This document shows, one piece after another, positions 1 through 40,354 of a DNA stretch of 40,354 nucleotides. Below the pieces are notes generated by a model, which was not told the DNA's origin, made no database searches, and was given only the letters and a program-made list of their open reading frames with translations. Positions within the stretch are counted from its first letter, which is position 1; the number at the start of each line of letters is the position of its first letter. The stretch covers positions 1-40,354 of the forward strand of contig JAJUIT010000003.1 of the NCBI GenBank assembly GCA_029267465.1, written 5' to 3'. A program made the translations under genes and the position numbers. Origin of the DNA: Synergistaceae bacterium. GTDB lineage: Bacteria > Synergistota > Synergistia > Synergistales > 79-D21.

Positions 1-63
1 GGCGGCGGGGGCGGCGGCGGTTCTGGAGGCGGCGGAGGCGGCGGGGGCGGCGGCGGCTGGTAA
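1..63 (+). CDS. 3' end of a gene running in from the left edge; Gly-rich C-terminus (DUF2207- or TPM-domain-type membrane protein tail)
   Basis: Frame 1 reads GGGGGGGSGGGGGGGGGGGW then TAA at 61-63. A poly-Gly tail ending in W is typical of DUF2207/TPM proteins. The rest of the gene is outside the window. Confidence 0.6.
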   Translation, partial: GGGGGGGSGGGGGGGGGGGW

Positions 64-141
64 ATTGATCACCTTGGCACCCTGCTCTTGTTGCAGTACC
101 ATAAAACGGTACACCAGAAACCCAACAAGGGAGGGATAACT

Positions 142-327
142 TTGCCAAAGCTGGGCTGGCCGCATCCGGATCACGAGAACCATCTTTGCTATTACCAGAA
201 CATGGGGATGGTGGAAGCCGACCTGGAGAACTACAAGGAATTGGTCAAGGACGGCAAATTCGTCTGCACACACTGCGGACGGGTTGCAAAAGAGGCCAAA
301 AGCCTCTGCAACCCCGTCGCCCTGTAG
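142..327 (+). CDS. Small Cys/His-rich hypothetical protein (61 aa), putative metal binding
   Basis: AAGGGAGGG RBS just upstream of TTG at 142. Product MPKLGWPHPDHENHLC...FVCTHCGRVAKEAKSLCNPVAL has HxxHLC, CxxC and a distal C. Followed by its own terminator. Confidence 0.75.
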   Translation: MPKLGWPHPDHENHLCYYQNMGMVEADLENYKELVKDGKFVCTHCGRVAKEAKSLCNPVAL

Positions 328-349
328 CGTATCGAGCAAGTGAAAGGCA

Positions 350-388
350 AGGGCCGGGGGGCCTAAAGGCCCCCCGGCCCTCTTTTTT
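350..388 (+). terminator. Rho-independent terminator between convergent genes
   Basis: Perfect inverted repeat AGGGCCGGGGGGCCT / AGGCCCCCCGGCCCT followed by CTTTTTT. Confidence 0.9.
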
Positions 389-399
389 GGGAAAAGGAC

Positions 400-2040
400 T
401 CAGACCTTGAAACAGCTCCCGCCGATGAACTCCCTCAGGATCGAATTGTTGGGAACGTCTTCCGCCGGCAGGAAAGGGGCGTAGCGCAACAAGTCCAAAA
501 GCCTCTGGGCTTCGCCGAAAACCGGAGATTCCTCCCGAATCCGCCTGAGCAGGGGCTCGGCATACCCCTTCAGTACGGATAGCTCGTAGACCAGGGCGGA
601 GTTGAACATCGCGTCGGCCCGCTCCTGGTAGGGGAAGATGTGGCGCGCCGCCCCCCGGACCACGGAAGGCCACTGGAGGAGAGTTGCCTCGGGTTTCTTC
701 CCCCTTGTCCGGTAATCCCTGACCAGGCGCCTCAGAAGGCGGTTGTCCGTCGTGCTGGTCCGGTTGTGGCGATCCAGGTTGACCCCGGTGAGCGGAGACA
801 GGTACAGGAGGAATTTTTCAGAATCCGGCACACCAGGTCCCACCTGATCGTTCAAGCCGTGGATCCCCTCGATGATCAGGATTTCTCCGGGTTCTAGAAG
901 CAGATCCGGGCCGCTTTCCCGGGTCCCGTTCAGGAAATCGAAACGGGGAAGGCGCACCGACCGGCCTTCCAGCAGGGTTTCGATGTGCGAATTCAGCAGT
1001 TCCAGGTCCAAAGCCTCGATGGCCTCGAAGTCGTAGTTGCCCTCGGCGTCCCGCGGGGTTTTGCTTCGCTCCAGGAAGTAGTCGTCCATGAAAAGGATTT
1101 TCGTTCTTTTCCCGCATACGGCCAGCTGGATCGACAGTCGATGGGCGGTCGTTGTTTTTCCCGATCCGGAAGGACCCGCGATGCAGACCATCCGGCAGTT
1201 CTGCCTGTACGCCACGGATTCCGCGATCCGGTTCAGGCGCTGAGAGTGAAGAGCCTCCGAGATCAGAACCAGCTCGGTCCCCCTCCCCTGGGCGACCGCC
1301 CGGTGCAGGCCTTCCATGGTGCTGATTCCCAGGATGTCCAGCCAGCCGGCGTATTCGAGGAAGACCTCGGAAAGCTGCTTCGGGGGCTGAAACGGCGGGA
1401 GTCCCGCCGGGGAGGCCACGGTCGGGAAGCGGAGCACCATCCCCGGGGAGTGCAGCACGAGATCGAACACCGCCACGGCGCCCGTCGACTGGGTCAGCGG
1501 GCCGTAGAAAAAGCCGTTCCGGTCCCCGATCCTGTAGGTTTCGACCGGGTCGATGCCGATCCATCTCAACAGTTCCGCCTTCTCCCGGTTTCCCTGCGCT
1601 TCGAAGAGCGTCCTCGCCCTGTCCAGGGAGAGCACTTCCCTCACGATGGGGCGATCGGCCTTCACCAGTTCGCCCATCTCCTGCCGGACCGCCTCGACCT
1701 GTTCCCCTGTCAGTGTCTCCCCCGGAATTTCACAGTAATAACCGTCGCTGAGAGAGTGGCGGACCAGCACTTCCCGTCCAAGCGCATTTCTGCAGGCCAG
1801 AACGAGAAGGAACGTGAGCGTCCTCCGGTAGACTTCCTTTCCCTCGAAGCAGGAGGTATCGACAAACGAAACCGTGCAGTCCTCCGACACCTCCCAGCAA
1901 AGGGGACGAAGGTAGCGGTTGACCCGCCAGGCCACGATGTTGCCCGGTTTCCTCCCGTCCCTCGACAGGACGTCGATACCGTTCAGCGGCCCGTCGCTCT
2001 GAAATGAACCGTTCCCCTCCTCCGTGACCGTGAAGACCAT
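400..2040 (-). CDS. Nucleoside (uridine) kinase family protein with N-terminal threonyl-tRNA-synthetase-like domains
   Basis: 546 aa. Walker A GPSGSGKTT, MDDYF, IIEGIHGLN, RLLRRLVRD..RG and C-terminal SILREFIGGS. N-terminal TGS/ThrRS-like region. GGAGG RBS upstream. Confidence 0.9.
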   Translation of the reverse strand: MVFTVTEEGNGSFQSDGPLNGIDVLSRDGRKPGNIVAWRVNRYLRPLCWEVSEDCTVSFVDTSCFEGKEVYRRTLTFLLVLACRNALGREVLVRHSLSDGYYCEIPGETLTGEQVEAVRQEMGELVKADRPIVREVLSLDRARTLFEAQGNREKAELLRWIGIDPVETYRIGDRNGFFYGPLTQSTGAVAVFDLVLHSPGMVLRFPTVASPAGLPPFQPPKQLSEVFLEYAGWLDILGISTMEGLHRAVAQGRGTELVLISEALHSQRLNRIAESVAYRQNCRMVCIAGPSGSGKTTTAHRLSIQLAVCGKRTKILFMDDYFLERSKTPRDAEGNYDFEAIEALDLELLNSHIETLLEGRSVRLPRFDFLNGTRESGPDLLLEPGEILIIEGIHGLNDQVGPGVPDSEKFLLYLSPLTGVNLDRHNRTSTTDNRLLRRLVRDYRTRGKKPEATLLQWPSVVRGAARHIFPYQERADAMFNSALVYELSVLKGYAEPLLRRIREESPVFGEAQRLLDLLRYAPFLPAEDVPNNSILREFIGGSCFKV

Positions 2041-2052
2041 CTGCCCGCCTCC

Positions 2053-3630
2053 TCAGAACTGAAAATCGAGGACGTACCGGTAGGGCTTTTCCAGCTGGAA
2101 ATGCCGGACACTTTTCGCCGTGTGGGAAAACCTCAGCACCGCCTGGCCTGCCGATTCCACCAGGACCACCGAGACTTCCTTCCCGTAGGGGGAAGGCAGG
2201 CCAGGGAGCGTGGCGGCCGGCAAGGCCCCGAAAGAAAGCTCAACCAAGCCGGGCTTCACCAGGACCCTAGGTTCCGAAACCCGGTCGAGGTCCACGACAG
2301 CGCGGATTTTCCTGCCGTCCTTGTTCCATCGGACAGCGGTGATCCGAGCCGCCGCTGGAACGGCGGATTGCGCCGTTGAGGGAGGAACCGGCCTGACGTC
2401 CGCCGATGCCGGTTTGACAGGAACGGGGTCCGGTTTTGCAGGCTGGGAGGGTTCTCCCGCCGACTGGGGTGCCATGTCCGGGGAAACCGGCTTGATGGCG
2501 ATGGGAACCGGTTTCAGCGGTTGGGGACTTCCGCCCGCCGACTGGGGAGCATTGTCTGCCGAAAGAACCGCTGTTTCAGCCCCGCTGGGCGGGGCGGACG
2601 GCTCGGAGGGCTTCTTTTCCGTGGCCGGGGCAGCCACCAGTACGGGCAGCTCGCCCGGGTCCCCGGTTTCCACCGTGAGCTCCGGGATTCCCGCCCACTC
2701 GTGGAACGAGGCATCATAATTCCTCACGTTCCCGTATCCAAGCATCAAAAGGACCCAGGTCACGTAGGCCGACCGAACCCCGGCCGTGTCGTAAACGATG
2801 ATCTCGTCTTCCGGCGCCAGATTAGCTTTCCCGAAAAGGGCCCTCAGGTCCTCGTCAGGCAAAAGGAGACCGTCCCGGCCAATCAGGTTGTTGTAGGGAA
2901 CGAGGATCGCCCCCGGGAGATGCCCTCCCCTCTTCTCGCTGAAGTACCTGGCCCCCTTGTACTCTTCGAGGGTCCGGACATCGAGCAGCTTCGCAGACCC
3001 CATTCGTTCGCGAATGTGCTCGACCGTCGCCAGCAGATCGTTCCGGAAGGATTTCAGCACGAAGTTCGCCGGGCGCGGCTTGGGATACTCCTTCGTCACC
3101 GGAAGGCCCGCGGACCGCCAGGCGGGCCATCCGCCATCGAGGACGCGGACTCCCGTCACGCCCGCCATTCGAAGCGCGAGAGCGACAAAACCTTCCTGGC
3201 CCCAACTTCCAGGCTCACCGTAGACGATGACCGGGCGGTTTCCGTCGATCCCCAGGGCCCCGATTCGCGCCGCCAGGGATTTGGGCGCCAGAATCGTCGC
3301 CCAGCCACGGCTTCCGGGAAGGCCTTTCATCGAGCAGAAAGACTGCCACTCCGCGTTCACCGCCCCTGGAATGTGCCCGCCGCTGTAGAGAGAAGCGGGA
3401 CGGGCGTCGAGAAGCACGACCCCCCGCGTGTTGTCCCTGAGCCAATCCACGGAGACAAAAAAGGCTTCCCGCCCCGTTGCCCCTCCGGGCAGCTTCGCGG
3501 CGGGTGCCTTGGCATTCGCCGCAGCCTTCGGGGAAACCGACTTGGCAGGGGCCGCGAAGCAACTTCCTCCAAAAGCCAGGACAAGCGAAAGGGACAGCAG
3601 CAACGGTATCGCCTTCATCTTCCACTTCAA
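2053..3630 (-). CDS. Exported tandem-rhodanese (sulfurtransferase-like) protein with Pro/Ala linker and C-terminal AMIN-like domain
   Basis: AAGGAGGG RBS before TTG. Signal peptide (MKWKMKAIPLLLSLSLVLAFGGSCFA). Two rhodanese repeats (LLDAR..Y.GGHIPGA; LLDVRT.EEY..GHLPGA; NYDASFHEW). C-terminal ITAVRW...RAVVDL...FQLEKPYRYVLDF resembles AMIN. Confidence 0.8.
   Translation of the reverse strand: MKWKMKAIPLLLSLSLVLAFGGSCFAAPAKSVSPKAAANAKAPAAKLPGGATGREAFFVSVDWLRDNTRGVVLLDARPASLYSGGHIPGAVNAEWQSFCSMKGLPGSRGWATILAPKSLAARIGALGIDGNRPVIVYGEPGSWGQEGFVALALRMAGVTGVRVLDGGWPAWRSAGLPVTKEYPKPRPANFVLKSFRNDLLATVEHIRERMGSAKLLDVRTLEEYKGARYFSEKRGGHLPGAILVPYNNLIGRDGLLLPDEDLRALFGKANLAPEDEIIVYDTAGVRSAYVTWVLLMLGYGNVRNYDASFHEWAGIPELTVETGDPGELPVLVAAPATEKKPSEPSAPPSGAETAVLSADNAPQSAGGSPQPLKPVPIAIKPVSPDMAPQSAGEPSQPAKPDPVPVKPASADVRPVPPSTAQSAVPAAARITAVRWNKDGRKIRAVVDLDRVSEPRVLVKPGLVELSFGALPAATLPGLPSPYGKEVSVVLVESAGQAVLRFSHTAKSVRHFQLEKPYRYVLDFQF
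2405..2560 (-). repeat. Degenerate ~78-bp (26-aa) tandem duplication in the Pro/Ala linker
   Basis: CGACTGGGG recurs at 2461 and 2539. Protein APQSAGGSPQPLKPVP / APQSAGEPSQPAKPDP. Boundaries approximate. Confidence 0.7.
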
Positions 3631-3672
3631 AGGGGAACCCTCCTTCGGGTTGGTTTCTCGAACCGGCTTTTT

Positions 3673-3700
3673 ATCATATACCGTGCCCCACGCAGGTCAA
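3673..3700 (-). promoter_or_regulatory. Putative sigma70 promoter for the rhodanese-kinase unit
   Basis: On the - strand TTGACC-16 bp-TATGAT, about 40 bp upstream of the TTG start. Confidence 0.6.
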
Positions 3701-3869
3701 ACAAGGGCCATTTTACGGATGCGCAAACCGGAGGAGGGGCGGCGGTCTGAACAGTAGACCACCAAGGTGCATTTTGGTTCGACATTTTTTGCCTGTTTTC
3801 GCCCAATTGAGGCCAAATTATCCCGAATTGACTGCCCAATATCTTAATATTCAGACACCCCAAAGCCCC

Positions 3870-3898
3870 TTGCGTGCTCTTCCTGTTCAAGGTATAAG
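3870..3898 (+). promoter_or_regulatory. Putative sigma70 promoter for the GntR-headed operon
   Basis: TTGCGT-17 bp-TATAAG, about 30 bp upstream of ATG 3931. Confidence 0.55.
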
Positions 3899-3930
3899 TG
3901 CACTGGGCGGTCCACGCAAGGAGGAATCCC

Positions 3931-4632
3931 ATGGAAACCAAAAAAGTCAAGCCGACCCGGATCTACGAAAAGGTCGTAGAGGAGCTCAAGGATCTGATCT
4001 CTCGGGGTGAGCTGAAGCCCGGAGATCCGCTTCCGCCGGAACGGCAAATGATGGAAGACCTCGGCGTTAGCCGCAGCTCGCTGAGGGAAGCGTTCCGCGT
4101 CCTGGAGCTGATCGGCCTCATCGAGAGCGTTCCCGGAAAGGGGCGTTTCGTCAGGAGGCCCGTGACCGAGACCGGAGAATCCCGCAACATCCCGCTGGAA
4201 GGAGCCGCCGTGCTTGAGCTGATGGAGGCCCGGCGGATCATCGACCCCGCTATCGCCGCGGAAGCCGCGAAGCGTGCCCTGCCCTCCGACCTCACGAAGC
4301 TCCGCCGCATCCTTTCAAGAACGGAGCAGAACCTGGAATCGACGAGCCACCGCGCCCAGAACGACTTCGACTTCCACCTTGCCCTTGCCGAGGCAACCCA
4401 CAACTTTATCTTCGTCAACATCGTCAAGATGACCTTCAATCTCATCATGGCAGCCCACGACCGGATATACAGCCGCCTGACGGACAAGCAGGCGTTCCTC
4501 AAGGAACATACCGGGCTTTACACCGCCATCGTTGACCACGACGCGAAGCTGGCGGGAAAAATCGCGGGAACCCACATCGAGCGGGTCTACCACACCCTGC
4601 AGGAAAGCATCTCCCTGGAAGACCGGGGATGA
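3931..4632 (+). CDS. FadR/GntR family transcriptional regulator
   Basis: AAGGAGG RBS, ATG 3931. wHTH (LKPGDPLPPER..LGVSRSSLREA..LI...GKGRFV) plus FCD domain (DFDFHLALAEATHN). Confidence 0.95.
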   Translation: METKKVKPTRIYEKVVEELKDLISRGELKPGDPLPPERQMMEDLGVSRSSLREAFRVLELIGLIESVPGKGRFVRRPVTETGESRNIPLEGAAVLELMEARRIIDPAIAAEAAKRALPSDLTKLRRILSRTEQNLESTSHRAQNDFDFHLALAEATHNFIFVNIVKMTFNLIMAAHDRIYSRLTDKQAFLKEHTGLYTAIVDHDAKLAGKIAGTHIERVYHTLQESISLEDRG

Positions 4633-4674
4633 TCTGGCGAACCGAACCAAACAATGTCAAGGGAGGGAAGAAAC

Positions 4675-5232
4675 ATGAGAGAGAAAATCGTGGAGCTGCT
4701 GCCGGAAATCAACTGGATCACGGATCCGAAGCTGCGTGAGCAGGTCATCGACACGTACGTGGATGCCCTGAAAACCGGCGGCTGGGAGCCGGAGGACATG
4801 GCCAAAATCCCCTTCACGCTCCTGATCCCCAACTGCCCCGCTTCCTACCTGACCCACACGAGGGGCGTGACGCGCGTCTGCAAGAGAGTCTACGAGGAGT
4901 TCAACGCGCTTTACAAGGACGAGGGCGGCTTCCAGCTGGACCATGACAAGCTCATGGCCGGAGCGATCCTTCACGACGTGGGCAAGCTCGTCGAGTACGA
5001 GAAAGCTCCCGACGGCTCAACGGTCAAATCACAGATGGGCAAGGACCTCCGCCATCCCTTCTCCGGAACCGTGCTGGCCCTTCGCAACGGCATTTCCACC
5101 GAGATCGGCCACATTATCGCCAATCACGCCCACGAGGGTGACGGAACCCTCCGGAGCCCGGAGGGCGTCGTTGTCAACAAGGCCGACTTTGTGAACTTCG
5201 AAACCATCAAGTCGTTTTTGGGCATGAAGTAG
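4675..5232 (+). CDS. HD-domain (HDIG-type) metal-dependent phosphohydrolase
   Basis: GGGAGGG RBS, ATG 4675. Motifs HTRGV, ILHDVGK, RHPFSG, IANH, KAD. Confidence 0.9.
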   Translation: MREKIVELLPEINWITDPKLREQVIDTYVDALKTGGWEPEDMAKIPFTLLIPNCPASYLTHTRGVTRVCKRVYEEFNALYKDEGGFQLDHDKLMAGAILHDVGKLVEYEKAPDGSTVKSQMGKDLRHPFSGTVLALRNGISTEIGHIIANHAHEGDGTLRSPEGVVVNKADFVNFETIKSFLGMK

Positions 5233-5266
5233 GCTGTTCACAAACTTTCACGGGAGGTGCAACGCC

Positions 5267-6544
5267 ATGGGCAAGACGATGATCCAAAAGATCATCCAGA
5301 GGGCTTCCGGCAAGGAAGTCCAGGTAGGCGACCGGGTCTGGTGCAAGATCGACCTTTCCACGGCCCGGGATTTCGGGGGTCCCAACTGCGTCCTGCAGTT
5401 TGACGAAGTGACCGAAAAGGGGAAGGTCTGGGACCCCGACAAGATCGCCTTCACCTTTGACCTTCAGGCCCCAGCTCACGCCGAAAAGGTGGCCAACAAC
5501 CAGAAGATCATCCGGGATTTCGCCAAGCGCCAGGGCATCACGAAGGTGTTCGACGTCAACTGGGGAATCGGGCAGCACGTTCTTCTCGAGAACGGCCTCG
5601 TGAAACCCGGTGACGTCATCCTCGGGACCGACAGCCACATGAACCTGCTGGGCGGGGTCGGGGCATTCGCGACGGGCGTTGGCAACACCGACATCGTGGC
5701 CTCCTGGATCAACGGGACCCTTTGGTTCCGAGTTCCGGAAACGATGAAGATCACGGTCAACGGTTCCTTCGCCAGGGGAGTCTGCATGAGGGATTTCCTC
5801 ACCTTCCTCGTGGGCAAGCTGGGTGCTGACGGCATGTTCTTCAAGGCCGTGGAGTTCTACGGCGAAACCATCGAGAAGAGCTCCCTGGCGGACCGGATCA
5901 CCCTTTGCTCCATGGTCACCGAGATGAGCGGCAAGGTGGGACTCATCATGCCGAACGGGGAAGTCCTGGACTGGCTGGTCAAGCGGGCCGGAACGGAAGT
6001 CCTGGACCGCGTGCAGACGTTGAAGGCCGATCCGGATGCCGTTTACAGCGAAGATCTCCACTTCGACGTGACCGGTCTCGAACCGATGGCCTCCTGTCCC
6101 GATGCGCCGGACAACGTGAAGACGGTGCGTGAAGCCGCGGGAGCCCACATCGACCAGGTTCACATTGGTTCCTGCTCCAACGGCCGGTTCGAGGACATCG
6201 CGGCGGCTTTCGAAGTCTTGAAAGCGGCGAACTTCCAGATTAGCGACAGTGTCCGGACCATCATTACCCCGAGCACCCGGGAAGTCATGAAACAGTGCGC
6301 CGAGGCGGGATTCATCCAGAAGTTCCTCGAGGCGGGAGTCATCTTCACGAACCCGACCTGCAGCCTCTGCACGGCGGAACACTACGGCGTGCTTCCGGGA
6401 GGCGACGTGGGCGTTTCCACCACGAACCGGAACTTCATCGGCAAGGTAGGCAAGGGAAGCCACACCTACCTCGTGAGCCCCATGACGGCGATGGCCTCCG
6501 CGGTGAAGGGCGTTCTCACCGACCCGCGGGACATCCTGAAATAG
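5267..6544 (+). CDS. LeuC/homoaconitase-type Fe-S hydro-lyase large subunit, copy 1 (divergent active site)
   Basis: GTDSH, IGSCSNGR, PTCSLC (three cluster Cys), STTNRNFIG, YLVSP. GGGAGG RBS. Confidence 0.9.
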   Translation: MGKTMIQKIIQRASGKEVQVGDRVWCKIDLSTARDFGGPNCVLQFDEVTEKGKVWDPDKIAFTFDLQAPAHAEKVANNQKIIRDFAKRQGITKVFDVNWGIGQHVLLENGLVKPGDVILGTDSHMNLLGGVGAFATGVGNTDIVASWINGTLWFRVPETMKITVNGSFARGVCMRDFLTFLVGKLGADGMFFKAVEFYGETIEKSSLADRITLCSMVTEMSGKVGLIMPNGEVLDWLVKRAGTEVLDRVQTLKADPDAVYSEDLHFDVTGLEPMASCPDAPDNVKTVREAAGAHIDQVHIGSCSNGRFEDIAAAFEVLKAANFQISDSVRTIITPSTREVMKQCAEAGFIQKFLEAGVIFTNPTCSLCTAEHYGVLPGGDVGVSTTNRNFIGKVGKGSHTYLVSPMTAMASAVKGVLTDPRDILK

Positions 6545-6571
6545 GCGACTGGTTTTAAGGAGGGACAGACC

Positions 6572-7099
6572 ATGGAACAGAACGTCCTGCGCGGAAAGGC
6601 CTGGGTCTTCACCGATGACGTCGACACGGACCTGATTTACCACAACAAGTACCTGGCCGAAACCGACCCCAAAAAGATGGCCCAGTACTCGTTCGAGTAC
6701 TATCCCGGCAAGGAGAAGTTCGCCAAGGAGGCCAAGCCCGGCGACTTCGTCGTGGCGGGCCGCAATTTCGGAACGGGCTCCAGCCGCGAACACGCGGTTT
6801 ACTGCCTCAAGGAACTGGGAATCCCGGTCGTCCTGGCGGAATCCTTCGCCCGGATCTACTACCGCAACGCCATCAACAACGGCTACCCTGTTCTTTTCGT
6901 CAAAGGCCTGAGCGACGCGATCAAGGAAGGCAAAGTCAAGGACGGGGACGAACTGGAAGTGAACATCGCAACCGGCGAGATCAAGGACCTGACCAACGGC
7001 AACACCTTCCACGGAGACGCGGTCACGGACCTTGAAAAGGACATCATGGCCAGCGGCGGCCTGATCGAGTACCTCAAGGCCCAGGCGGCCAAGAAGTAG
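6572..7099 (+). CDS. LeuD-type hydro-lyase small subunit, copy 1
   Basis: DDVDTDLI, AGRNFGTGSSREHA, SFARIYYRNAINNG, GGLI. AAGGAGGG RBS. Confidence 0.93.
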   Translation: MEQNVLRGKAWVFTDDVDTDLIYHNKYLAETDPKKMAQYSFEYYPGKEKFAKEAKPGDFVVAGRNFGTGSSREHAVYCLKELGIPVVLAESFARIYYRNAINNGYPVLFVKGLSDAIKEGKVKDGDELEVNIATGEIKDLTNGNTFHGDAVTDLEKDIMASGGLIEYLKAQAAKK

Positions 7100-7114
7100 G
7101 GAGGGGAAGGACTC

Positions 7115-8371
7115 ATGGGCATGACGTTTGCTGAGAAGGTTCTCGGCAAGGCAGCGGGCTACGCGGTCAAGGCGGGAGACGTCGTCACGGTTGAACCCCA
7201 TTTTTGCATGAGTCACGACAACGCAGCCCCCATCGCCAAGACGTTCAAGAAGATCGGGGTTCCCAAGGTCTGGAAACCGGATCACCTGGTCTTCATCCTG
7301 GATCACGCGATTCCGGCGCCGACGGACGAGCACGCCGTAAACCACAAGGAGATCCGGGAGTTCGTCGAGGAACAGGGCATCCCCCACTTCTTCGACGTCA
7401 CCAGCAAGGGAGGCGTCTGCCACCAGAAGATGTGCGAGGAAGGGTTTGCGCTGCCCGGTCTCATCATCATCGGCAGCGACAGCCACACCTGCACCTACGG
7501 GGCCTACGGGGCCTTCTCGACCGGGATCGGCCGCAGCGAGATGGCCGCGGCCTGGGCCACCGGCAAGATCTGGTTCCGGGTTCCCGAATCCCTCAAGATC
7601 ACCGTGAAGGGCAAGTTCAACAAGGGCGTTTCGGCCAAGGACCTGATCCTGAAGATCATCGGCGACATCAAGGCTGACGGCGCGGACTACATGTCCGTCG
7701 AATTCCACGGCCCGGCGATTTCCGAGATGAGCCTCGCCGAAAGGATGACCCTATGCAACATGGGCATCGAGATGGGCGCGAAGAACGCCGTCTGCCCCCC
7801 GGACGAAAAGGTCCTGGAGGCCATCAGGGGAATCGAGAAGACGAATGAATGGGAAGCGATCTGGGCCGACGAGGACGCCGTATACGCCAAGGAGCTGACT
7901 TACGACCTGGGCGAACTGGTCCCCTGCGTCGCGAAGCCCCACACCGTCGACAATTACGCCTCGATCGACGAAGTGAAGGGGACGAAGATCCACCAGGCGT
8001 TTTTGGGCAGCTGCACCAACGCCCGGATCGAGGACCTGCGCCTGGCCGCGGAAATCCTGAAGGGGAAGGAAGTGGCGGTCCGGACCATCGTCATCCCGGC
8101 CTCCTGGAGGGTCTACCGCCAAGCCCTCGACGAGGGCTTGCTCGAAACCTTCCTTGATGCCGGCTGCGTCATCACGAACCCCGGCTGCGGCCCCTGCATG
8201 GGCAACCACGAGGGCATCCTGGCCCCGGGTGAAGCCTGCATCTCGACTGCCAACCGCAACTTCAAGGGACGCATGGGGAACAAGGACAGCTTCATCTACC
8301 TGGCCAGCCCCATGACCGTCGCCGCCTCCGCCCTGAAGGGCGAGATCGCCGACCCGCGGGAGGTGCTGTAA
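7115..8371 (+). CDS. LeuC/homoaconitase-type Fe-S hydro-lyase large subunit, copy 2 (canonical motifs)
   Basis: MSHDN, LDH, GVCHQ, GSDSHTCTYGA, GSCTNAR, PGCGPCMG, STANRNFKGRMG. Confidence 0.95.
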   Translation: MGMTFAEKVLGKAAGYAVKAGDVVTVEPHFCMSHDNAAPIAKTFKKIGVPKVWKPDHLVFILDHAIPAPTDEHAVNHKEIREFVEEQGIPHFFDVTSKGGVCHQKMCEEGFALPGLIIIGSDSHTCTYGAYGAFSTGIGRSEMAAAWATGKIWFRVPESLKITVKGKFNKGVSAKDLILKIIGDIKADGADYMSVEFHGPAISEMSLAERMTLCNMGIEMGAKNAVCPPDEKVLEAIRGIEKTNEWEAIWADEDAVYAKELTYDLGELVPCVAKPHTVDNYASIDEVKGTKIHQAFLGSCTNARIEDLRLAAEILKGKEVAVRTIVIPASWRVYRQALDEGLLETFLDAGCVITNPGCGPCMGNHEGILAPGEACISTANRNFKGRMGNKDSFIYLASPMTVAASALKGEIADPREVL

Positions 8372-8373
8372 CC

Positions 8374-8874
8374 ATGAAGATCCAGGGGAAGGTCTGGAAA
8401 TACGGGGATGATGTGAACACGGACGTCATCTTCGCCGGGAAGTACACCTACACGATCAAGGATCGCGCCGAGATGGCCAAGGTCGCCCTGGAGGACCTGG
8501 ATCCGGAATTCACGAAAAACGCCCAGGCAGGCGACATCATCGTCGCCGGGAAGAACTGGGGATGCGGCTCCAGCCGCGAGCAGGCCGTCACCTGCCTGAA
8601 GGAGCGGGGCATCGGCGCCATCATCGCCAAGGGCTTCGCCCGGATCTACTACCGCAACTGCCTGAACGAGGGCCTGCCGATCATCGTGTCGCCCGAAGCC
8701 GTCGACGCGATCAACGCCGGCGAAACGGTGGAGATCGATTTCGACGCGAGCGAGATCAGGACCGCCGGCGGGAAGGTCTTCAAGTTCCCGCCCTACCCCG
8801 AGTTCGTCCGGGGCCTCATCGAGGACGGCGGGCTGATCCCCCACGTGAAAAAATCACTGGGAATTTCCAAGTAA
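8374..8874 (+). CDS. LeuD-type hydro-lyase small subunit, copy 2
   Basis: GDDVNTDVI, GKNWGCGSSREQA, FARIYYRN, GGLI. Confidence 0.93.
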   Translation: MKIQGKVWKYGDDVNTDVIFAGKYTYTIKDRAEMAKVALEDLDPEFTKNAQAGDIIVAGKNWGCGSSREQAVTCLKERGIGAIIAKGFARIYYRNCLNEGLPIIVSPEAVDAINAGETVEIDFDASEIRTAGGKVFKFPPYPEFVRGLIEDGGLIPHVKKSLGISK

Positions 8875-8880
8875 GCCCGA

Positions 8881-8905
8881 GGGCGCGGGGGGACCTCCCG
8901 CGCCC
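8881..8905 (+). other. Intercistronic GC-rich stem-loop without a U-tract
   Basis: GGGCGCGGG / CCCGCGCCC arms between small subunit 2 and the dehydrogenase. Confidence 0.55.
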
Positions 8906-8941
8906 CGTTGAAACCACCAATTCAAGGGAGGGTAAAGCCGT

Positions 8942-10192
8942 ATGGATATCCGCAACGTTCTGAGAGTGAAAGAGATCAAGCCCCGCTACAAGGTCGCGTA
9001 CATCCCCGGAGACGACTCCGGTTTCGATGTCATGGAAGGCGCCATGATCGTGCTCCAGGCCATGGACAAGGCGTTCGGCCTGCCGATCGACTGGGTGCGG
9101 GCCGACATGGGCTGGTGCATGTGGGCAAAATCCTGCCAGGAATATCCCGAAGGCGACCCGAGGCGCAACACGGTTCCCGAGGAAACGAAGCAGATCCTCC
9201 GGGAGAGCGACGCCGCCCTCATGGCCGCCATCACTTCGAAGGCCGGCGTGAAAGGTTTCAAGTCCGCCATCCTGCAGATGCGCCAGCTCTTTGACCTTTA
9301 CATCAACCTGCGTCCCGCAAAGTCAATGCCCGGGATCACCTGTCCCCTGAAAGGCGACCCGAAGATCGACATCGTCATGTTCCGCGAGAACACCGAGGAC
9401 CTCTACGCGGCCGTCGAGTTCCGACCGACCCCGAAGGAACACTTCGATATGCATCCCGGCATGGCCCGCTTCAAGGACAAGGAAGAAGTCGCCGTTTCCT
9501 GGAAGGTCTTCTCCAAGGAAGGCTGCGAGCGCATCATCCGCGCCGCCTTCGAGTACGCCAAGGCCACCGGCCGGACCAAGGTCGTCTGCGCCACCAAGGC
9601 CAACGTCATCCGCGCCACGGACGGCATGTTCAAGGAGATCTTCCTGAACATGGCGAAGGAATACCCTGAAATCCAGGCCATCGACGAGAACGCCGACGCC
9701 ACCGCCATGTGGCTCATCAAGAACCCCCAGGATTACCAGGTCATCGTTACGCCGAACGTCTTCGGGGACATCCTCTCCGACGAGGCCAGCCAGCTCGTTG
9801 GCGGTATGGGATTCGCCCCCAGCGGCAACATCGGGAAGGACTTCGCCCTCTTTGAACCCAGCCACGGTTCCGTGCCGAAGTACGCCCACCAGTACAAGAT
9901 CAACCCCTGCGGCCTTCTGAACGCCGCCACCATGATGCTCGAGTACCTCGGCCTCGAAGAGGCCGCCAGGAAGCTCGAGGCCGCAATCAGCGCGGTCCTC
10001 GTTGAAGGCAAGGACCTGACCTACGACGTGTTCCGCGACAACGGCGATCCGGACTGGGAGAAGAAGGCCGTCTCGACGCTCGACATGGCCCGTGCCATCG
10101 CCCGAAAGATCCTTCCGGACTACGACAAGCACGATGCCGAAATCTCCGCGAAAGCGAAGGAGATGTGCGCCTGGGAGCACCTGCCCCAGTAA
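8942..10192 (+). CDS. Isocitrate/homoisocitrate/isopropylmalate (beta-decarboxylating) dehydrogenase family protein
   Basis: MRQLFDLYINLRP, FRENTEDLY, KANV, NVFGDILSDEA, FEPSHGSVPKYA. GGGAGGG RBS. Confidence 0.93.
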   Translation: MDIRNVLRVKEIKPRYKVAYIPGDDSGFDVMEGAMIVLQAMDKAFGLPIDWVRADMGWCMWAKSCQEYPEGDPRRNTVPEETKQILRESDAALMAAITSKAGVKGFKSAILQMRQLFDLYINLRPAKSMPGITCPLKGDPKIDIVMFRENTEDLYAAVEFRPTPKEHFDMHPGMARFKDKEEVAVSWKVFSKEGCERIIRAAFEYAKATGRTKVVCATKANVIRATDGMFKEIFLNMAKEYPEIQAIDENADATAMWLIKNPQDYQVIVTPNVFGDILSDEASQLVGGMGFAPSGNIGKDFALFEPSHGSVPKYAHQYKINPCGLLNAATMMLEYLGLEEAARKLEAAISAVLVEGKDLTYDVFRDNGDPDWEKKAVSTLDMARAIARKILPDYDKHDAEISAKAKEMCAWEHLPQ

Positions 10193-10213
10193 GTGCGGCA
10201 TTAGCGGACCCCG

Positions 10214-10244
10214 AGGGGCCCACTGCGCCGCGGTGGGCCCCTTT
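10214..10244 (+). terminator. Stem-loop with a short U-tail (weak terminator or processing site) before citD
   Basis: AGGGGCCCACTGC / GCGGTGGGCCCCT (one G-U pair) followed by TT. Confidence 0.5.
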
Positions 10245-10281
10245 CGCATCGCAGAACGAAAACGCGAAGGAGGTTGCAACC

Positions 10282-10557
10282 ATGAAAACCGCACAGGCCG
10301 GAACCGTGGAATCCATGGACTGCCTTGTCACGGTTTCCGAAGCCGAGCCGGGTACGGGGCTTGTCCTCAACCTGGCCGGATCAAGCGTGGCCCGGTTCTC
10401 GAAGGCCATGGAAAAGGCTGTCCGCGAAACGCTTGAAGGCCTCGGGATCCGGGACCTGGCCGTCAGCGTGCAGGACAACGGGGCCCTGGACCTCGTTCTG
10501 AAGGCTCGGCTCGAAGCCGCGGTCGCCCGGCTGAAAGAAGGGGGCGAATCGGCATGA
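10282..10557 (+). CDS. citD: Citrate (or citramalate-type) lyase acyl carrier protein, gamma subunit
   Basis: AAGGAGG RBS, ATG 10282. AGTVESMD prosthetic-group Ser motif and DNGALDLVLKARLEAA. 91 aa. Confidence 0.9.
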   Translation: MKTAQAGTVESMDCLVTVSEAEPGTGLVLNLAGSSVARFSKAMEKAVRETLEGLGIRDLAVSVQDNGALDLVLKARLEAAVARLKEGGESA

Positions 10558-11441
10558 GGCTCCGCAGAACGATGCTCTACCTTCCCGGGAACAATCCCAA
10601 CATGCTTCTTCGCGGCCATCTTTTCGCTCCCGACGGGCTGATCCTGGATCTGGAAGACGCGGTCGCGGTCCGGGAGAAGGACGCGGCCCGCGTCCTGGTC
10701 AGGGACGTCCTGAAGCGCGGGGAGTTCGGCTCCTGCGAGGTCACCGTCCGAATCAACGGGCTGGACACCGAATACTGGAGAAAAGACCTGGAGATGCTGG
10801 TCCCGCTGGGCAGGCTGGACGGGGTGCGGGCTCCGAAGGTCGACGACGCCGCCACGGTCCGGCTCCTGGACGAAGCGCTCAGCGAGATCGAAGAGAAAGC
10901 CGGGATCGAGGTCGGCAGGATCAAGATTTTCTGCCTGCTCGAAACGGCGAAGGGGATCTTCAACACCTACGACATCGCCACGGCCTCTCCGCGAGTGGCG
11001 GCGGTCATCCCGGGAGGCGAGGACTTGACCGCAGACCTTCGCACAAACCGTTCTCCCGAGGGAACCGAGCTCGAAGGAATCCGCAGGTCCGTGATCGTGG
11101 CCGCCCGTGCTGCGGGCGTTGACGCCCTGGACACGGTGTTCCCGAGGATCACCGACGACGAGGGGCTGAGGCGGGAAACGGAATTCATCAAGCAGCTCGG
11201 CTTTGACGGAAAGAGCGTGATCCATCCGAACCAGATCCCGATTATCCACGACGTCTTCACTCCCACGGAAAAGGAGATCGAGCGGGCGCAGAAGATCGTG
11301 GCGGCCGCGAAGGAAGCCGCAGAACGAGGGCTGGGAGCCGTCCAGGTGGACGGACGGATGGTGGACGCCCCCGTGGTGAAGCGGGCTCTCTTCACGCTCA
11401 CCCGGGCGGGGCTCCTGGAGGAGGGAACCGAGCATGCCTAA
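10554..11441 (+). CDS. citE: Citrate lyase beta subunit (citryl-ACP lyase; HpcH/HpaI family)
   Basis: RRTMLYLPGNNP, ILDLEDAV, VRIN, LETAKG, GFDGKSVIHPNQI, GRMVDAPVV. ATGA overlap with citD. Confidence 0.92.
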   Translation: MRLRRTMLYLPGNNPNMLLRGHLFAPDGLILDLEDAVAVREKDAARVLVRDVLKRGEFGSCEVTVRINGLDTEYWRKDLEMLVPLGRLDGVRAPKVDDAATVRLLDEALSEIEEKAGIEVGRIKIFCLLETAKGIFNTYDIATASPRVAAVIPGGEDLTADLRTNRSPEGTELEGIRRSVIVAARAAGVDALDTVFPRITDDEGLRRETEFIKQLGFDGKSVIHPNQIPIIHDVFTPTEKEIERAQKIVAAAKEAAERGLGAVQVDGRMVDAPVVKRALFTLTRAGLLEEGTEHA

Positions 11442-12984
11442 AAACATCCTTGGACGCGAGATTCCAGAATTCATCGAAGGGTACGGGGAAACCCAACCCT
11501 TCATGGGAGCAAGTGCGCGAAAACCCGAGGGGAACAGGGCCGGCCCGAAACTTCGTGCAACTTTTGGCGACTGCACCAGCAAGGTCATCCCCGACCTGAA
11601 GGCCGCCATCGCCGCTTCCGGCCTGAAGAGCGGCATGACCGTGTCGTTCCACCACCACCTCCGTAACGGCGACTACGTGGTCAACGCCGTCATCGATGCC
11701 TGCGCCGAAATGGGCATCCGGGACCTGACCCTCTTCCCGACCGCCCTCTTCGGGGTTCACAAAAAATTGATCGAACACATCAAGAGCGGGGTCATCCGGC
11801 GGATCATGGGATCGGTCAATGGCCCGATCGGACAGATGGTTTCGGAGGGCGGGATGGACGTCCCCGTGGTCCTTCGCAGTCATGGAGGGCGTCCCAGGGC
11901 TGTCGTCTCGGGGGATGTGAAGATCGACGTGGCCTTCATTGCCGCACCCACCGCCGATGCCTACGGGAACATCTGCGGCTCCCAGGGGAAATCGGCCTGC
12001 GGCTCCCTTGGCTACGCCTTCACGGACGCGATGTACGCCGACTGCGTCGTGGCCGTGACGGACAACCTGGTCCCCTTCCCTGCCGCCCCGGTTTCCATCC
12101 CGCAATACTACGTCGATATCGTTGCCGTCATGGACAGCATCGGCGACCCGGCGGGCATCGTTTCCGGCACGACGAGAATCACCCGGGACCCCCTGCGCCT
12201 CCTGATTTCCAAGTACGCTTCCCGCCTGATCGAGGCCAGCCCCTACTTTAAGGACGGGATCAGCTTCCAGACCGGTGCCGGCGGCATTTCCCTTGCGGTC
12301 ACCGCATTCATGAAGGAAGCCATGAAAAAACGGGGAGTGCGGGGCAGCTTCGGTCTGGGCGGCATCACGGGGTACTTCGTGGACCTGCTCAAGGAAGGCT
12401 ACGTCGAGAAACTCATGGACGTCCAGTCCTTTGACCTCGAGGCCGTGAAATCCATCGCCGAGAACCCCAACCACATCGAGATTTCGGCTGACTGGTACGC
12501 TAACCCCTGGAACGCCGGAACGGCGGTCAACATGCTCGACGTGGTCATCCTGGGCGCCACGGAGATGGACCGGGACTTCAACGTCAACGTCAACACCGAG
12601 GCCGACGGCGCGCTGCTGCACGGGATCGGCGGACACCAGGACACCGCAGCGGGGGCCAAGCTCACCATCATCAGCCAGCCCCTGCTCCGGGGACGCATCC
12701 CCTGCGTGGTGGACAAGGTCTATTCGGTCACGACGCCCGGGGAAGTTGTGGATGCCCTGGTCACCGAGTACGGCGTCACGATCAACCCGCGGAGGCAGGA
12801 CCTCATCGACGCCTGCAAGGAGGCCGGGAACGTTCCCCTGGTCTCCATGGACGAACTCATCGCCCGGGCCCACGAGATGTGCGGACCCGCGGACCCCGTG
12901 GAAACGGAGGACCGCATCATCGGCGTCATCGAGTGGCGGGACGGAACGGTCATCGACGTCGTCCGGCAGTTGAAGAAAAAGTAA
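11434..12984 (+). CDS. citF: Citrate lyase alpha subunit (citrate:acetyl-ACP transferase)
   Basis: SFHHHLRNGD, RSHGGRPRA, CGSLGYA, SFQTGAGG, DVQSFD, GGHQDTA, EWRDGTVIDVV. Confidence 0.95.
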   Translation: MPKNILGREIPEFIEGYGETQPFMGASARKPEGNRAGPKLRATFGDCTSKVIPDLKAAIAASGLKSGMTVSFHHHLRNGDYVVNAVIDACAEMGIRDLTLFPTALFGVHKKLIEHIKSGVIRRIMGSVNGPIGQMVSEGGMDVPVVLRSHGGRPRAVVSGDVKIDVAFIAAPTADAYGNICGSQGKSACGSLGYAFTDAMYADCVVAVTDNLVPFPAAPVSIPQYYVDIVAVMDSIGDPAGIVSGTTRITRDPLRLLISKYASRLIEASPYFKDGISFQTGAGGISLAVTAFMKEAMKKRGVRGSFGLGGITGYFVDLLKEGYVEKLMDVQSFDLEAVKSIAENPNHIEISADWYANPWNAGTAVNMLDVVILGATEMDRDFNVNVNTEADGALLHGIGGHQDTAAGAKLTIISQPLLRGRIPCVVDKVYSVTTPGEVVDALVTEYGVTINPRRQDLIDACKEAGNVPLVSMDELIARAHEMCGPADPVETEDRIIGVIEWRDGTVIDVVRQLKKK

Positions 12985-13015
12985 GGGAAGAAGGAACGGA
13001 ACACCGGTGAAAAAC

Positions 13016-13049
13016 AGGGGGAGGCGGCGAACACCGCCTCCCCTTTCGT
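13016..13049. terminator. Probable bidirectional terminator between citF and the convergent CPBP gene
   Basis: GGGGAGGCGG / CCGCCTCCCC stem, A-run upstream and TTTCGTT downstream. Confidence 0.75.
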
Positions 13050-13583
13050 TCACGGGCGGGGGAAAAACCAGATCGCCCAGAGGTTGCCGAGAAAATGGTA
13101 AAGAATGGACGGAGCGATGTCCCCGTGTCTCAGCCGGAGCGCTCCCATGACCAGCCCCGGGAAGAAGGTGAGCAGGTAGAAGGGGTCGGACCGGAACACC
13201 AGGTGGGAGAGGGCAAAGAGGACCGAAGCGCCCAGGACGGCCAGCAACGGGGAAAGAACCCGGGCCAGCAGCGTCTGGACCCAGCCCCTGAAAAACACTT
13301 CCTCGGAAACCGCGGCAACAAGACCGGCAGAGGCGAAGGACACGACGACCCGGAAGGGCACGACCCGCGGCCAGTCCTGGGAGGGCCAGCCCACGAAAAC
13401 CGCCGCCGTCAGAGGAGCCAGGGTCAGGGTTGACGCGATCAACGACTCGGCGATCGCCCGCCTGCCGGGGCGCAGCGCCAGTCCGTATCGCTCAAGCGGT
13501 TCTTGCCGGGCCATGGCCCAGAGGTAGGGTCCGAACAGCATCACGGCCACGGCGACAAGAGGTCCAAGCATGCCCGGAATCAC
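13050..13583 (-). CDS. CPBP (Abi/CAAX) family glutamic intramembrane protease, myxosortase-like; candidate SYNERG-CTERM sorting enzyme
   Basis: Motifs SEEVFFRGWVQ, LFALSH, TFFPGLVMGALR, ILYHFLGN. Multiple TM segments. GTG start overlaps the stop of the Lgt-like gene. Confidence 0.85.
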   Translation of the reverse strand: MIPGMLGPLVAVAVMLFGPYLWAMARQEPLERYGLALRPGRRAIAESLIASTLTLAPLTAAVFVGWPSQDWPRVVPFRVVVSFASAGLVAAVSEEVFFRGWVQTLLARVLSPLLAVLGASVLFALSHLVFRSDPFYLLTFFPGLVMGALRLRHGDIAPSILYHFLGNLWAIWFFPRP

Positions 13584-14368
13584 CGGTTTTTCCTCCCCTC
13601 CCGGCTGCCAGCCCTGATTCGTGAAAGCGAGAATCCCAGCCAGAGAACGCCGAGCAGGAAAACCCCCAACCCCCAGGCCCTTGCCGAGGGCTCATCAAAA
13701 ACACCGTCCCCCCGGAACGGATCGACGACCAGGCGGACAAGCCCGTATCCGGCAAGAAATCCCGGCCAGAGGACCGCGACAGCAGGTCGTTCTTTTCCTG
13801 CAGAACCCAACTGGTTTTCGGTCCAGGCCAGAAGGGAAAGGAGCAGCACTCCCCCGGCCGATTCGTACAGCTCCGTCGGGTGCCTCAAGATCCCCGGGGG
13901 ATCGAAGGGGAAATGCACCGCCCAGGGCACCGCGGCCAGCTTCCCGTAGCAGCAGCCGTTCAAGAAGCACCCCCAGCGCCCCAGGGCAATGAGAGCCGCG
14001 GCCGGCAGGCTCGCGGCTTCAGCCAGGGACCAGAGGGGAATTTCCCTTTTCCTGAGAACAATCCAGGCCGTAAGCCCCCCGCCAAGGATGGCGGGAAGGG
14101 CGGAAAGTCCTCCTTCCCAGGGGCGCAGCAGCTTTTCCGGGTGCGCCGCGCTGGCCTCCCATTCAACCAGGATGTTTCCCAGGCGCGCCCAAACGAGGAT
14201 CCCCAGGAACCCCCAGAACAGGACAACGCGGACGTCCTCGTCTTCCAGACCGTAAAGCCGGACAGCACGCTTTCGGGTCCAGGTGAGGGCAAGCGCCAGG
14301 ACCAATGCCCAGATCACGGTATAGGTGTCGAGGACTGCGCTCCCCATCCTGAACAGCACTGGATGCAT
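13580..14368 (-). CDS. Prolipoprotein diacylglyceryl transferase (Lgt) family protein, atypical paralog
   Basis: Start reassigned to ATG 14368 (MHPVLF is a typical Lgt start; GGGGGGA RBS). WEGGLS, LGRWGCFLNGCCYG, RHPTELYE, YGLVRLVVDPFRGD. Confidence 0.88.
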   Translation of the reverse strand: MHPVLFRMGSAVLDTYTVIWALVLALALTWTRKRAVRLYGLEDEDVRVVLFWGFLGILVWARLGNILVEWEASAAHPEKLLRPWEGGLSALPAILGGGLTAWIVLRKREIPLWSLAEAASLPAAALIALGRWGCFLNGCCYGKLAAVPWAVHFPFDPPGILRHPTELYESAGGVLLLSLLAWTENQLGSAGKERPAVAVLWPGFLAGYGLVRLVVDPFRGDGVFDEPSARAWGLGVFLLGVLWLGFSLSRIRAGSREGRKNR

Positions 14369-14415
14369 CCGATCCCCCCAGGTCCAGCCGCGGAAAGTTT
14401 CGACCGGTGCGGATA

Positions 14416-14445
14416 TTGTACCCTTTTCCCGGGGAAGGCTATACT
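14416..14445 (+). promoter_or_regulatory. Putative promoter for the subtilase-T2SS operon, in the short divergent region shared with the lgt-like gene
   Basis: TTGTAC-18 bp-TATACT. The same DNA gives TACAAT on the - strand (14420-14415) as a possible -10 for lgt. Confidence 0.45.
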
Positions 14446-14487
14446 GAAACTTGGCAGGGAGTTCAGCTCGCCCCGGGAGGGATCGAT

Positions 14488-16302
14488 TTGCGACACTGTT
14501 CCATGAAAAGATTAACGGCATTGACGGTGGCGGTCGTTTGCCTTGTCTTCACCCTGGCGGCGTGGACCGGCTTTTCGAAAAGCGGAGATGCCGGGGAAAG
14601 ACTTCCCCGGGGAGCCTCGTTCGTCCCGGACGAAATCCTCGTCCAGCTCAAACCCGGCTACCGGCTGGAAACCGTGCTTTCAGCCCTCCCCATGCAGCTT
14701 GTCGCGGAGGAACCCGGGAAACCCGCACCTCGCGGCCTTGCGAGGCTGAAGATCCCGCGGGGAGAGACGGTCATGAACGCGGTATCGCTTCTGAAAGGGA
14801 AAGAAGGCGTCCTCTTCGCCCAGCCCAATTACGTCTACCGGGCCGCCGTTTTCCCGGACGACCCCAGCTACCCCAACCAATGGGCCCTTCCGAAAATCGG
14901 GGCCCCGACCGCCTGGGACCTGGCCACCGGCAGTTCGGACGTCCTCGTCGCCGTCCTCGACACGGGGGTTGACCTCAGCCACCCGGACCTTGCGGGCAAC
15001 CTCTGGACAAACCCGGATGAAATTCCCGGAGACGGCCTGGACAACGACGGCAACGGGTACGTCGACGACGTCCACGGCTGGAACTCGTCCGCCAATTCCG
15101 CGGATGTCCAGGACGATTTCGGGCACGGCACCCACGTCGCCGGAATCATCGGCGCCGTGGGCAACAATGGAACGGGCGTCGCCGGCGTGAACTGGAAAGT
15201 CGGGATCATCGCCGTCAAGGCAAACAAGGGGGACAGCTTCACCACGCTGGATCTCGCCAGGGGAACCGGCTACGTCACGGCCCTCAGGACGGGCAAGGGC
15301 CTGCCGATCGTGGCCGTCAACGCTTCCCTGGGAGCCGCCGTGTCCGAGGATCCCCTGCTGAACCAGGCCATCATAAATGCCGGCGAGGCAGGCATCCTTT
15401 TCGTCGCGGCTGCCGGCAACGACAACAGCGACAACGACCGGACGCCCTTCTACCCCTCCAGCCTGTTCAGGCCGAACGTGCTGTCGGTCGCCGCCACGGA
15501 CGAGAACGATGCCCTCGCGATCTTCAGCCTCCTCACTAACGAGGGCTCGAATTACGGACGACGGACCGTTCACCTTGGAGCCCCCGGCAAGTACATCGAG
15601 AGCACCTACTACTTCATAAGTACAAGCGCCGATACCCCGAGCGGTTATGAGAGACTAAGCGGGACCTCGATGGCGGCACCCCACGTGACCGGCATCCTGG
15701 CCCTCCTGAAGGCCCAGGATCCGAGCCGGGACTGGATCGCCCTGAAAAACAGGGTGCTTTCTACGGGAACCCCCTTGTCCGGCCTATCCTCGAAAACCAT
15801 AACGGGACGGCGCCTCCTGGCGGCCGGGGACGGTGCCTTAGGCGCCCTGACCGGAAGCGGCCAGACGGTGAAGTCCCGCCTTCGGCCCATCCCCGACAGC
15901 CTGGACCTGGAACAGGGAACGTCGCTGGACCTTGCCGCCCTGAACATCTCCGGGGAAGAATCCCTGGGGGACCTCCCCGTTTCGATCACCCGAAACGGAG
16001 CTTCCTACGGGACCCTCACCCTGAGGGACAACGGGACCGGGTTCGACCAGGCAGCGGGAGACGGGATCGCTTCCGCGACCTGGACGGTCCCCTCGTCGGC
16101 GAACAGCACCTACGTCTTCGCCTTCCCGGACGGGAACCTGACGGTGACGGTCGATCTCGCTGAAGAACCCCCCGCCCCGTCCGGCGGAGGCGGAGGGGGC
16201 GGCTGCAGCGCGGCCGGCGGCCTGGGACCGTTTTTCTTTCTCTGCATCCCAGCCGCACTCTTCGCCCTGAAAAGGAAGAAACCCGCGCCGCCTGACCGAT
16301 GA
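14488..16302 (+). CDS. S8 subtilisin-like serine protease with signal peptide, propeptide, C-terminal beta domain and Gly-rich/Cys C-terminal sorting tag (SYNERG-CTERM-like)
   Basis: GGGAGGG RBS before TTG 14488 (alternative ATG 14503). Triad VLDTG, HGTHVAG, GTSMAAPH; oxyanion AAAGN. LRDNG..DQAAGDG motif. Ends SGGGGGGGCSAAGGLGPFFFLCIPAALFALKRKK. Confidence 0.93.
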   Translation: MRHCSMKRLTALTVAVVCLVFTLAAWTGFSKSGDAGERLPRGASFVPDEILVQLKPGYRLETVLSALPMQLVAEEPGKPAPRGLARLKIPRGETVMNAVSLLKGKEGVLFAQPNYVYRAAVFPDDPSYPNQWALPKIGAPTAWDLATGSSDVLVAVLDTGVDLSHPDLAGNLWTNPDEIPGDGLDNDGNGYVDDVHGWNSSANSADVQDDFGHGTHVAGIIGAVGNNGTGVAGVNWKVGIIAVKANKGDSFTTLDLARGTGYVTALRTGKGLPIVAVNASLGAAVSEDPLLNQAIINAGEAGILFVAAAGNDNSDNDRTPFYPSSLFRPNVLSVAATDENDALAIFSLLTNEGSNYGRRTVHLGAPGKYIESTYYFISTSADTPSGYERLSGTSMAAPHVTGILALLKAQDPSRDWIALKNRVLSTGTPLSGLSSKTITGRRLLAAGDGALGALTGSGQTVKSRLRPIPDSLDLEQGTSLDLAALNISGEESLGDLPVSITRNGASYGTLTLRDNGTGFDQAAGDGIASATWTVPSSANSTYVFAFPDGNLTVTVDLAEEPPAPSGGGGGGGCSAAGGLGPFFFLCIPAALFALKRKKPAPPDR

Positions 16303-16913
16303 GCCGCGTGGGACAAAATCCCGGAAAGGGTTTTACCCTGGTCGAGGTTCTCGTGGCCATCGGTTTGATGGGCCTGGTGTCGGCGCTCGCCCTCGGGCCT
16401 TTGGCTGCTTTGACCGTAAGGCTGGAAGCGCTTCGGGCGCAGTATGCCGAAGAAGCGGCCCTTTCGTCGGCGCTTTCAGGCATCGCCGCGGACTGCCGGC
16501 AAATCCTCCCTCAAGGGGGAGATGCCCCCTTCCGGACGATCCGGAGAGAGGTCCTCGGGGGGGGCAGGAAAGATGTTCTCCTGGTCTGGACAGGGGCCCC
16601 CCTTTCCAGAAACCAGCCAGCGGCTACCGAGGTTTTTTCGATCGCCGACACCGGCCCCTTCCGGGAGCCGATCCAGCCGGGGCTGTACCGCTGGACCCTG
16701 GCGGGGACCCTCCCCGCGGACGTCAGCCCGGAGCGCCTGGACCCCAGGAAGGCGACCCTCCTGGTGAAAGGGGCGGATCGCTTTTCCGTCTCGGTGTTTG
16801 ACGGCAAGGAATGGGTCGAAGATTATTCCGGACCGGTTCCCCCGGGAGTGGCGCTTGGAATCTCAAGAAGGGGGGTCGAGGCCTCCCATGTGGACACGGT
16901 GCTTTCCTTCTAG
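16299..16913 (+). CDS. gspJ: Type II secretion minor pseudopilin, GspJ-like
   Basis: Prepilin motif KGFTLVEVLVA. 204 aa. C-terminal W...W....P.GV pattern. Directly upstream of gspK. Confidence 0.75.
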   Translation: MSRVGQNPGKGFTLVEVLVAIGLMGLVSALALGPLAALTVRLEALRAQYAEEAALSSALSGIAADCRQILPQGGDAPFRTIRREVLGGGRKDVLLVWTGAPLSRNQPAATEVFSIADTGPFREPIQPGLYRWTLAGTLPADVSPERLDPRKATLLVKGADRFSVSVFDGKEWVEDYSGPVPPGVALGISRRGVEASHVDTVLSF

Positions 16914-17817
16914 CGGGAGGCGGCAGGGCTTCGTCCTCGTCGCCGTCCTGATGGCTGTGGCTGTGCTCGTGACGGGAGCGCTCGCCTTTGCCTGGTTTTC
17001 CAGGATGGAGGTCCGCAAGGCGGAAGCTCTCGCCTTCTCGCTCGAGGCCCGAAGCCTGGCTGAAACCGCCGTATGGGAAATGAAACGGGGGCTTGTCCTG
17101 GATTCGAACGGCTCGGATTCCCTCCTGGAACCCTGGTTCGGGACCTGGCCCCTTCCGGTGGAGGGAAACATCGCCGTTCTCGTGCGCCTGGTTCCGAAAA
17201 ACGACGCGTTGCCGGTGAATTCGCTTTTTCTCCCGGACGGGATCACCCTGAGGCGCGAGTTGGAGATCCCCTGGCAAAGGCTCTGGGAGGAGCTGAAAAG
17301 ACCGGAGCTCGCCGAAGACCTGCTGGATTTCCTTGACAGGGACACGACCCCGAGAGCCGGGGGCCGCGAAGATCCACCCTTTCTCAACCGGCCCCCTTCT
17401 TCCCTGGAGGAGTTGCGCCTTTTCCCGGGCATTGACGAAACGCTCTACAGCGGGAAGAATGAAAAAATCCCGAAAGGGTTGGAGGATTTCCTGACCGTCC
17501 ACAGCGATGGGCGGATTAACGTCAACGTCGCGGCTCCCGGAGTCCTGGAGCTCCTCGACCCGACCCTCACCCCGGCCGTGGTCCGGGAGATCCTCGAAAG
17601 GAGAAACGGGGACCCCCTGTCCGGATGGAACGACCTCTCCGCTCTTCCGGGATTCCCCGCGGGGCTGGAACCGCGGCTTTCGGGTCTTCTGTCTTTCGCC
17701 AGCTCGCATTTTCTGGCACAGATCGAGGTTCGAAAGGGAAACCTCGTTCGACGTTTCGAGGCCGTGCTTCTCAAAAAGGAAAACCGCTGCACGGTCATCG
17801 CCTGGAAGGAGATGTAG
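16888..17817 (+). CDS. gspK: Type II secretion minor pseudopilin GspK
   Basis: RQGFVLVAVL (no Glu5), LLDFLDRD, SLEELRLFPG, GRINVNVA, SSHF. Start taken at ATG 16888. Confidence 0.88.
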   Translation: MWTRCFPSSGRRQGFVLVAVLMAVAVLVTGALAFAWFSRMEVRKAEALAFSLEARSLAETAVWEMKRGLVLDSNGSDSLLEPWFGTWPLPVEGNIAVLVRLVPKNDALPVNSLFLPDGITLRRELEIPWQRLWEELKRPELAEDLLDFLDRDTTPRAGGREDPPFLNRPPSSLEELRLFPGIDETLYSGKNEKIPKGLEDFLTVHSDGRINVNVAAPGVLELLDPTLTPAVVREILERRNGDPLSGWNDLSALPGFPAGLEPRLSGLLSFASSHFLAQIEVRKGNLVRRFEAVLLKKENRCTVIAWKEM

Positions 17818-17823
17818 CGGGGC

Positions 17824-18906
17824 ATGAAAGCCGAATTGACGGGTGGAAAACTCCCCTGCCGTTTCGTCACCCCGGAAGAAATGTCGTTCCATCCCTTTTC
17901 CTTCCCCTTCAGCGATCCGGCCCGCATCCGCCAGGCCCTTTTGCTGCAGCTCGCTTCCCTGATGGGGGAGGATTCGAAGCGGTTGCACCTGTGCCCGGTG
18001 GTTTTCCAGAGAGAAAAGGAAAGGACCCGGGGAGTTGCTCTGGTCTATCCGGATGACCTGGACAAGGGGCTGGAAAAAGGCGGAGAAACGCGCCTTTTTC
18101 CGGCTCCCCTAGCTTTCGGTGCGGCCCTCGACGGTTCAGGCCTCGGTGTTTGGGCCGACGAAAGCCACGTGTCGGCCGTCCTCTGGCGGGAGGGGATCCC
18201 AATCCTTTACCGCTGCGTTTCGCGGGCCGAGGCCGAACCCCAAGAGGTGATCGAATGGGTTCGGTCCTCTTCGGGAGAATCGGATTTCCCCGTCTTCCTC
18301 TTGGACAGCCGCGTCCTTCCCGATGCGGCGGAGCGCCTGGAGGCAGAGGCCCGGCGGACCTGGGCCGCCTTCCCTGCCCTCGCCCCCCTGGACCTTTCCC
18401 CCCGGCGCATGGAATCAGCCCTGCGGATCGAGCACCTTTCGGCCAACCTCAAACCCGCCCTTTCCGCCGGCCTGGTCCTGGGAATTCTCTTTTTGGCCGC
18501 TTCCGCCCTTTCCGCCCTTTCCGCCCAAAACCGTCTCGAAGCCTATGAAACGGCCTCCATCCGGCTTTACCGCGAGGTCTTCGACCCCACCGGCCCCGTT
18601 CGCGACCCCCTGAGCCAGGCTAAAGCCCGCCTGGCCGCCGTTTCCGGTACGGAGGAAAACGACGGGCTGATCCAGGTTTTCGCCATGCTGGGACGGGCCT
18701 GCCAGAAATCCGGTGAGGGGATCGTTCTCGATACGCTGCGATACTCCCAGAGACAGACGGAATTGACCGGCAAGGGACCATCCGTGGAGGCCGTCCGGGC
18801 CTTCCAACAGGCCCTGGAAGCCGGGGAAACTTCGCTCGAGGATCTCCAGCAGCTTCCCGCGGGACAGTACCGCTTCAAAATCATCGTCAGGGGGAAAAAC
18901 CAGTGA
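17824..18906 (+). CDS. gspL: Type II secretion inner-membrane platform protein GspL
   Basis: Position after gspK. FPFSDPARIRQAL cytoplasmic domain, one TM, LYREVF...VRDPLSQAK, PilN-like periplasmic end. Confidence 0.75.
   Translation: MKAELTGGKLPCRFVTPEEMSFHPFSFPFSDPARIRQALLLQLASLMGEDSKRLHLCPVVFQREKERTRGVALVYPDDLDKGLEKGGETRLFPAPLAFGAALDGSGLGVWADESHVSAVLWREGIPILYRCVSRAEAEPQEVIEWVRSSSGESDFPVFLLDSRVLPDAAERLEAEARRTWAAFPALAPLDLSPRRMESALRIEHLSANLKPALSAGLVLGILFLAASALSALSAQNRLEAYETASIRLYREVFDPTGPVRDPLSQAKARLAAVSGTEENDGLIQVFAMLGRACQKSGEGIVLDTLRYSQRQTELTGKGPSVEAVRAFQQALEAGETSLEDLQQLPAGQYRFKIIVRGKNQ
18501..18526 (+). repeat. In-frame 9-bp tandem repeat (TTCCGCCCT, about 3 copies) in gspL
   Basis: Seen directly; encodes SALSALSA at the end of the TM segment. 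Confidence 0.6.
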
Positions 18907-19418
18907 AGACGCCCTGGAAGGAGCTCATCGCCCGGCTTGGTCCATCCGCTTCCGGGGACGAGGCCATCCAGCGGAGGACGCGGATCTTGGCCATGGCGGT
19001 CCTGGTCTTTTTCCTCTGGGGAACCGGTTTGCTCCTCCTTGACCGTGCCCGTGAAACCGAAAACCGCATCGCCCTGGCGGCGGCCCGATTCTCCAGCCTG
19101 GCGAAAACCTCCCAGGCCTACCGGGCCCTTGTGCCCTCCCGCGCCGCGGGGAAAGCCATCAGCAACCCGGCGGATCCTCTTGCCGCTGCCTCGGAAGCGA
19201 TCGACCGGCTGCAGGTCAAGGATCGCCTGAAAAGCCTTTCAAGCTCCAGCCGAGGGGTTTCCATCGAACTGGAGGGACTCGGACAAAAGGAAACCCTTTC
19301 TTTGATCCGAGAGTTGAAGAAAGCCCGGCTGGCCGTTACCGCCGCCGAGATTCGCGCCCTGCCGCTTGGCGGGAAGAGGAGCCTTTCCGTGACCCTGCTT
19401 TTGGGAGGACAGCCATGA
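18903..19418 (+). CDS. gspM: Type II secretion protein GspM-like
   Basis: 171 aa, single N-terminal TM after RRTR, ferredoxin-like end (VSIELEGL...). Synteny after gspL, GTGA overlap. Confidence 0.65.
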   Translation: MKTPWKELIARLGPSASGDEAIQRRTRILAMAVLVFFLWGTGLLLLDRARETENRIALAAARFSSLAKTSQAYRALVPSRAAGKAISNPADPLAAASEAIDRLQVKDRLKSLSSSSRGVSIELEGLGQKETLSLIRELKKARLAVTAAEIRALPLGGKRSLSVTLLLGGQP

Positions 19419-20017
19419 ACCGCCCTCGGATCTCGGCCATAGGAACCACACTCGCCCTGCTCGCGGCTTTTCTCCTGGGAGCTTTCTGGGCTTTTCCCTG
19501 GGACCGGCTGGCGGAAACGATTCTTGAAGAAGCCTCGCGAAAAGCGACAGCCGCAGGATTTCGTCTGGACCAGGGAACCGTGCGGACGAACTCCCGCTTT
19601 CCCCTTGAGGTTGAGATCCGGGAGGTTTCGCTGGCGAACGTCCTGGGCTCGGTTCGGGCTCCTTCGGTCAAGGTCCGGCTGAAGCCTCTCGTCTTTCTTA
19701 CCCGGATGGCAGCGGGCCTGAAACTCGAAAGCCAGGCAGCCCGGCTCGAGCTTCCAGGGAGCCGACCCCTGGCCCTGACAGGGATCAAGGCTGATTTGGA
19801 TTTCTCCCGTTCGGAAGCCCGGATTCGCACCCTTTCTGTCGGTGGAGACCTGGGCCTTTCAGGAACGCTGACCTGGTCTTTCAACAGAAAACGGCTCTCC
19901 TTCACGGACCTGTCGATCCGGGCCCCCGAGAGCCTGGACCCCGGGTTGAACCTTCTCCGCTTCTCCATCGGCCTCCGGCCCGAAGGAAGCGGTCAGTGGA
20001 GGCTGAGAGTTCCATGA
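19415..20017 (+). CDS. gspN: Type II secretion protein GspN-like
   Basis: N-terminal TM ending FPWDRL, beta-rich periplasmic part (GGDLGLSGTL). Synteny after gspM, ATGA overlap. Confidence 0.6.
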   Translation: MNRPRISAIGTTLALLAAFLLGAFWAFPWDRLAETILEEASRKATAAGFRLDQGTVRTNSRFPLEVEIREVSLANVLGSVRAPSVKVRLKPLVFLTRMAAGLKLESQAARLELPGSRPLALTGIKADLDFSRSEARIRTLSVGGDLGLSGTLTWSFNRKRLSFTDLSIRAPESLDPGLNLLRFSIGLRPEGSGQWRLRVP

Positions 20018-20895
20018 GACTGACTCGGCTTGATTGGGCTTTTCCATGGAGGCTCCTTTACAGGATTTTGGCCGCCTTTCTTTGCGGCGTCCTTTTCGCC
20101 AGGCTCTCCGGCCTGTTTCTGGACGGCTTCGCCGCGAAACGGCGTTTCGAGCGGGCCCTTCGATCCGATCCCGCCGCCGCTCAACTGGAAGACAGAAGCT
20201 CCCTGGAGAACGATCTCGAAGCCTTCCTTGGGCGCAATCCATTCTCTCTTGAAGGAGAGGACCCCTCAACTCGTGGCCTGTCCGGGGAAATCCGGCTCCT
20301 GGGTACCTTCCCTCCCCTGGGAGCCCTTTTCGCGGTGAACGGAAGTACCAGGGCGGTCCTGGCGGGCCAGAAAATCGTGGGCGAAACCCTGAAAAAAATC
20401 GAGGGAACGCGCGCCGTCCTTGAAGGACCCGGCGGGACCCGCGTCCTTGAAGTTCTCTATGCGGGAGTGGGGGGGGACTCCCCCGCTTTTGTTCCGCCGC
20501 CTGCCTTTCCCACGGGAAGGGAACCGCGAGGCGTCTTCGACCCGAAACGGGGAATCCGGGGACCTTCCAACGGGCAGGAGGGAACCATCGAAAGGGACCT
20601 GATCAACAAACTCCTGATGGATCCCTACCAGGAACTGAACCGGGTCCGATTCCGACCGAAGATCGGGGAGGACGGAACCGCCCGGGGAATCGAGGTCCAG
20701 TGGCTTCATAAAGACAGCCTGCTTTCGGCCGTCGGAATCCGTTCCGGGGACGTCATCCATTCGCTGAACGACATTCCCATCCGAACGACCGCGGATATCG
20801 TGAACGCCATCAACTCCCTGCTGAACAGCGACCGGTTCGTTGTGTCCTTCTTCCGGGAAGGGACGGACTCGCAGGTCGCCTACTCGGTAAAATGA
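20014..20895 (+). CDS. gspC: Type II secretion protein GspC with PDZ domain
   Basis: N-terminal TM, HR-like IRLLGT region, PDZ (SLLSAVGIRSGDVIHSLND). ATG 20014 overlaps the gspN stop. Confidence 0.75.
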   Translation: MRLTRLDWAFPWRLLYRILAAFLCGVLFARLSGLFLDGFAAKRRFERALRSDPAAAQLEDRSSLENDLEAFLGRNPFSLEGEDPSTRGLSGEIRLLGTFPPLGALFAVNGSTRAVLAGQKIVGETLKKIEGTRAVLEGPGGTRVLEVLYAGVGGDSPAFVPPPAFPTGREPRGVFDPKRGIRGPSNGQEGTIERDLINKLLMDPYQELNRVRFRPKIGEDGTARGIEVQWLHKDSLLSAVGIRSGDVIHSLNDIPIRTTADIVNAINSLLNSDRFVVSFFREGTDSQVAYSVK

Positions 20896-21233
20896 AGGAA
20901 AAGAGAACATTCCGCCGGGGAGGCTTCACCCTGCTGGAAGTGTTAGTCGCTGTTTCAATCATGGGCCTTGCGGCGGCCGGAGCCCTGAGACTGGTCTTTC
21001 TTTCGGAGAAAGCCCTGGATGAAGCCCGCCAGAAACGTCTTTTCATCGAGGAAGTTTCACGGCTGCGTCTCGACCTGCTTTACGGAAGGGCCCCGGACAA
21101 CGGCAAAAGCGGCGACCTGTTCTGGGAAACACGCCGCGTTAGCCGCCCTTTTCTGGACAACCGCTGGGATATCCGGTACAGGACGGTGTCGGTCAAATCC
21201 AAAACCCGCACCATGGAACTGATACTTCCCTGA
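20892..21233 (+). CDS. gspI: Type II secretion minor pseudopilin, GspI-like
   Basis: RRGGFTLLEVLVAVSI prepilin motif. 113 aa, the size of GspI. Confidence 0.72.
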   Translation: MKEKRTFRRGGFTLLEVLVAVSIMGLAAAGALRLVFLSEKALDEARQKRLFIEEVSRLRLDLLYGRAPDNGKSGDLFWETRRVSRPFLDNRWDIRYRTVSVKSKTRTMELILP

Positions 21234-21247
21234 GGGAGGGGATTCTC

Positions 21248-23218
21248 TTGCACCGTAAGCGTCATCCATTCATATCCTTCATCCTGTTTCTCGTCATCGT
21301 GGCTGCCGGAACGTCTGTCGGCGGACCCTGCCGGGGCCAGACCCCCCAGGACGAAGGCAGCCTCGTCGAAGCCGCAAGGGCAATGCGAAACTCGGGATCC
21401 GTCCAGTTCAATTTCCGGGACCTGGATCTCGGCACCTTTATCCGGTTCATGTCAGAGCTGCTGCAGGAGAACATCCTCATCGATCCTACCGTGAAGGGGA
21501 CGGTTACGGTGGTTTCGCCGAGAGCCCTCAGCCTGCCGGAGGCCCGACAGGCGATGCTCTCGGTCCTGGAAATGAACGGACTTTCGCTCCAGCGAACGGG
21601 AACGTACAGCAAGGTCGTTCCAGCATCCAAGGGCCAAAGCACCGATTACGCCGTCCGGAAGGGAAGGGTGGGCCCGGGGTTTGGGGAGAGCTTTGTCACA
21701 CAGATCGTTCCGCTGGATTACGTTTCCGCGTCCTTCGTTGCGGATGGGATCAAAGCCGCCATGAGCGGCGAGGTGGGAGTCGCCCCCATGGCCAGCGGGG
21801 CCAAGGTCCTCCTCATGGGGAAAGCGACGGCGATCCAGAAGGCGCTGGGAGTCATCAACGCCCTCGATGCCGCCGACAGCCTGAAGAACAGCAGGACCGT
21901 CGATATTCGGAACACCACTCCCTCCTCCCTTGCTTCCCAGTTGACAGCGATGGCCAAAGACCCGGCTTCCCCCCTGGCCGGGCTTTTGGCCGTTCCCGAC
22001 GACGCTTCGCGCAAACTCGTCCTGATCGGGGAAAAACGCGTTTTCGGCGAAGCCCAGAAAATCATCCGGGAGCTGGATATCCCTGCCCGCGCAGGGCAGT
22101 ATCACGTGGTCCCGCTGAAAAACACCGACGCAAGAATCATGGCCGAGAAACTGAGCACGATTCTTTCCACCGCCTCAAAGCTTCAGCCTGACCAGAAAGG
22201 GGCCCTCCCCGCCAGCGTTGTGGCGGACCCGGGGACGAACAGCCTGATCTTCGTGGCGGAAGACGCAACCGCGAGAAACATCGAGGCGATCATCCAGAAG
22301 CTCGACATCCAGCCCAAGCAGGTTTTTATCCGGGGCCTCATCGCCGAGGTCAACATGACCCGGCTGAACAACGCCGGGATCGACTGGGCCACCTGGGGAG
22401 GAGCCATCACCGGCGACGCCGTGCTGGCCGGCCAGGCCGCGCTGGGCAACCCGACGGGAATCCCCTCGGAGTTCGTCAACTGGTTCCGGGACCTGACCCG
22501 GGTTGAGGAAAAGGAATACGACAAGAACGGGAACCTGGTCACCACGACGAAATACGAGGGGAAATCGCTCATCTACGCCACGATCAACATGCTGAAGAAA
22601 TACGACGCCATCAACGTGCTATCCATGCCGAGGCTTCTTTGCACCGACAACATGGAAAGCGAGCTGCAGGTCGGCCAGGTGATCCCCCAGCTCAAATCGA
22701 AGCTGGCGGATACGACCAACCCGAGCGCCGTCCAGAACAGCTACGATTACAAGGACACGGGACTCATCCTGAAGGTGACCCCCCACGTGCGAAGCGGAAA
22801 CCTGGTCGCCCTGGAGATCGACCAGACCGTGGAAGACGTTCTCACACCCATGACCGTGAACACCCCCACCACGTCCAAGCGCCAGATCAAGAGCAACGTC
22901 ACCGTCGGGGACGGACAGACCATCGTCCTTGGCGGGCTCATCAAGGAATCCGAAAAGTCCGTCAAGTCGAGGGTTCCAATCCTGTCCTACATCCCTCTCC
23001 TCGGGGACTTCTTCAAGAGCGCGGCAAAATCGCGCGAGAAGATCGACCTGTTGATCTTCCTGACGCCCCAGATCCTCGAGACCCCTGAAGAGGCGAGCCT
23101 TCTGACGAATCAGATTTCCAATTCGTCGGGCGACGTGGAAACCCAGCTGACCGAGATGGAGCGCCTCTATAAACAGAAGAACGACGCCCTTTACAGGCAG
23201 GGAGTGAAAAACCAGTGA
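21248..23218 (+). CDS. gspD: Type II secretion secretin GspD
   Basis: Signal peptide, N0 (FNFRDLDL..FI..IDPTVKGTVTV), N domains, QVFIRGLIAEV, LSMPRLL, YKDTGLILKVTP, DGQTIVLGGLI, VPILSYIPLLG. Confidence 0.95.
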   Translation: MHRKRHPFISFILFLVIVAAGTSVGGPCRGQTPQDEGSLVEAARAMRNSGSVQFNFRDLDLGTFIRFMSELLQENILIDPTVKGTVTVVSPRALSLPEARQAMLSVLEMNGLSLQRTGTYSKVVPASKGQSTDYAVRKGRVGPGFGESFVTQIVPLDYVSASFVADGIKAAMSGEVGVAPMASGAKVLLMGKATAIQKALGVINALDAADSLKNSRTVDIRNTTPSSLASQLTAMAKDPASPLAGLLAVPDDASRKLVLIGEKRVFGEAQKIIRELDIPARAGQYHVVPLKNTDARIMAEKLSTILSTASKLQPDQKGALPASVVADPGTNSLIFVAEDATARNIEAIIQKLDIQPKQVFIRGLIAEVNMTRLNNAGIDWATWGGAITGDAVLAGQAALGNPTGIPSEFVNWFRDLTRVEEKEYDKNGNLVTTTKYEGKSLIYATINMLKKYDAINVLSMPRLLCTDNMESELQVGQVIPQLKSKLADTTNPSAVQNSYDYKDTGLILKVTPHVRSGNLVALEIDQTVEDVLTPMTVNTPTTSKRQIKSNVTVGDGQTIVLGGLIKESEKSVKSRVPILSYIPLLGDFFKSAAKSREKIDLLIFLTPQILETPEEASLLTNQISNSSGDVETQLTEMERLYKQKNDALYRQGVKNQ

Positions 23219-24696
23219 GCGAAACGGGCTTCGACCCCGAGGAAATCCTTTCTCTCATCCCGGAAAACCTGAGCCTCGACACCCTCCGGGGGGCCGGAGT
23301 CCTTCCGCTGCGCAGGGAGGGAGACTCCCTGGTGCTGGCCGTCTCGTCCCTGGAAACCTACGGCAACGCCCAGCTCCTCTCCCGGTCCTTCGAAGGGAAA
23401 ATCCGGATCGAGATCGCCGATCCCGCCCTGATGAACGGGCTTTTTGACCGCCTGTACACCCTTCGGAGCCGGATCGCCTCGGACGACCTCGAAGCCATCG
23501 AAGGAGTCCTGGACCTGGACACGGTGGCCCGCGAGGACATCCAGAGCGACTCGGTCTCCGCACCGGTGATCCGCCTCGTGAACAGCCTTCTCTTTGAAGC
23601 CGTGAAGGAGAGGGCGACGGATATCCATGTCGAACCCTTCGAGGACCGCTGCGAGATCAGGTTCCGGGTGGACGGCGTCCTCCACGAAAAGCTGAGCCTT
23701 CCGAAAACCCACCAGGCCCCCCTGACGACCCGGATCAAGGTCATGGCCCGCATGGACATCTCTGAACGGTTCTCTCCACAGGACGGGCGGATCGGCATAT
23801 CCGTGGGCGGCCGCTCCGTGGACATCCGGGTCGGATCGGTGCCCACCCGGCATGGAGAAAGGCTAGCTCTCAGGCTCCTGGACAAGAGACAGGGGCTTTT
23901 AACGCTGGACCAGCTCGGCATGCCGGAAAAAAGCAGGGCGGCCCTGGAGGGAATGGTTTCAAGGCCGTACGGGATGATCCTCCTGACCGGCCCCACGGGG
24001 TCTGGAAAGACGACGACCCTTTACGCCATCCTGCAAAAACTCGCTCGGCCCGAGGTGAACATCATCACCGTCGAAGACCCGATCGAATACGACCTGCCGG
24101 GTGTCGGGCAAATCCAGGTGAACGAAAAGGCCGGGGTCACGTTTGCCTCCGCCCTCAGGGCCATCCTGAGACAGGATCCAGACATCATCATGGTGGGCGA
24201 AATGCGGGATTTCGAAACCGCTCACATGGGAGTCCAGGCTTCCCTGACGGGCCATCTCGTGCTGTCGACCCTCCATACCAACGACGCCCCCAGCGCAGTC
24301 GTAAGGCTGGCGGACATGGGAGTGGAATCCTACCTGGTGGCAGGCTCACTCCTGGGAGTCGTGGCCCAGCGCCTTGTCCGGCGCACCTGCCCATCCTGCT
24401 CGGCCGAGGCTGAAGCCCCTCCCCCCTTTCGGAAAGCGGGGATCGAAACCGTCCAAAGGGGCACCGGCTGCGAGCAATGCCTGGGAACCGGTTATTATGG
24501 CCGCTTCGGCCTTTATGAACTGCTGGTGATGGACGACTCCCTCAGGGAAGCCGTTTCGAAAGGCGCCTCCTCTTCAAAAATCCGGGAACTCGCCAGGGAA
24601 AGGGGATTCAAAACCCTCTGGGAGGCGGGACTGAAAAGGGTACGGCAGGGCCTGACTACCCCCGAGGAACTGATCCGGGCGGTCGGGGAGGCTTAA
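23215..24696 (+). CDS. gspE: Type II secretion ATPase GspE
   Basis: ATDIHVEP, PQDGRI, Walker A GPTGSGKTTT, TVEDPIE, LRQDPDIIMVGEMRD, TGHLVLSTLHTN, CxxC...CxxC. Confidence 0.95.
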   Translation: MSETGFDPEEILSLIPENLSLDTLRGAGVLPLRREGDSLVLAVSSLETYGNAQLLSRSFEGKIRIEIADPALMNGLFDRLYTLRSRIASDDLEAIEGVLDLDTVAREDIQSDSVSAPVIRLVNSLLFEAVKERATDIHVEPFEDRCEIRFRVDGVLHEKLSLPKTHQAPLTTRIKVMARMDISERFSPQDGRIGISVGGRSVDIRVGSVPTRHGERLALRLLDKRQGLLTLDQLGMPEKSRAALEGMVSRPYGMILLTGPTGSGKTTTLYAILQKLARPEVNIITVEDPIEYDLPGVGQIQVNEKAGVTFASALRAILRQDPDIIMVGEMRDFETAHMGVQASLTGHLVLSTLHTNDAPSAVVRLADMGVESYLVAGSLLGVVAQRLVRRTCPSCSAEAEAPPPFRKAGIETVQRGTGCEQCLGTGYYGRFGLYELLVMDDSLREAVSKGASSSKIRELARERGFKTLWEAGLKRVRQGLTTPEELIRAVGEA

Positions 24697-24700
24697 ACCG

Positions 24701-25861
24701 ATGCCGAGATTTCGCTACACAGCATACGACGTTCAGGGGAAGCCGGTGACGGGAGAGCTGGAAGGAATCAGCGAGGGCTCCGCGGTGCAGGCCCTTCGGA
24801 AGGAGGGGCTGGTTCCCGTGGAGCTTCGCGTGCTGGCGGACCGGCACGGGGCTTCCCGAAAAAGGGGGGAACAGGTTCCTCTCGAAGACCATTTGCTCTT
24901 CTGCAGGAGCCTTGCCGGTTACCTGAGAGGCGGCTTAACCCTGAGCCATGTCCTGGTCCTTTTGGGGAAACAGTCCCCGAGCGAAAGCCTGCGGGAACTT
25001 TACAGCGGCCTGAAGGCGGAAGTCGAGGCGGGAAAGAGCCTGGGAGCGGCGATGCGGGAATCCCGACGATTCAGGGGGGACCTGGTTGGGATGGTGGAAT
25101 CCGGGGAACGGAGCGGATCCCTTCCCCAGGTCCTGGACAGAGCCGCCCGCCTTTACCGGCTGGAAATCAGCCTGCGCAGGCGGGTGCGAAGCGCGCTCAC
25201 CTACCCCCTCGTCATGTTCGGGGTCGGAACGGTCGTGGTGGTTTTCCTTCTGACCTATGTCGTTCCGAAGCTTTCGGCCCTTTTTGCCGACATGGGAGAA
25301 AGCCTTCCGCTTCCAACAAGGCTTCTGCTCTGGCTGTCTGCCTTTCTAAAATCCGCAGGAATCCCTCTCCTCCTCGCAGCGACGGCATTCCTGCTATTCC
25401 TGGGACGAAAAAGATCCCTGCTTTCGAGACTCCCGTTCAGGGGCTTGAAGGAACGCATCACCTTATCCCTGGTCTTTTCGCACCTTGCGACTCTCCTGGA
25501 TTGCGGGATCCCTCTTGTCCAGGCCCTTTCAATGGTCGCCCCGATGGATCCGGCCCCGGGAAGATGGGATTCGGTCTCGGAGAGAATCCGGAAAGGGTAC
25601 CGGCTTGGACAGGCTCTCCACGACGAAGGTTCCTTCCCGGAAGACGCCGTCTACATCGTCCAGGTGGGAGAAGCCGGTGGGGAGCTGTCCGAAGCCCTCC
25701 AGCAGGTAGCGGACAACAGCTGGGAAATCGCCGAAAACCGAATGGCGCGGCTGGCTGACCTCGTCGAACCGGCAATGGTCCTCGCCCTTGGCGCGATCGT
25801 GGGATTTGTCGTCGTTGCCATCCTCCTGCCGATCTTCGATCTGTCGTCTCTCATCCGGTAA
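24701..25861 (+). CDS. gspF: Type II secretion inner-membrane protein GspF
   Basis: MPRFRYTAYD, GERSGSL, SALTYP, LPLPTR, GEAGGEL, EP...AILLPIF. Confidence 0.93.
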   Translation: MPRFRYTAYDVQGKPVTGELEGISEGSAVQALRKEGLVPVELRVLADRHGASRKRGEQVPLEDHLLFCRSLAGYLRGGLTLSHVLVLLGKQSPSESLRELYSGLKAEVEAGKSLGAAMRESRRFRGDLVGMVESGERSGSLPQVLDRAARLYRLEISLRRRVRSALTYPLVMFGVGTVVVVFLLTYVVPKLSALFADMGESLPLPTRLLLWLSAFLKSAGIPLLLAATAFLLFLGRKRSLLSRLPFRGLKERITLSLVFSHLATLLDCGIPLVQALSMVAPMDPAPGRWDSVSERIRKGYRLGQALHDEGSFPEDAVYIVQVGEAGGELSEALQQVADNSWEIAENRMARLADLVEPAMVLALGAIVGFVVVAILLPIFDLSSLIR

Positions 25862-25896
25862 AACGAATGAAAAACAAAACCAAGGAGGTCCTTCTT

Positions 25897-26325
25897 GTGA
25901 GAGAAAAACGCAGAAGCGGTTTCACCCTTGTGGAGATTCTCGTCGTGGTGGTGATCCTGGGGCTGCTGGCCACCCTGGTGGTCCCCCGGGTTGTGGGAAG
26001 GGGAGAAGAAGCCAAGCGAACCGCGGCCCTCGTGCAGATCCGGTCAATCGAGCAGGCCCTGGAACTCTACAAGCTCGATAACGGCTTCTACCCCTCCACG
26101 GAGCAGGGACTCGAGGCCCTCGTGACGCGGCCTTCAGGAACGCCTGAACCGCAGAATTACCGGGACGGCGGCTACATGAAGAAGATCCCCCTGGATCCCT
26201 GGGGGCGGCCGTACATCTACCGCTGCCCGGGAGAACACGGGGAAACGGACATCCTCTCCCTCGGCCCGGACGGAGAGGAAGGCGGGGAAGGAAAGAACCG
26301 GGACATTACCAACTGGGAGGAATGA
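25897..26325 (+). CDS. gspG: Type II secretion major pseudopilin GspG
   Basis: AAGGAGG RBS before GTG 25897. GFTLVEILVVVVILGLLA, ALELYKLDNGFYPSTEQGLEALV, DPWGRPYIY, SLGPDG, DITNW. Confidence 0.96.
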   Translation: MREKRRSGFTLVEILVVVVILGLLATLVVPRVVGRGEEAKRTAALVQIRSIEQALELYKLDNGFYPSTEQGLEALVTRPSGTPEPQNYRDGGYMKKIPLDPWGRPYIYRCPGEHGETDILSLGPDGEEGGEGKNRDITNWEE

Positions 26326-26363
26326 TTCCTCCCAAGAAAAGGCTAGCCTCTTTTCTGGTGTTT

Positions 26364-27311
26364 TCAGCGCTGGATTGAGATTCCCAGCAACCAGACCCAG
26401 GCGGGGATCGAAACCACGGAGAAAAGGGTGCTGGCCACGATGACTTTCGCCGCGTACTCTGCATCCATCCCCAATGAATCCGCGATCACGAAATTGTTGA
26501 CGGCCGCGGGCATGGCGCAAACCAGCACGACAGCCTGCAAGACCGACCGCTCCACCGGCCAGGGAAGAAACGCCAGCCAGACGATTGCCGGCGAAAGGAA
26601 AAGCCGAACCAGGACATCGGCCCATGTCCGTGAAATAACCTCGAAGAGATGTTCGACCTTCAGGGAGGCCCCCAGTGCAATCAAGGCCACGCCGCTGGCC
26701 ATCCCCCCGGTGATCTTCAGCGCTTCGTCCAGCGCTTCCGGCAGGCTGCCCACCCCCGAAAGCGCCAGGGCGACTCCGGCTATGCAGGAAAGGAGAAGGG
26801 GATTTCTGGAAAGCCCAAAGACCGTTTTTTTCAGGGAATCGCGGCTGATCCCGCCGGATACGGCCACCTGGGCCCAGGTCAGGGTGATGAGGTGGTACCC
26901 TACCATGCACACGGCGAAGAAAAGCCCGAGGGCCCTGGCGCCGACATCCCCCATCGCCAGGGTAACGGCCGGAATTCCCATGTAAACGTTGTTCGAGCGG
27001 ACGGAAACGAGAACCGAAACGGCGCGCCGGCGTGGGTCCTTGTGGTAGAGGGAAGCCAGCAGCCAGGCGACCGCCGGAGTCAGGATGAACGAAAGATGAA
27101 CGGCCAGGAAAAGATTCGGTGAGGAAAAGGCATCCTTTCCAACGGACAGGGTGGATCGGAACAGCAGGGCCGGAAGGCCGATCCAATACAAAAGATCGTT
27201 CAGCTGGGAAATGCTTTCCTCTCGAATGAGGCCCCTCCTCCGGGCGATCCACCCCGCCGCCATCACGAGGACCAGGGGAGCCACGATCTTGATTCCGTGC
27301 AAGAGACTCAC
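26364..27311 (-). CDS. AEC (auxin efflux carrier / malate permease-like) family transporter
   Basis: About 10 TM segments. LPALLF, SNNVYMGIP, NPLL, LIALG, MPAAVN, STLFSVVSIP. Confidence 0.9.
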   Translation of the reverse strand: MSLLHGIKIVAPLVLVMAAGWIARRRGLIREESISQLNDLLYWIGLPALLFRSTLSVGKDAFSSPNLFLAVHLSFILTPAVAWLLASLYHKDPRRRAVSVLVSVRSNNVYMGIPAVTLAMGDVGARALGLFFAVCMVGYHLITLTWAQVAVSGGISRDSLKKTVFGLSRNPLLLSCIAGVALALSGVGSLPEALDEALKITGGMASGVALIALGASLKVEHLFEVISRTWADVLVRLFLSPAIVWLAFLPWPVERSVLQAVVLVCAMPAAVNNFVIADSLGMDAEYAAKVIVASTLFSVVSIPAWVWLLGISIQR

Positions 27312-27341
27312 CGCCGTTTCCAGGTTGCGCCGCCACCGACT

Positions 27342-27366
27342 ATTCTACCCCACCTTGCGGTAGACT
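27342..27366. promoter_or_regulatory. Possible back-to-back -10 elements in the 67-bp divergent spacer
   Basis: TAGAAT on - (27347-27342) and TAGACT on + (27361-27366), forming TCTACC-N9-GGTAGA. No convincing -35 boxes. Confidence 0.3.
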
Positions 27367-27378
27367 AAGGGTGAAGAG

Positions 27379-29658
27379 GTGATCGGAACGGTGCTGCGCA
27401 AACCCCGGAAGAAAATCGAAGAGCTGCTGAAATGGATTGAATCCCGTCCCGGCGAGGTGGCCGTGTGGAGAACCTTTCCCCCCCAGCCTCCCACTTTCGG
27501 GACATGGCCAACCCTGGACGCCCGCCTGATGAATGCCCTGGCCTTGCGGGGGATTCAACGGCCCTACGTTCACCAGGCCGAGGCCATGGACGCGGCCCTC
27601 CGGGGCAAAAGCGTGGTGGTCGTCACCCCGACGGCCTCGGGCAAAACCCTTTGCTACAACGTGCCGGTCGTCCAGTCGATCCTCGAGAACCCCGCCTCCC
27701 GGGCCCTGTACCTCTTCCCGACGAAAGCCCTGAGCCAGGACCAGCTTGCGGAGCTCTACGCCCTGCTGGAGGCCGTTGAAGCCGACATCGCCTGCTTTAC
27801 CTACGACGGGGACACCGCCCCCAGCGCCCGGGCAAAAGTCCGGACCGCGGGGCACATCGTGATCACGAACCCCGACATGCTCCACACGGGGATCCTTCCC
27901 CATCACACGAAGTGGGTCAAGCTTTTCGAGAACCTCCGCTACGTCGTCCTCGACGAGATGCACGGCTACCGGGGGGTGTTCGGTTCCCACCTGGCGAACG
28001 TGATCCGCCGCCTGAAGAGAATCTGCGCTTTCTACGGCTCCAGCCCCACGTTCATCTGCTCCTCGGCCACCATTTCCAACCCCCGTGAACTGGCGGAAGC
28101 GCTCCTGGAGGAACCGGTGGAGCTGGTCACAAGAAACGGGGCCCCCAGGGACGAGAAACACATCCTGATCCAGAATCCTCCGCTGGTGAACCGGTCCATG
28201 GGGATCCGGGGCTCCTCCCTGGACGAGACCGCTGCCATCGCCACTGAAGCTTTGGCCAACAACATCAGCACGATCGTGTTCACCCGAAGCCGGACGAACG
28301 TGGAGCTGCTTTTGCACCGAATCCGGACGAGCCTGAAGGCGCGGTCCCTCCCCGAAAACCAGGTCGCGGGCTACCGGGGCGGCTACCTCCCCAACGAGCG
28401 CAGGGCCATCGAGAAGGGACTCCGGAGCGGGCAGATCCGGGGCGTCGTCAGCACGAACGCCCTGGAGCTGGGGATCGACATCGGCTCCCTTGAGCTCGCG
28501 GTTCTCCACGGCTACCCGGGAAGCATCGCCTCGGCCTGGCAGCAGATGGGACGGGCAGGAAGGCGCCAGGGAACCTCCGCGGCCGTGCTTGTGGCCTCGT
28601 CTTTCGCCCTGGACCAGTTTTTGGCCTCCCAGCCCTCCTATTTCTTCGGCGCCTCTCCCGAGCGTGCGCGGGTGAATCCGGACAACCTCTACATCCTGGT
28701 GAACCACGTCAAGTGCGCCGCGTTCGAGCTCCCCTTCCGGGAAAAGGACCTCTTCGGAAAGGCGGAAGTTTCCGAAATCCTGGAATACCTTGAAGAACAG
28801 CGCGTCCTCCACCGGGCCGAAGGCCGATACCACTGGCAGGCGGATTCGTTTCCTGCCGAGGGATTTTCCCTCCGCAGCGCCACCAGCGAGAACGTTGTCA
28901 TTCTCGATGTTTCCGATCCGGCGCGGCACACCGTGGTGGGAGAAGTGGACCGGCCCAGCGCTCCCATGCTGGTCCACCCGGAAGCCATCTACTTCCACGG
29001 GGCGAAGGCCTACCAGGTCCTGGAGCTGGATTTTAAAGGCATGAGGGCGCTCGTCAAGCCGGTGGAAGCGGAATATTACACGGATGCGGACCTGGCCGTC
29101 CGCCTCGAGGTCCTCGATGAATTTGAGCACGCCGAACCCTGGGGATGGGGGGAAGTCCTCTTTGCCTCGCGGCCCACGGTGTACAAGAAAATCCGCCTCT
29201 CCACCCAGGAGAACGTGGGATACGGGCACATCCACCTGGACGAGGAGCAGATGCACACCACCGGGGCCTGGCTGACGCTGCCGGACAGCCTTTCCTGGGA
29301 AAGCTGGGGACCGGACAGGAAGAGTTCCGCCCTTGCCGGACTGGCCCATCTCCTTCGGGCCACGGCCCCCTTGTTCCTGATGTGCGACCGTGGGGATCTC
29401 CAGGTACACGGCATGGTGAGGGATCCCCACTTCGAGAGGCCAACCCTTTACCTGGCCGACAACTTCCCCGGAGGAGTCGGACTGGCCGAGGCCGCCTTCA
29501 CTCTCCGCAAGGCCCTGCTCGATTCCGCCTGGGAGGCTCTCGTTTCCTGCCCGTGCGAAAAGGGCTGCCCGGCCTGCGTTGGGGCCTTGGGTTCGCAGAT
29601 CGGTTCCAAGGAAGCTACCCGGGCGCTTCTTTCCTCCCTAAGGGGGATCCCCGCTTGA
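27379..29658 (+). CDS. DEAD/DEAH-box helicase with C-terminal DUF1998 (MrfA/YprA/Hrq1-like)
   Basis: TPTASGKT, FPTKALSQDQ, TNPDMLH, DEMH, SATISNP, STNALELGIDIG, QQMGRAGRR, C-terminal CPCEKGCPAC. Confidence 0.93.
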   Translation: MIGTVLRKPRKKIEELLKWIESRPGEVAVWRTFPPQPPTFGTWPTLDARLMNALALRGIQRPYVHQAEAMDAALRGKSVVVVTPTASGKTLCYNVPVVQSILENPASRALYLFPTKALSQDQLAELYALLEAVEADIACFTYDGDTAPSARAKVRTAGHIVITNPDMLHTGILPHHTKWVKLFENLRYVVLDEMHGYRGVFGSHLANVIRRLKRICAFYGSSPTFICSSATISNPRELAEALLEEPVELVTRNGAPRDEKHILIQNPPLVNRSMGIRGSSLDETAAIATEALANNISTIVFTRSRTNVELLLHRIRTSLKARSLPENQVAGYRGGYLPNERRAIEKGLRSGQIRGVVSTNALELGIDIGSLELAVLHGYPGSIASAWQQMGRAGRRQGTSAAVLVASSFALDQFLASQPSYFFGASPERARVNPDNLYILVNHVKCAAFELPFREKDLFGKAEVSEILEYLEEQRVLHRAEGRYHWQADSFPAEGFSLRSATSENVVILDVSDPARHTVVGEVDRPSAPMLVHPEAIYFHGAKAYQVLELDFKGMRALVKPVEAEYYTDADLAVRLEVLDEFEHAEPWGWGEVLFASRPTVYKKIRLSTQENVGYGHIHLDEEQMHTTGAWLTLPDSLSWESWGPDRKSSALAGLAHLLRATAPLFLMCDRGDLQVHGMVRDPHFERPTLYLADNFPGGVGLAEAAFTLRKALLDSAWEALVSCPCEKGCPACVGALGSQIGSKEATRALLSSLRGIPA

Positions 29659-30845
29659 GCGACCGGATGTCGAGACTGCGCCGGATGATGGGACCCCCGG
29701 CAGAGGAGAGGGAAACCCTCAAGCCGGAAAGCGTTTCGAATCTCCCGGAGGGAGGAACGTGGGCGGCCCCCGGCGTGTATGTCCTGGAAACCTCCCACCC
29801 GCTTGAAGAGCCTTACGGTGCCGCCACCTTGGCCGGACTTCCCCTCGCCGCCGAACGGCTTTCCCCCTGGGGAGGGGCGAACCCGCCCTGTTTCCTGGAC
29901 CTGGAAACGACCGGACTGGCGGGAGGGACGGGAACCTACGCGTTCCTCGCGGGAATCGGGACGCTGGAGGGCCCTTTCCTGGCCGTCCGGCAGGTGTTCC
30001 TCCTGAGCCCCTCCAGGGAGACGGAATGGCTTGAAACCGTGGACCGGCTCATCCCCCGCAAGGCCGGTTTCGTCACCTACAACGGCCGCCGGTTCGACCT
30101 GCCGCTGCTGCAGACGCGGGCGATCCTCTCCAGGAGAGGGCCCTTCCGCCCGGGAAGCGCCCACTTGGACCTTCTTGGCATCGCCCGGAGCCTTTGGAGG
30201 TGCAGCCTGCCTTCTTGCAGGCTCGGGGAGGTGGAGCGGTCCATCCTGAAGGTCCAAAGGGAAGCCGAGGACGTCCCCGGCTGGCAGATCCCTTCTCTTT
30301 ACGCGGAATTCCTCCGAACGAAAGACGCGGCCCCCCTGGCCGGCGTCTTTCTCCACAACCGCCTGGACATCCTCTCCCTGGCGGCCCTCAAAACCCACCT
30401 GGGAAGGATCCTGGCAGGAGAAATCGACCGCGGACAGGAATGCCTGCTCGCCGGGGACCTCTGGGCCGCCCGGGGAGAGTGGGAGAAAGCAGTGAAGTTC
30501 TGGACGAACGCCCTGGAGGGTTCCGAAAGCCACGGAGAAGCGCTGCTGCGCCTGGCCTCCCGGGCTAAGGCGGAAAGACGCTGGGAGACGGCCGTTGAAC
30601 TCTGGGAACAGTCCCGGGAAGCCTGCCGCTCTTCCCTTTCTGTCCTGGAGGAACTGGCCAAGGCCTACGAGCACCGGCTAAACCGGCTCGAGGATGCCCT
30701 CTCCCGGGCCGAGGAAGGTCTCCGGCACCTGGACTCCCGAAGGGGGCTCAAGGGCGTCGCCTGGCTTCCGGAAAGGCAGGCATGGCTTCACCGGATTGCA
30801 CGACTGAAGAAAAAAATTGATGCGCAAAAGGTGAACTTTCGGTAA
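29655..30845 (+). CDS. RNase H-like DEDD exonuclease with C-terminal TPR-like helices (MrfB/YprB-like)
   Basis: AGGGGGA RBS, TTG 29655 overlapping the helicase stop. FLDLETTGL, TYNGRRFDLP, HLDLL, HNRLDILSL, ELAKAYEH. Confidence 0.88.
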   Translation: MSDRMSRLRRMMGPPAEERETLKPESVSNLPEGGTWAAPGVYVLETSHPLEEPYGAATLAGLPLAAERLSPWGGANPPCFLDLETTGLAGGTGTYAFLAGIGTLEGPFLAVRQVFLLSPSRETEWLETVDRLIPRKAGFVTYNGRRFDLPLLQTRAILSRRGPFRPGSAHLDLLGIARSLWRCSLPSCRLGEVERSILKVQREAEDVPGWQIPSLYAEFLRTKDAAPLAGVFLHNRLDILSLAALKTHLGRILAGEIDRGQECLLAGDLWAARGEWEKAVKFWTNALEGSESHGEALLRLASRAKAERRWETAVELWEQSREACRSSLSVLEELAKAYEHRLNRLEDALSRAEEGLRHLDSRRGLKGVAWLPERQAWLHRIARLKKKIDAQKVNFR

Positions 30846-30893
30846 AATAAACCATATCGTCCCGCTCTTTTTCAGGAAAAGGAGGAACAAGCC

Positions 30894-32276
30894 ATGGACG
30901 TACCGTCTCATATCTTCAGGGAATACGACATTCGCGGACTGGCGGAGGAGGAACTGAACACCAGGAACGTACGGGCGATCGGGCACGCTTTCGGGACGAT
31001 CCTCCGAAGAAACGGCGTCAGGCTCGCCACCGTCGGCGGCGATGTCCGGGCCTCATCCCCCCGCATCATGGCCGACATCACCTGGGGACTGAATGCGGCG
31101 GGCCTGGATGTCACCGATCTCGGGACCGTGATGACACCGACCTTCTATTACAGCCTCTATTCGGAAGGCGTGGGCGGCGGGGTCATGGTGACCGGGAGCC
31201 ACAACCCCAAGGAGTTCAACGGGTTGAAGCTGGCTCTCGGAAAGGCCACCCTCTGGGGCCCGGAGATCCAGGAAGTCCTCTCCATCATCCGAAGTGACGG
31301 GTTCTTCACCGCCCCCAGGCCGGGCAGCGTTGGGCACGCCGACATCAAGCCCGCCTACCTCGACATGCTGGCTCAGCGCCTGAAGCTGGGTCCCCGCAGG
31401 CTCAAGGTCGTCGCCGACGCGGGGAACGGTACCGCCTCCCTCTTCATCGAACCCTTCCTCAGGCAGCTGGGGGTCGAATACACCCTGCTGTACGCAATCC
31501 CTGACGGCCGCTTCCCCAACCACCACCCCGACCCGGTCAAGCGGGAAAACCTCGCGGACCTGATCCGGACAGTCCGGGAAACAGGGGCCGACCTGGGGAT
31601 CGGCTTCGACGGGGACGCGGACCGGCTGGGTGTGGTCGACGAAAAAGGCGAGGTCATCTGGGGGGACATCCTGATGGCCCTCTACTGGCAGGAGATCCTC
31701 CCCAAGCACCCGGGGGCGGAGGCCATCGTGGAGGTCAAATCCTCCCAGGCGCTCGTGGACGAAATCGTGCGCCTGGGCGGCAAGCCCGTGTTCTGGAAAG
31801 CCGGGCACTCCCTCATCAAGGCGAAGATGCGGGAAATCGGGGCCCTTTTCGCAGGGGAGGTTTCCGGACACATGTTCTTCGCCGACGAGTTCTTCGGCTT
31901 CGATGACTCGTTCTATGCGGCAGGGAGACTGATGCGCATCCTCTCCAACACGGACAAGTCTCTTTCGGAACTCGTCGCACCGATCCCCCGCTATTACAGC
32001 ACGGCCGAAACGAGGATCAACTGCCCCGACGAGATCAAGTTCGGGGTCATCGATTCCATCCGGGAGACGGTCCTGAAGGAGTACGAGGCCATCACGGTGG
32101 ACGGGGTCCGGATCATCTACCCAGAGGGGTGGGGACTCGTCAGGGCGAGCAACACCCAGCCCGTCATCGTGGCCCGGGTCGAGGGGCGCACTCCCGAAGC
32201 TCTTGAAGCCTACATGGCCGATCTCAAGGCGCGGATCCTCTCAGCGGGGGTCGGCGAATTCGAATGGGAGTTCTAG
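30894..32276 (+). CDS. Phosphomannomutase/phosphoglucomutase
   Basis: IFREYDIRG, TGSHNP (phospho-Ser), FDGDADR (metal), GEVSGH, LVRASNTQP. AAGGAGG RBS. Confidence 0.96.
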   Translation: MDVPSHIFREYDIRGLAEEELNTRNVRAIGHAFGTILRRNGVRLATVGGDVRASSPRIMADITWGLNAAGLDVTDLGTVMTPTFYYSLYSEGVGGGVMVTGSHNPKEFNGLKLALGKATLWGPEIQEVLSIIRSDGFFTAPRPGSVGHADIKPAYLDMLAQRLKLGPRRLKVVADAGNGTASLFIEPFLRQLGVEYTLLYAIPDGRFPNHHPDPVKRENLADLIRTVRETGADLGIGFDGDADRLGVVDEKGEVIWGDILMALYWQEILPKHPGAEAIVEVKSSQALVDEIVRLGGKPVFWKAGHSLIKAKMREIGALFAGEVSGHMFFADEFFGFDDSFYAAGRLMRILSNTDKSLSELVAPIPRYYSTAETRINCPDEIKFGVIDSIRETVLKEYEAITVDGVRIIYPEGWGLVRASNTQPVIVARVEGRTPEALEAYMADLKARILSAGVGEFEWEF

Positions 32277-32278
32277 CC

Positions 32279-33025
32279 ATGACGCGGATCGTGGCGTTCA
32301 ACGGAAGCCCCCGGGGGAAAAACAGCCGCACCCAGATCCTGGTCGAGGCCTTCCTGGAGGGAGCCCGAAGGGCCGGGGCGGAAACTGAGACAGTCTTTCT
32401 GGCGGAACACTCGATTCTCCCCTGCGACGAGTGCATGAGCTGCCGCGTTTTGAACAACGGGGGAGAATGTGCAAGGGGGGACGAAGGTCCGGCCCTGCTG
32501 GAAAAGGCGCTGAATGCCGACACGGTCCTGTTTGCCACTCCGCTGATCATGGATTCCATGTCCGGGATCCTGAAGACGTTCCTCGAACGATGGCTGCCCC
32601 TCGTCGACAGCCGCTTCCAGGCCCGGCACGGCCAGGGGACGATGCCGGGCAGGGCTGCCCGCATCCCCGACTGGATCATTCTTTCCACGTGCAGCTTCCC
32701 GGAGCAATTCCACTTCCAGGCCATGAGCCGCACCTTCCGGGAGCTCTCGAAGCGGTTCGGCAACCGCATCGCCGCGGAAATCTACCGGGGAGAGGCGGAT
32801 CTTTTCGGCCGTCTCGGACAGATGTCCCACCCCGAAGTCCTTGAGCCTTACCTGGACCTGGTGAGATCCGCGGGATCCGAATTCGTGAAAAACGGGGGCC
32901 TTTCGGCGGACACCGCGGAACTCCTCGACCGGCCGCTCATCCCTTACGAACAGTACGTTGCGGAGGGAAACGCGGCCTGGGACCGGATTCTGGAAGGAAC
33001 CTGCCGGATCGACGAAACCCCCTGA
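32279..33025 (+). CDS. Flavodoxin-fold NAD(P)H-dependent FMN reductase / iron-sulfur flavoprotein (Isf-like)
   Basis: FNGSPRGKNSRT, CDECMSC-x7-C, FATPL, LKTFLER. Start taken at ATG 32279. Confidence 0.85.
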   Translation: MTRIVAFNGSPRGKNSRTQILVEAFLEGARRAGAETETVFLAEHSILPCDECMSCRVLNNGGECARGDEGPALLEKALNADTVLFATPLIMDSMSGILKTFLERWLPLVDSRFQARHGQGTMPGRAARIPDWIILSTCSFPEQFHFQAMSRTFRELSKRFGNRIAAEIYRGEADLFGRLGQMSHPEVLEPYLDLVRSAGSEFVKNGGLSADTAELLDRPLIPYEQYVAEGNAAWDRILEGTCRIDETP

Positions 33026-33056
33026 GTTCCCGGGGACCCCTTGCCCCCCCGCTTCA

Positions 33057-33065
33057 TGGTATACT
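33057..33065 (+). promoter_or_regulatory. Extended -10 promoter element
   Basis: TGGTATACT (TGn + TATACT), about 35 bp upstream of the EamA start. Confidence 0.5.
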
Positions 33066-33099
33066 TGTGGGCACGATTCCAGGATCGGGGGGAACAGGT

Positions 33100-33990
33100 G
33101 TGGCCTCAGCCCGAACGCGGATCCTGATTGCCGACGCCGGCATGCTGTTTGTTGCTGCCCTCTGGGGTGTCGGCTACCCGGTGAGCGATGCCCTCCTTGG
33201 TCGGATCGGCCCTCTCTGGCTTTTGGCCCTGCGCTTTTCCGCGACATCGGCGATTCTTCTGGCCCTGTTCGGCTCCCGGCTGAAACGGCTTGACCGCAGG
33301 CAGTTCCTCCATGCCTCGGGCGTGGGGCTCGTCCTGGCAGCCACCTACATCCTTCACATCTACGGACTGGTCTACACCACCGGGGGGAAGCAGGCCTTTA
33401 TCGTCGGGACAAACGTCGTCATGGTTCCCTTTCTCATGGCCCTGCTCTACAGGAAATGGCCTGGCTGGATCGCCGTTTCGGCCGCTTCGGTCACTACGGC
33501 CGGACTTTTGATCATGGCCTTCTCCCCCAATATCTCCCTGAACCTCGGCGATGCGATTTCCCTCGCCCTGGCCCTTCTGGTCGCCATCCAGGTCATCTTT
33601 GTCGGCTACTGCGCCCGGCGCATGGATCCCATCGCCCTCGCCTCCGTCCAGATGCTCGTGACCTGCGCCTGTCTCCTGCCGCTTGCGCTGCTTCTCGAAC
33701 CCTTTCCCTCCGCGGCGGCGCTGGGACAATCCTGGAAAGGAATCCTGTTTTTGGCTGCCGGTCCCACGGTGTTTGCCTTCGTGGTGCAAAGCCTGGCCCA
33801 GCGGCACGCCCCGGAGACCCATGCCGCCATCCTCCTGGCGATGGAAAGCCCCTTCGGTTACCTCGTTTCGATCGCCATGGGCATTGACACCTGGAGCCTG
33901 CAGTTTGCAGCGGGGGGCACCCTGATCCTGGCGGGAGTCTTCCTCTCCGAGTGGGAAACCTACCGGAAGAAAGGAACAGGCATTCCATGA
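33100..33990 (+). CDS. DMT/EamA family transporter
   Basis: Ten-TM two-repeat pattern (LWGVGY, LALRF, GLVYTT, GDAISL, QSLAQR, ESPF). GTG 33100 with GGGGGGA RBS; the ORF extends to 33067. Confidence 0.88.
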   Translation: MASARTRILIADAGMLFVAALWGVGYPVSDALLGRIGPLWLLALRFSATSAILLALFGSRLKRLDRRQFLHASGVGLVLAATYILHIYGLVYTTGGKQAFIVGTNVVMVPFLMALLYRKWPGWIAVSAASVTTAGLLIMAFSPNISLNLGDAISLALALLVAIQVIFVGYCARRMDPIALASVQMLVTCACLLPLALLLEPFPSAAALGQSWKGILFLAAGPTVFAFVVQSLAQRHAPETHAAILLAMESPFGYLVSIAMGIDTWSLQFAAGGTLILAGVFLSEWETYRKKGTGIP

Positions 33991-35147
33991 CCGGCTTTCT
34001 CCGCTTCCTATCCATTGCCCTCGGCGTGTACGCCCTCACGAACGTCTACATCCTGCGCCGGGCCTTTCAGGGCCTGGCTGGCCTCGGATGGCCCGAAAGC
34101 CTCCTTCGGCTTCTCCTGCTTTTCTGGGTCCTGGCCTTTCCGGCCGGAAGGATCTCAGAACGGGTTCTCCCCTGGGCGGGTTTCTCCAGGTTTCTCGTGC
34201 TGACGGGGTCCTTCTACCTCGGGGTGATGGCTACCTCTCTTTTCCTTTTCCTCGGGTGCGATGTTGCCCTTTTGGCCGGAAGGGCATTCCCCGCAATGCC
34301 CCTTTTCGGGCACAGCGGGCCGGTTCCCGTATCCATCCGGAGGGGAGTGCTCCTTTTCGTGGCCCTTGCCACCACCGTGATCGTGATTGCCGGAACCCTC
34401 AACTCCCTTTTTCCCAGGACGCGGGAAGCCGTGGTCGAGTTCTCGCGGGGCTGGGGGAAGCCGCTGCGGGTGGTTTATTTCTCGGATCTCCACATGGGAC
34501 CGCTCGTGGGAAACGGGCGGGTCAGGGACCTGGTGAAACGGGTTAACGCCCTGAAACCCGATCTCGTCCTGCTCGGGGGAGACATCGTGGATGAAGACGT
34601 GTCCAGGCTGGCGGAAGAAAAGATGGCGGAAGCCCTCGGCCAGCTCTCCCCGCGCATCGGCTGCTTCGCGGTGTCGGGCAACCACGAATATTACGCGGGA
34701 GAGAAAGAAGCGGTATCCTATCTGGAGAGCGCGGGAATCCGGGTGCTTCGGGACGAGGCTGTCACGGTCGAGGGGCGTCTCGTGATCGCGGGCAGGAAAG
34801 ACCGGGCCTCGGTCCGGTTCGGGGAAAAGCGAAAGCCGCTTCTGGAACTCCTGAAGGAGGTGCCGGGGAACTTGCCCGTGCTCCTTCTGGACCACCAGCC
34901 GGTGAGCCTGAAGGAGGCAGAAGCGGCCGGAGTCGACCTTCAGCTGTCCGGGCACACGCACAACGGACAGCTTTTTCCCTTCAACCTGGTGACTGGACGC
35001 CTCTTCGAAGTCAGCCGGGGCTGGAAGGTCCTGGGGAGGACGACCGTTCTTGTTTCCAGCGGCGTGGGCACCTGGGGCCCACCCATGAGGACCAGCGCCG
35101 CCCCGGAAATCTGGTTCCTGGAGCTTCGCTTCCCCGGCGAATCCTGA
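33987..35147 (+). CDS. Membrane-anchored calcineurin-like metallophosphoesterase (YkuE-like)
   Basis: N-terminal TMs. SDLH, GGDIVD, GNHEYY, LLDHQP, SGHTHNGQ, GTWGPPMR. ATGA overlap. Confidence 0.92.
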   Translation: MTGFLRFLSIALGVYALTNVYILRRAFQGLAGLGWPESLLRLLLLFWVLAFPAGRISERVLPWAGFSRFLVLTGSFYLGVMATSLFLFLGCDVALLAGRAFPAMPLFGHSGPVPVSIRRGVLLFVALATTVIVIAGTLNSLFPRTREAVVEFSRGWGKPLRVVYFSDLHMGPLVGNGRVRDLVKRVNALKPDLVLLGGDIVDEDVSRLAEEKMAEALGQLSPRIGCFAVSGNHEYYAGEKEAVSYLESAGIRVLRDEAVTVEGRLVIAGRKDRASVRFGEKRKPLLELLKEVPGNLPVLLLDHQPVSLKEAEAAGVDLQLSGHTHNGQLFPFNLVTGRLFEVSRGWKVLGRTTVLVSSGVGTWGPPMRTSAAPEIWFLELRFPGES

Positions 35148-35177
35148 CAACAACGGAAGTTTCAAGGAGGGGACACC

Positions 35178-35384
35178 ATGGAAAATCTCTACGCCCTTTT
35201 CCGCGTCTCCGGCGCGGCCGCCGTCTTTTTCCTTGCGAGCGCCGCCGCCAGCGGGTTCTGGGGATCGGCAGTCAGGAAACGACTCGGGCCGCAGGGTGCG
35301 ATGAAGCTCCATCGGGGACTCGGCCTGGCAGGCGTCGTCTTTGGAGCCCTTCACGCACTGATCTACTGGGTCTTTCTCCGGTAG
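35178..35384 (+). CDS. Small two-TM hypothetical membrane protein (68 aa)
   Basis: Strong AAGGAGGGG RBS. Two hydrophobic helices, KLHR...ALHA. Fills the gap between neighbours. Confidence 0.75.
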   Translation: MENLYALFRVSGAAAVFFLASAAASGFWGSAVRKRLGPQGAMKLHRGLGLAGVVFGALHALIYWVFLR

Positions 35385-35397
35385 GGCCGCTCCTCCG

Positions 35398-36261
35398 ATG
35401 AAAAAGCACCACCTAGCCCTTCTCTCCTTCCTTTCTCTCCTTGTCTTCTGGGGTTCGGGTTTTTTGGCCATCCGTATCGGCCTGGAGGGATTCCCTCCGT
35501 TCTTCTTCATGGCCTCCCGTTTCCTGATCGGCGGATCCCTCCTCTTCGCCGTGCTGGCCGCCCGGGGGTACCGGCTGCCGAGACCCCGGGAGTGGGGATT
35601 CGCCTTTCTCGAGGGCCTGCTTTTGATGGTGGGAGGAGGCGGAGCCCTCGCCTACGCCCAGCGTTCGATCGGGTCGGGCTTGGCCGCGGTGGGGATCGCC
35701 ACCGTTCCGATCTGGACCGCGCTCTTTTCCGGCCTTTTCGGCCAGTGGCCAAGCCGGATGGAATGGGCCGGGATCGGCATCGGGTTCGCCGGGGTCCTCC
35801 TGCTGAACCTGAAAGGGGAACTTCGGGCGGATCCTACCGGAGCCCTCCTGCTTTTCACGAGTGCGGTCACCTGGGCGTTCGGCTCCATCCTGAGCCGCCG
35901 CCTTCCCCTGCCAAGGGGACTCATGGCCGCGGCTTCCGAAATGCTGGCAGGAGGGCTGGCGTTGATTCCCCTCGGGTATTTCCTGGGGGAACGCCTCACG
36001 GGGCTGCCGCCGCTGCGGCCGCTCTTGGGACTCCTTTACATCGCGATCCCCGGATCCGCCATCGCATTCGGGGCTTACACCTACCTCCTTCAGAACGTCC
36101 GTCCCGCCCTCGCAACGAGCTACACTTACATCAACCCCGCCATCGCCCTGGGGCTCGGCGTCCTGCTGGCGGGTGAACGAATCACCCGAACCGAGATCGC
36201 CGCGGTCGGGGCCATTCTCTGCGGCATCGCGGTGATCGTCCTCAGTCGCAAGCAGCGATGA
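35398..36261 (+). CDS. yedA: Drug/metabolite (EamA) exporter, YedA-like
   Basis: WGSGFLAIRIG, FPPF, SGLAA...ATVP, WAFGS, AYTYLL.NVRPALATSYTYINP. Confidence 0.85.
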   Translation: MKKHHLALLSFLSLLVFWGSGFLAIRIGLEGFPPFFFMASRFLIGGSLLFAVLAARGYRLPRPREWGFAFLEGLLLMVGGGGALAYAQRSIGSGLAAVGIATVPIWTALFSGLFGQWPSRMEWAGIGIGFAGVLLLNLKGELRADPTGALLLFTSAVTWAFGSILSRRLPLPRGLMAAASEMLAGGLALIPLGYFLGERLTGLPPLRPLLGLLYIAIPGSAIAFGAYTYLLQNVRPALATSYTYINPAIALGLGVLLAGERITRTEIAAVGAILCGIAVIVLSRKQR

Positions 36262-36328
36262 GCTCCATCCGGCAAAAGGCTTAAGGTTCTGTTTTTTCGG
36301 AGGCACTCCCAGAACTGGAAAAGGAGGA

Positions 36329-38011
36329 ATGAACTTGATGCTCAGGAACACCCCCGAAGCGATCTACGATCTCACGCTCGACCTGGTAAAAATCCCGAGC
36401 TTCTCTGCCACGCCGGGCGAGCGACTCTGCGCTGACCGGATCTGCGAACACCTTTCCACGCTTTCGGCGTTTCGGAAGCACCCCGAAGACCTCCGCCGGA
36501 TCCCGGTTCCCGGCAGCCCCCACGGAAGCACGGCGATCATGGCCCTCGTCCGGGCAGAGCCTCCCACCCCCAGGACCGTTATCCTGGAAGGGCACTTCGA
36601 CGTCGTCGATATCGAGGTTTACGGCCCCCTGAAGGATGTCGCCCTGGATGCAGAGGCCTGCACCCGCCGCATGAAGGAAATGCCCCTTCCCGAGGAAGCC
36701 CGCCGGGACCTCGAGTCGGGCAACTACCTCTTCGGGCGCGGGGTCATGGACATGAAGTTCGGCCTGGCGATGGCCATGTGTCTCCTGGCCGAAGCCTCGG
36801 AAAATCCCGGGGCCTTCGGGGTGAACCTCATGCTGATGGCCGTCCCGGACGAGGAAAACAACTCCGCCGGGATGCGGGCCGCGCTCAGCGCCCTTGCTGG
36901 CGCCCAGGACGAGGGACTGGACCTGCTGGGCTGCATCATGGTGGAACCTTCCGACCCTGGTTTTATCGGCGGCAACGGCCGCGTCGTATCTTTCGGGACG
37001 GTGGGAAAAATCATGCCGTTCGTCCTGGTCATGGGCAAGGAGGCCCATGGGTCGGAATACTTCGACGGCATCAACGCCAACCTGATCCTGGCGCACCTGA
37101 ACCTCCTCCTGGAGGGAAACCCGGAGCTGGCGGACATCAAGGGAGAGGAGCACTATCCCCCCATGGCCTGCCTAAAGCAGAAAGACCTCAGGGAAGCCTA
37201 TTCCATCACCCTCCCGGAACGCGCCTGCGCTTACTACAGCCTGATCACCACCTGCCACACGCCGGAAAGCCTGCTTGCCCGGATCGATGAAGCCGCGGCC
37301 GAAGCCCTCCAGAGAAGCGCGGAGCACCTGGACCGGTGTAAACGGGCCTTCGCGGAGCGGGCGAACCTGCCGGGGTGGCCTCCCACCCCGAGAGGCCGGG
37401 TCATTCGGTACGCGGACCTTTTTGAATCGGCGAAGAGAGCTTTCGGGGCTGCCCTGGAAACGCACCTGAAGGATTTCCTCGAGAACCTGCCCGGCTCGAT
37501 GGACGAACGGGAAAAAGGAATCGCCCTGGTGAACGAGGTCCTGACGATCTCGGGGGAAAAGGGGCCCCTGGCGGTGACGGGCTTCATGCCTCCCTTCTAC
37601 CCCTACCGGACCAATTTCCGGGCCACCGAAAAGGAGAGGGTCTTCGCGGCCATCGGGGATGCCGTCGTGGAGGAAGCCAGGAAAACGTTCGGAGAAACCC
37701 TGCACAAAAACGAGCATTTCGGAGGAGTTTCTGACCTGAGCTACCTGGGATTCCAGGGAAATCCCGCCGACTTGGAGGCGCTTCGCCAGAACCTGCCCGG
37801 CTGGGGGATTCTCTACGGCCTCCCCGTGGAAGACCTGCTGAAACTGGATATCCCTGCCCTGAACATCGGCCCTTCCGGCAAGGATGCCCATAAAATGACC
37901 GAGCGCCTGGAACTGGGGTATTCCCTGAGGGTCGCTCCGAAACTCCTGCGGTCGGCCGTCGTCCGGCTCGGTTCATACGGATGGGAAGGAGGAGACAGGG
38001 CCCATGACTGA
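36329..38011 (+). CDS. M20/M25/M40 family metallohydrolase, RocB-like
   Basis: GHFDVV, GRGVMDMK, PDEE, VEP, GTVGK, GVSDLSY, IGPSGKDAHKMTER. Confidence 0.9.
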   Translation: MNLMLRNTPEAIYDLTLDLVKIPSFSATPGERLCADRICEHLSTLSAFRKHPEDLRRIPVPGSPHGSTAIMALVRAEPPTPRTVILEGHFDVVDIEVYGPLKDVALDAEACTRRMKEMPLPEEARRDLESGNYLFGRGVMDMKFGLAMAMCLLAEASENPGAFGVNLMLMAVPDEENNSAGMRAALSALAGAQDEGLDLLGCIMVEPSDPGFIGGNGRVVSFGTVGKIMPFVLVMGKEAHGSEYFDGINANLILAHLNLLLEGNPELADIKGEEHYPPMACLKQKDLREAYSITLPERACAYYSLITTCHTPESLLARIDEAAAEALQRSAEHLDRCKRAFAERANLPGWPPTPRGRVIRYADLFESAKRAFGAALETHLKDFLENLPGSMDEREKGIALVNEVLTISGEKGPLAVTGFMPPFYPYRTNFRATEKERVFAAIGDAVVEEARKTFGETLHKNEHFGGVSDLSYLGFQGNPADLEALRQNLPGWGILYGLPVEDLLKLDIPALNIGPSGKDAHKMTERLELGYSLRVAPKLLRSAVVRLGSYGWEGGDRAHD

Positions 38012-39722
38012 AAACACCGTGTTCGACAACCTTCCCTCCTCGGCGGAAGCGGTGTTCGACTGGAAGTGGGGCCAGGCTGAACCTTACTACGCCGAGCTTT
38101 CTACCCGCCAGCTGAAGGAAGAGTCGATTCCGGGCTGGCTGACCGACTGGACCCGTGTTTCCTCCCTCATCGGGGAGGCCCTGGAAAAACTCCACGTGGC
38201 CACGACCTTGGACACCGCGGACAAGGATCTCGAACACCGCTACCACGCGTTCCTGGAAGAGATGCTCCCTCCCCTGGAAGCCGCAGAACAAAAGCTCAGG
38301 AAGAGGCTGCTGGAATCGGGCTTTGAAACCGAAAGCCTTCAGGTCCCCCTTCGCGGCCTCAGGGCGGATGCCGAACTTTACCGGGAGGAAAACATCCCCC
38401 TCCTTGTGGAGGAGCAGAAACTCGATTCGGAGTACGCCCGCATCGCCGGGGCCCAGACGGTGGTCTGGAAGGGGGAAGAAAAGACGCTCCAGCAGATGCA
38501 GCCTCTTTACCAGGAAACGGACAGGTCGGTCCGTGAGTCTGCCTGGCGTCTCGTGGCCGAAAGGCAGCTTCAGGACCGGCAGGCAATCGGAGATCTCTGG
38601 GGCCGGTTTCTCGATCTCCGGCTTGAAATTTCCCGCAACGCCGGCTTCTCGAACTACCGCGATTACCGATGGAAGGCCCTGCACCGTTTCGACTACACCC
38701 CCGCCGATTGCAGGAGATTCCGGGATGCCATCGAATCCGAAGTGGTCCCGGCCGCGACGGCCCTTTACGAGGCCCGCCGCAGAAAGCTTGGCCTGGACCG
38801 CCTGCGCCCGTGGGACCTTTCCGTCGACCCCCTGCTGCGGCCGCCCCTTCGCCCCTACTCAGGGGCCGAGGCCCTTGAATCGGGGGTCGAGTCCGTTTTC
38901 AAAGCCCTTGATCCCACGCTGGCCGAAGCCTTTTCCCGCATGCGCCGGTGGGGATCCCTCGACCTGGAAAGCCGAAAGGGGAAAGCACCAGGCGGGTACT
39001 GCACCTTCTTTGCGGTCGAGAAAAAACCCTTCATCTTCATGAACGGGGTTGGACTGCACGACGATGTTCAAACCCTCCTCCACGAGTCCGGGCACGCCTT
39101 CCACTTCATGGAAACGGCCCGCTGGCCCTGGACCCTCCAATGGAACGTGGGGGTGGAATTCGCGGAAGTGGCTTCCATGGCGATGGAGCTTTTGGCCCTG
39201 CCGTTTTTGCCAGCGGCAAAAGGGGGATTCTACCGGACGGAAGACGCCGAACGGGCCCTAACGGAACACCTTGAGTCCGTCATCACTCTCTGGCCCTACA
39301 TCGCCGTCGTGGACGCCTTCCAGCACTGGGTTTACGACAATCCCGAACAGGCCCGGGGAATGGAATCCTGCGATGAGGAATGGGAACGTCTCTGGAGGCG
39401 CTTCATGCCGGGAATCGATTACTCCGGCTTCGAGGAAACCCTCAAAACGGGCTGGCAGCGGAAACTGCACATCCACCAGATTCCTTTCTACTACATTGAA
39501 TACGGGATGGCACAGCTCGCTTCGGTTCAGATCTGGAAGAACTCGCTGAAAGATCAAAACCGAGCGCTGGCCGACTACCGGAAAGGACTTTCCCTGGGCG
39601 GGACGGTTAGCCTGCTGGATCTTTATGCCGCCGCGGGGGCCCGTTTTCGTTTCGACCGGCCGGCCCTCAGGGAAGCCGTGGACCAGGTCATGGGAGTTCT
39701 CCGCCAACACGGCACGGTTTGA
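38004..39722 (+). CDS. M3 family oligoendopeptidase
   Basis: LRPWD, RKGKAPGGYC, LLHESGHAFH (HExxH), AEVASMAME, DAFQHW, HIHQIPFYYIEY. Confidence 0.95.
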   Translation: MTENTVFDNLPSSAEAVFDWKWGQAEPYYAELSTRQLKEESIPGWLTDWTRVSSLIGEALEKLHVATTLDTADKDLEHRYHAFLEEMLPPLEAAEQKLRKRLLESGFETESLQVPLRGLRADAELYREENIPLLVEEQKLDSEYARIAGAQTVVWKGEEKTLQQMQPLYQETDRSVRESAWRLVAERQLQDRQAIGDLWGRFLDLRLEISRNAGFSNYRDYRWKALHRFDYTPADCRRFRDAIESEVVPAATALYEARRRKLGLDRLRPWDLSVDPLLRPPLRPYSGAEALESGVESVFKALDPTLAEAFSRMRRWGSLDLESRKGKAPGGYCTFFAVEKKPFIFMNGVGLHDDVQTLLHESGHAFHFMETARWPWTLQWNVGVEFAEVASMAMELLALPFLPAAKGGFYRTEDAERALTEHLESVITLWPYIAVVDAFQHWVYDNPEQARGMESCDEEWERLWRRFMPGIDYSGFEETLKTGWQRKLHIHQIPFYYIEYGMAQLASVQIWKNSLKDQNRALADYRKGLSLGGTVSLLDLYAAAGARFRFDRPALREAVDQVMGVLRQHGTV

Positions 39723-39811
39723 CCGGAAAAGATTTTCGGTTTATCGTTTCATTGTATGGAATTCGATCGTTTTCAAGTTTCGGTTCAATTTGACCAAAGG
39801 AGATGAACGAA

Positions 39812-40354
39812 ATGGTTTTCGACGAAAAGGCCTGTGCCCGGTGCCGGGCGGATTTCCCTTCCCTTTCCAGGGTTCATAACGGTTTCCCGCTAGCCTACCT
39901 GGACGGACCCGGTGGAACCCAGGTGCCGCAGAAGGTGATCGATGCCGTTTCCTGGTATTACAAGACCTGCAACGCCAACACCCACGGGATGTTCATCACG
40001 ACCAACGAGTCTGATGCCGCCATCCAGGAAACCCGCGAAACCGTCGCGGCTTTTCTCGGCGCTCCCGACTGGCGGTGCATTTCCTTCGGCCACAACATGA
40101 CGACGCTGAACTTCTCCCTGAGCCACGCGCTGGTCCGCGAAATGAAACCGGGCGACGAGATCGTCATCACCGAACTCGATCACGAGGCCAACCGGGGTCC
40201 CTGGCTAAACCTCGCCGAACGGGGCATCATCGTGAAGGAGGTCAAGCTGCTGTCCTCGGGCCGGCTGGATTACACCGACATGGCAGCAAAGATCACGCCG
40301 AGGACCCGCCTCGTTGCCATGGGATTCTCTTCCAACGCCCTCGGCACCATCAAC
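39812..40354 (+). CDS. Cysteine desulfurase-like protein (class V aminotransferase), 5' part, truncated by the window end
   Basis: Not in the ORF track because it has no stop in the window. AAGGAG RBS, ATG 39812. Reads MVFDEK...RADFPSL...AYLDGPGGTQVP...NANTHG...FGHNMTTL...GDEIVITELDHEANRGPW...SNALGTIN. Confidence 0.9.
   Translation, partial: MVFDEKACARCRADFPSLSRVHNGFPLAYLDGPGGTQVPQKVIDAVSWYYKTCNANTHGMFITTNESDAAIQETRETVAAFLGAPDWRCISFGHNMTTLNFSLSHALVREMKPGDEIVITELDHEANRGPWLNLAERGIIVKEVKLLSSGRLDYTDMAAKITPRTRLVAMGFSSNALGTIN

Follow-up and report, generated by a model that had tools for sequence, protein, structure and literature searches.

A conserved Synergistota operon with two aconitase-family hydro-lyases and citDEF, putatively linking a 2-oxoacid and CO2 to acetate and a shorter 2-oxoacid

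The window analyzed here, i.e., a 40,354-nucleotide stretch of the genome of a Synergistaceae bacterium, raises the question of which substrate is processed by an operon combining two pairs of aconitase-family subunits, a beta-decarboxylating dehydrogenase and citrate-lyase-like genes. ORF calling together with Pfam and NCBIfam searches confirmed ten co-oriented plus-strand genes at positions 3931–12984, as listed in a preliminary description of the sequence. They encode a GntR-family regulator with an FCD ligand domain (3931–4632, 233 aa; Pfam GntR 1.1e-19, FCD 2.4e-21), an HD-domain metalloprotein (4675–5232, 185 aa; HD 4.5e-11), an atypical aconitase-family large subunit C1 (5267–6544, 425 aa; Aconitase 5.4e-81) with its small (swivel) subunit D1 (6572–7099, 175 aa; Aconitase_C 1.8e-18), a conventional LeuC/HacA-type large subunit C2 (7115–8371, 418 aa; Aconitase 1e-101) with its small subunit D2 (8374–8874, 166 aa; Aconitase_C 1e-16), an Iso_dh-family beta-decarboxylating dehydrogenase, DH (8942–10192, 416 aa; Iso_dh 6.4e-88), a citD-type acyl carrier protein (10282–10557, 91 aa; ACP 3.4e-24), a citE-type acyl-ACP lyase, beta subunit (10554–11441, 295 aa; HpcH_HpaI 5.4e-63), and a citF-type acetyl-ACP:substrate transferase, alpha subunit (11434–12984, 516 aa; CitF 2.4e-174). 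The strong ribosome-binding sites and C/G-ending codons described earlier were also recovered, with a GGAGG-like box no more than 20 nt 5' of every gene and a GC3 of 0.74–0.89. The start of the HD gene was refined to the in-frame ATG at 4675, following a GGAGGG box, and that of citD to 10282 (GGAGG box), replacing the GTG at 10165.

The intergenic gaps are, in order, 42, 34, 27, 15, 2, 67, 89, −4, and −8 nt. The 89-nt DH-citD spacer (RNAfold −41.3 kcal/mol) contains a GC-rich 13-bp hairpin (10214–10242, plus strand), and a structured spacer of 82–410 nt occurs in 27/27 of the full loci defined below, which may uncouple citDEF from the remaining genes. Another GC-rich hairpin, terminator-like and without strand assignment (13018–13043), lies in the gap where citF and the CAAX-protease gene converge and likely marks the end of the operon. 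The flanking genes (PRK/rhodanese on the minus strand upstream; CAAX protease and Lgt downstream) are unrelated to the operon.

Using C1, 80 related loci were found, and in 27 of them (the full loci) the genes for GntR, HD, C1, D1, C2, D2, DH, citE, and citF occur in identical order; hence, the arrangement is non-random. In the neighbourhood check proposed in the preliminary description, citDEF was syntenic in the same fraction (27/80). The GntR/FCD regulator accompanies all 27 full loci and 44 of the 80 loci in total, and DH orthologues are present in 94 of 268 Synergistota genomes, representing 38 of 76 genera. Seven loci carry C1D1-C2D2-DH with no adjoining lyase, and in 5/5 genomes examined from this group CitF is encoded elsewhere. 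The whole operon is present in genome G243, whose DH is letter-identical to a protein named by NCBI from Thermanaerovibrio acidaminovorans. In public annotation, C1 and DH are only "isopropylmalate/homoaconitate/isocitrate family" proteins. No conserved transporter or carrier was found in the flanks of the 27 full loci, which suggests an internal substrate. The ten-gene operon is a conserved, separately regulated unit found in amino-acid-fermenting Synergistota.

A role in leucine biosynthesis, already doubted in the preliminary description, was rejected, as the genome (93.6% complete) has a separate ilvN-ilvC-leuA-leuC-leuD-leuB-ilvB cluster on contig C73, no PF00285 citrate synthase was found in it, and citC and citX (contig C115) as well as citG (C163) lie outside the operon. 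The GntR/FCD-type regulator was counted as a further point against biosynthesis. Given citC, citX, and citG elsewhere in the genome, the predicted lyase can be made active. Within the operon no HMGL-type synthase was found, in line with the earlier claim, and genome-wide PF00682 matched LeuA (the sole LeuA-type synthase) and one OadA-like protein only; the absence of a feeding synthase fits the previously suggested endpoint of acetate plus an oxoacid. Searches of the same genome revealed neither another aconitase, isocitrate dehydrogenase or citF, nor glutamate mutase, PrpF, PrpD or a methylaspartate pathway; glutamate dehydrogenases and an OAD_beta subunit are encoded.

DH reaches no NCBIfam equivalog cut-off, its best match being the methanogen homoisocitrate dehydrogenase AksF2 (304.6 bits vs. 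540). All 43 sequences compared (the window and 42 orthologues) share the motif GFKSAILQMR without variation, whereas all aligned isocitrate dehydrogenases (2d1c, 6ltf, 2dht, 2iv0, 3dms, 4ajb, 2d4v, and Icd of G243) have S-x-N-V, with Asn-Val in place of the Ile-Leu of DH. The Thermus homoisocitrate dehydrogenase (HICDH) 1x0l reads A-I-R at this site, so that DH shares A-I and replaces Arg with Leu, while the Ile-Leu pair corresponds to V-V in the Sulfolobus isopropylmalate dehydrogenase (IPMDH) 1wpw and to I-M in the HICDH entry 3ah3. Since DH retains PKYA and TYDxxR, which also occur in the NADP-dependent Icd of E. coli, it is probably NADP-dependent.

C2 scores 483 bits with HacA_Meth (cut-off 550) and 482.5 bits with LEU2 (cut-off 610.65). 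It retains all aconitase catalytic residues (Asp100-His101, His147, and Asp165-Ser166-His167), and Gln72 is replaced by His in 46/46 sequences, the same residue as in MjIPMI and MjHACN. D2 (TIGR02087, 189.6 bits) has the loop GKYTYT[IV][KS][DE]R and, unlike the M. jannaschii homoaconitase with its "YLRT", no Arg at that position. No Arg of C2D2 aligned with Arg580 of aconitase, in a loop whose alignment was unstable and shifted between two runs; a conserved Arg of D2 lies a few residues downstream of the aligned position. By these residues, C2D2 looks like an isopropylmalate/citramalate isomerase. Because of S-A-I-L-Q-M-R in DH, His at the Gln72 site of C2 and the lack of the homoaconitase Arg in D2, the substituent of the DH substrate is probably uncharged.

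The other large subunit is atypical. Both C1 (368 bits, 4nqy) and D1 are best matched in the PDB by the M. jannaschii isopropylmalate/citramalate isomerase, yet in 81/81 sequences C1 carries Gln72->Arg, His101->Leu, His147->Gln with Gln148->His (a swap), and Thr168->Met (pig aconitase numbering, checked), and none of the aligned LeuC sequences has such catalytic changes. In the tree, C1 sequences form a single clade on a long stem. The Arg at position 72 could bind a third carboxylate. D1 exceeds the TIGR02087 cut-off (170 vs. 109 bits), retains GSSRE, and has a loop, IYHNKYLAETDP, that is near-invariant in 76 sequences. The HD protein is a conserved partner gene of C1D1, a homologue (61–97% identity) lying directly 5' of C1 in 61/80 loci; its His/Asp residues do not vary across 19 aligned sequences, and its AF2 model (pLDDT 94) is closest in the PDB to the HD domain of YhaM (TM 0.63).

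Among the lyase proteins, citF (TIGR01584, 657 bits; cut-off 501; 49% identity to E. coli CitF) and citD (TIGR01608, 75.3 bits; cut-off 63.5) exceed their thresholds, and citE (TIGR01588, 325.3 bits) falls below 443.4, as does a context-supported citrate-lyase CitE of G243 (313.9 bits). In the CitF tree, the operon clade adjoins the citDEF of a glutamate-mutase/methylaspartase/mesaconase cluster. At 18 other loci C1D1 stands beside divergent citDEF, in 14 of them with a PrpF-family isomerase; together with the CitF-tree neighbour, this is a link to C5-dicarboxylates. In other phyla C1D1 adjoins PrpF-family isomerases and carriers, a context shared by the 70%-identical C1D1 of gut Firmicutes, and some partner loci have TctABC or CitMHS carriers, typical of tricarboxylates. 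In an Acidaminobacter genome (G268), the lyase next to C1D1 exists alongside a methylaspartate-linked citDEF and a further citEF, and may therefore have a third specificity.

We consider that the operon probably converts a 2-oxoacid and CO2 into acetate and a shorter 2-oxoacid, a route that would be previously undescribed; its substrate, direction and stereochemistry we infer from the genes present, their conservation and paralogy, and the residue patterns observed. It would be a catabolic, self-contained module linking 2-oxoacid, CO2 and NADPH to acetate and the next-shorter 2-oxoacid with no ATP. DH would reductively carboxylate the 2-oxoacid to a 3-substituted malate, C2D2 would dehydrate this to a substituted maleate, and C1D1, with its rewired active site and possibly together with the HD protein, would hydrate it to a 2-substituted malate in a configuration suiting a CitE-type lyase. 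CitDEF, activated through the citC, citX and citG products, would then cleave the latter by acetyl-ACP exchange and the lyase cycle. LeuCD-type enzymes yield the (R)-citramalate series and CitE-family lyases take the (S) series, a mismatch that would explain the second, different hydro-lyase. The substituent is most likely methyl, methyl, ethyl and isopropyl being indistinguishable with the present data. As a tentative first choice, we therefore place the operon on alkyl-malates, with 2-oxobutyrate (from threonine or methionine) passing via 3-methylmalate, citraconate and citramalate to acetate and pyruvate. Of the substrates named in the preliminary description, citramalate/citraconate fits best, although a linked transporter is lacking. 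Against this route stand the citF and citD scores above the citrate-lyase equivalog cut-offs, the Arg of C1 at position 72, the tricarboxylate-type carriers at some C1D1 partner loci, the shifting Arg580 alignment with a conserved Arg nearby in D2, the possible third specificity of the G268 lyase, and the possible uncoupling of citDEF by the spacer. No precedent for reductive carboxylation of 2-oxobutyrate was found in the literature, and in the excerpted part of a 2021 review (PMC8473912) 2-oxobutyrate in anaerobes is only oxidised or reduced.

It is rather unlikely that DH carboxylates glutamate-derived 2-oxoglutarate to isocitrate, with C2D2 and C1D1 each performing half of the aconitase reaction, CitDEF splitting citrate into acetate and oxaloacetate, and a Na+-pumping decarboxylase yielding pyruvate. 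The citF and citD scores, the Arg of C1, the fumarase and malic enzyme genes flanking the module in 2–3 loci, and the content of the genome (neither aconitase nor isocitrate dehydrogenase nor citF outside the operon; glutamate dehydrogenases and OAD_beta with no glutamate mutase, an enzyme found in merely 7/268 genomes of the phylum) would suit such a pathway. According to the excerpted text of PMC3035242, T. acidaminovorans extracts (glutamate-, 2-oxoglutarate- or succinate-grown) had citrate lyase and no methylaspartase, but they also lacked isocitrate dehydrogenase activity. Moreover, G243 holds a canonical aconitase-Icd-citDEF cluster and a Tct-citDEF cluster, so the lyase activity need not come from the operon. 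In 43/43 DH sequences the Asn of S-x-N-V is missing, C2 lacks Gln72 with no stable Arg580 equivalent, and 19 of the 27 genomes (among 268) with canonical Icd also have the operon-type DH. Aconitase and Icd are adjacent in 9/9 loci examined, followed by citDEF in five, so that a single ordinary aconitase already handles citrate. Since citrate is prochiral, two hydro-lyases would be left without reason. Two are needed in the lysine synthesis of Thermus and fungi, which speaks for a reverse alpha-aminoadipate route of lysine fermentation (2-oxoadipate and CO2 via homoisocitrate, cis-homoaconitate and homocitrate to acetate and 2-oxoglutarate), as do the AksF2 match of DH, its A-I shared with Thermus HICDH, and the equal HacA and LeuC scores of C2. 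Acetate and propionate are the products of lysine fermentation by T. acidaminovorans (PMC3035242, excerpt). We regard this route as improbable, since every Hac/Aks score is under its cut-off, D2 lacks the "YLRT" Arg, Leu replaces the HICDH Arg in DH, and a homoaconitate-type substrate fits poorly with the PrpF/carrier contexts of the gut Firmicutes C1D1. The "tricarboxylate" label given earlier, with both of these routes, is thus unsupported or weakened.

Somewhat less improbable than the aminoadipate route, though still unlikely, is a branch point at which an acid made or imported elsewhere (citramalate, citraconate, itaconate or mesaconate) enters and leaves either through CitDEF as acetate and pyruvate or oxidatively through C2D2 and DH as 2-oxobutyrate, CO2 and NADPH, for propionate or isoleucine. 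It would accord with the seven loci lacking a neighbouring lyase, with C1D1 beside PrpF-family isomerases and carriers in other phyla, with a whole chain near equilibrium (our own estimate, based on standard free energies), and with the Tct carriers linked to the canonical module in 2/9 loci, which suggest that citrate enters mid-module. However, the 27 full loci have no conserved carrier, the genome lacks PrpF, PrpD and a methylaspartate pathway to supply the acid, and CitF is encoded elsewhere in the five genomes examined whose locus has no adjoining lyase. Highly improbable, finally, is a second set of leucine/isoleucine-type enzymes for 2-/3-isopropylmalate, as biosynthetic redundancy or to convert leucine to 2-oxoisovalerate and acetate: the Ile-Leu of DH where IPMDHs carry hydrophobic pairs and the best PDB match of C1 and D1 point that way, yet a complete leu operon is present, LeuB, LeuC and LeuD equivalog scores are all far under cut-offs, C1 is unlike any aligned LeuC, and a lyase with a GntR regulator is unfit for biosynthesis.

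Overall, the earlier interpretation holds as regards a conserved separate unit outside leucine biosynthesis, while its tricarboxylate substrate is doubtful. If the alkyl-malate route is true, its 2-oxobutyrate branch would, by our own accounting, release no net reducing equivalents, and an amino-acid fermenter could make acetate and ATP without H2 release.

Ten consecutive genes occupying positions 3931–12984 on the + strand were distinguished by ORF calling and Pfam searches. In the 5'→3' order, they encode a GntR regulator with an FCD domain, an HD protein, two pairs of large (Aconitase; C1, C2) and small (Aconitase_C; D1, D2) aconitase-family subunits arranged C1-D1-C2-D2, an Iso_dh-family dehydrogenase (DH), a member of the citrate-lyase ACP family (CitD), an HpcH_HpaI protein (CitE) and CitF. 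Two starts were refined, i.e., those of the HD gene (ATG at 4675, + strand, with a GGAGGG box upstream) and of citD (ATG at 10282, + strand, preceded by GGAGG). Every gene follows a Shine-Dalgarno-like box, GC3 ranges from 0.74 to 0.89 and the intergenic gaps from −8 to 89 nt; the ORFs, Pfam matches and upstream boxes confirm the co-oriented operon with ribosome-binding boxes proposed in the preliminary description. A GC-rich hairpin lies 3' of citF, and the neighboring genes in the window are unrelated and mostly located on the opposite strand. The N-terminal GntR helix-turn-helix and C-terminal FCD domain place the regulator in the GntR/FadR type, and no regulator equivalog cut-off was reached (best LldR, 131.5 vs. 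311). Elsewhere in the window, a type II secretion/pilus-like set (16299–26325; prepilin-type proteins, GspL-like protein, secretin, T2SSE ATPase, T2SSF and T2SSG) was found downstream of a subtilase gene (14407–16302).

For the conservation analysis, C1 was used as a query against one genome per species, which gave 141 relatives and 80 retained loci. The same order (GntR, HD, C1, D1, C2, D2, DH, citE, citF) was held in 27 of these 80 loci (below, full loci), all 27 in Synergistota, and the neighborhood is thus conserved, with no conserved carrier or pathway gene in the flanks of the full loci. In seven further loci, where 3.5 kb or more could be read past DH, the C1D1-C2D2-DH set is lyase-free; in all five genomes checked from this group CitF is encoded elsewhere. 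An HD homologue (61–97% identity) lies immediately 5' of C1 in 61/80 loci, so HD-C1-D1 is the conserved core. DH orthologues (E ≤ 1e-100) are encoded in 94 of 268 Synergistota genomes, representing 38 of 76 genera. One of them (G243) carries all ten genes in order, and its DH is identical to a protein named by NCBI from Thermanaerovibrio acidaminovorans. It is also worth mentioning that a gene for a 164-aa PNPOx-like flavoprotein was found between D2 and DH in locus L023 (13639–14133) and 11 others, all from one group of Synergistaceae MAGs whose names suggest insect gut origin; there, citDEF is not adjacent, and in two to three cases the module is bordered by genes for class I fumarase and malic enzyme.

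The window's genome (93.6% complete) contains a separate, true leucine operon, i.e., an ilvN-ilvC-leuA-leuC-leuD-leuB-ilvB cluster on contig C73, and the ten-gene operon is not one of leucine biosynthesis, in line with the preliminary description. Neither citrate synthase (PF00285) nor glutamate mutase nor a further aconitase, Iso_dh or CitF paralogue was found in this genome, a tblastn search with a PrpF query gave no PrpF, and of HMGL-type proteins it has LeuA and an OadA-like fragment only. Genes citC and citX (contig C115) and citG (contig C163, 232 bits) are all unlinked to the operon; their presence suggests that the lyase can be activated. Given the separate leu operon and the lack of synthases and of a flanking carrier, the interconversion of an internal 2-oxoacid with acetate and a shorter 2-oxoacid, already put forward in the preliminary description, is the simplest link between these enzymes.

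DH reached no NCBIfam equivalog cut-off: the best isocitrate dehydrogenase model scored 281.3 vs. 509, and the 3-isopropylmalate/homoisocitrate dehydrogenase models 192.8 vs. 353.2 (TIGR00169), 304.6 vs. 540 (NF040626) and 257.1 vs. 500 (NF040619). By its scores, it groups with isocitrate/homoisocitrate enzymes, not with LeuB. Just before the first catalytic Arg, a K-S-A-I-L-Q-M-R motif is invariant in the window and 42 orthologues. The aligned positions read A-I-L in the window's DH, S-x-N-V in isocitrate dehydrogenases (the Icd of E. coli and of G243 and seven PDB entries), A-I-R in Thermus homoisocitrate dehydrogenase (1x0l), A-I-M in the HICDH entry 3ah3 and V-V in Sulfolobus IPMDH (1wpw). 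We take the Asn of S-x-N-V to be E. coli Icd Asn115, which binds the isocitrate gamma-carboxylate, and the Arg of 1x0l to be Arg85, whose replacement by Val reportedly abolished the use of isocitrate and brought the use of isopropylmalate. On the basis of these aligned residues, DH combines an isopropylmalate-dehydrogenase-like hydrophobic pair with an isocitrate-dehydrogenase-like scaffold. The P-K-Y-A and T-Y-D-x-x-R motifs are kept, as in the NADP-dependent E. coli enzyme.

Both hydro-lyase pairs belong to the PF00330/PF00694 superfamily, with Cys motifs GSCSNGR and TCSLC in C1 and GSCTN and GCGPC in C2, and GSSRE in both D1 and D2. None reached the 3-isopropylmalate dehydratase equivalogs (C1 364 and C2 482.5 vs. 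610.65, TIGR02083; D1 144.7 and D2 169.5 vs. 245.85, TIGR02084), the genome's own LeuC (589.4) and LeuD (238.1) of the ilv/leu operon also being slightly below these cut-offs. Residues of C1 and C2 were numbered after pig aconitase, with the ordinary aconitase of G243 as a bridge; in aconitase, Gln72 and Arg580 presumably contact the third carboxylate. The catalytic set of C2 is intact (Asp100-His101, His147 and Asp165-Ser166-His167 in 46/46 sequences), and His replaces Gln72, as in both M. jannaschii isomerases. C2D2 is below the cut-offs for homoaconitase HacAB (NF040615/NF040604/NF040625; C2 483 vs. 550, D2 164.6 vs. 230) and for aconitate hydratase (C2, NF005558, 316 vs. 612 bits). The small-subunit loop is YLRT in PDB 2pkp vs. 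YLAE in D1 and YTYT in D2, which thus lacks the homoaconitase Arg; the Arg580-equivalent column holds Glu/Pro in D1 and Thr/Lys in D2, with the residue shifting between alignment runs, and this column was given no weight. As the catalytic set is kept, His stands at position 72 and the YLRT Arg is missing, C2D2 looks like an ordinary isopropylmalate/citramalate-type isomerase.

C1 is different. In 81/81 sequences, His101 is replaced by Leu and His147 by Gln (with His next to it), and Gln72→Arg and Thr168→Met changes were also found in all of them; consequently, the aconitase catalytic set is not retained, and the aconitate hydratase models (NF005558/TIGR01340) were not reached (NF005558, 239 bits vs. 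612). In the tree, C1 forms a single long-stem clade, whose sister group comprises C2 and a third, Pyramidobacter type. Identity averages 84% per column across phyla, and both the cluster cysteines of C1 and the Ser of GSSRE in D1 are retained. The active site is rewired, not decayed. We consider C1D1 a candidate second hydro-lyase with relocated acid/base residues and an Arg where the aconitase pocket holds the third carboxylate. A two-subunit Fe-S hydro-lyase followed by a beta-decarboxylating dehydrogenase is also known from M. jannaschii, i.e., LeuCD (MJ0499/MJ1277, PDB 4nqy/3vba) with a LeuB-type dehydrogenase, and the isopropylmalate/citramalate isomerase of this archaeon is the best PDB match of C1, D1 and D2. 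The operon departs from that system by its two distinct hydro-lyase pairs in place of a single one, by the lack of a synthase and by the terminal lyase; in addition, C1 lacks His101.

Among the lyase subunits, CitD (75.3 vs. 63.5) and CitF (657 vs. 501.45) exceed the citrate-lyase equivalog cut-offs, whereas CitE is below (325.3 vs. 443.4), as is the CitE adjoining aconitase-Icd in G243 (313.9). The same three subunits are encoded by E. coli citCDEFXG, and CitC, CitX and CitG are present in the window's genome too; however, the operon's CitE and CitF are only 44% and 49% identical to those of E. coli, citC/X/G are unlinked and the lyase genes are joined to a LeuCD/Iso_dh set. Assigning lyase specificity from similarity was rejected, since the operon, Firmicutes and E. 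coli types of CitE/F are about equally distant (39–50% identity), and a paper on malyl-CoA lyase structure offered no rule separating citryl from citramalyl substrates. In midpoint-rooted trees without support values, the operon's CitF clade adjoins the citDEF of a glmS-mutL-glmE-methylaspartase-mesaconase cluster. For citDEF genes of such methylaspartate clusters, a citramalate lyase, i.e., a CitDEF homologue yielding acetate and pyruvate, has been proposed (PMC4682846). That system differs from the operon in its hydratase (class I fumarase, i.e., mesaconase) and in being fed by glutamate mutase and methylaspartase, the former lacking in the operon's genome. Only 7/268 Synergistota genomes encode glutamate mutase, and citDEF is absent from the four regions examined around it in this phylum.

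A canonical counterpart of the operon was also found. Of the three citF genes of G243, one stands behind a 646-aa aconitase (940 bits with NF005558) and an Icd sharing 60% identity with that of E. coli, the next is a 99%-identical copy placed after GntR-TctC-TctA, and the third belongs to the ten-gene operon. The first of these clusters, aconitase (646 aa)-NADP-Icd-citD-citE-citF, occupies 4885–11135 of locus L103 (G243:C1:18000-37999) and recurs in L110, L111, L112 and L115. Aconitase and Icd are adjacent in eight further genomes, followed by citDEF in four and preceded by Tct genes in two; thus, in all loci examined including G243, citDEF follows in 5/9 and Tct lies upstream in 2/9. The logic and order (hydro-lyase, decarboxylating dehydrogenase, citDEF) are those of the operon, but the canonical module has one ordinary 646-aa aconitase and an Icd with S-L-N-V. 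Its Icd occurs in 27/268 genomes, 19 of which also encode the operon-type DH, and from this co-occurrence (among relatives that are not independent) we conclude only that the two modules are not alternatives. In these genomes, citrate and isocitrate are therefore already served by their own enzymes, and the canonical module needs one hydro-lyase only. The canonical cluster could serve citrate fermentation or, in reverse, could lead from glutamate through 2-oxoglutarate and citrate to acetate and oxaloacetate.

For T. acidaminovorans, a methylaspartate route was reportedly proposed in a 13C study (Plugge et al. 2001). In extracts of glutamate-, 2-oxoglutarate- or succinate-grown cells, citrate lyase was present, and isocitrate dehydrogenase and methylaspartase were absent, as relayed in the genome report on this organism (PMC3035242). 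As G243 has three citF genes, the citrate lyase activity cannot be assigned to one of them; the absence of isocitrate dehydrogenase activity is a mild argument against this role for DH. Glutamate mutase E (PF06368) had no match in G243 (listed as 100% complete), in agreement with the undetected methylaspartase activity in that genome report (PMC3035242), and the proposed methylaspartate route is therefore without a gene basis in G243.

Outside the full operon, C1D1 occurs with divergent citE/F (<50% identical) in 18/80 loci, mostly of Lachnospiraceae, Oscillospiraceae and Acidaminobacter. PrpF-family isomerase genes are also found in 18/80 loci, 14 of them among the divergent-citDEF loci and none among the 27 full loci; in the PrpF-bearing loci, C1D1 is 70–76% identical and the D1 loop identical. 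PrpF-family enzymes shift the double bond in itaconate, methylitaconate and aconitate-type acids. An aconitase-family dehydratase is combined with such an isomerase both in the 2-methylcitrate cycle (AcnD/PrpF) and in the nicotinate fermentation of Eubacterium barkeri (DmdAB/Mii), and the gene association of C1D1 in the 14 loci resembles these two; unlike in these systems, no PrpF gene accompanies the full loci or is present in the window's genome. Non-full loci also contain genes for PrpD-family and Amidohydro_2 proteins, CitC, CitXG and Tct or CitMHS carriers. Clusters without C2D2-DH (L073, L075, L058, L061, L029 and others), from gut/rumen Firmicutes and Pyramidobacter, comprise PrpF, C1D1, divergent citDEF, CitC/CitXG and a carrier (Tct, CitMHS/MatC or AEC), often with PrpD-family and Amidohydro_2 (lactonase/decarboxylase-like) genes. 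These PrpF-C1D1-citDEF clusters look like an undescribed anaerobic route for an unsaturated di- or tricarboxylate, e.g., aconitate or itaconate. Acidaminobacter hydrogenoformans (loci L106, L107 and L073) has three CitF-type lyase systems: in a complete methylaspartate-pathway cluster, with PrpF, TctCBA, CitC, an Iso_dh gene and CitXG, and adjoining HD-C1D1. Since this genome already has the methylaspartate-linked citDEF and another citEF, the lyase adjoining C1D1 may have a third specificity.

Hydro-lyases of the LeuCD/HacAB type reversibly convert 3-substituted malates into acids of the (R)-citramalate/(R)-homocitrate/(2S)-isopropylmalate series, and all characterized CitE-family lyases take, to our knowledge, (S)-configured substrates, i.e., (S)-citryl, (S)-citramalyl or (S)-malyl compounds. 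This mismatch is irrelevant for citrate, which is prochiral, and relevant for any other substituent. It would explain the need for two hydro-lyases: the second one would hydrate a substituted maleate to the opposite configuration, bridging the LeuCD-type and CitE-type halves. A methyl substituent is favored by the 70–76% identical C1D1, with its identical D1 loop, accompanying PrpF, by the CitF clade adjoining citDEF of methylaspartate clusters and by pyruvate as the product; the proposed route would run from 2-oxobutyrate, CO2 and NADPH through 3-methylmalate, citraconate and citramalate to acetate and pyruvate. By our own accounting, this branch would be redox-neutral up to acetate, with one ATP from pyruvate and no release of H2. 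From standard values, the overall equilibrium is estimated to be close to 1, so that acetate, CO2 and H2 may decide which way the branch runs.

The tricarboxylate label of the preliminary description has its own points, i.e., CitF and CitD exceed the citrate-lyase cut-offs, the C1 Arg might just as well hold aconitate by its carboxymethyl group and some C1D1 partner loci have Tct and CitMHS carriers. In its 2-oxoglutarate/citrate form, it suits the window's genome, where a further aconitase or isocitrate dehydrogenase is lacking and glutamate dehydrogenases are encoded together with a beta subunit of the oxaloacetate-decarboxylase type. Residues and paralogy are nevertheless matched better by an alkyl-malate route, most probably the citramalate/2-oxobutyrate one, and the tricarboxylate assignment is the weaker of the two. 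The remainder of that description, i.e., a catabolic set combining dehydrogenase, hydro-lyase and ACP-dependent lyase, stands, and its warning that automated labels would hide the pathway was justified, as a pathway stays hidden here behind automated leuC/leuD/leuB/citrate-lyase labels. In the openly accessible full texts searched, no account of the operon or of fermentative reductive carboxylation of 2-oxobutyrate was found; the part of Buckel's 2021 review that was seen lists only oxidation or reduction as fates of 2-oxobutyrate (PMC8473912).

The HD protein matches Pfam HD with invariant H61, H100-D101, H127, H146, H151 and D171. A search with its predicted structure gave generic matches to HD proteins only, the PDB sequences only YhaM (E 0.22) and the ESM Atlas only 'HD domain' clusters. 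Being an HD-fold metalloprotein tightly linked to C1, it is suggested to be a catalytic or maintenance partner; complex prediction for HD with C1D1 scored 0.00, which gives no verdict in either direction. A homologue (40% identity) was found in locus L094 (G018:C10, 4087–4617) of a genome without a DH orthologue, with a LeuCD pair at a distance of about 13 kb, hence the family is wider than the operon. The DH-citD spacer (10193–10281, + strand), at 89 nt the longest gap of the operon, contains a 13-bp GC hairpin followed by TTTCGC; it is 82–410 nt long and strongly folded in 27/27 full loci and may act as an internal attenuator or transcript-processing site. Contigs of four RNA-labelled libraries (relatives, 92–97% identity), which cannot prove transcripts, bridge GntR-HD-C1, C1-D1, D1-C2, C2-D2 and D2-DH and extend into the spacer; positions 10341–10661 are uncovered, a gap uninformative on citDEF co-transcription. 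The promoter scan of the + strand gave no site above chance.

The operon is conserved, catabolic and mislabelled in public annotation; its alkyl-malate assignment, drawn from sequence, is putative. A joint reading, which we put forward tentatively and think rather less likely to hold than to fail, is that Synergistota carry undescribed 'retro-elongation' modules, with a cut-down form in gut Firmicutes, the operon being the alkyl version and the canonical cluster the 2-oxoglutarate version. NADPH-dependent carboxylation of a 2-oxoacid, isomerization and ACP-dependent cleavage would yield acetate and the next-shorter 2-oxoacid, at no ATP or CoA cost and with less H2 released. The key invention would be C1D1 with HD, a hydratase without His101 giving the tertiary alcohol in a configuration acceptable to CitE. 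Two unexplored enzymes would come with such a route, i.e., the aconitase-family hydro-lyase lacking the canonical His101 and the CitDEF-type lyase, and the PrpF-C1D1-citDEF clusters of gut Firmicutes may have a bearing on aconitate or itaconate breakdown. In anaerobic digesters, guts and oral biofilms, Synergistota ferment amino acids as core members, and for most of them the conversion of C4–C6 oxoacids to acetate is not settled. If the reading is true, the canonical cluster would explain glutamate-derived acetate where both known glutamate fermentation pathways are absent, and a new redox-balancing fermentation branch, consuming CO2 and NADPH and using an ATP-independent lyase, would change the models of syntrophic amino-acid flux.

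Follow-up and report, generated by a model that had tools for sequence, protein, structure and literature searches.

A 40,354-nucleotide stretch of DNA from a Synergistaceae bacterium (the window; contig JAJUIT010000003.1) contains an operon with two hydro-lyase pairs, each consisting of a large and a small subunit (Table 1). The large subunit of the first pair, which we call copy 1, is a member of a large, conserved and uncharacterized branch of the aconitase family in which several catalytic residues have been swapped. The large subunit of the second pair, copy 2, has the canonical residues.

Table 1. Genes of the operon, with positions in the window.
Feature	Position	Strand	Characteristics
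GntR/FCD-family regulator, head of operon	3898..4632	+	Pfam GntR, FCD; upstream in 46/81 related sources
HD-domain metalloprotein, conserved companion of copy 1	4654..5232	+	Pfam HD 43.5 bits; 5' of copy 1 types in 62/81 sources
Copy 1 large subunit ("ARD-type")	5267..6544	+	R34, L66, Q103, H104, S215, K393; keeps C303/C365/C368, D122-S123-H124, N387-R388
Copy 1 small subunit	6572..7099	+	GSSR(E) = S70, S71, R72; clade-specific DTDLIYHN loop with H24, N25
Copy 2 large subunit	7115..8371	+	Canonical residues H34, D63-H64, C102-H103, N215, R386; "partner" clade
Copy 2 small subunit	8374..8874	+	GSSR; loop FAGKYTYT, without His
Beta-decarboxylating dehydrogenase, Iso_dh family	8942..10192	+	Ser-Ala-Ile in place of the isocitrate dehydrogenase Ser-x-Asn
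CitD-type acyl carrier subunit	10165..10557	+	TIGR01608 75.3 bits (cutoff 63.5), residues 41-125 of 130-aa frame
CitE-type lyase beta subunit	10554..11441	+	Pfam HpcH_HpaI; TIGR01588 citE 325 bits, below cutoff 443
CitF-type lyase alpha subunit	11434..12984	+	Pfam CitF; TIGR01584 citF 657 bits (cutoff 501)

Substituted residues in the copy 1 large subunit

The copy 1 product, as translated from its ORF, is 425 amino acids long and has 39% identity to the copy 2 large subunit. It was originally predicted to have an active site lacking two conserved histidines, and the contrast in motifs behind that prediction is real in the translations: copy 1 has TARDF (residues 32–36), FDLQAP (64–69), GIGQH (100–104) and PTCSLCTA (363–370), whereas copy 2 has MSHDN, LDHAIP, GVCHQ and PGCGPCMG. 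The loss of histidines stands but their number does not, because three are changed: the histidines of copy 2 and the solved relatives are replaced in copy 1 by Arg34, Leu66 and Gln103. Two further substitutions had not been listed, Ser215 at the equivalent of Asn258 and Lys393 at the equivalent of Arg452 (aconitase numbering). The GIGQH motif of copy 1 retains one histidine, moved by one place, so that His104 occupies the position of Gln148. The translations also bear out the residues said to be kept, namely the three cluster cysteines (Cys303, Cys365 and Cys368), the DSH motif (within GTDSH, 120–124), NRNF (387–390) and, in the small subunit, GSSRE.

The GSC, C..C and DSH motifs were mapped onto aconitase by alignment to the pig enzyme (1ACO), and when copy 2 is aligned to this structure its His34 falls on Gln72 and its His103 on His147. 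We take the DH motif to be Asp100-His101 of aconitase; because the pairwise HMMER alignment sets these residues four positions off the copy 2 DH motif, this equivalence rests on motif conservation and on the literature. The equivalents of His101 and His147 are thus absent from copy 1, which has Leu66 and Gln103 instead. In the accessible part of PMC8184944, His101 is described as the proton donor to the hydroxyl, and His147 as part of a hydrogen-bond network at the free iron.

Conservation of the copy 1 clade

Judged by its profile matches, copy 1 belongs to the aconitase superfamily and is of the two-subunit IPMI/HACN type (PF00330 and PF00694; NF001614, TIGR01343). The large subunit scores 273 bits against PF00330 (cutoff 28.7) and 451 bits against NF001614 (cutoff 385), and the small subunit scores 67.6 bits against PF00694 (cutoff 22.8). 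Copy 1 misses the equivalog models of LeuC (364 bits versus a cutoff of 611 for TIGR02083, LEU2; 195 versus 560 for TIGR00170), of homoaconitase (354 versus 550 for NF040615, HacA_Meth; 199 versus 530 for TIGR00139) and of aconitate hydratase (239 versus 612 for NF005558, PRK07229; 214 versus 719 for TIGR01342), and the remaining aconitate hydratase models (AcnA, AcnB and mitochondrial) score it lower still. That no LeuC, HacA or aconitase equivalog model is reached is in keeping with the suggestion that copy 1 is a candidate for a new activity in the superfamily. Members of the clade from other phyla in which the large and small domains are fused also fall below the aconitate hydratase equivalog (307–308 versus 612). 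The wider clade, the partner clade, the HD protein and the PrpF-, PrpD- and amidohydrolase-like neighbors have only generic or sub-threshold matches to family models. A literature search outside subscription journals found no published description of the clade or of the operon.

Whether the substitutions define a conserved clade or are private to one genome had been posed as a check on the original prediction, and the answer is a clade. All six residues (R34, L66, Q103, H104, S215 and K393) are present in 120 of 120 homologs at ≥72% identity, far beyond chance, and C365, C368 and D122-S123-H124 are invariant in the same 120; Cys303 was read from the GSCSNG motif of the window protein, and its column is not part of this tally. 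In a tree of 251 sequences, 81 form a copy 1 clade with SH-like support of 100 that contains every sequence with the pattern and spans many bacterial and archaeal phyla. Within it Arg34 is found in 80 of the 81 sequences, His104 in all 81, Ser215 in 80 and Lys393 in 77, and none has histidine at position 66 (Cys, Leu or Tyr) or position 103 (Thr, Ser or Gln). Among the 170 sequences outside the clade, by comparison, 94% have His at position 66, 93% have His at position 103, 88% have Asn at the Asn258 equivalent and 97% have Arg at the Arg452 equivalent. Among the matches listed, relatives turned up in 595 of the 606 pattern-matched stretches (contigs from one genome per species). For a sister group (P0126) we found just two loci, whose neighbors (an HD protein, an M17 peptidase, a citrate-synthase-family fragment and a small subunit) are too few to draw on.

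The small subunits of the clade have a signature of their own: His24 and Asn25 are present in 134 of 135 clade-associated small subunits or domains, and this His is found in none of 64 partner domains. The GSSR motif (the Ser642 and Arg644 equivalents of the swivel domain) is present in 135 of 135. The original statement that copy 1 keeps the base and the cluster but has lost the acid therefore overlooks both the invariant His104 and the His-Asn pair of the small subunit, either of which is a candidate acid. Because residues present almost throughout the family have been lost, copy 1 might be thought a decaying or non-catalytic paralog, but we find this scarcely credible. Its frame is intact in 39 Synergistota genomes (70–98% identity), the replacement set is invariant in the close homologs and in about 80 of the 81 clade members, the small-subunit changes co-vary, and synteny is conserved across phyla. 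Conservation of the residue pattern rules out decay or genome-private changes.

Gene neighborhoods and genome context

We compared the neighborhoods of copy 1 types in 81 sources (80 loci and the window). CitE accompanies copy 1 types in 45 of them. Copy 2 types (50 sources) and the dehydrogenase (44) occur only in the Synergistota-type layout; copy 2 types are absent exactly where the dehydrogenase is absent. This second, canonical clade travels with the isocitrate-dehydrogenase-like gene. Clusters from gut Clostridia have copy 1 with CitC and CitDEF, without copy 2 or the dehydrogenase, and in one genome of the clostridial type copy 1 is the sole PF00330 gene. The clostridial clusters also carry a PrpF-family isomerase (15 loci) and transporters of the tripartite tricarboxylate and CitMHS types, and 13 of them also encode a PrpD-family protein together with a lactonase-like protein of the amidohydrolase-2 type, which the citrate-side reading described below leaves unexplained. 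In both layouts CitF is above and CitE below the equivalog cutoff; the true start of the window CitD is probably downstream of position 10165. This pattern of gene linkage argues that copy 1 performs one half-reaction only, and of the activities offered in the original prediction this is the one that fits the neighborhoods best. Contigs at least 92% alike from four metatranscriptome libraries match stretches of the operon, copy 1 among them; these libraries may hold DNA and the contigs give no expression level, and we do not take the matches to show transcription.

A copy 1 type is present in 45 of 121 Synergistota genomes and a copy 2 type in 41; 40 have both, almost always adjacent. Co-occurrence with CitF was dropped as a specific link because CitF homologs are too common in this phylum (92 of the 121 genomes, including 51 of the 76 without copy 1).

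In other phyla we surveyed 80 loci, for which all counts are lower bounds because the target gene escaped ORF picking in about 12. At least 13 have CitDE or CitF beside the clade member and at least 8 have SucCD-like ligases; a citrate-synthase-family gene is also found among the neighbors. The 183-residue protein that precedes the fused clade members is 42% identical to the window HD protein (E = 2e-45), which has no informative relative among solved structures. Of 29 canonical neighbors of fused clade members, 26 group with copy 2 in a single clade (support 93). Since copy 2 falls in this partner clade, and since leuA, leuC and leuB form a cluster of their own on a different contig of the genome (C73), copy 2 is not a housekeeping paralog; the leucine cluster also rules it out as a leucine enzyme. 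In at least 11 loci the clade member is accompanied by the dehydrogenase and an HD-like protein but has no canonical partner next to it, and in 5 of 5 genomes lacking the adjacent neighbor a partner ortholog (64–67% identity) is located elsewhere. An aconitase of 756–770 residues and an Iso_dh gene outside the module are found in two Bacteroidota-like genomes that carry the module, which, if it handled citrate, would be redundant there.

The Asn of the Ser-x-Asn motif in isocitrate dehydrogenase binds the gamma-carboxylate of the substrate. The module dehydrogenase has Ile at this position in 46 Synergistota sequences, and S-P-I-V in other phyla. It is below all equivalog cutoffs, its best NCBIfam match being a methanogen homoisocitrate dehydrogenase, and its closest solved relatives are isocitrate and homoisocitrate dehydrogenases, not isopropylmalate dehydrogenases.

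In the genome from which the window comes (93.6% completeness) we found no other aconitase besides LeuC, and neither citrate synthase, PrpF nor glutamate mutase E was detected. Glutamate mutase E was also found in none of five other near-complete genomes with copy 1, by a Pfam model that had no true positive among 14 control genomes. A role for copy 1 as the mesaconase of the methylaspartate pathway was set aside because this model found the subunit in none of the six genomes. For T. acidaminovorans, the available portion of PMC3035242 reports cell extracts with citrate lyase and no detectable isocitrate dehydrogenase.

Proposed function and alternative explanations

Our leading reading, to which we give slightly less than an even chance, is that copy 1 and its small subunit form an active single-step [4Fe-4S] hydro-lyase on the lyase side (citrate/cis-aconitate), and that copy 2 serves the isocitrate side. 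Copy 1 would interconvert the tertiary alcohol made or cleaved by the CitDEF-type lyase, most likely citrate, and an alkene, most likely cis-aconitate; we infer these two as its substrates. The canonical copy 2 pair would interconvert the alkene and a secondary alcohol of the isocitrate type for the adjacent dehydrogenase. With copy 1 doing one half and copy 2 the other, the isomerization carried out by aconitase would thus be split over two enzymes. In copy 1, Cys303, Cys365 and Cys368 would bind the cluster, D122-S123-H124 would hold the water on the free iron, and Ser70 of the small subunit would be the base. The proton relay of His101 and His147 may have been replaced by His104, by His24-Asn25 of the small subunit or by both, and carboxylate binding may have been reshaped by Arg34 and Lys393. 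The direction in vivo could be from 2-oxoglutarate through citrate to acetate and oxaloacetate in amino-acid fermenters.

A broader proposal is more doubtful, and we consider it less likely than not: that the copy 1 clade is a new mechanistic class of iron-sulfur hydro-lyase with a relocated general acid (His104 and/or the small-subunit His-Asn pair), and that with its canonical partner, the S-x-I dehydrogenase, the HD-domain protein and a citrate-cleaving enzyme it makes up a widespread, undescribed route in which 2-oxoacid chain elongation is reversed (from 2-oxoglutarate via isocitrate and citrate to acetate and oxaloacetate). Synergistota, Cloacimonadota, Bacteroidales, Anaerolineae and several archaeal lineages would then have one more way of fermenting glutamate.

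Some observations run against the citrate-side reading: the dehydrogenase without the isocitrate-binding Asn or a match above any equivalog cutoff, the T. acidaminovorans extracts (PMC3035242, in the portion available), the standard aconitase and extra Iso_dh in two Bacteroidota-like genomes, the loci in other phyla with no partner alongside, and the Synergistota genomes that have CitF homologs without copy 1. The dehydrogenase (Ser-x-Ile-Leu/Val, with its sub-cutoff homoisocitrate dehydrogenase match), the extracts and the additional aconitase and Iso_dh, together with a CitE below its cutoff in both layouts, favor an alternative that we rate as rather unlikely, in which copy 1 still performs the lyase-side half of a split isomerization but acts on other substrates. 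These could be homocitrate, 2-methylcitrate, or citramalate together with citraconate or mesaconate on a route to 3-methylmalate and 2-oxobutyrate; the CitDEF-type enzyme would then be a citramalate-type lyase. Such substrates are also favored by the kinship of PrpF to a methylitaconate isomerase, the partner of an aconitase-family hydratase in nicotinate fermentation. Citrate is favored instead by the score of CitF above the citrate lyase equivalog cutoff in both layouts, the SucCD-like ligases and citrate-synthase-family gene beside clade members in other phyla, the tricarboxylate and CitMHS-type transporters of the clostridial clusters, and the affinity of the dehydrogenase to solved isocitrate and homoisocitrate rather than isopropylmalate dehydrogenases; in addition, the genome of the window has no glutamate mutase to feed a mesaconate route.

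It is improbable, in our estimate, that copy 1 is a complete aconitase converting citrate to isocitrate with alternative catalytic residues, leaving copy 2 for another reaction. The loci with the dehydrogenase and HD-like protein but no adjacent second hydro-lyase would suit such an enzyme, as would the lack of another aconitase candidate in the window genome, but the partner ortholog turned up elsewhere in all five such genomes tested, copy 2 accompanies copy 1 in 40 of the 45 Synergistota genomes that have it, and the absence of copy 2 types coincides exactly with that of the dehydrogenase. Even less probable is one of the options in the original prediction, by which copy 1 would be no hydro-lyase but a cis/trans (or allylic) isomerase acting on aconitate-type acids. 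Retention of the cluster ligands and the Ser base after loss of the acid-type histidines would allow it, but the D-S-H triad that binds water and the N-R pair are invariant in copy 1 types, and the related clusters that would need such an isomerase already carry a separate PrpF-family gene, a family with documented aconitate isomerases (PMC11495376, in the part available).

Significance

In the available text of PMC8184944, His101 and His147 are treated as near-universal in the active sites of aconitase, IPMI and homoaconitase. A large conserved clade without their equivalents suggests that the chemistry can run on another set of residues. Copy 1 and copy 2 also provide a defined enzyme pair for asking why some family members carry out only one half-reaction, a question left open for homoaconitase in the accessible part of PMC3556520. 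If the pathway reading is true, it would give a function to genes that in many anaerobes now bear the names "isopropylmalate dehydratase" or "homoaconitate hydratase family", and would account for the conversion of glutamate to acetate in Synergistota in which no glutamate mutase E subunit was found.

Comparison with known systems

The best solved relative of the copy 1 pair is the isopropylmalate/citramalate isomerase of Methanocaldococcus jannaschii (large subunit 4KP1/4NQY, 368 bits; small subunit 3VBA, 158 bits). The two share a two-subunit build, the three cluster cysteines, DSH, NRNF and GSSR. The M. jannaschii enzyme, however, retains the three histidines that are replaced in copy 1 (VHD, FDHQ, GVCHQ) as well as the Asn (in TNMAIE) and the Arg (in NRNFRGR), and its small-subunit loop (ILPARYLVY) is without the His-Asn pair of the copy 1 type.

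AcnX and AcnD are superfamily enzymes that perform one hydration or dehydration only, as proposed for copy 1. According to the portion of PMC8184944 available, AcnX enzymes are cis-3-hydroxy-L-proline and mevalonate-5-phosphate dehydratases that work in a single step without a homolog of His101, having a non-homologous Lys instead and Cys at the His147 position. Copy 1 is of the IPMI type (PF00330/PF00694) and not AcnX, its replacement residues differ from those of AcnX, and the AcnD model scores it at 47 bits against a cutoff of 1420.

A division of labor is also seen in fungi and Thermus, where, in the part of PMC3556520 available, homocitrate is converted to homoisocitrate by two family enzymes, which handle the tertiary-alcohol ("citrate mode") half and the secondary-alcohol half respectively: homoaconitase does only the homoaconitate/homoisocitrate step, and aconitase does the other. 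The tertiary-alcohol enzyme there is an ordinary aconitase with canonical residues, whereas copy 1 belongs to a separate clade with substituted residues; moreover, the two pairs here share an operon, and a lyase takes the place of the synthase as pathway partner. CitD, CitE and CitF occur together in citCDEFXG citrate fermentation operons as they do in the window, but the window operon lacks CitC, CitX and CitG, contains instead the two hydro-lyase pairs along with a dehydrogenase and an HD protein, and has a sub-cutoff CitE. Acidaminococcus fermentans, as described in the available text of PMC3035267, ferments trans-aconitate via citrate, citrate lyase, oxaloacetate and pyruvate, and its set of aconitate isomerase, citrate-forming aconitate hydratase, citrate lyase and tricarboxylate uptake is matched by the clostridial clusters.

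Two aconitase-like pairs in one operon

The window holds an operon of ten genes, arranged head to tail on the + strand, with two aconitase-like pairs: copy 1, with substituted His positions, and copy 2, with canonical residues. Both are of the archaeal IPMI/homoaconitase type; in a profile search they passed generic subfamily models alone, and neither pair reached the LeuC, HacA or aconitase equivalog cut-offs. An 833-aa open frame lies antisense to both copy 1 subunits, and a Pfam scan of the other long ORFs overlapping operon genes, on either strand, gave no match; we take these long overlapping or antisense frames to be by-products of 60% G+C, not genes. Elsewhere in the window is a subtilase whose N-terminal prodomain is fervidolysin-like, which would suit an organism that degrades proteins and ferments amino acids. 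A run of small genes, several without a Pfam match, carries a prepilin-type N-terminal methylation motif and a GspL-like domain, and appears to belong to a type II secretion or type IV pilus-like system.

Positions of the operon genes and other features in the window
Feature	Position	Strand
GntR/FCD regulator	3898-4632	+
HD-domain protein	4654-5232	+
Copy 1 large subunit	5267-6544	+
Copy 1 small subunit	6572-7099	+
Copy 2 large subunit	7115-8371	+
Copy 2 small subunit	8374-8874	+
Iso_dh-family dehydrogenase	8942-10192	+
CitD, CitE, CitF	about 10165-12984	+
833-aa open frame	5207-7708	-
Subtilase	14407-16302	
Small-gene run	16299-20895	

The copy 1 substitutions mark a conserved clade

Every motif quoted for the two copies in the original prediction was found in place in the ORF translations and alignment. 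The large subunits are 39% identical. When copy 2 is aligned pairwise to pig aconitase (1ACO), its His34, His103, Asn215 and Arg386 align to Gln72, His147, Asn258 and Arg452; the copy 1 equivalents are Arg34, Gln103, Ser215 and Lys393. One position beyond the lost His, at the Gln148 place of 1ACO, copy 1 has His104. Because Asp100-His101 falls four residues off the DH motif in this alignment, we take Leu66 to be the His101 site from its column, in which His is near-universal (94% of the 170 rows that do not belong to the clade described below), and partly from the literature. Among solved structures copy 1 is closest to the M. jannaschii isopropylmalate/citramalate isomerase, which differs in having His at the positions of Arg34, Leu66 and Gln103. 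In aconitase, according to excerpts of PMC8184944, Ser642 is the base, His101 donates a proton to the hydroxyl, and the free iron is surrounded by a network made up of Asp165, His167 and His147.

A query against 5.8 billion proteins yielded 5994 matches. The best 120 (119 without the query) share at least 72% identity with copy 1, and those with a named source come from Synergistota and Clostridia. All 120 share R34, F36, D65, L66, G102, Q103, H104, S215, C365, C368, K393 and the D-S-H triad. Remoter proteins, representing 50%-identity clusters, have kindred patterns (xARDFGG; FD then Cys/Leu/Tyr; GIG then Thr/Ser/Gln, then His), and some of them are fused large-plus-small proteins about 600-640 aa long. 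In a FastTree phylogeny (251 rows, 419 columns, SH-like support, midpoint root) all rows with a copy 1-like pattern fall together in a single 81-row clade (support 100). Gly102 and His104 occur in all 81, Arg34, Ser215 and Thr337 in 80 and Lys393 in 77, and none has His at position 66 or 103. The small subunit or C-terminal domain of clade proteins reads DTD[LM]I[YF]HN[KR]YL, and 134 of 135 have both His24 and Asn25; the partner small domains (n = 64) have Pro or Ala, then Gly, at that site, and His in none. This stretch directly precedes the loop that sets substrate specificity in M. jannaschii small subunits. The fused form is very common–among the matches listed, at least 595 of 606 pattern-matched stretches from one-genome-per-species contigs encode a relative, with sources including Bacteroidales, Cloacimonadota, Anaerolineae, Planctomycetota, Acidobacteriota, Heimdallarchaeota, Bathyarchaeia and Thermoplasmata. 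The conserved residue set and the clade rule out decay, or changes private to one genome. Judged by sequence, copy 1 is an uncharacterised, conserved variant inside the aconitase superfamily.

Copy 2 and the neighbourhoods of copy 1

Among canonical-neighbour rows, 26 of 29 group with copy 2 in one FastTree clade of 34 rows (support 93), and two of the three outliers are mislabelled clade members with long N-terminal frames. All five genomes checked that do not have the neighbour at the locus carry an orthologue elsewhere (64-67% identity). In a sample of 121 Synergistota genomes, whose kinship makes the counts non-independent, the copy 1 type is present in 45 and the copy 2 type in 41 (both in 40, copy 1 only in 5, copy 2 only in 1, neither in 75). 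Copy 2 is thus predicted to be a dedicated partner of copy 1. In the genome from which the window comes (93.6% complete), leuA-leuC-leuB form a cluster of their own, and no further aconitase, PF00285 citrate synthase, PrpF or glutamate mutase E was found in it.

We compared the window with 80 other loci that carry a copy 1 type (81 sources in all), many cut by contig ends. The neighbours are the copy 1 small subunit (76 of 81), the HD protein (62), which precedes the copy 1 type, a copy 2 type (50), GntR (46), a CitE-type gene (45) and the dehydrogenase (44). There are two layouts, the full operon being that of Synergistota. The second, in Clostridia (Lachnospiraceae, Oscillospiraceae, Acidaminobacter) and Pyramidobacter, has copy 1 and its small subunit without the dehydrogenase, together with CitC, a CitDEF that shares about 43% identity with that of the window, TctA/TctC or MatC/CitMHS transporters, and genes of the PrpF family (15 loci), a divergent PrpD family (13 loci) and an amidohydrolase-2, lactonase-like type (13 loci). 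Copy 2 is absent from the clostridial clusters, and the Pyramidobacter locus L024 has only a distant LeuCD-like pair (46 and 41% identity). Copy 1 is the sole PF00330 gene in one second-layout genome of 1.4 Mb and one of two in another. Four gut or rumen Clostridia clusters (L072:4433-13815, L058:1689-12694, L052 and L056) combine the copy 1 pair and CitC/CitDEF with a PrpF-like isomerase, a very divergent PrpD-family protein, AroM, a MatC/CitMHS carrier and an amidohydrolase-2 protein nearest to sulfomuconolactone hydrolase (score below cut-off), and apparently encode a catabolic pathway.

Fused clade members recur in the order dehydrogenase, 183-aa protein, clade member, canonical hydro-lyase. 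In 80 such loci, where our own ORF calls make neighbour counts lower bounds, we found the dehydrogenase at at least 28, an HD-like protein at at least 35, a canonical second hydro-lyase at at least about 27, CitDE/CitF at at least 13 and a SucCD-like ligase at at least 8. This 183-aa protein (for example, at L153:6450-7001) and the window HD protein share 42% identity across phyla, and we found no informative solved relative of the latter. At L137:7001-10602 and L122:7001-10875 (Bacteroidota-/Cloacimonadota-type) clade member and canonical partner are both fused, in tandem, at about 590-610 aa; in Synergistota they are four separate genes. L093, L094, L109 and L154 (Anaerolineae, Planctomycetales) have, immediately before the HD protein and clade member, SucC/SucD-like ligase genes that may be a citryl-CoA-synthetase-type alternative to CitDEF.

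A proposed split isomerisation and its substrate

From residue patterns and gene linkage we infer a catalytic role and substrate for copy 1. Loci without the dehydrogenase also lack copy 2 and retain copy 1 and the lyase, so copy 1 would act on the lyase side and copy 2 on the dehydrogenase side; the phyletic pattern suggests the order lyase, copy 1 type, copy 2 type, dehydrogenase. The tertiary alcohol of the lyase should be the substrate of copy 1 and the secondary alcohol of the dehydrogenase that of copy 2, one alkene being common to both reactions. The original prediction is partly supported: of the options it gave, a single half-reaction fits these neighbourhoods best; its claim that the acid is lost passes over the invariant new His104.

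The tertiary alcohol is most likely citrate, because CitF scores above the citrate-lyase equivalog cut-off in both layouts, clade members in other phyla adjoin varied citrate-related enzymes, and the clostridial loci include transporters of tricarboxylate type along with a PrpF-family gene. The full operon in amino-acid fermenters could then run from 2-oxoglutarate to acetate and oxaloacetate. No glutamate mutase E was found in five near-complete genomes with copy 1. A 13C study by Plugge and colleagues (2001) reportedly judged the methylaspartate route 'most likely' in T. acidaminovorans, which conflicts with the 2-oxoglutarate-to-citrate reading. In glutamate-grown extracts of that species, citrate lyase was present and beta-methylaspartase and hydroxyglutarate dehydrogenase were absent, as excerpted from PMC3035242.

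A sizeable rival, which we retain because of the dehydrogenase residues, undetected isocitrate dehydrogenase activity and co-resident genes, is that the same split architecture serves a different 2-alkylmalate series. The nearest solved relatives of the dehydrogenase are isocitrate and homoisocitrate dehydrogenases (217 and 201 bits). Isocitrate dehydrogenases bind substrate through Ser113, Asn115 and Arg85, the Asn contacting the gamma-carboxylate; their loop is Ser-x-Asn-Val, whereas the window enzyme has Ser-Ala-Ile-Leu and Thermus homoisocitrate dehydrogenase Gly-Ala-Ile-Arg. The Ile is shared by 46 Synergistota sequences and recurs in other phyla, there within S-P-I-V. The window enzyme and that at L113:4478-5674 belong to a subfamily whose Ser-x-Ile-[Leu/Val] loop, conserved from Synergistota to Bacteroidales-type loci, is unlike those of isocitrate, homoisocitrate and isopropylmalate dehydrogenases. 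Isocitrate dehydrogenase activity went undetected in the T. acidaminovorans extracts (PMC3035242, in excerpt), and two module-bearing genomes also contain a standard 756-770 aa aconitase and an Iso_dh gene beyond the module's own.

With citrate as the likeliest substrate, the clostridial transporter and PrpF content agrees with the route documented in PMC3035267 and PMC11495376, from trans-aconitate through cis-aconitate and citrate to acetate and oxaloacetate. The division between copy 1 and copy 2 has a precedent in fungal and Thermus lysine synthesis, where, as excerpted from PMC3556520, an aconitase-type isomerisation is divided between two family members. For a single-step copy 1 without His101 and His147 equivalents the precedent is AcnX, whose proteins are described in the excerpts of PMC8184944 as single-step superfamily members lacking homologues of both residues.

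Follow-up and report, generated by a model that had tools for sequence, protein, structure and literature searches.

The closest described relative of the locus reported here is the Synerg-CTERM system (TIGR04564, NF040589, NF041616-NF041619), in which the protease MrtS, the Synerg-CTERM tag and the T2SS of Synergistota have already been linked in silico (Haft, 2023; bioRxiv 10.1101/2023.06.07.544157). That preprint calls the enzyme acting on the Cys side chain unknown and does not mention Lgt (0 occurrences). In Myxococcus xanthus, the tripartite, Cys-containing MYXO-CTERM tag is processed by MrtX, a CPBP protease that removes the helix, with surface display depending on the T2SS; MrtX also processes the tag in E. 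coli, a host without such a system, and Lgt has been proposed as the "leading acyl-transferase candidate" for such Cys tags (mBio 2025, PMC11980579). Homologous CPBP enzymes, including the characterised Rce1 and MmRce1, cleave only once the Cys has been lipidated (PMC11980579; bioRxiv 10.1101/2023.06.07.544157). The GlyGly-CTERM/rhombosortase system shares with the present locus a serine protease cargo (VesB in Vibrio), a tripartite C-terminal tag, an intramembrane protease and delivery to the surface by the T2SS (bioRxiv 10.1101/2023.06.07.544157; PMC11980579). There, however, the protease is a rhomboid rather than a CPBP enzyme, and the tag lacks the invariant Cys.

The window, a stretch of 40,354 nucleotides at the start of contig JAJUIT010000003.1, contains at positions 13050-26325 what we assign, from its gene content, as a complete cluster of Synergistota genes for sorting and exporting Synerg-CTERM proteins (Table 1). 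All 4/4 parts named by a sequence-only reading of this DNA (an Lgt, a CPBP protease, a Cys-tagged cargo and a T2SS) are present where it placed them, and both overlaps that it described were found. The TGA stop of lgt and the GTG start of mrtS share 13580-13583 on the minus strand (GTGA), with an alternative ATG start for mrtS 12 nt downstream of the GTG, while the TGA stop of the subtilase gene overlaps the ATG of a prepilin-type gene at 16299-16302 (ATGA). The lgt reading frame is open up to 14521, and its start was set at ATG 14368 by alignment to other Lgt proteins, whose N-terminus reads M-x-P-V-L-F; the subtilase signal peptide (MKRLTALTVAVVCLVF...) begins at ATG 14503. The two genes are therefore divergent, as described, across a spacer of 134 bp (14369-14502) rather than about 120 bp. 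The T2SS genes form an 11-gene operon in the order gspJ-like, K, L, M, N, C, I/H-like, D, E, F, G, ending at 26325. The cluster follows the described Synerg-CTERM system in its profile matches, in the taxonomic order of its host and in the presence of tags in the genome, but differs in that lgt is translationally coupled to mrtS, that the T2SS operon opens with a tagged substrate and that no LspA was found in the genus. A cluster of this kind is already known; the unusual part is that the cell's only Lgt is wired into it.

Table 1. Features of the cluster, with profile scores and, where given, model cut-offs
Feature	Coordinates	Strand	Evidence
mrtS, Synerg-CTERM system glutamic-type intramembrane protease (CPBP/Rce1-like), 177 aa	13050..13583	-	NF040589 216.7 bits (cut-off 130); PF02517 69 bits
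lgt, 262 aa from ATG 14368	13580..14368	-	PF01790 140.8 bits (cut-off 24.9); TIGR00544 equivalog 107.7 bits (cut-off 118.9)
Divergent intergenic region, lgt vs subtilase/T2SS operon, 134 bp	14369..14502	.	start codons
Secreted subtilase (S8): signal peptide, fervidolysin-like prodomain, choice-of-anchor X segment, C-terminal Cys tag	14503..16302	+	PF00082 169.6 bits; PF22148 30.8 bits; NF041940 (choice_anch_X) 27.7 bits (cut-off 25)
C-terminal sorting tag, G7-C-SAAGGLGP-hydrophobic helix-KRKK-PAPPDR	16183..16299	+	translation
Minor pseudopilin, GspJ-like; start overlaps subtilase stop (ATGA)	16299..16913	+	TIGR02532 24.3 bits (cut-off 16.3); weak gspJ match
gspK, start uncertain, ORF open from 16798	16888..17817	+	NF037980 102 bits, below cut-off 130, sole match
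gspL, Synergistota type	17824..18906	+	NF041617 256 bits (cut-off 150)
gspM, Synergistota type	18903..19418	+	NF041618 104.9 bits, below cut-off 120, sole match
gspN, Synergistota type	19415..20017	+	NF041619 102.2 bits, below cut-off 140, top match
gspC with PDZ domain, Synergistota type	19996..20895	+	NF041616 183.8 bits, below cut-off 200, top match
Minor pseudopilin, GspI/H-like	20892..21233	+	TIGR02532 28.5 bits (cut-off 16.3); gspI 29.2 bits, below cut-off
gspD secretin	21248..23218	+	TIGR02517 400.7 bits (cut-off 351.35)
gspE ATPase	23215..24696	+	TIGR02533 582.3 bits, below cut-off 630.25, top match
gspF inner-membrane platform	24701..25861	+	TIGR02120 274.3 bits, below cut-off 424, top match
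gspG major pseudopilin	25867..26325	+	TIGR01710 192.6 bits (cut-off 88.85)

MrtS, Lgt and the type of the T2SS are identified here by family membership, as read from profile scores. Residues 9-176 of the CPBP protein align with positions 3-169 of the 170 in NF040589, with a score above the cut-off, and the residues of its EExxxR, FxxxH and HxxxN motifs (E94, E95, R99, F123, H127, H163 and N167) do not vary among 27 MrtS sequences, the window's included. It is encoded by the sole PF02517 gene in the genome, and across Synergistota the tag is matched by TIGR04564 in 78/80 MrtS-positive genomes. These observations agree with its earlier description as a dedicated tag protease, and we assign MrtS as a tag-specific CPBP intramembrane protease whose cleavage of the tag is predicted. 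It is not MrtX, having a different N-terminal half and scoring 44.4 bits on NF040593 against a cut-off of 180; cleavage by MrtX is experimentally supported (PMC11980579), that by MrtS predicted. The T2SS is likewise present as described, with secretin, ATPase, platform, major and minor pseudopilins and the C/L/M assembly components in one cluster. Scores exceed the cut-off for GspD, GspG and GspL; for GspE, F, K, M, N and C the top match falls below it, and two other prepilin-type genes complete the run. The Synergistota-specific models give the top match for GspL, M, N and C, with only GspL above cut-off. No prepilin peptidase was found within the T2SS cluster.

The subtilase ends in ...PSGGGGGGGCSAAGGLGPFFFLCIPAALFALKRKKPAPPDR, and its translation reads G7-Cys-TM-KRKK, bearing out the poly-Gly-Cys-TM-KRKK terminus first described. 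This is the tripartite plan of a Gly/Ser-rich motif ending in an invariant Cys (G7-C), a hydrophobic helix (FFFLCIPAALFAL, preceded by SAAGGLGP) and a basic cluster at the C-terminus (KRKK), and it is kept in the orthologue of a congener, G060, whose tail reads G8-C-TM-RKRKK. The window's tail departs from the plan by a spacer of 8 residues, a helix containing a second Cys and an extension of 6 residues, and is too divergent for TIGR04564 (27 positions, cut-off 22.5 bits), which gave no match at E<=10 in the last 60 residues and none at this tail in a scan of the whole genome. A genome-wide count of Cys-TM-basic tails found G/S-rich-C-S-[A/T]-TM-basic in the subtilase and in four other ORF tails, two of which score above the TIGR04564 cut-off and one just below. 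All five tags read ...G-G-C-S-[A/T] with the helix directly after, and the small residues flanking the Cys on its membrane side could be seen as resembling a lipobox read backwards. Lipoboxes in the usual position also occur in this genome, where a few N-termini carry acceptable ones, such as LAGC and LASC.

We propose a route in four steps. Sec would move the subtilase across the inner membrane, where the C-terminal helix would hold it; on the periplasmic face, Lgt would attach diacylglycerol, taken from phosphatidylglycerol, to the Cys of the tag; MrtS, encoded on the same message as Lgt, would then remove the helix distal to the lipidated Cys, like Rce1 after prenylation; and the T2SS would carry the lipid-anchored protease to the cell surface. 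We put the chances that Lgt lipidates the C-terminal tag Cys at about even: the idea is strengthened by the linkage, by the full co-occurrence of MrtS and Lgt and by the lack of an LspA match in this genus. Since the cell's only lipid-attaching enzyme gene is wired into the cluster, Lgt is a testable candidate for the missing lipid-attachment step. The candidacy of Lgt put forward in the sequence-only reading is thus kept, although the idea is not new, having been raised in PMC11980579; no gene linkage to lgt was found reported in the accessible part of that paper. As in CAAX processing in eukaryotes and archaea, where a prenyltransferase acts before Rce1, a separate enzyme would lipidate a Cys in the C-terminal region and a CPBP glutamic protease would cut distal to it. 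Here, however, diacylglycerol would take the place of prenyl as the lipid, the piece cut off would be an entire transmembrane helix instead of three residues, and the reaction would take place on the periplasmic side, not the cytoplasmic one. The proposed substrate resembles that of the canonical Lgt-LspA-Lnt pathway in having a single membrane helix with a Cys, flanked by small residues, at its periplasmic end, but the helix lies C-terminal to the Cys, so that the topology is inverted. This membrane topology, opposite to that of a signal peptide, and the lack of a lipobox weigh against the proposal, a difficulty also raised in PMC11980579.

The strongest competing explanation, to which we assign a substantial but clearly smaller probability, is that lgt encodes a housekeeping enzyme for N-terminal lipoproteins, placed beside mrtS and the T2SS by accident or because of T2SS lipoprotein parts or cargo, with another enzyme modifying the tag Cys. 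Copy number favours it. Where the sequence-only reading had supposed an Lgt paralog beside a separate housekeeping lgt, the cluster gene is the only PF01790 match found in the genome, whose assembly is 2.06 Mb long and 93.6% complete; the congeners G060 and G086 (99% and 97% complete) likewise gave no second LGT-family match, and 92/93 Lgt-positive Synergistota genomes have a single copy. E. coli Lgt needs Y26, H103, R143, E151 and G142/G145, plus a network of N146, Y235, R239 and E243 (PMC4728403). Compared with that enzyme (5AZB), the window's Lgt keeps Y26, R143, G154, Y235 and R239, while H103 is replaced by L, N146 by C, E151 by C and E243 by D. The same replacements occur in sole-copy Lgt proteins of other phyla with LspA, and are therefore no argument against Lgt function. 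The unusual active-site motif GCFxNGCC is present in 56/56 Lgt sequences sampled from this class, with or without LspA or MrtS, and in 80/80 pattern-hit loci from many other phyla, of which a CPBP neighbour was found in none by phmmer and in one by motif. One chromosome each of Armatimonadetes and Zixibacteria and a Syntrophomonas genome, all with LspA, have a gene of this type as their only LGT gene, and in one case in other phyla such a gene adjoins lspA. By this motif, lgt belongs to a widespread housekeeping clade. The few lipobox-like N-termini in the genome also favour the housekeeping explanation; Cys is not enriched after lipobox-like sites (3/308 strict sites against a background Cys frequency of 1.4%), which speaks against it with little weight, the positive control being too weak.

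The missing partners of the ordinary pathway argue against a purely housekeeping role. LspA had no match in the source genome or in G060 and G086, and no Lnt was found above cut-off in the source genome. When a profile of 20 LspA sequences from Synergistota was searched without filters against the source genome (22,923 six-frame ORFs), the best E-value was 0.98; in G060, G086, G021, G039 and G080 the same alignment had no significant match (best E-value 0.185). With no LspA or Lnt found in this genus, the ordinary pathway would end after its first step. LspA has no match in 19/80 MrtS-positive genomes, including all sampled Lgt-bearing members of the source genus (g1, 3 genomes; two other members, G085 and G089, lack all five markers) and all those sampled from g10 (6, among them the single-contig genome G051), g20 (5) and g30 (2). 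In these four genera Lgt, MrtS and tags are kept with no LspA found, a combination that we did not find in the literature. The cluster, moreover, encodes no other candidate transferase.

Co-occurrence and synteny bear on both explanations. We sampled 121 genomes, 93 with and 28 without Lgt, of which 80 have MrtS above cut-off. Lgt is present in 80/80 MrtS-positive genomes and MrtS in 0/28 genomes without an Lgt match, a pattern not found in the literature, and no sampled genome combines Lgt and LspA without an MrtS-like match, so that in none has the ordinary pair been kept after loss of MrtS. The sampled genomes are related, so these counts overstate the support, and the whole set could be lost together simply as "envelope" genes. 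LspA is kept in 61/80 MrtS-positive genomes, where N-terminal lipoproteins of the ordinary kind are presumably substrates of the same Lgt. Three genomes of g15 (99% complete) and G112 retain Lgt with no MrtS, other CPBP protein, LspA, GspL or tags, and in two of the g15 genomes (G030, G062) lgt lies within an rnpA-yidD-yidC-jag-lgt-htrA run; Lgt therefore has some MrtS-independent role. Conservation of the linkage did not hold in general: lgt is within 5 kb (<=5 kb) of mrtS or gspL in 9/80 MrtS-positive genomes, adjacency is missing in 71/80, as the housekeeping explanation would have it, and the distance between these genes in complete genomes elsewhere is 55 kb to about 1 Mb. Against that explanation, Lgt has been brought beside mrtS or the T2SS in three different orders. 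In g1, lgt and mrtS are adjacent in 3/3 Lgt-bearing genomes with the same subtilase-T2SS neighbours. In g10, lgt is 1.8-1.9 kb from gspL in 6/6 genomes; in one of these, G021, the run lgt-gspJKLM-C-I/H-DEF is followed by gspG and mrtS, which lie on the other strand, with gspN not matched in the cluster. In G036, mrtS-orf-orf-lgt form a single co-directional run. The placement of lgt in an mrtS/T2SS cluster, in two genera and one species of a third, spanning three families, was not found in the literature.

It is improbable, though less so than a second lgt, that no transferase lipidates the tag Cys and that MrtS alone decides, cleaving the tag and handing the protein to the T2SS, with the Cys serving for recognition, a disulfide or some other attachment. 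No Cys-type CTERM protein has had its lipid demonstrated, "no modification needed" is an explanation that the mBio authors cannot exclude (PMC11980579), and the subtilase tail has its second Cys; yet Rce1 and MmRce1 require prior lipidation, surface retention needs some anchor once the helix is lost, and the strict co-occurrence and linkage with Lgt would be left unexplained. A dedicated paralog specialised for the C-terminal Cys, with a housekeeping lgt elsewhere, was suggested by the TIGR00544 score below the equivalog cut-off and by the absence of H103, N146 and E151, mutation of each of which inactivates E. coli Lgt (PMC4728403), but it is contradicted for this genome by the single LGT-family gene, is at odds with the shared GCFxNGCC motif, and is very improbable.

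If Lgt does act on the tag, then with neither LspA nor Lnt found in this genus, lipoproteins may be made there chiefly or solely by Lgt and then MrtS, in mirror image to the sequence of Lgt and LspA. More tentatively, and rather doubtfully on present evidence, Lgt in the LspA-less lineages (g1, g10, g20 and g30) might act mainly on C-terminal Cys tags, with Lgt-MrtS replacing Lgt-LspA and the T2SS replacing Lol as the route to the outer surface. Should the proposal be true, a Cys could be lipidated by one Lgt active site whichever side of the membrane helix it lies on, and the same would apply to MYXO-CTERM, JDVT-CTERM and related tags in other phyla.

The window, contig C170 with a G+C content of about 62%, belongs to a Synergistota assembly of 2.06 Mb that is 93.6% complete. 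It contains a compact cluster bounded by citF on one side and a transporter gene on the other. Here, lgt, encoding a prolipoprotein diacylglyceryl transferase, and mrtS form a pair in which the TGA stop of lgt and the GTG start of mrtS share the tetranucleotide GTGA. This pair is separated by 134 bp from a divergent subtilase gene, whose stop overlaps (ATGA) with the opening gene of an eleven-gene run for a type II secretion system (T2SS). The sequence-only reading had described these four parts, both overlaps, the divergent pair and the subtilase tag, and was right in every part. The mrtS product matches NF040589, the Synerg-CTERM system glutamic-type intramembrane protease MrtS, at 216.7 bits (cut-off 130), and mrtS is the only CPBP gene in the genome, while GspL, M, N and C have the Synergistota-specific models NF041616-NF041619 as their best matches, with GspL exceeding its cut-off. 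The subtilase is composed of a Sec signal peptide, a fervidolysin-type prodomain, an S8 catalytic domain, a 'choice-of-anchor X' segment (NF041940, 27.7 bits, cut-off 25, residues 537-563 of the 631-aa ORF), an NCBIfam name that presumably denotes a segment ahead of alternative C-terminal anchors, and the tagged tail G7-C-SAAGGLGP-FFFLCIPAALFAL-KRKK-PAPPDR. Elsewhere in the phylum, the GspL_SYNERG match is interrupted by a single in-frame stop codon, TGA, TAA or TAG, in most genomes of one family (f3, including genera g5, g28 and others; about 30 genomes). This stop is not a sequencing error of any single genome and points to gspL being divided between two genes in this family.

Features of the cluster and its surroundings in the window
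Feature	Position	Strand	Remark
Aconitase-family, isocitrate/isopropylmalate dehydrogenase-family and citrate lyase alpha subunit genes	7115-12984		upstream of cluster
citF (citrate lyase alpha subunit)	11434-12984	plus	cluster flank
mrtS	13050-13583	minus	GTG start
lgt	start most likely ATG at 14368; ORF open to 14521	minus	
Subtilase gene	14503-16302	plus	134 bp from lgt
T2SS genes: gspJ-like, K, L, M, N, C, I/H-like, D, E, F, G	end 26325	plus	
Transporter gene	26364-27311	minus	other cluster flank
MrfA-type DEAD-box helicase with Zn-binding domain, and RNase H-fold gene	27379-30845		downstream of cluster

The locus is a member of an already described system. The MrtS and Synergistota T2SS models (NF040589, NF041616-NF041619) come from the Haft preprint (10.1101/2023.06.07.544157), which, in its available part, ties Synerg-CTERM, MrtS and this T2SS subclass together via phylogenetic profiling. 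According to the available text of a 2025 mBio study (PMC11980579), MYXO-CTERM is cleaved by MrtX, the Myxococcus xanthus myxosortase, the acyl-transferase 'remains unidentified', and Lgt is offered as a guess from processing in E. coli. Of the Cys-tag enzymes, the protease is known by now, while the one modifying the invariant Cys is still missing. Lgt having been proposed there, the central inference of the sequence-only reading, that Lgt modifies the tag Cys, is therefore a published hypothesis. We found no comparative-genomic support for this guess in print; within the literature collection covered, 'myxosortase' and 'Lgt' appear together only in PMC11980579, and we did not find the co-occurrence and linkage of Lgt with MrtS, as presented here, in print either.

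The mechanism we consider would begin with export of the tagged subtilase by Sec and its retention through the C-terminal helix. [quoted passage not shown] We give lipidation of the tag Cys by Lgt an even chance. A prediction of the Lgt-MrtS complex with two alignments (A2 and A3; score 0.00, mark 0.32) counts neither for nor against binding.

In the window's genus, where no LspA was found, translation of the sole Lgt is coupled to that of the tag protease, and the association is seen again, with other gene orders, in another genus and in a single species of a third. Both Lgt-bearing congeners (G060 and G086) share the mrtS-lgt pair and its subtilase-T2SS operon neighbor. In genus g10, of a different family and with an Lgt that is 34% identical, lgt lies immediately upstream of gspJ in 6/6 genomes, and in one of these (G021) the opposite end of this T2SS cluster is occupied by mrtS, which adjoins gspG. 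One species of g5 (G036) has a single co-directional run, with junctions that overlap or span 3-4 bp, made up of mrtS, two unannotated ORFs, lgt and an htrA-like gene; the two intervening ORFs had no match in a Pfam scan, and the idea that they encode thiol-reductase partners was dropped. Three different arrangements in three families argue for repeated recruitment, not one inherited accident. In G077, from a sister family within the window's own class, only 1.6 kb separates lgt from weak matches to GspL.

A less probable, though still considerable, explanation is that lgt, as a housekeeping gene, only happens to lie at the locus and that another enzyme modifies the tag. Linkage is the exception, found in 9/80 MrtS-positive genomes, and where genomes are closed, a distance of 55 kb to about 1 Mb separates lgt from mrtS and the T2SS. 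Outside Synergistota, 80 listed pattern-matched lgt loci gave no CPBP neighbor by phmmer with MrtS and one by CPBP motif. Three 99%-complete genomes of genus g15, together with G112, keep Lgt with no MrtS, other CPBP, LspA, GspL or tags found, so Lgt has some role needing neither MrtS nor LspA; in two of the g15 genomes (G030 and G062, loci L265 and L266) lgt is within an rnpA-yidD-yidC-jag-lgt-htrA run, and G043 shares the Lgt-only pattern of G030, G062 and G112. In addition, three quarters of the MrtS-positive genomes keep LspA, and the same Lgt presumably serves ordinary lipoproteins there, which counts against action on the tag.

Co-occurrence of MrtS, Lgt, LspA and the tag was scored across 121 Synergistota genomes, the window's own among them. 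All four were present in 60 and none in 26; MrtS, Lgt and tags occurred without LspA in 18, Lgt alone in six, and Lgt and LspA with only a sub-threshold MrtS-like match in another six (five from outgroup families, and G077), leaving five single odd patterns. The sequence-only reading had proposed checking co-occurrence and synteny in Synergistota; for Lgt and MrtS the former held, with Lgt in 80/80 genomes that have MrtS above cut-off, while adjacency failed in most. Conversely, MrtS was found in 0/28 Lgt-negative genomes, and Lgt with LspA in the absence of any MrtS-like gene in 0/121, counts that are not independent trials because related genomes share history. The 26 genomes without the four markers also had no GspL match. 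They include single-contig genomes (G004, G013, G020 and G081) and two 1.2 Mb congeners of the window organism (G085 and G089), and appear to be diderm-phylum bacteria without any lipoprotein-maturation genes.

LspA matches are missing in 19/80 MrtS-positive genomes, among them all sampled Lgt-bearing members of the window's genus (three genomes; two further, much smaller ones have none of the five markers) and all those sampled of g10 (six, one of them a single contig), g20 (five) and g30 (two), representing four families. Since LspA is short and divergent in Synergistota, it was checked further. An unfiltered search with a profile from 20 Synergistota LspA sequences against 22,923 six-frame ORFs of the window's genome gave a best E of 0.98, and with this alignment no significant match emerged in G060 (99% complete), G086 (97%), G021, G039 or G080. 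The window's genome likewise has no Lnt match above cut-off.

It is improbable that the tag receives no lipid at all. The tag helix is on the wrong side of the Cys compared to a classical Lgt substrate, which counts against lipidation by Lgt. A genome-wide search for further tagged proteins, as the sequence-only reading had suggested, returned four besides the subtilase (contigs C17, C42, C43 and C60), small as read (about 217-370 aa); of the three scanned (C42, C43 and C60), one has a GLUG motif and two had no Pfam match. All five tags read ...GGC-S-[A/T] with the helix directly after, placing small residues beside the Cys on its membrane side, like a reversed lipobox. The G060 subtilase keeps the tail as G8-C-helix-RKRKK. 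The G086 orthologue (locus L264, 10957-12573) aligns over just 475/599 residues and has an Arg/Pro-rich C-terminus without the Cys tag, which may reflect a frameshift or real tag loss.

A handful of N-termini in the window's genome carry acceptable lipoboxes, which counts against the C-terminal reading. With crude longest-ORF greedy gene calls, Cys followed 3/308 strict and 7/582 loose lipobox-like sites, at or below the 1.4% background. The positive controls were too weak: in 380 kb from three outgroup genomes that carry LspA and a canonical Lgt, Cys stood at only 2/106 strict sites, and in a relative with LspA (G033) at 0/18 over 400 kb, so these counts give no measure of N-terminal Lgt clients. 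FlgH (C175:16076-16582), with the N-terminus ...LFLFAGGC/SAESLW, was rejected as a marker lipoprotein: across 20 genomes of all categories, including outgroups with canonical Lgt and genomes without Lgt, its N-termini have signal-peptidase-I-like sites and no conserved Cys whatever the Lgt status, and it speaks neither way. No FlgH match was found in G060 or G086, though the window's genome carries this flagellar L-ring gene.

A dedicated Lgt paralog for the tag, which had been proposed beside a separate housekeeping lgt, is very unlikely, as the window gene is the sole PF01790 match in the whole genome. LGT matches were found in 93 of the 121 genomes, with exactly one copy in 92/93. The window Lgt scores 107.7 bits on TIGR00544 (cut-off 118.9) and, aligned to E. 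coli Lgt, keeps Y26, R143, G154, Y235 and R239, with H103 replaced by L, N146 and E151 by C, and E243 by D, the counterparts of R143 and R239 being R131 and R212 in the window protein; E. coli mutants at H103 and E151 are inactive, according to the available part of PMC4728403. The motif GR-x-GC-x-x-x-GCC-x-G is present in 56/56 Lgt sequences from the window's class, whatever other genes are present; GRWGNF-N-EAFG and HG, the canonical versions, were seen in all five sequences from two outgroup families. When the motif was turned into a degenerate DNA pattern, it matched at least 120 contigs of a species-representative collection (our rough chance expectation was about 10), and among the matches listed 80/80 (L126-L205) fall in LGT-family ORFs, from Planctomycetota, Omnitrophota, Armatimonadota, Bacillota, Zixibacteria, Bacteroidota and others. 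The Cys-variant gene is the sole LGT gene in an Armatimonadetes chromosome, a Zixibacteria chromosome and a Syntrophomonas genome, all of which have LspA, with lspA directly adjoining lgt in the first. One Binatia genome (G123, reached via L148) has twelve LGT-family matches, one with an in-frame TGA. In this widespread clade, GCFxNGCC takes the place of the GNFxNGE of E. coli Lgt, the HGGL histidine is missing and there are three active-site cysteines. GCFxNGCC was rejected as the mark of a special C-terminal-acting Lgt, being widespread and accompanied by LspA elsewhere. We take the window Lgt to be an ordinary housekeeping Lgt of this Cys-variant clade.

The locus and its relatives provide comparative-genomic support for the published Lgt guess, and the association of Lgt with MrtS and the T2SS is useful evidence that makes the question of the missing transferase directly testable. 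The LspA-less Synergistota with Lgt and MrtS are a cleaner test bed: since these two are kept where LspA is not seen, any Lgt-dependent lipoprotein there would be informative. If lipidation of the tag by Lgt is true, it would widen the substrate range of an essential and drug-targeted enzyme. It would also account for the surface display of lipid-anchored enzymes in a diderm group that, to our knowledge, has no Lol system.

Follow-up and report, generated by a model that had tools for sequence, protein, structure and literature searches.

Linkage of lgt to mrtS and a type II secretion operon in a Synergistaceae bacterium: a candidate lipidation step for C-terminal Cys sorting signals

The window analyzed here is the whole stretch of 40,354 nucleotides from a Synergistaceae bacterium (GenBank assembly GCA_029267465.1, contig JAJUIT010000003.1, positions 1 to 40,354 of the forward strand). 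Within it, a 13-kb cluster (13050-26325) brings together lgt, mrtS, a Cys-tailed candidate substrate and a full operon for a type II secretion system (T2SS). The lgt gene (13580..14368, minus strand) encodes a 262-aa Cys-type Lgt homologue whose translation starts with MHPVLF; the open reading frame offers an alternative ATG at 14521 that would give a longer frame, but homologues begin with M-x-PVLF. Directly downstream on the same strand lies mrtS (13050..13583), which encodes the myxosortase of the Synerg-CTERM system, a glutamic intramembrane protease of the CPBP/Rce1-like type (NF040589, 216.7 bits against a cut-off of 130; PF02517), carries EExxxR, FxxxH and HxxxN motifs in its translation, and is present in a single copy in the genome. 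The GTG start of mrtS overlaps the TGA stop of lgt by 4 nt ([GT]TGA), and the same 4-nt overlap is found in all four genus members that hold both genes. A G+C-rich, terminator-like hairpin (13018..13043, minus strand), identified by consensus match and comprising an 11-pair stem with 9 G-C pairs followed by a T run, directly follows mrtS, so that lgt and mrtS are predicted to form a two-gene unit closed by this hairpin. A divergent intergenic region (14369..14502 on the open reading frame map) separates the lgt start from the likely start of the neighboring protease gene, and a search of 12900-14700 found no sigma-70-like promoter.

Divergently from this pair, the plus strand carries a gene for a subtilisin-like S8 protease (14407..16302) with an N-terminal prodomain (PF00082, 169.6 bits; PF22148), followed by a Synergistota-type T2SS operon. 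The likely start of the protease (MKRLTALTV...) provides a signal-peptide-like N-terminus, and its C-terminus reads GGGGGGG-C-SAAGGLGPFFFLCIPAALFAL-KRKKPAPPDR, i.e., a Gly-rich stretch and a Cys followed by a membrane helix with a basic tail. The original prediction had assumed a C-terminal Cys lying N-terminal to a transmembrane helix, and the tail of this protease bears that out. It fits a pattern common to five proteins of the genome, in which GG-C-S precedes a Pro-containing transmembrane segment and a K/R tail, which makes the protease a candidate substrate. The TIGR04564 sorting domain is found over cut-off in two proteins of the genome (on contigs C43 and C60) and slightly under it in one (C42); it gave no match to the S8 tail at E values up to 10, and a search with the tail returned only weak matches, of E 0.037 and 1.7, to two families with MYXO-CTERM anchors. 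The T2SS genes comprise gspJ-like, gspK, gspL, gspM, gspN and gspC (16299..20895, plus strand) and gspD (the secretin), gspE, gspF and gspG (21248..26325, plus strand). Over their cut-offs are GspL_SYNERG (NF041617, 256 bits against 150), TIGR02517 (400.7 bits) and TIGR01710 (192.6 bits), while GspK (102 bits, cut-off 130), GspE (582.3/630) and GspF (274.3/424) fall under theirs, as do GspM (104.9/120), GspN (102.2/140) and GspC (183.8/200), for which these models are nonetheless the best matches.

The identity of the lgt product is supported by both profile and structure comparisons. The Pfam model PF01790 scores it at 140.8 bits against a cut-off of 24.9 (E 5.7e-41), while the NCBIfam equivalog TIGR00544 gives 107.7 bits, under the curated cut-off of 118.9. 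An AlphaFold2 model (pLDDT 92.2, pTM 0.88) retrieved the Escherichia coli enzyme 5azb as the sole match in a PDB fold search (E 9.9e-10; TM 0.75/0.70), indicating the seven-transmembrane Lgt fold also represented by 5azc. Residue correspondences come from aligning the protein with E. coli Lgt (5azb) and were read against the motif strings that the available text of Mao 2016 provides (PMC4728403). On this alignment, the E. coli WDGGMSFHGG corresponds to WEGGLSALPA, with His103-Gly104 replaced by Leu-Pro and L-P-A-I standing at the position of the H103GGL motif. The E. coli stretch GRLGNFINGELWG corresponds to GRWGCFLNGCCYG, in which Arg143 and Gly154 are retained and both Asn146 and Glu151 are Cys, giving a Cys-type signature instead of GRxGNFxNxExxG. 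FRIIVEFFR corresponds to VRLVVDPFR, in which Arg239 is retained and Glu243 becomes Asp, and RHPSQLYE to RHPTELYE, so that HPxxLYE is kept, as is Tyr26. The features that the original prediction had described are confirmed: the loss of the usual GGMS-FHGG, the altered signature, the Asp after the second Arg (RLVVD), and the retention of both Arg residues and HPxxLYE. The equivalents of Arg143, Arg239, Tyr26 and Gly154 are invariant among the sampled relatives. The head domain is also shorter than in E. coli, with approximately 27 residues instead of approximately 50 between the signature and HPxxLYE. Judged from its sequence, the protein has the fold of a phosphatidylglycerol-type diacylglyceryl transferase with the two catalytic Arg residues in place, and the corresponding activity is predicted.

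The altered residues had originally been read as signs of a specialized enzyme, and the wider comparison does not bear out that part of the argument. The occurrence of the same substitutions in the Lgt proteins of relatives had been named beforehand as grounds for refutation, and the signature GR.GC...GCC.G without His103 is present in all 43 sampled Lgt proteins of Synergistales, including those from genomes that hold LspA. The protein falls inside the vertically inherited Lgt clade of Synergistales. A dedicated Lgt paralogue can be dismissed on this placement and because the source genome (G000) has one PF01790 match and genomes of the order nearly always have one each; what the window encodes is the one Lgt orthologue of Synergistales, order-wide and vertically inherited. 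Outside the order, the pattern GC[FL]LNGCC[YF] has more than 600 matches in other phyla. Five such genomes of other phyla were tested; LspA is present in all five, the Cys-type protein is the sole Lgt in three (G151, G153 and G155), and none of the five gave a myxosortase over cut-off. According to the available text of PMC13251419, N146C and E151C/D are already described natural variants of Lgt, as are H103Y/W/F, with L. interrogans Lgt and M. smegmatis MSMEG_5408 as examples of proteins that share GR.GC...GCC.G with the window Lgt; the same text gives E243 and E151 as dispensable in E. coli. The idea that the Cys-type signature marks a new acceptor is therefore rejected. Among the altered residues, only the loss or degeneration of the [HY]GG(L/F) motif is specific to Synergistales. 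Mao 2016 put this motif forward as the binding site of the lipobox peptide (PMC4728403, in the part available): at this position, 0 of 43 Synergistales proteins have His and 7 have GG, whereas 83 Cys-type Lgt proteins outside the order have Tyr in 56, His in 15 and GG in 66. The term "Synergist" has 0 occurrences in PMC13251419, and a literature search combining Synergistetes or Synergistota with Lgt or LspA gave nothing relevant among the matches listed.

The genomic context, more than the altered residues, constitutes the main finding, and linkage of lgt to the CTERM/T2SS system recurs in other lineages. In a member of genus g10 (G051), lgt comes first, directly upstream of gspJ-like, gspK, gspL, gspM, gspN, gspC, gspD, gspE and gspF, the array ending with gspG and mrtS, and by coordinates lgt lies no more than 4 kb from gspL in six of seven g10 genomes. 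In a genome of another order (G077), a one-strand string runs yidC-jag-lgt-pseudopilin-gspK-gspL-like, and in G036 mrtS is followed by an unknown gene and a DsbD-like gene, then by lgt and htrA. The commonest setting in most sampled Synergistales is the housekeeping string yidC-jag-lgt-htrA, unlinked to mrtS, which is also found in the LspA-less genus g20 and family f10.

Across 144 same-order genomes, whose members are related and hence non-independent samples, Lgt tracks MrtS better than it tracks LspA. Lgt and MrtS are both present in 100 genomes and both absent from 35, with Lgt alone in eight and MrtS alone in one; the corresponding counts (both, Lgt only, other only, neither) are 101, 7, 1 and 35 for GspL_SYNERG, 75, 33, 2 and 34 for LspA, and 74, 34, 12 and 24 for FlgH. 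FlgH as the reason for Lgt retention is ruled out, given an agreement of 0.68 and the 12 Lgt-less genomes that hold it. Three of the eight genomes with Lgt and no MrtS hold GspL and are 86-94% complete. Lgt and MrtS occur without LspA in 26 genomes (four of g1, five of g10, eight of g20, four of family f10 and five singles), while the reverse combination, Lgt and LspA without MrtS, is seen in one genome only, which is 86% complete. All three proteins coexist in 74 genomes, so that the co-occurrence could also stem from an entire envelope module having been lost together. Moreover, genus g15 (three genomes, 99% complete) retains Lgt without MrtS, LspA, GspL_SYNERG or any TIGR04564 match over cut-off, which implies that Lgt has some function independent of MrtS.

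LspA (PF01252) was found in none of six genomes of the source genus, and a profile built for the order gave nothing significant in the source genome (best E 0.2) or in G060, G086, G144 and G121; since the source genome is 93.6% complete, the absence rests on four genus members together. A census of lipobox-like N-termini among 2028 open reading frames of the source genome, itself of little power, counted 17 with Cys compared with 74, 131 and 115 in the Ser, Ala and Gly controls; the LspA-bearing relative G033 (7 of 575 open reading frames in its first 800 kb) gives the same ratio to the controls. FlgH of the source genome carries a lipobox-like FAGG-C-SA, and with this and the few other lipobox-like N-termini of the genome Lgt may well have a classical role.

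Beyond the observed gene identities, operon junction, cluster layout and phyletic pattern, we infer that a lipid is moved onto the C-terminal Cys, and likewise the sequence of steps and the lipid donor. In the best reading of the locus, which we consider evenly balanced between right and wrong, the window Lgt lipidates the CTERM Cys before cleavage by MrtS. Sec would export the adjacent S8 protease and proteins like it; held by the C-terminal helix, they would stay in the inner membrane, the invariant Cys facing the periplasm. Lgt would then move a diacylglyceryl group onto the Cys thiol, its substrate being a kind of "inverted lipobox", here GG-C-S; MrtS would remove the helix distal to the lipidated Cys, and the neighboring T2SS would take the lipid-anchored protein to the cell surface. 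On this reading, lgt has been relocated beside mrtS in the source genus, with translational coupling of the two genes, and Lgt would probably also serve the few N-terminal lipobox proteins where these are present. The role of Lgt as the lipidating component of the Synerg-CTERM system lies outside the published definition of that system and draws its support here from gene linkage and co-occurrence. The originally proposed non-lipobox, C-terminal Cys acceptor thus survives in part: the gene is tied to Cys-tailed proteins by the mrtS overlap, the divergent arrangement with the S8 protease and T2SS genes, and the co-occurrence with MrtS, while the residue-based reasoning and the implied status of a specialized enzyme are not supported. 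A more far-reaching version can be offered only tentatively. Here, selection would have conserved Lgt in Synergistales for the lipidation of Synerg-CTERM proteins on their C-terminal Cys, ahead of MrtS cleavage and surface display by the T2SS, and the N-terminal LspA pathway would come second (at least four lineages with Lgt and MrtS gave no LspA); the order-wide loss of the HGGL-type motif would be the adaptation by which one Lgt can take a helix of inverted topology, and the transferase long sought for all Cys-type C-terminal sorting signals would be Lgt.

A plainer explanation is that the window encodes an ordinary housekeeping Lgt acting on N-terminal lipobox prolipoproteins only, with its adjacency to mrtS and the T2SS arising from an accident of rearrangement or from generic co-regulation of envelope biogenesis (e.g., of lipoprotein T2SS components or substrates). 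This is what might be expected of the sole Lgt of a genome, placed in the vertical clade of its order, for which yidC-jag-lgt-htrA is the commonest neighborhood and whose Cys-type signature is that of the sole Lgt in LspA-bearing genomes of other phyla; the lipobox-like N-termini, FlgH included, and the presence of Lgt without MrtS in g15 point the same way. We regard it as a real but minority possibility, because it sits poorly with the absence of LspA from the source genus by both the Pfam and the order-specific profile, the existence of at least four lineages with Lgt and MrtS and without LspA, the 4-nt coupling kept in four of four congeners, the separate lgt-T2SS linkage in g10 and G077, and the retention of FlgH in 12 Lgt-less genomes. 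Lipobox-like N-termini no commoner than controls also weigh against it, as far as a census of little power can.

The strong form of the original prediction, in which the altered residues have retuned Lgt toward a non-lipobox acceptor and restricted it to C-terminal Cys tails, could draw on the order-wide loss of a proposed lipobox-peptide binder, on the lack of any LspA found in the source genus and, within the limits of the census, on the unenriched N-termini. It is rendered improbable by the same substitutions in Lgt proteins from LspA-holding genomes of the order (75 genomes with both; 43 Lgt proteins sampled), by the lipobox-like Cys retained in FlgH of the source genome, by the same type of Lgt in g15, which has no CTERM system, and by the ordinariness of the Cys-type signature elsewhere. 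Less probable still is an Lgt fold that, with His103, Asn146 and Glu151 lost, uses another donor or a non-protein acceptor or catalyzes only weakly. In the available texts, H103 and N146 of E. coli Lgt are described as essential (PMC4728403, PMC13251419) and E151 binds the phosphatidylglycerol head group (PMC4728403), which together with the TIGR00544 score under cut-off would favor such a change; however, the N146C Lgt of L. interrogans is partly functional in E. coli (PMC13251419). Retention of R143, R239, Y26 and G154, single-copy conservation across the order, and the Cys-type protein serving as sole Lgt of LspA-bearing bacteria in three of five tested genomes of other phyla further oppose it.

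If Lgt does lipidate C-terminal Cys residues before MrtS acts, it would no longer be a purely N-terminal lipoprotein enzyme, with a bearing on Lgt inhibitors and on the anchoring of surface proteins in diderms, and the window would provide a compact natural test case, with an lgt-mrtS unit, a Cys-tailed candidate substrate and an exporting T2SS within 13 kb in a genus that yielded no LspA. The locus resembles the published Synerg-CTERM/MrtS system in its MrtS over cut-off, its Cys-containing tripartite tails and the Synergistota-type T2SS alongside; it differs in that the published system, as far as its available description goes, has no lipid transferase assigned, whereas here lgt is physically coupled to mrtS. 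The available text of Haft's preprint contains 0 occurrences of Lgt. In PMC11980579, as far as its text is available, the enzyme that lipidates Cys-CTERM signals is described as unidentified, lipidation before cleavage is already hypothesized for MYXO-CTERM, and the processing of TraA by MrtX in E. coli is the reason given for calling Lgt "a leading acyl-transferase candidate". The same source, in the part available, allows a comparison with eukaryotic and archaeal CAAX processing, in which a Cys near the C-terminus is lipidated by a prenyltransferase before a CPBP/Rce1-type protease cuts distal to it; the scheme suggested for the window shares this order of events, although the proposed Lgt fold and diacylglycerol donor are unrelated to prenyltransferases and the tail is a membrane helix rather than an aaX tripeptide.

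The lgt gene (13580-14368, minus strand) encodes a 262-aa Lgt-family protein; a longer frame extends to an ATG at 14521, and homologs start M-x-PVLF. Its PF01790 match (140.8 bits) clearly places the product in the Lgt family, and its score against the NCBI equivalog model TIGR00544 is 107.7, under the cut-off of 118.9. The only PDB match of the AlphaFold2 model (pLDDT 92.2) was E. coli Lgt 5azb (E 9.9e-10, TM 0.75/0.70). By alignment to this structure, with motifs as quoted in sections of Mao et al. 2016 (PMC4728403), E. coli His103-Gly104 corresponds to Leu-Pro, Asn146 and Glu151 each to Cys, and Glu243 to Asp; Tyr26, Arg143, Gly154, Arg239 and HPxxLYE are retained. All residue-level statements of the original prediction were thereby confirmed.

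The accompanying proposal of a special enzyme was not borne out, as this is the sole PF01790 match in its genome (93.6% complete) and its substitutions are common to Lgts of the same order. PF01790 was present in 116 of 151 sampled Synergistota genomes (115 above cut-off), as one copy with the exception of two genomes. Fifty of these Lgts were aligned, comprising 43 from the same order, one from a sister order (G077) and six from other classes. GR.GC...GCC.G without His103 was found in all 43 and in G077, and canonical GRWGNF.N.EAFG plus GGLAIHG in all six from other classes; the housekeeping Lgts of relatives thus carry the same substitutions, an outcome named beforehand as speaking against the prediction. 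A FastTree phylogeny of 133 Lgts placed 42 of the 43 together with G077 in a single clade (support 98) tracking family labels, with the window Lgt nested within it and the long-branched Lgt of one genome (G112) outside.

The Cys-type signature likewise proved ordinary rather than a special mark. When one genome per prokaryote species was scanned for GC[FL]LNGCC[YF], at least 600 stretches were obtained, 598 of these confirmed, with Bacillota, Verrucomicrobiota, Omnitrophota, Planctomycetota, Armatimonadota, WOR-3 and others among the matches listed. Sections of PMC13251419 describe N146 replaced by Cys and E151 by Cys or Asp in distant Lgts, Tyr, Trp or Phe at H103, and E151A and E243A variants that remain functional in E. 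coli. Five non-Synergistota genomes with a Cys-type Lgt were tested: it was the sole Lgt in three, LspA was found in all five, and a myxosortase-family match above cut-off in none. One order-specific feature of the Synergistales Lgt is the state at the H103GGL position, a motif proposed, in the same sections of Mao et al. (PMC4728403), as part of the lipobox-peptide site. Among 83 non-Synergistota Cys-type Lgts, the H103 position held Tyr in 56, His in 15 and Gln in six, followed by GG in 66 and GA in 14; in the 43 Synergistales Lgts it never held His and was followed by PA in 19 and by GG in just seven.

Directly downstream of lgt lies mrtS (13050-13583; NF040589, 216.7 bits against a cut-off of 130), encoding MrtS, a CPBP/Rce1-type protease predicted in the Haft preprint to process Synerg-CTERM signals. 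The two genes share 4 nt at the lgt stop and mrtS start, preceded by a purine-rich stretch, and a terminator-like hairpin lies 3' of mrtS; this [GT]TGA overlap is kept in all four genus members holding both genes. Diverging from lgt-mrtS, an S8 protease gene (14407-16302) is followed by gspJ-like, K, L, M, N, C, D, E, F and G, to 26325; the protease has a C-terminus made up of Gly7-Cys-Ser, a helix with Pro in it, and KRKK. The S8 protease tail gave no match to the Synerg-CTERM model TIGR04564; GG-C-S, a helix and a basic tail also end four further proteins of the genome, two of which exceed its cut-off.

The phyletic pattern was drawn from 144 same-order genomes, with seven from other orders or classes set aside and a sub-cut-off Lgt fragment (G049) scored absent; these genomes are kin, so the counts overstate independence. 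Lgt and MrtS co-occurred in 100 genomes (Lgt only 8, MrtS only 1, neither 35), and Lgt and GspL_SYNERG in 101 (7, 1 and 35, in the same order). For LspA the figures were 75, 33, 2 and 34, and for FlgH 74, 34, 12 and 24. Among the 30 genera listed, 20 had both Lgt and MrtS, one (g15) Lgt only and none MrtS only, the rest having neither. LspA (PF01252) was found neither in the window's genome nor in its five congeners, and an order-specific profile built from 11 Synergistales LspA sequences gave nothing significant in that genome, G060, G086 or G144, and at best E 0.03 (a 310-aa frame) in G121 of genus g20. Lgt and MrtS without LspA occurred in 26 genomes (four of the window's genus, five of g10, eight of g20, four of family f10 and five singles, in which the absence may reflect assembly gaps); Lgt and LspA without MrtS occurred in one genome only, 86% complete. 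Separately, 35 of the 151 Synergistota genomes had no PF01790 match, several being single-contig and 99-100% complete (e.g., G004, G013, G020 and G081), and Lgt, MrtS and LspA were jointly absent from 34 same-order genomes; diderm lineages of this kind, having no Lgt or LspA at all, merit attention. In the sole same-order genome having LspA but neither Lgt nor MrtS, LspA (G115:C84:32150-32566, L032) scored 137 bits; as this is far above the order's usual 47-82, it suggests a foreign or contaminant gene.

The best-supported reading, to which we assign about an even chance, has the one Lgt of this order performing the lipidation that the myxosortase model requires. In the sections consulted, Wall/Haft 2025 (PMC11980579) states that the cognate acyl-transferase "remains unidentified" and names Lgt "a leading acyl-transferase candidate" on the grounds that MrtX functions in E. 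coli. Three arrangements beyond the window link lgt to sorting machinery. In genus g10, the T2SS operon of G051 begins with lgt and ends with gspG and mrtS, and lgt lies, by coordinates, less than 4 kb from gspL in six of seven genomes. G077 has yidC-jag-lgt-pseudopilin-gspK-gspL-like on a single strand, the pseudopilin ORF overlapping lgt, and G036 has mrtS, a 380-aa unknown, a weakly DsbD-like membrane protein, lgt and htrA. The main rival, an ordinary housekeeping Lgt in an incidental position, appears possible but less probable. It is favored by the commonest lgt neighborhood in the order, yidC-jag-lgt-htrA, shared by LspA-bearing and LspA-less lineages, a housekeeping setting that counts against a dedicated role. 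The three g15 genomes (99% complete) also count against CTERM lipidation, since they keep Lgt in this same string and lack MrtS, LspA, GspL_SYNERG and any TIGR04564 match above cut-off.

A classical N-terminal lipoprotein role may also apply, because the window's genome encodes FlgH (L-ring; G000:C175:16073-16759, L201) with a lipobox-like N-terminus (...LFLFAGG-C-SAESLW) and a few others with such N-termini (an NMT1-type binding protein, an AAT-family protein, a serpin and an alpha/beta hydrolase). The GG-C-SA string of this FlgH is the same as in the C-terminal tails. FlgH was found in none of five congeners; the contig carrying it could be of foreign origin (contamination 2.58%), or there may be a difference between species. 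FlgH was rejected as the reason for Lgt retention, being kept by 12 Lgt-less genomes, and a lipobox census could not tell this genome apart from a relative that has LspA. What is new is the operon-level coupling of lgt to the myxosortase gene, the union of lgt-mrtS, candidate substrate and T2SS within one cluster, and Lgt retention linked to MrtS independently of LspA; the idea of Lgt as the lipidating enzyme and the Cys-type residues are not new.

Several minor observations were made. In G036 (contig C6, 2145-3997, L055), no family matched the 380-aa protein encoded between mrtS and lgt, and the 235-aa membrane protein also encoded there showed weak similarity to the transmembrane domain of DsbD/CcdA (NF001419, E 1.3e-7). 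A Cys-lipidating pair with a thiol-reductant carrier next to it would be noteworthy. In genus g18 (G038:C16, G142:C61 and G035:C22), mrtS and gspL_SYNERG share a strand and stand about 2 kb apart, a further case of mrtS-T2SS linkage beyond the window's genus and g10. In about 35 genomes, mostly g5 and relatives and many of family f3, the GspL_SYNERG match is interrupted by a single in-frame stop codon, variously TGA, TAA or TAG, suggesting either that gspL is split or that the model spans two neighboring ORFs. A DEAH-box helicase gene (27379-29655, plus strand; TIGR03817 "helicase/secretion neighborhood", 609.8 bits, under the cut-off of 874) lies shortly past the window's T2SS operon, separated from it by a transporter gene in the opposite orientation. 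Upstream of the cluster (5267-12981, plus strand) are two aconitase/homoaconitase-type large and small subunit pairs, an isocitrate/homoisocitrate-type dehydrogenase and citrate lyase citE/citF, all of which appear unrelated to the lgt finding.
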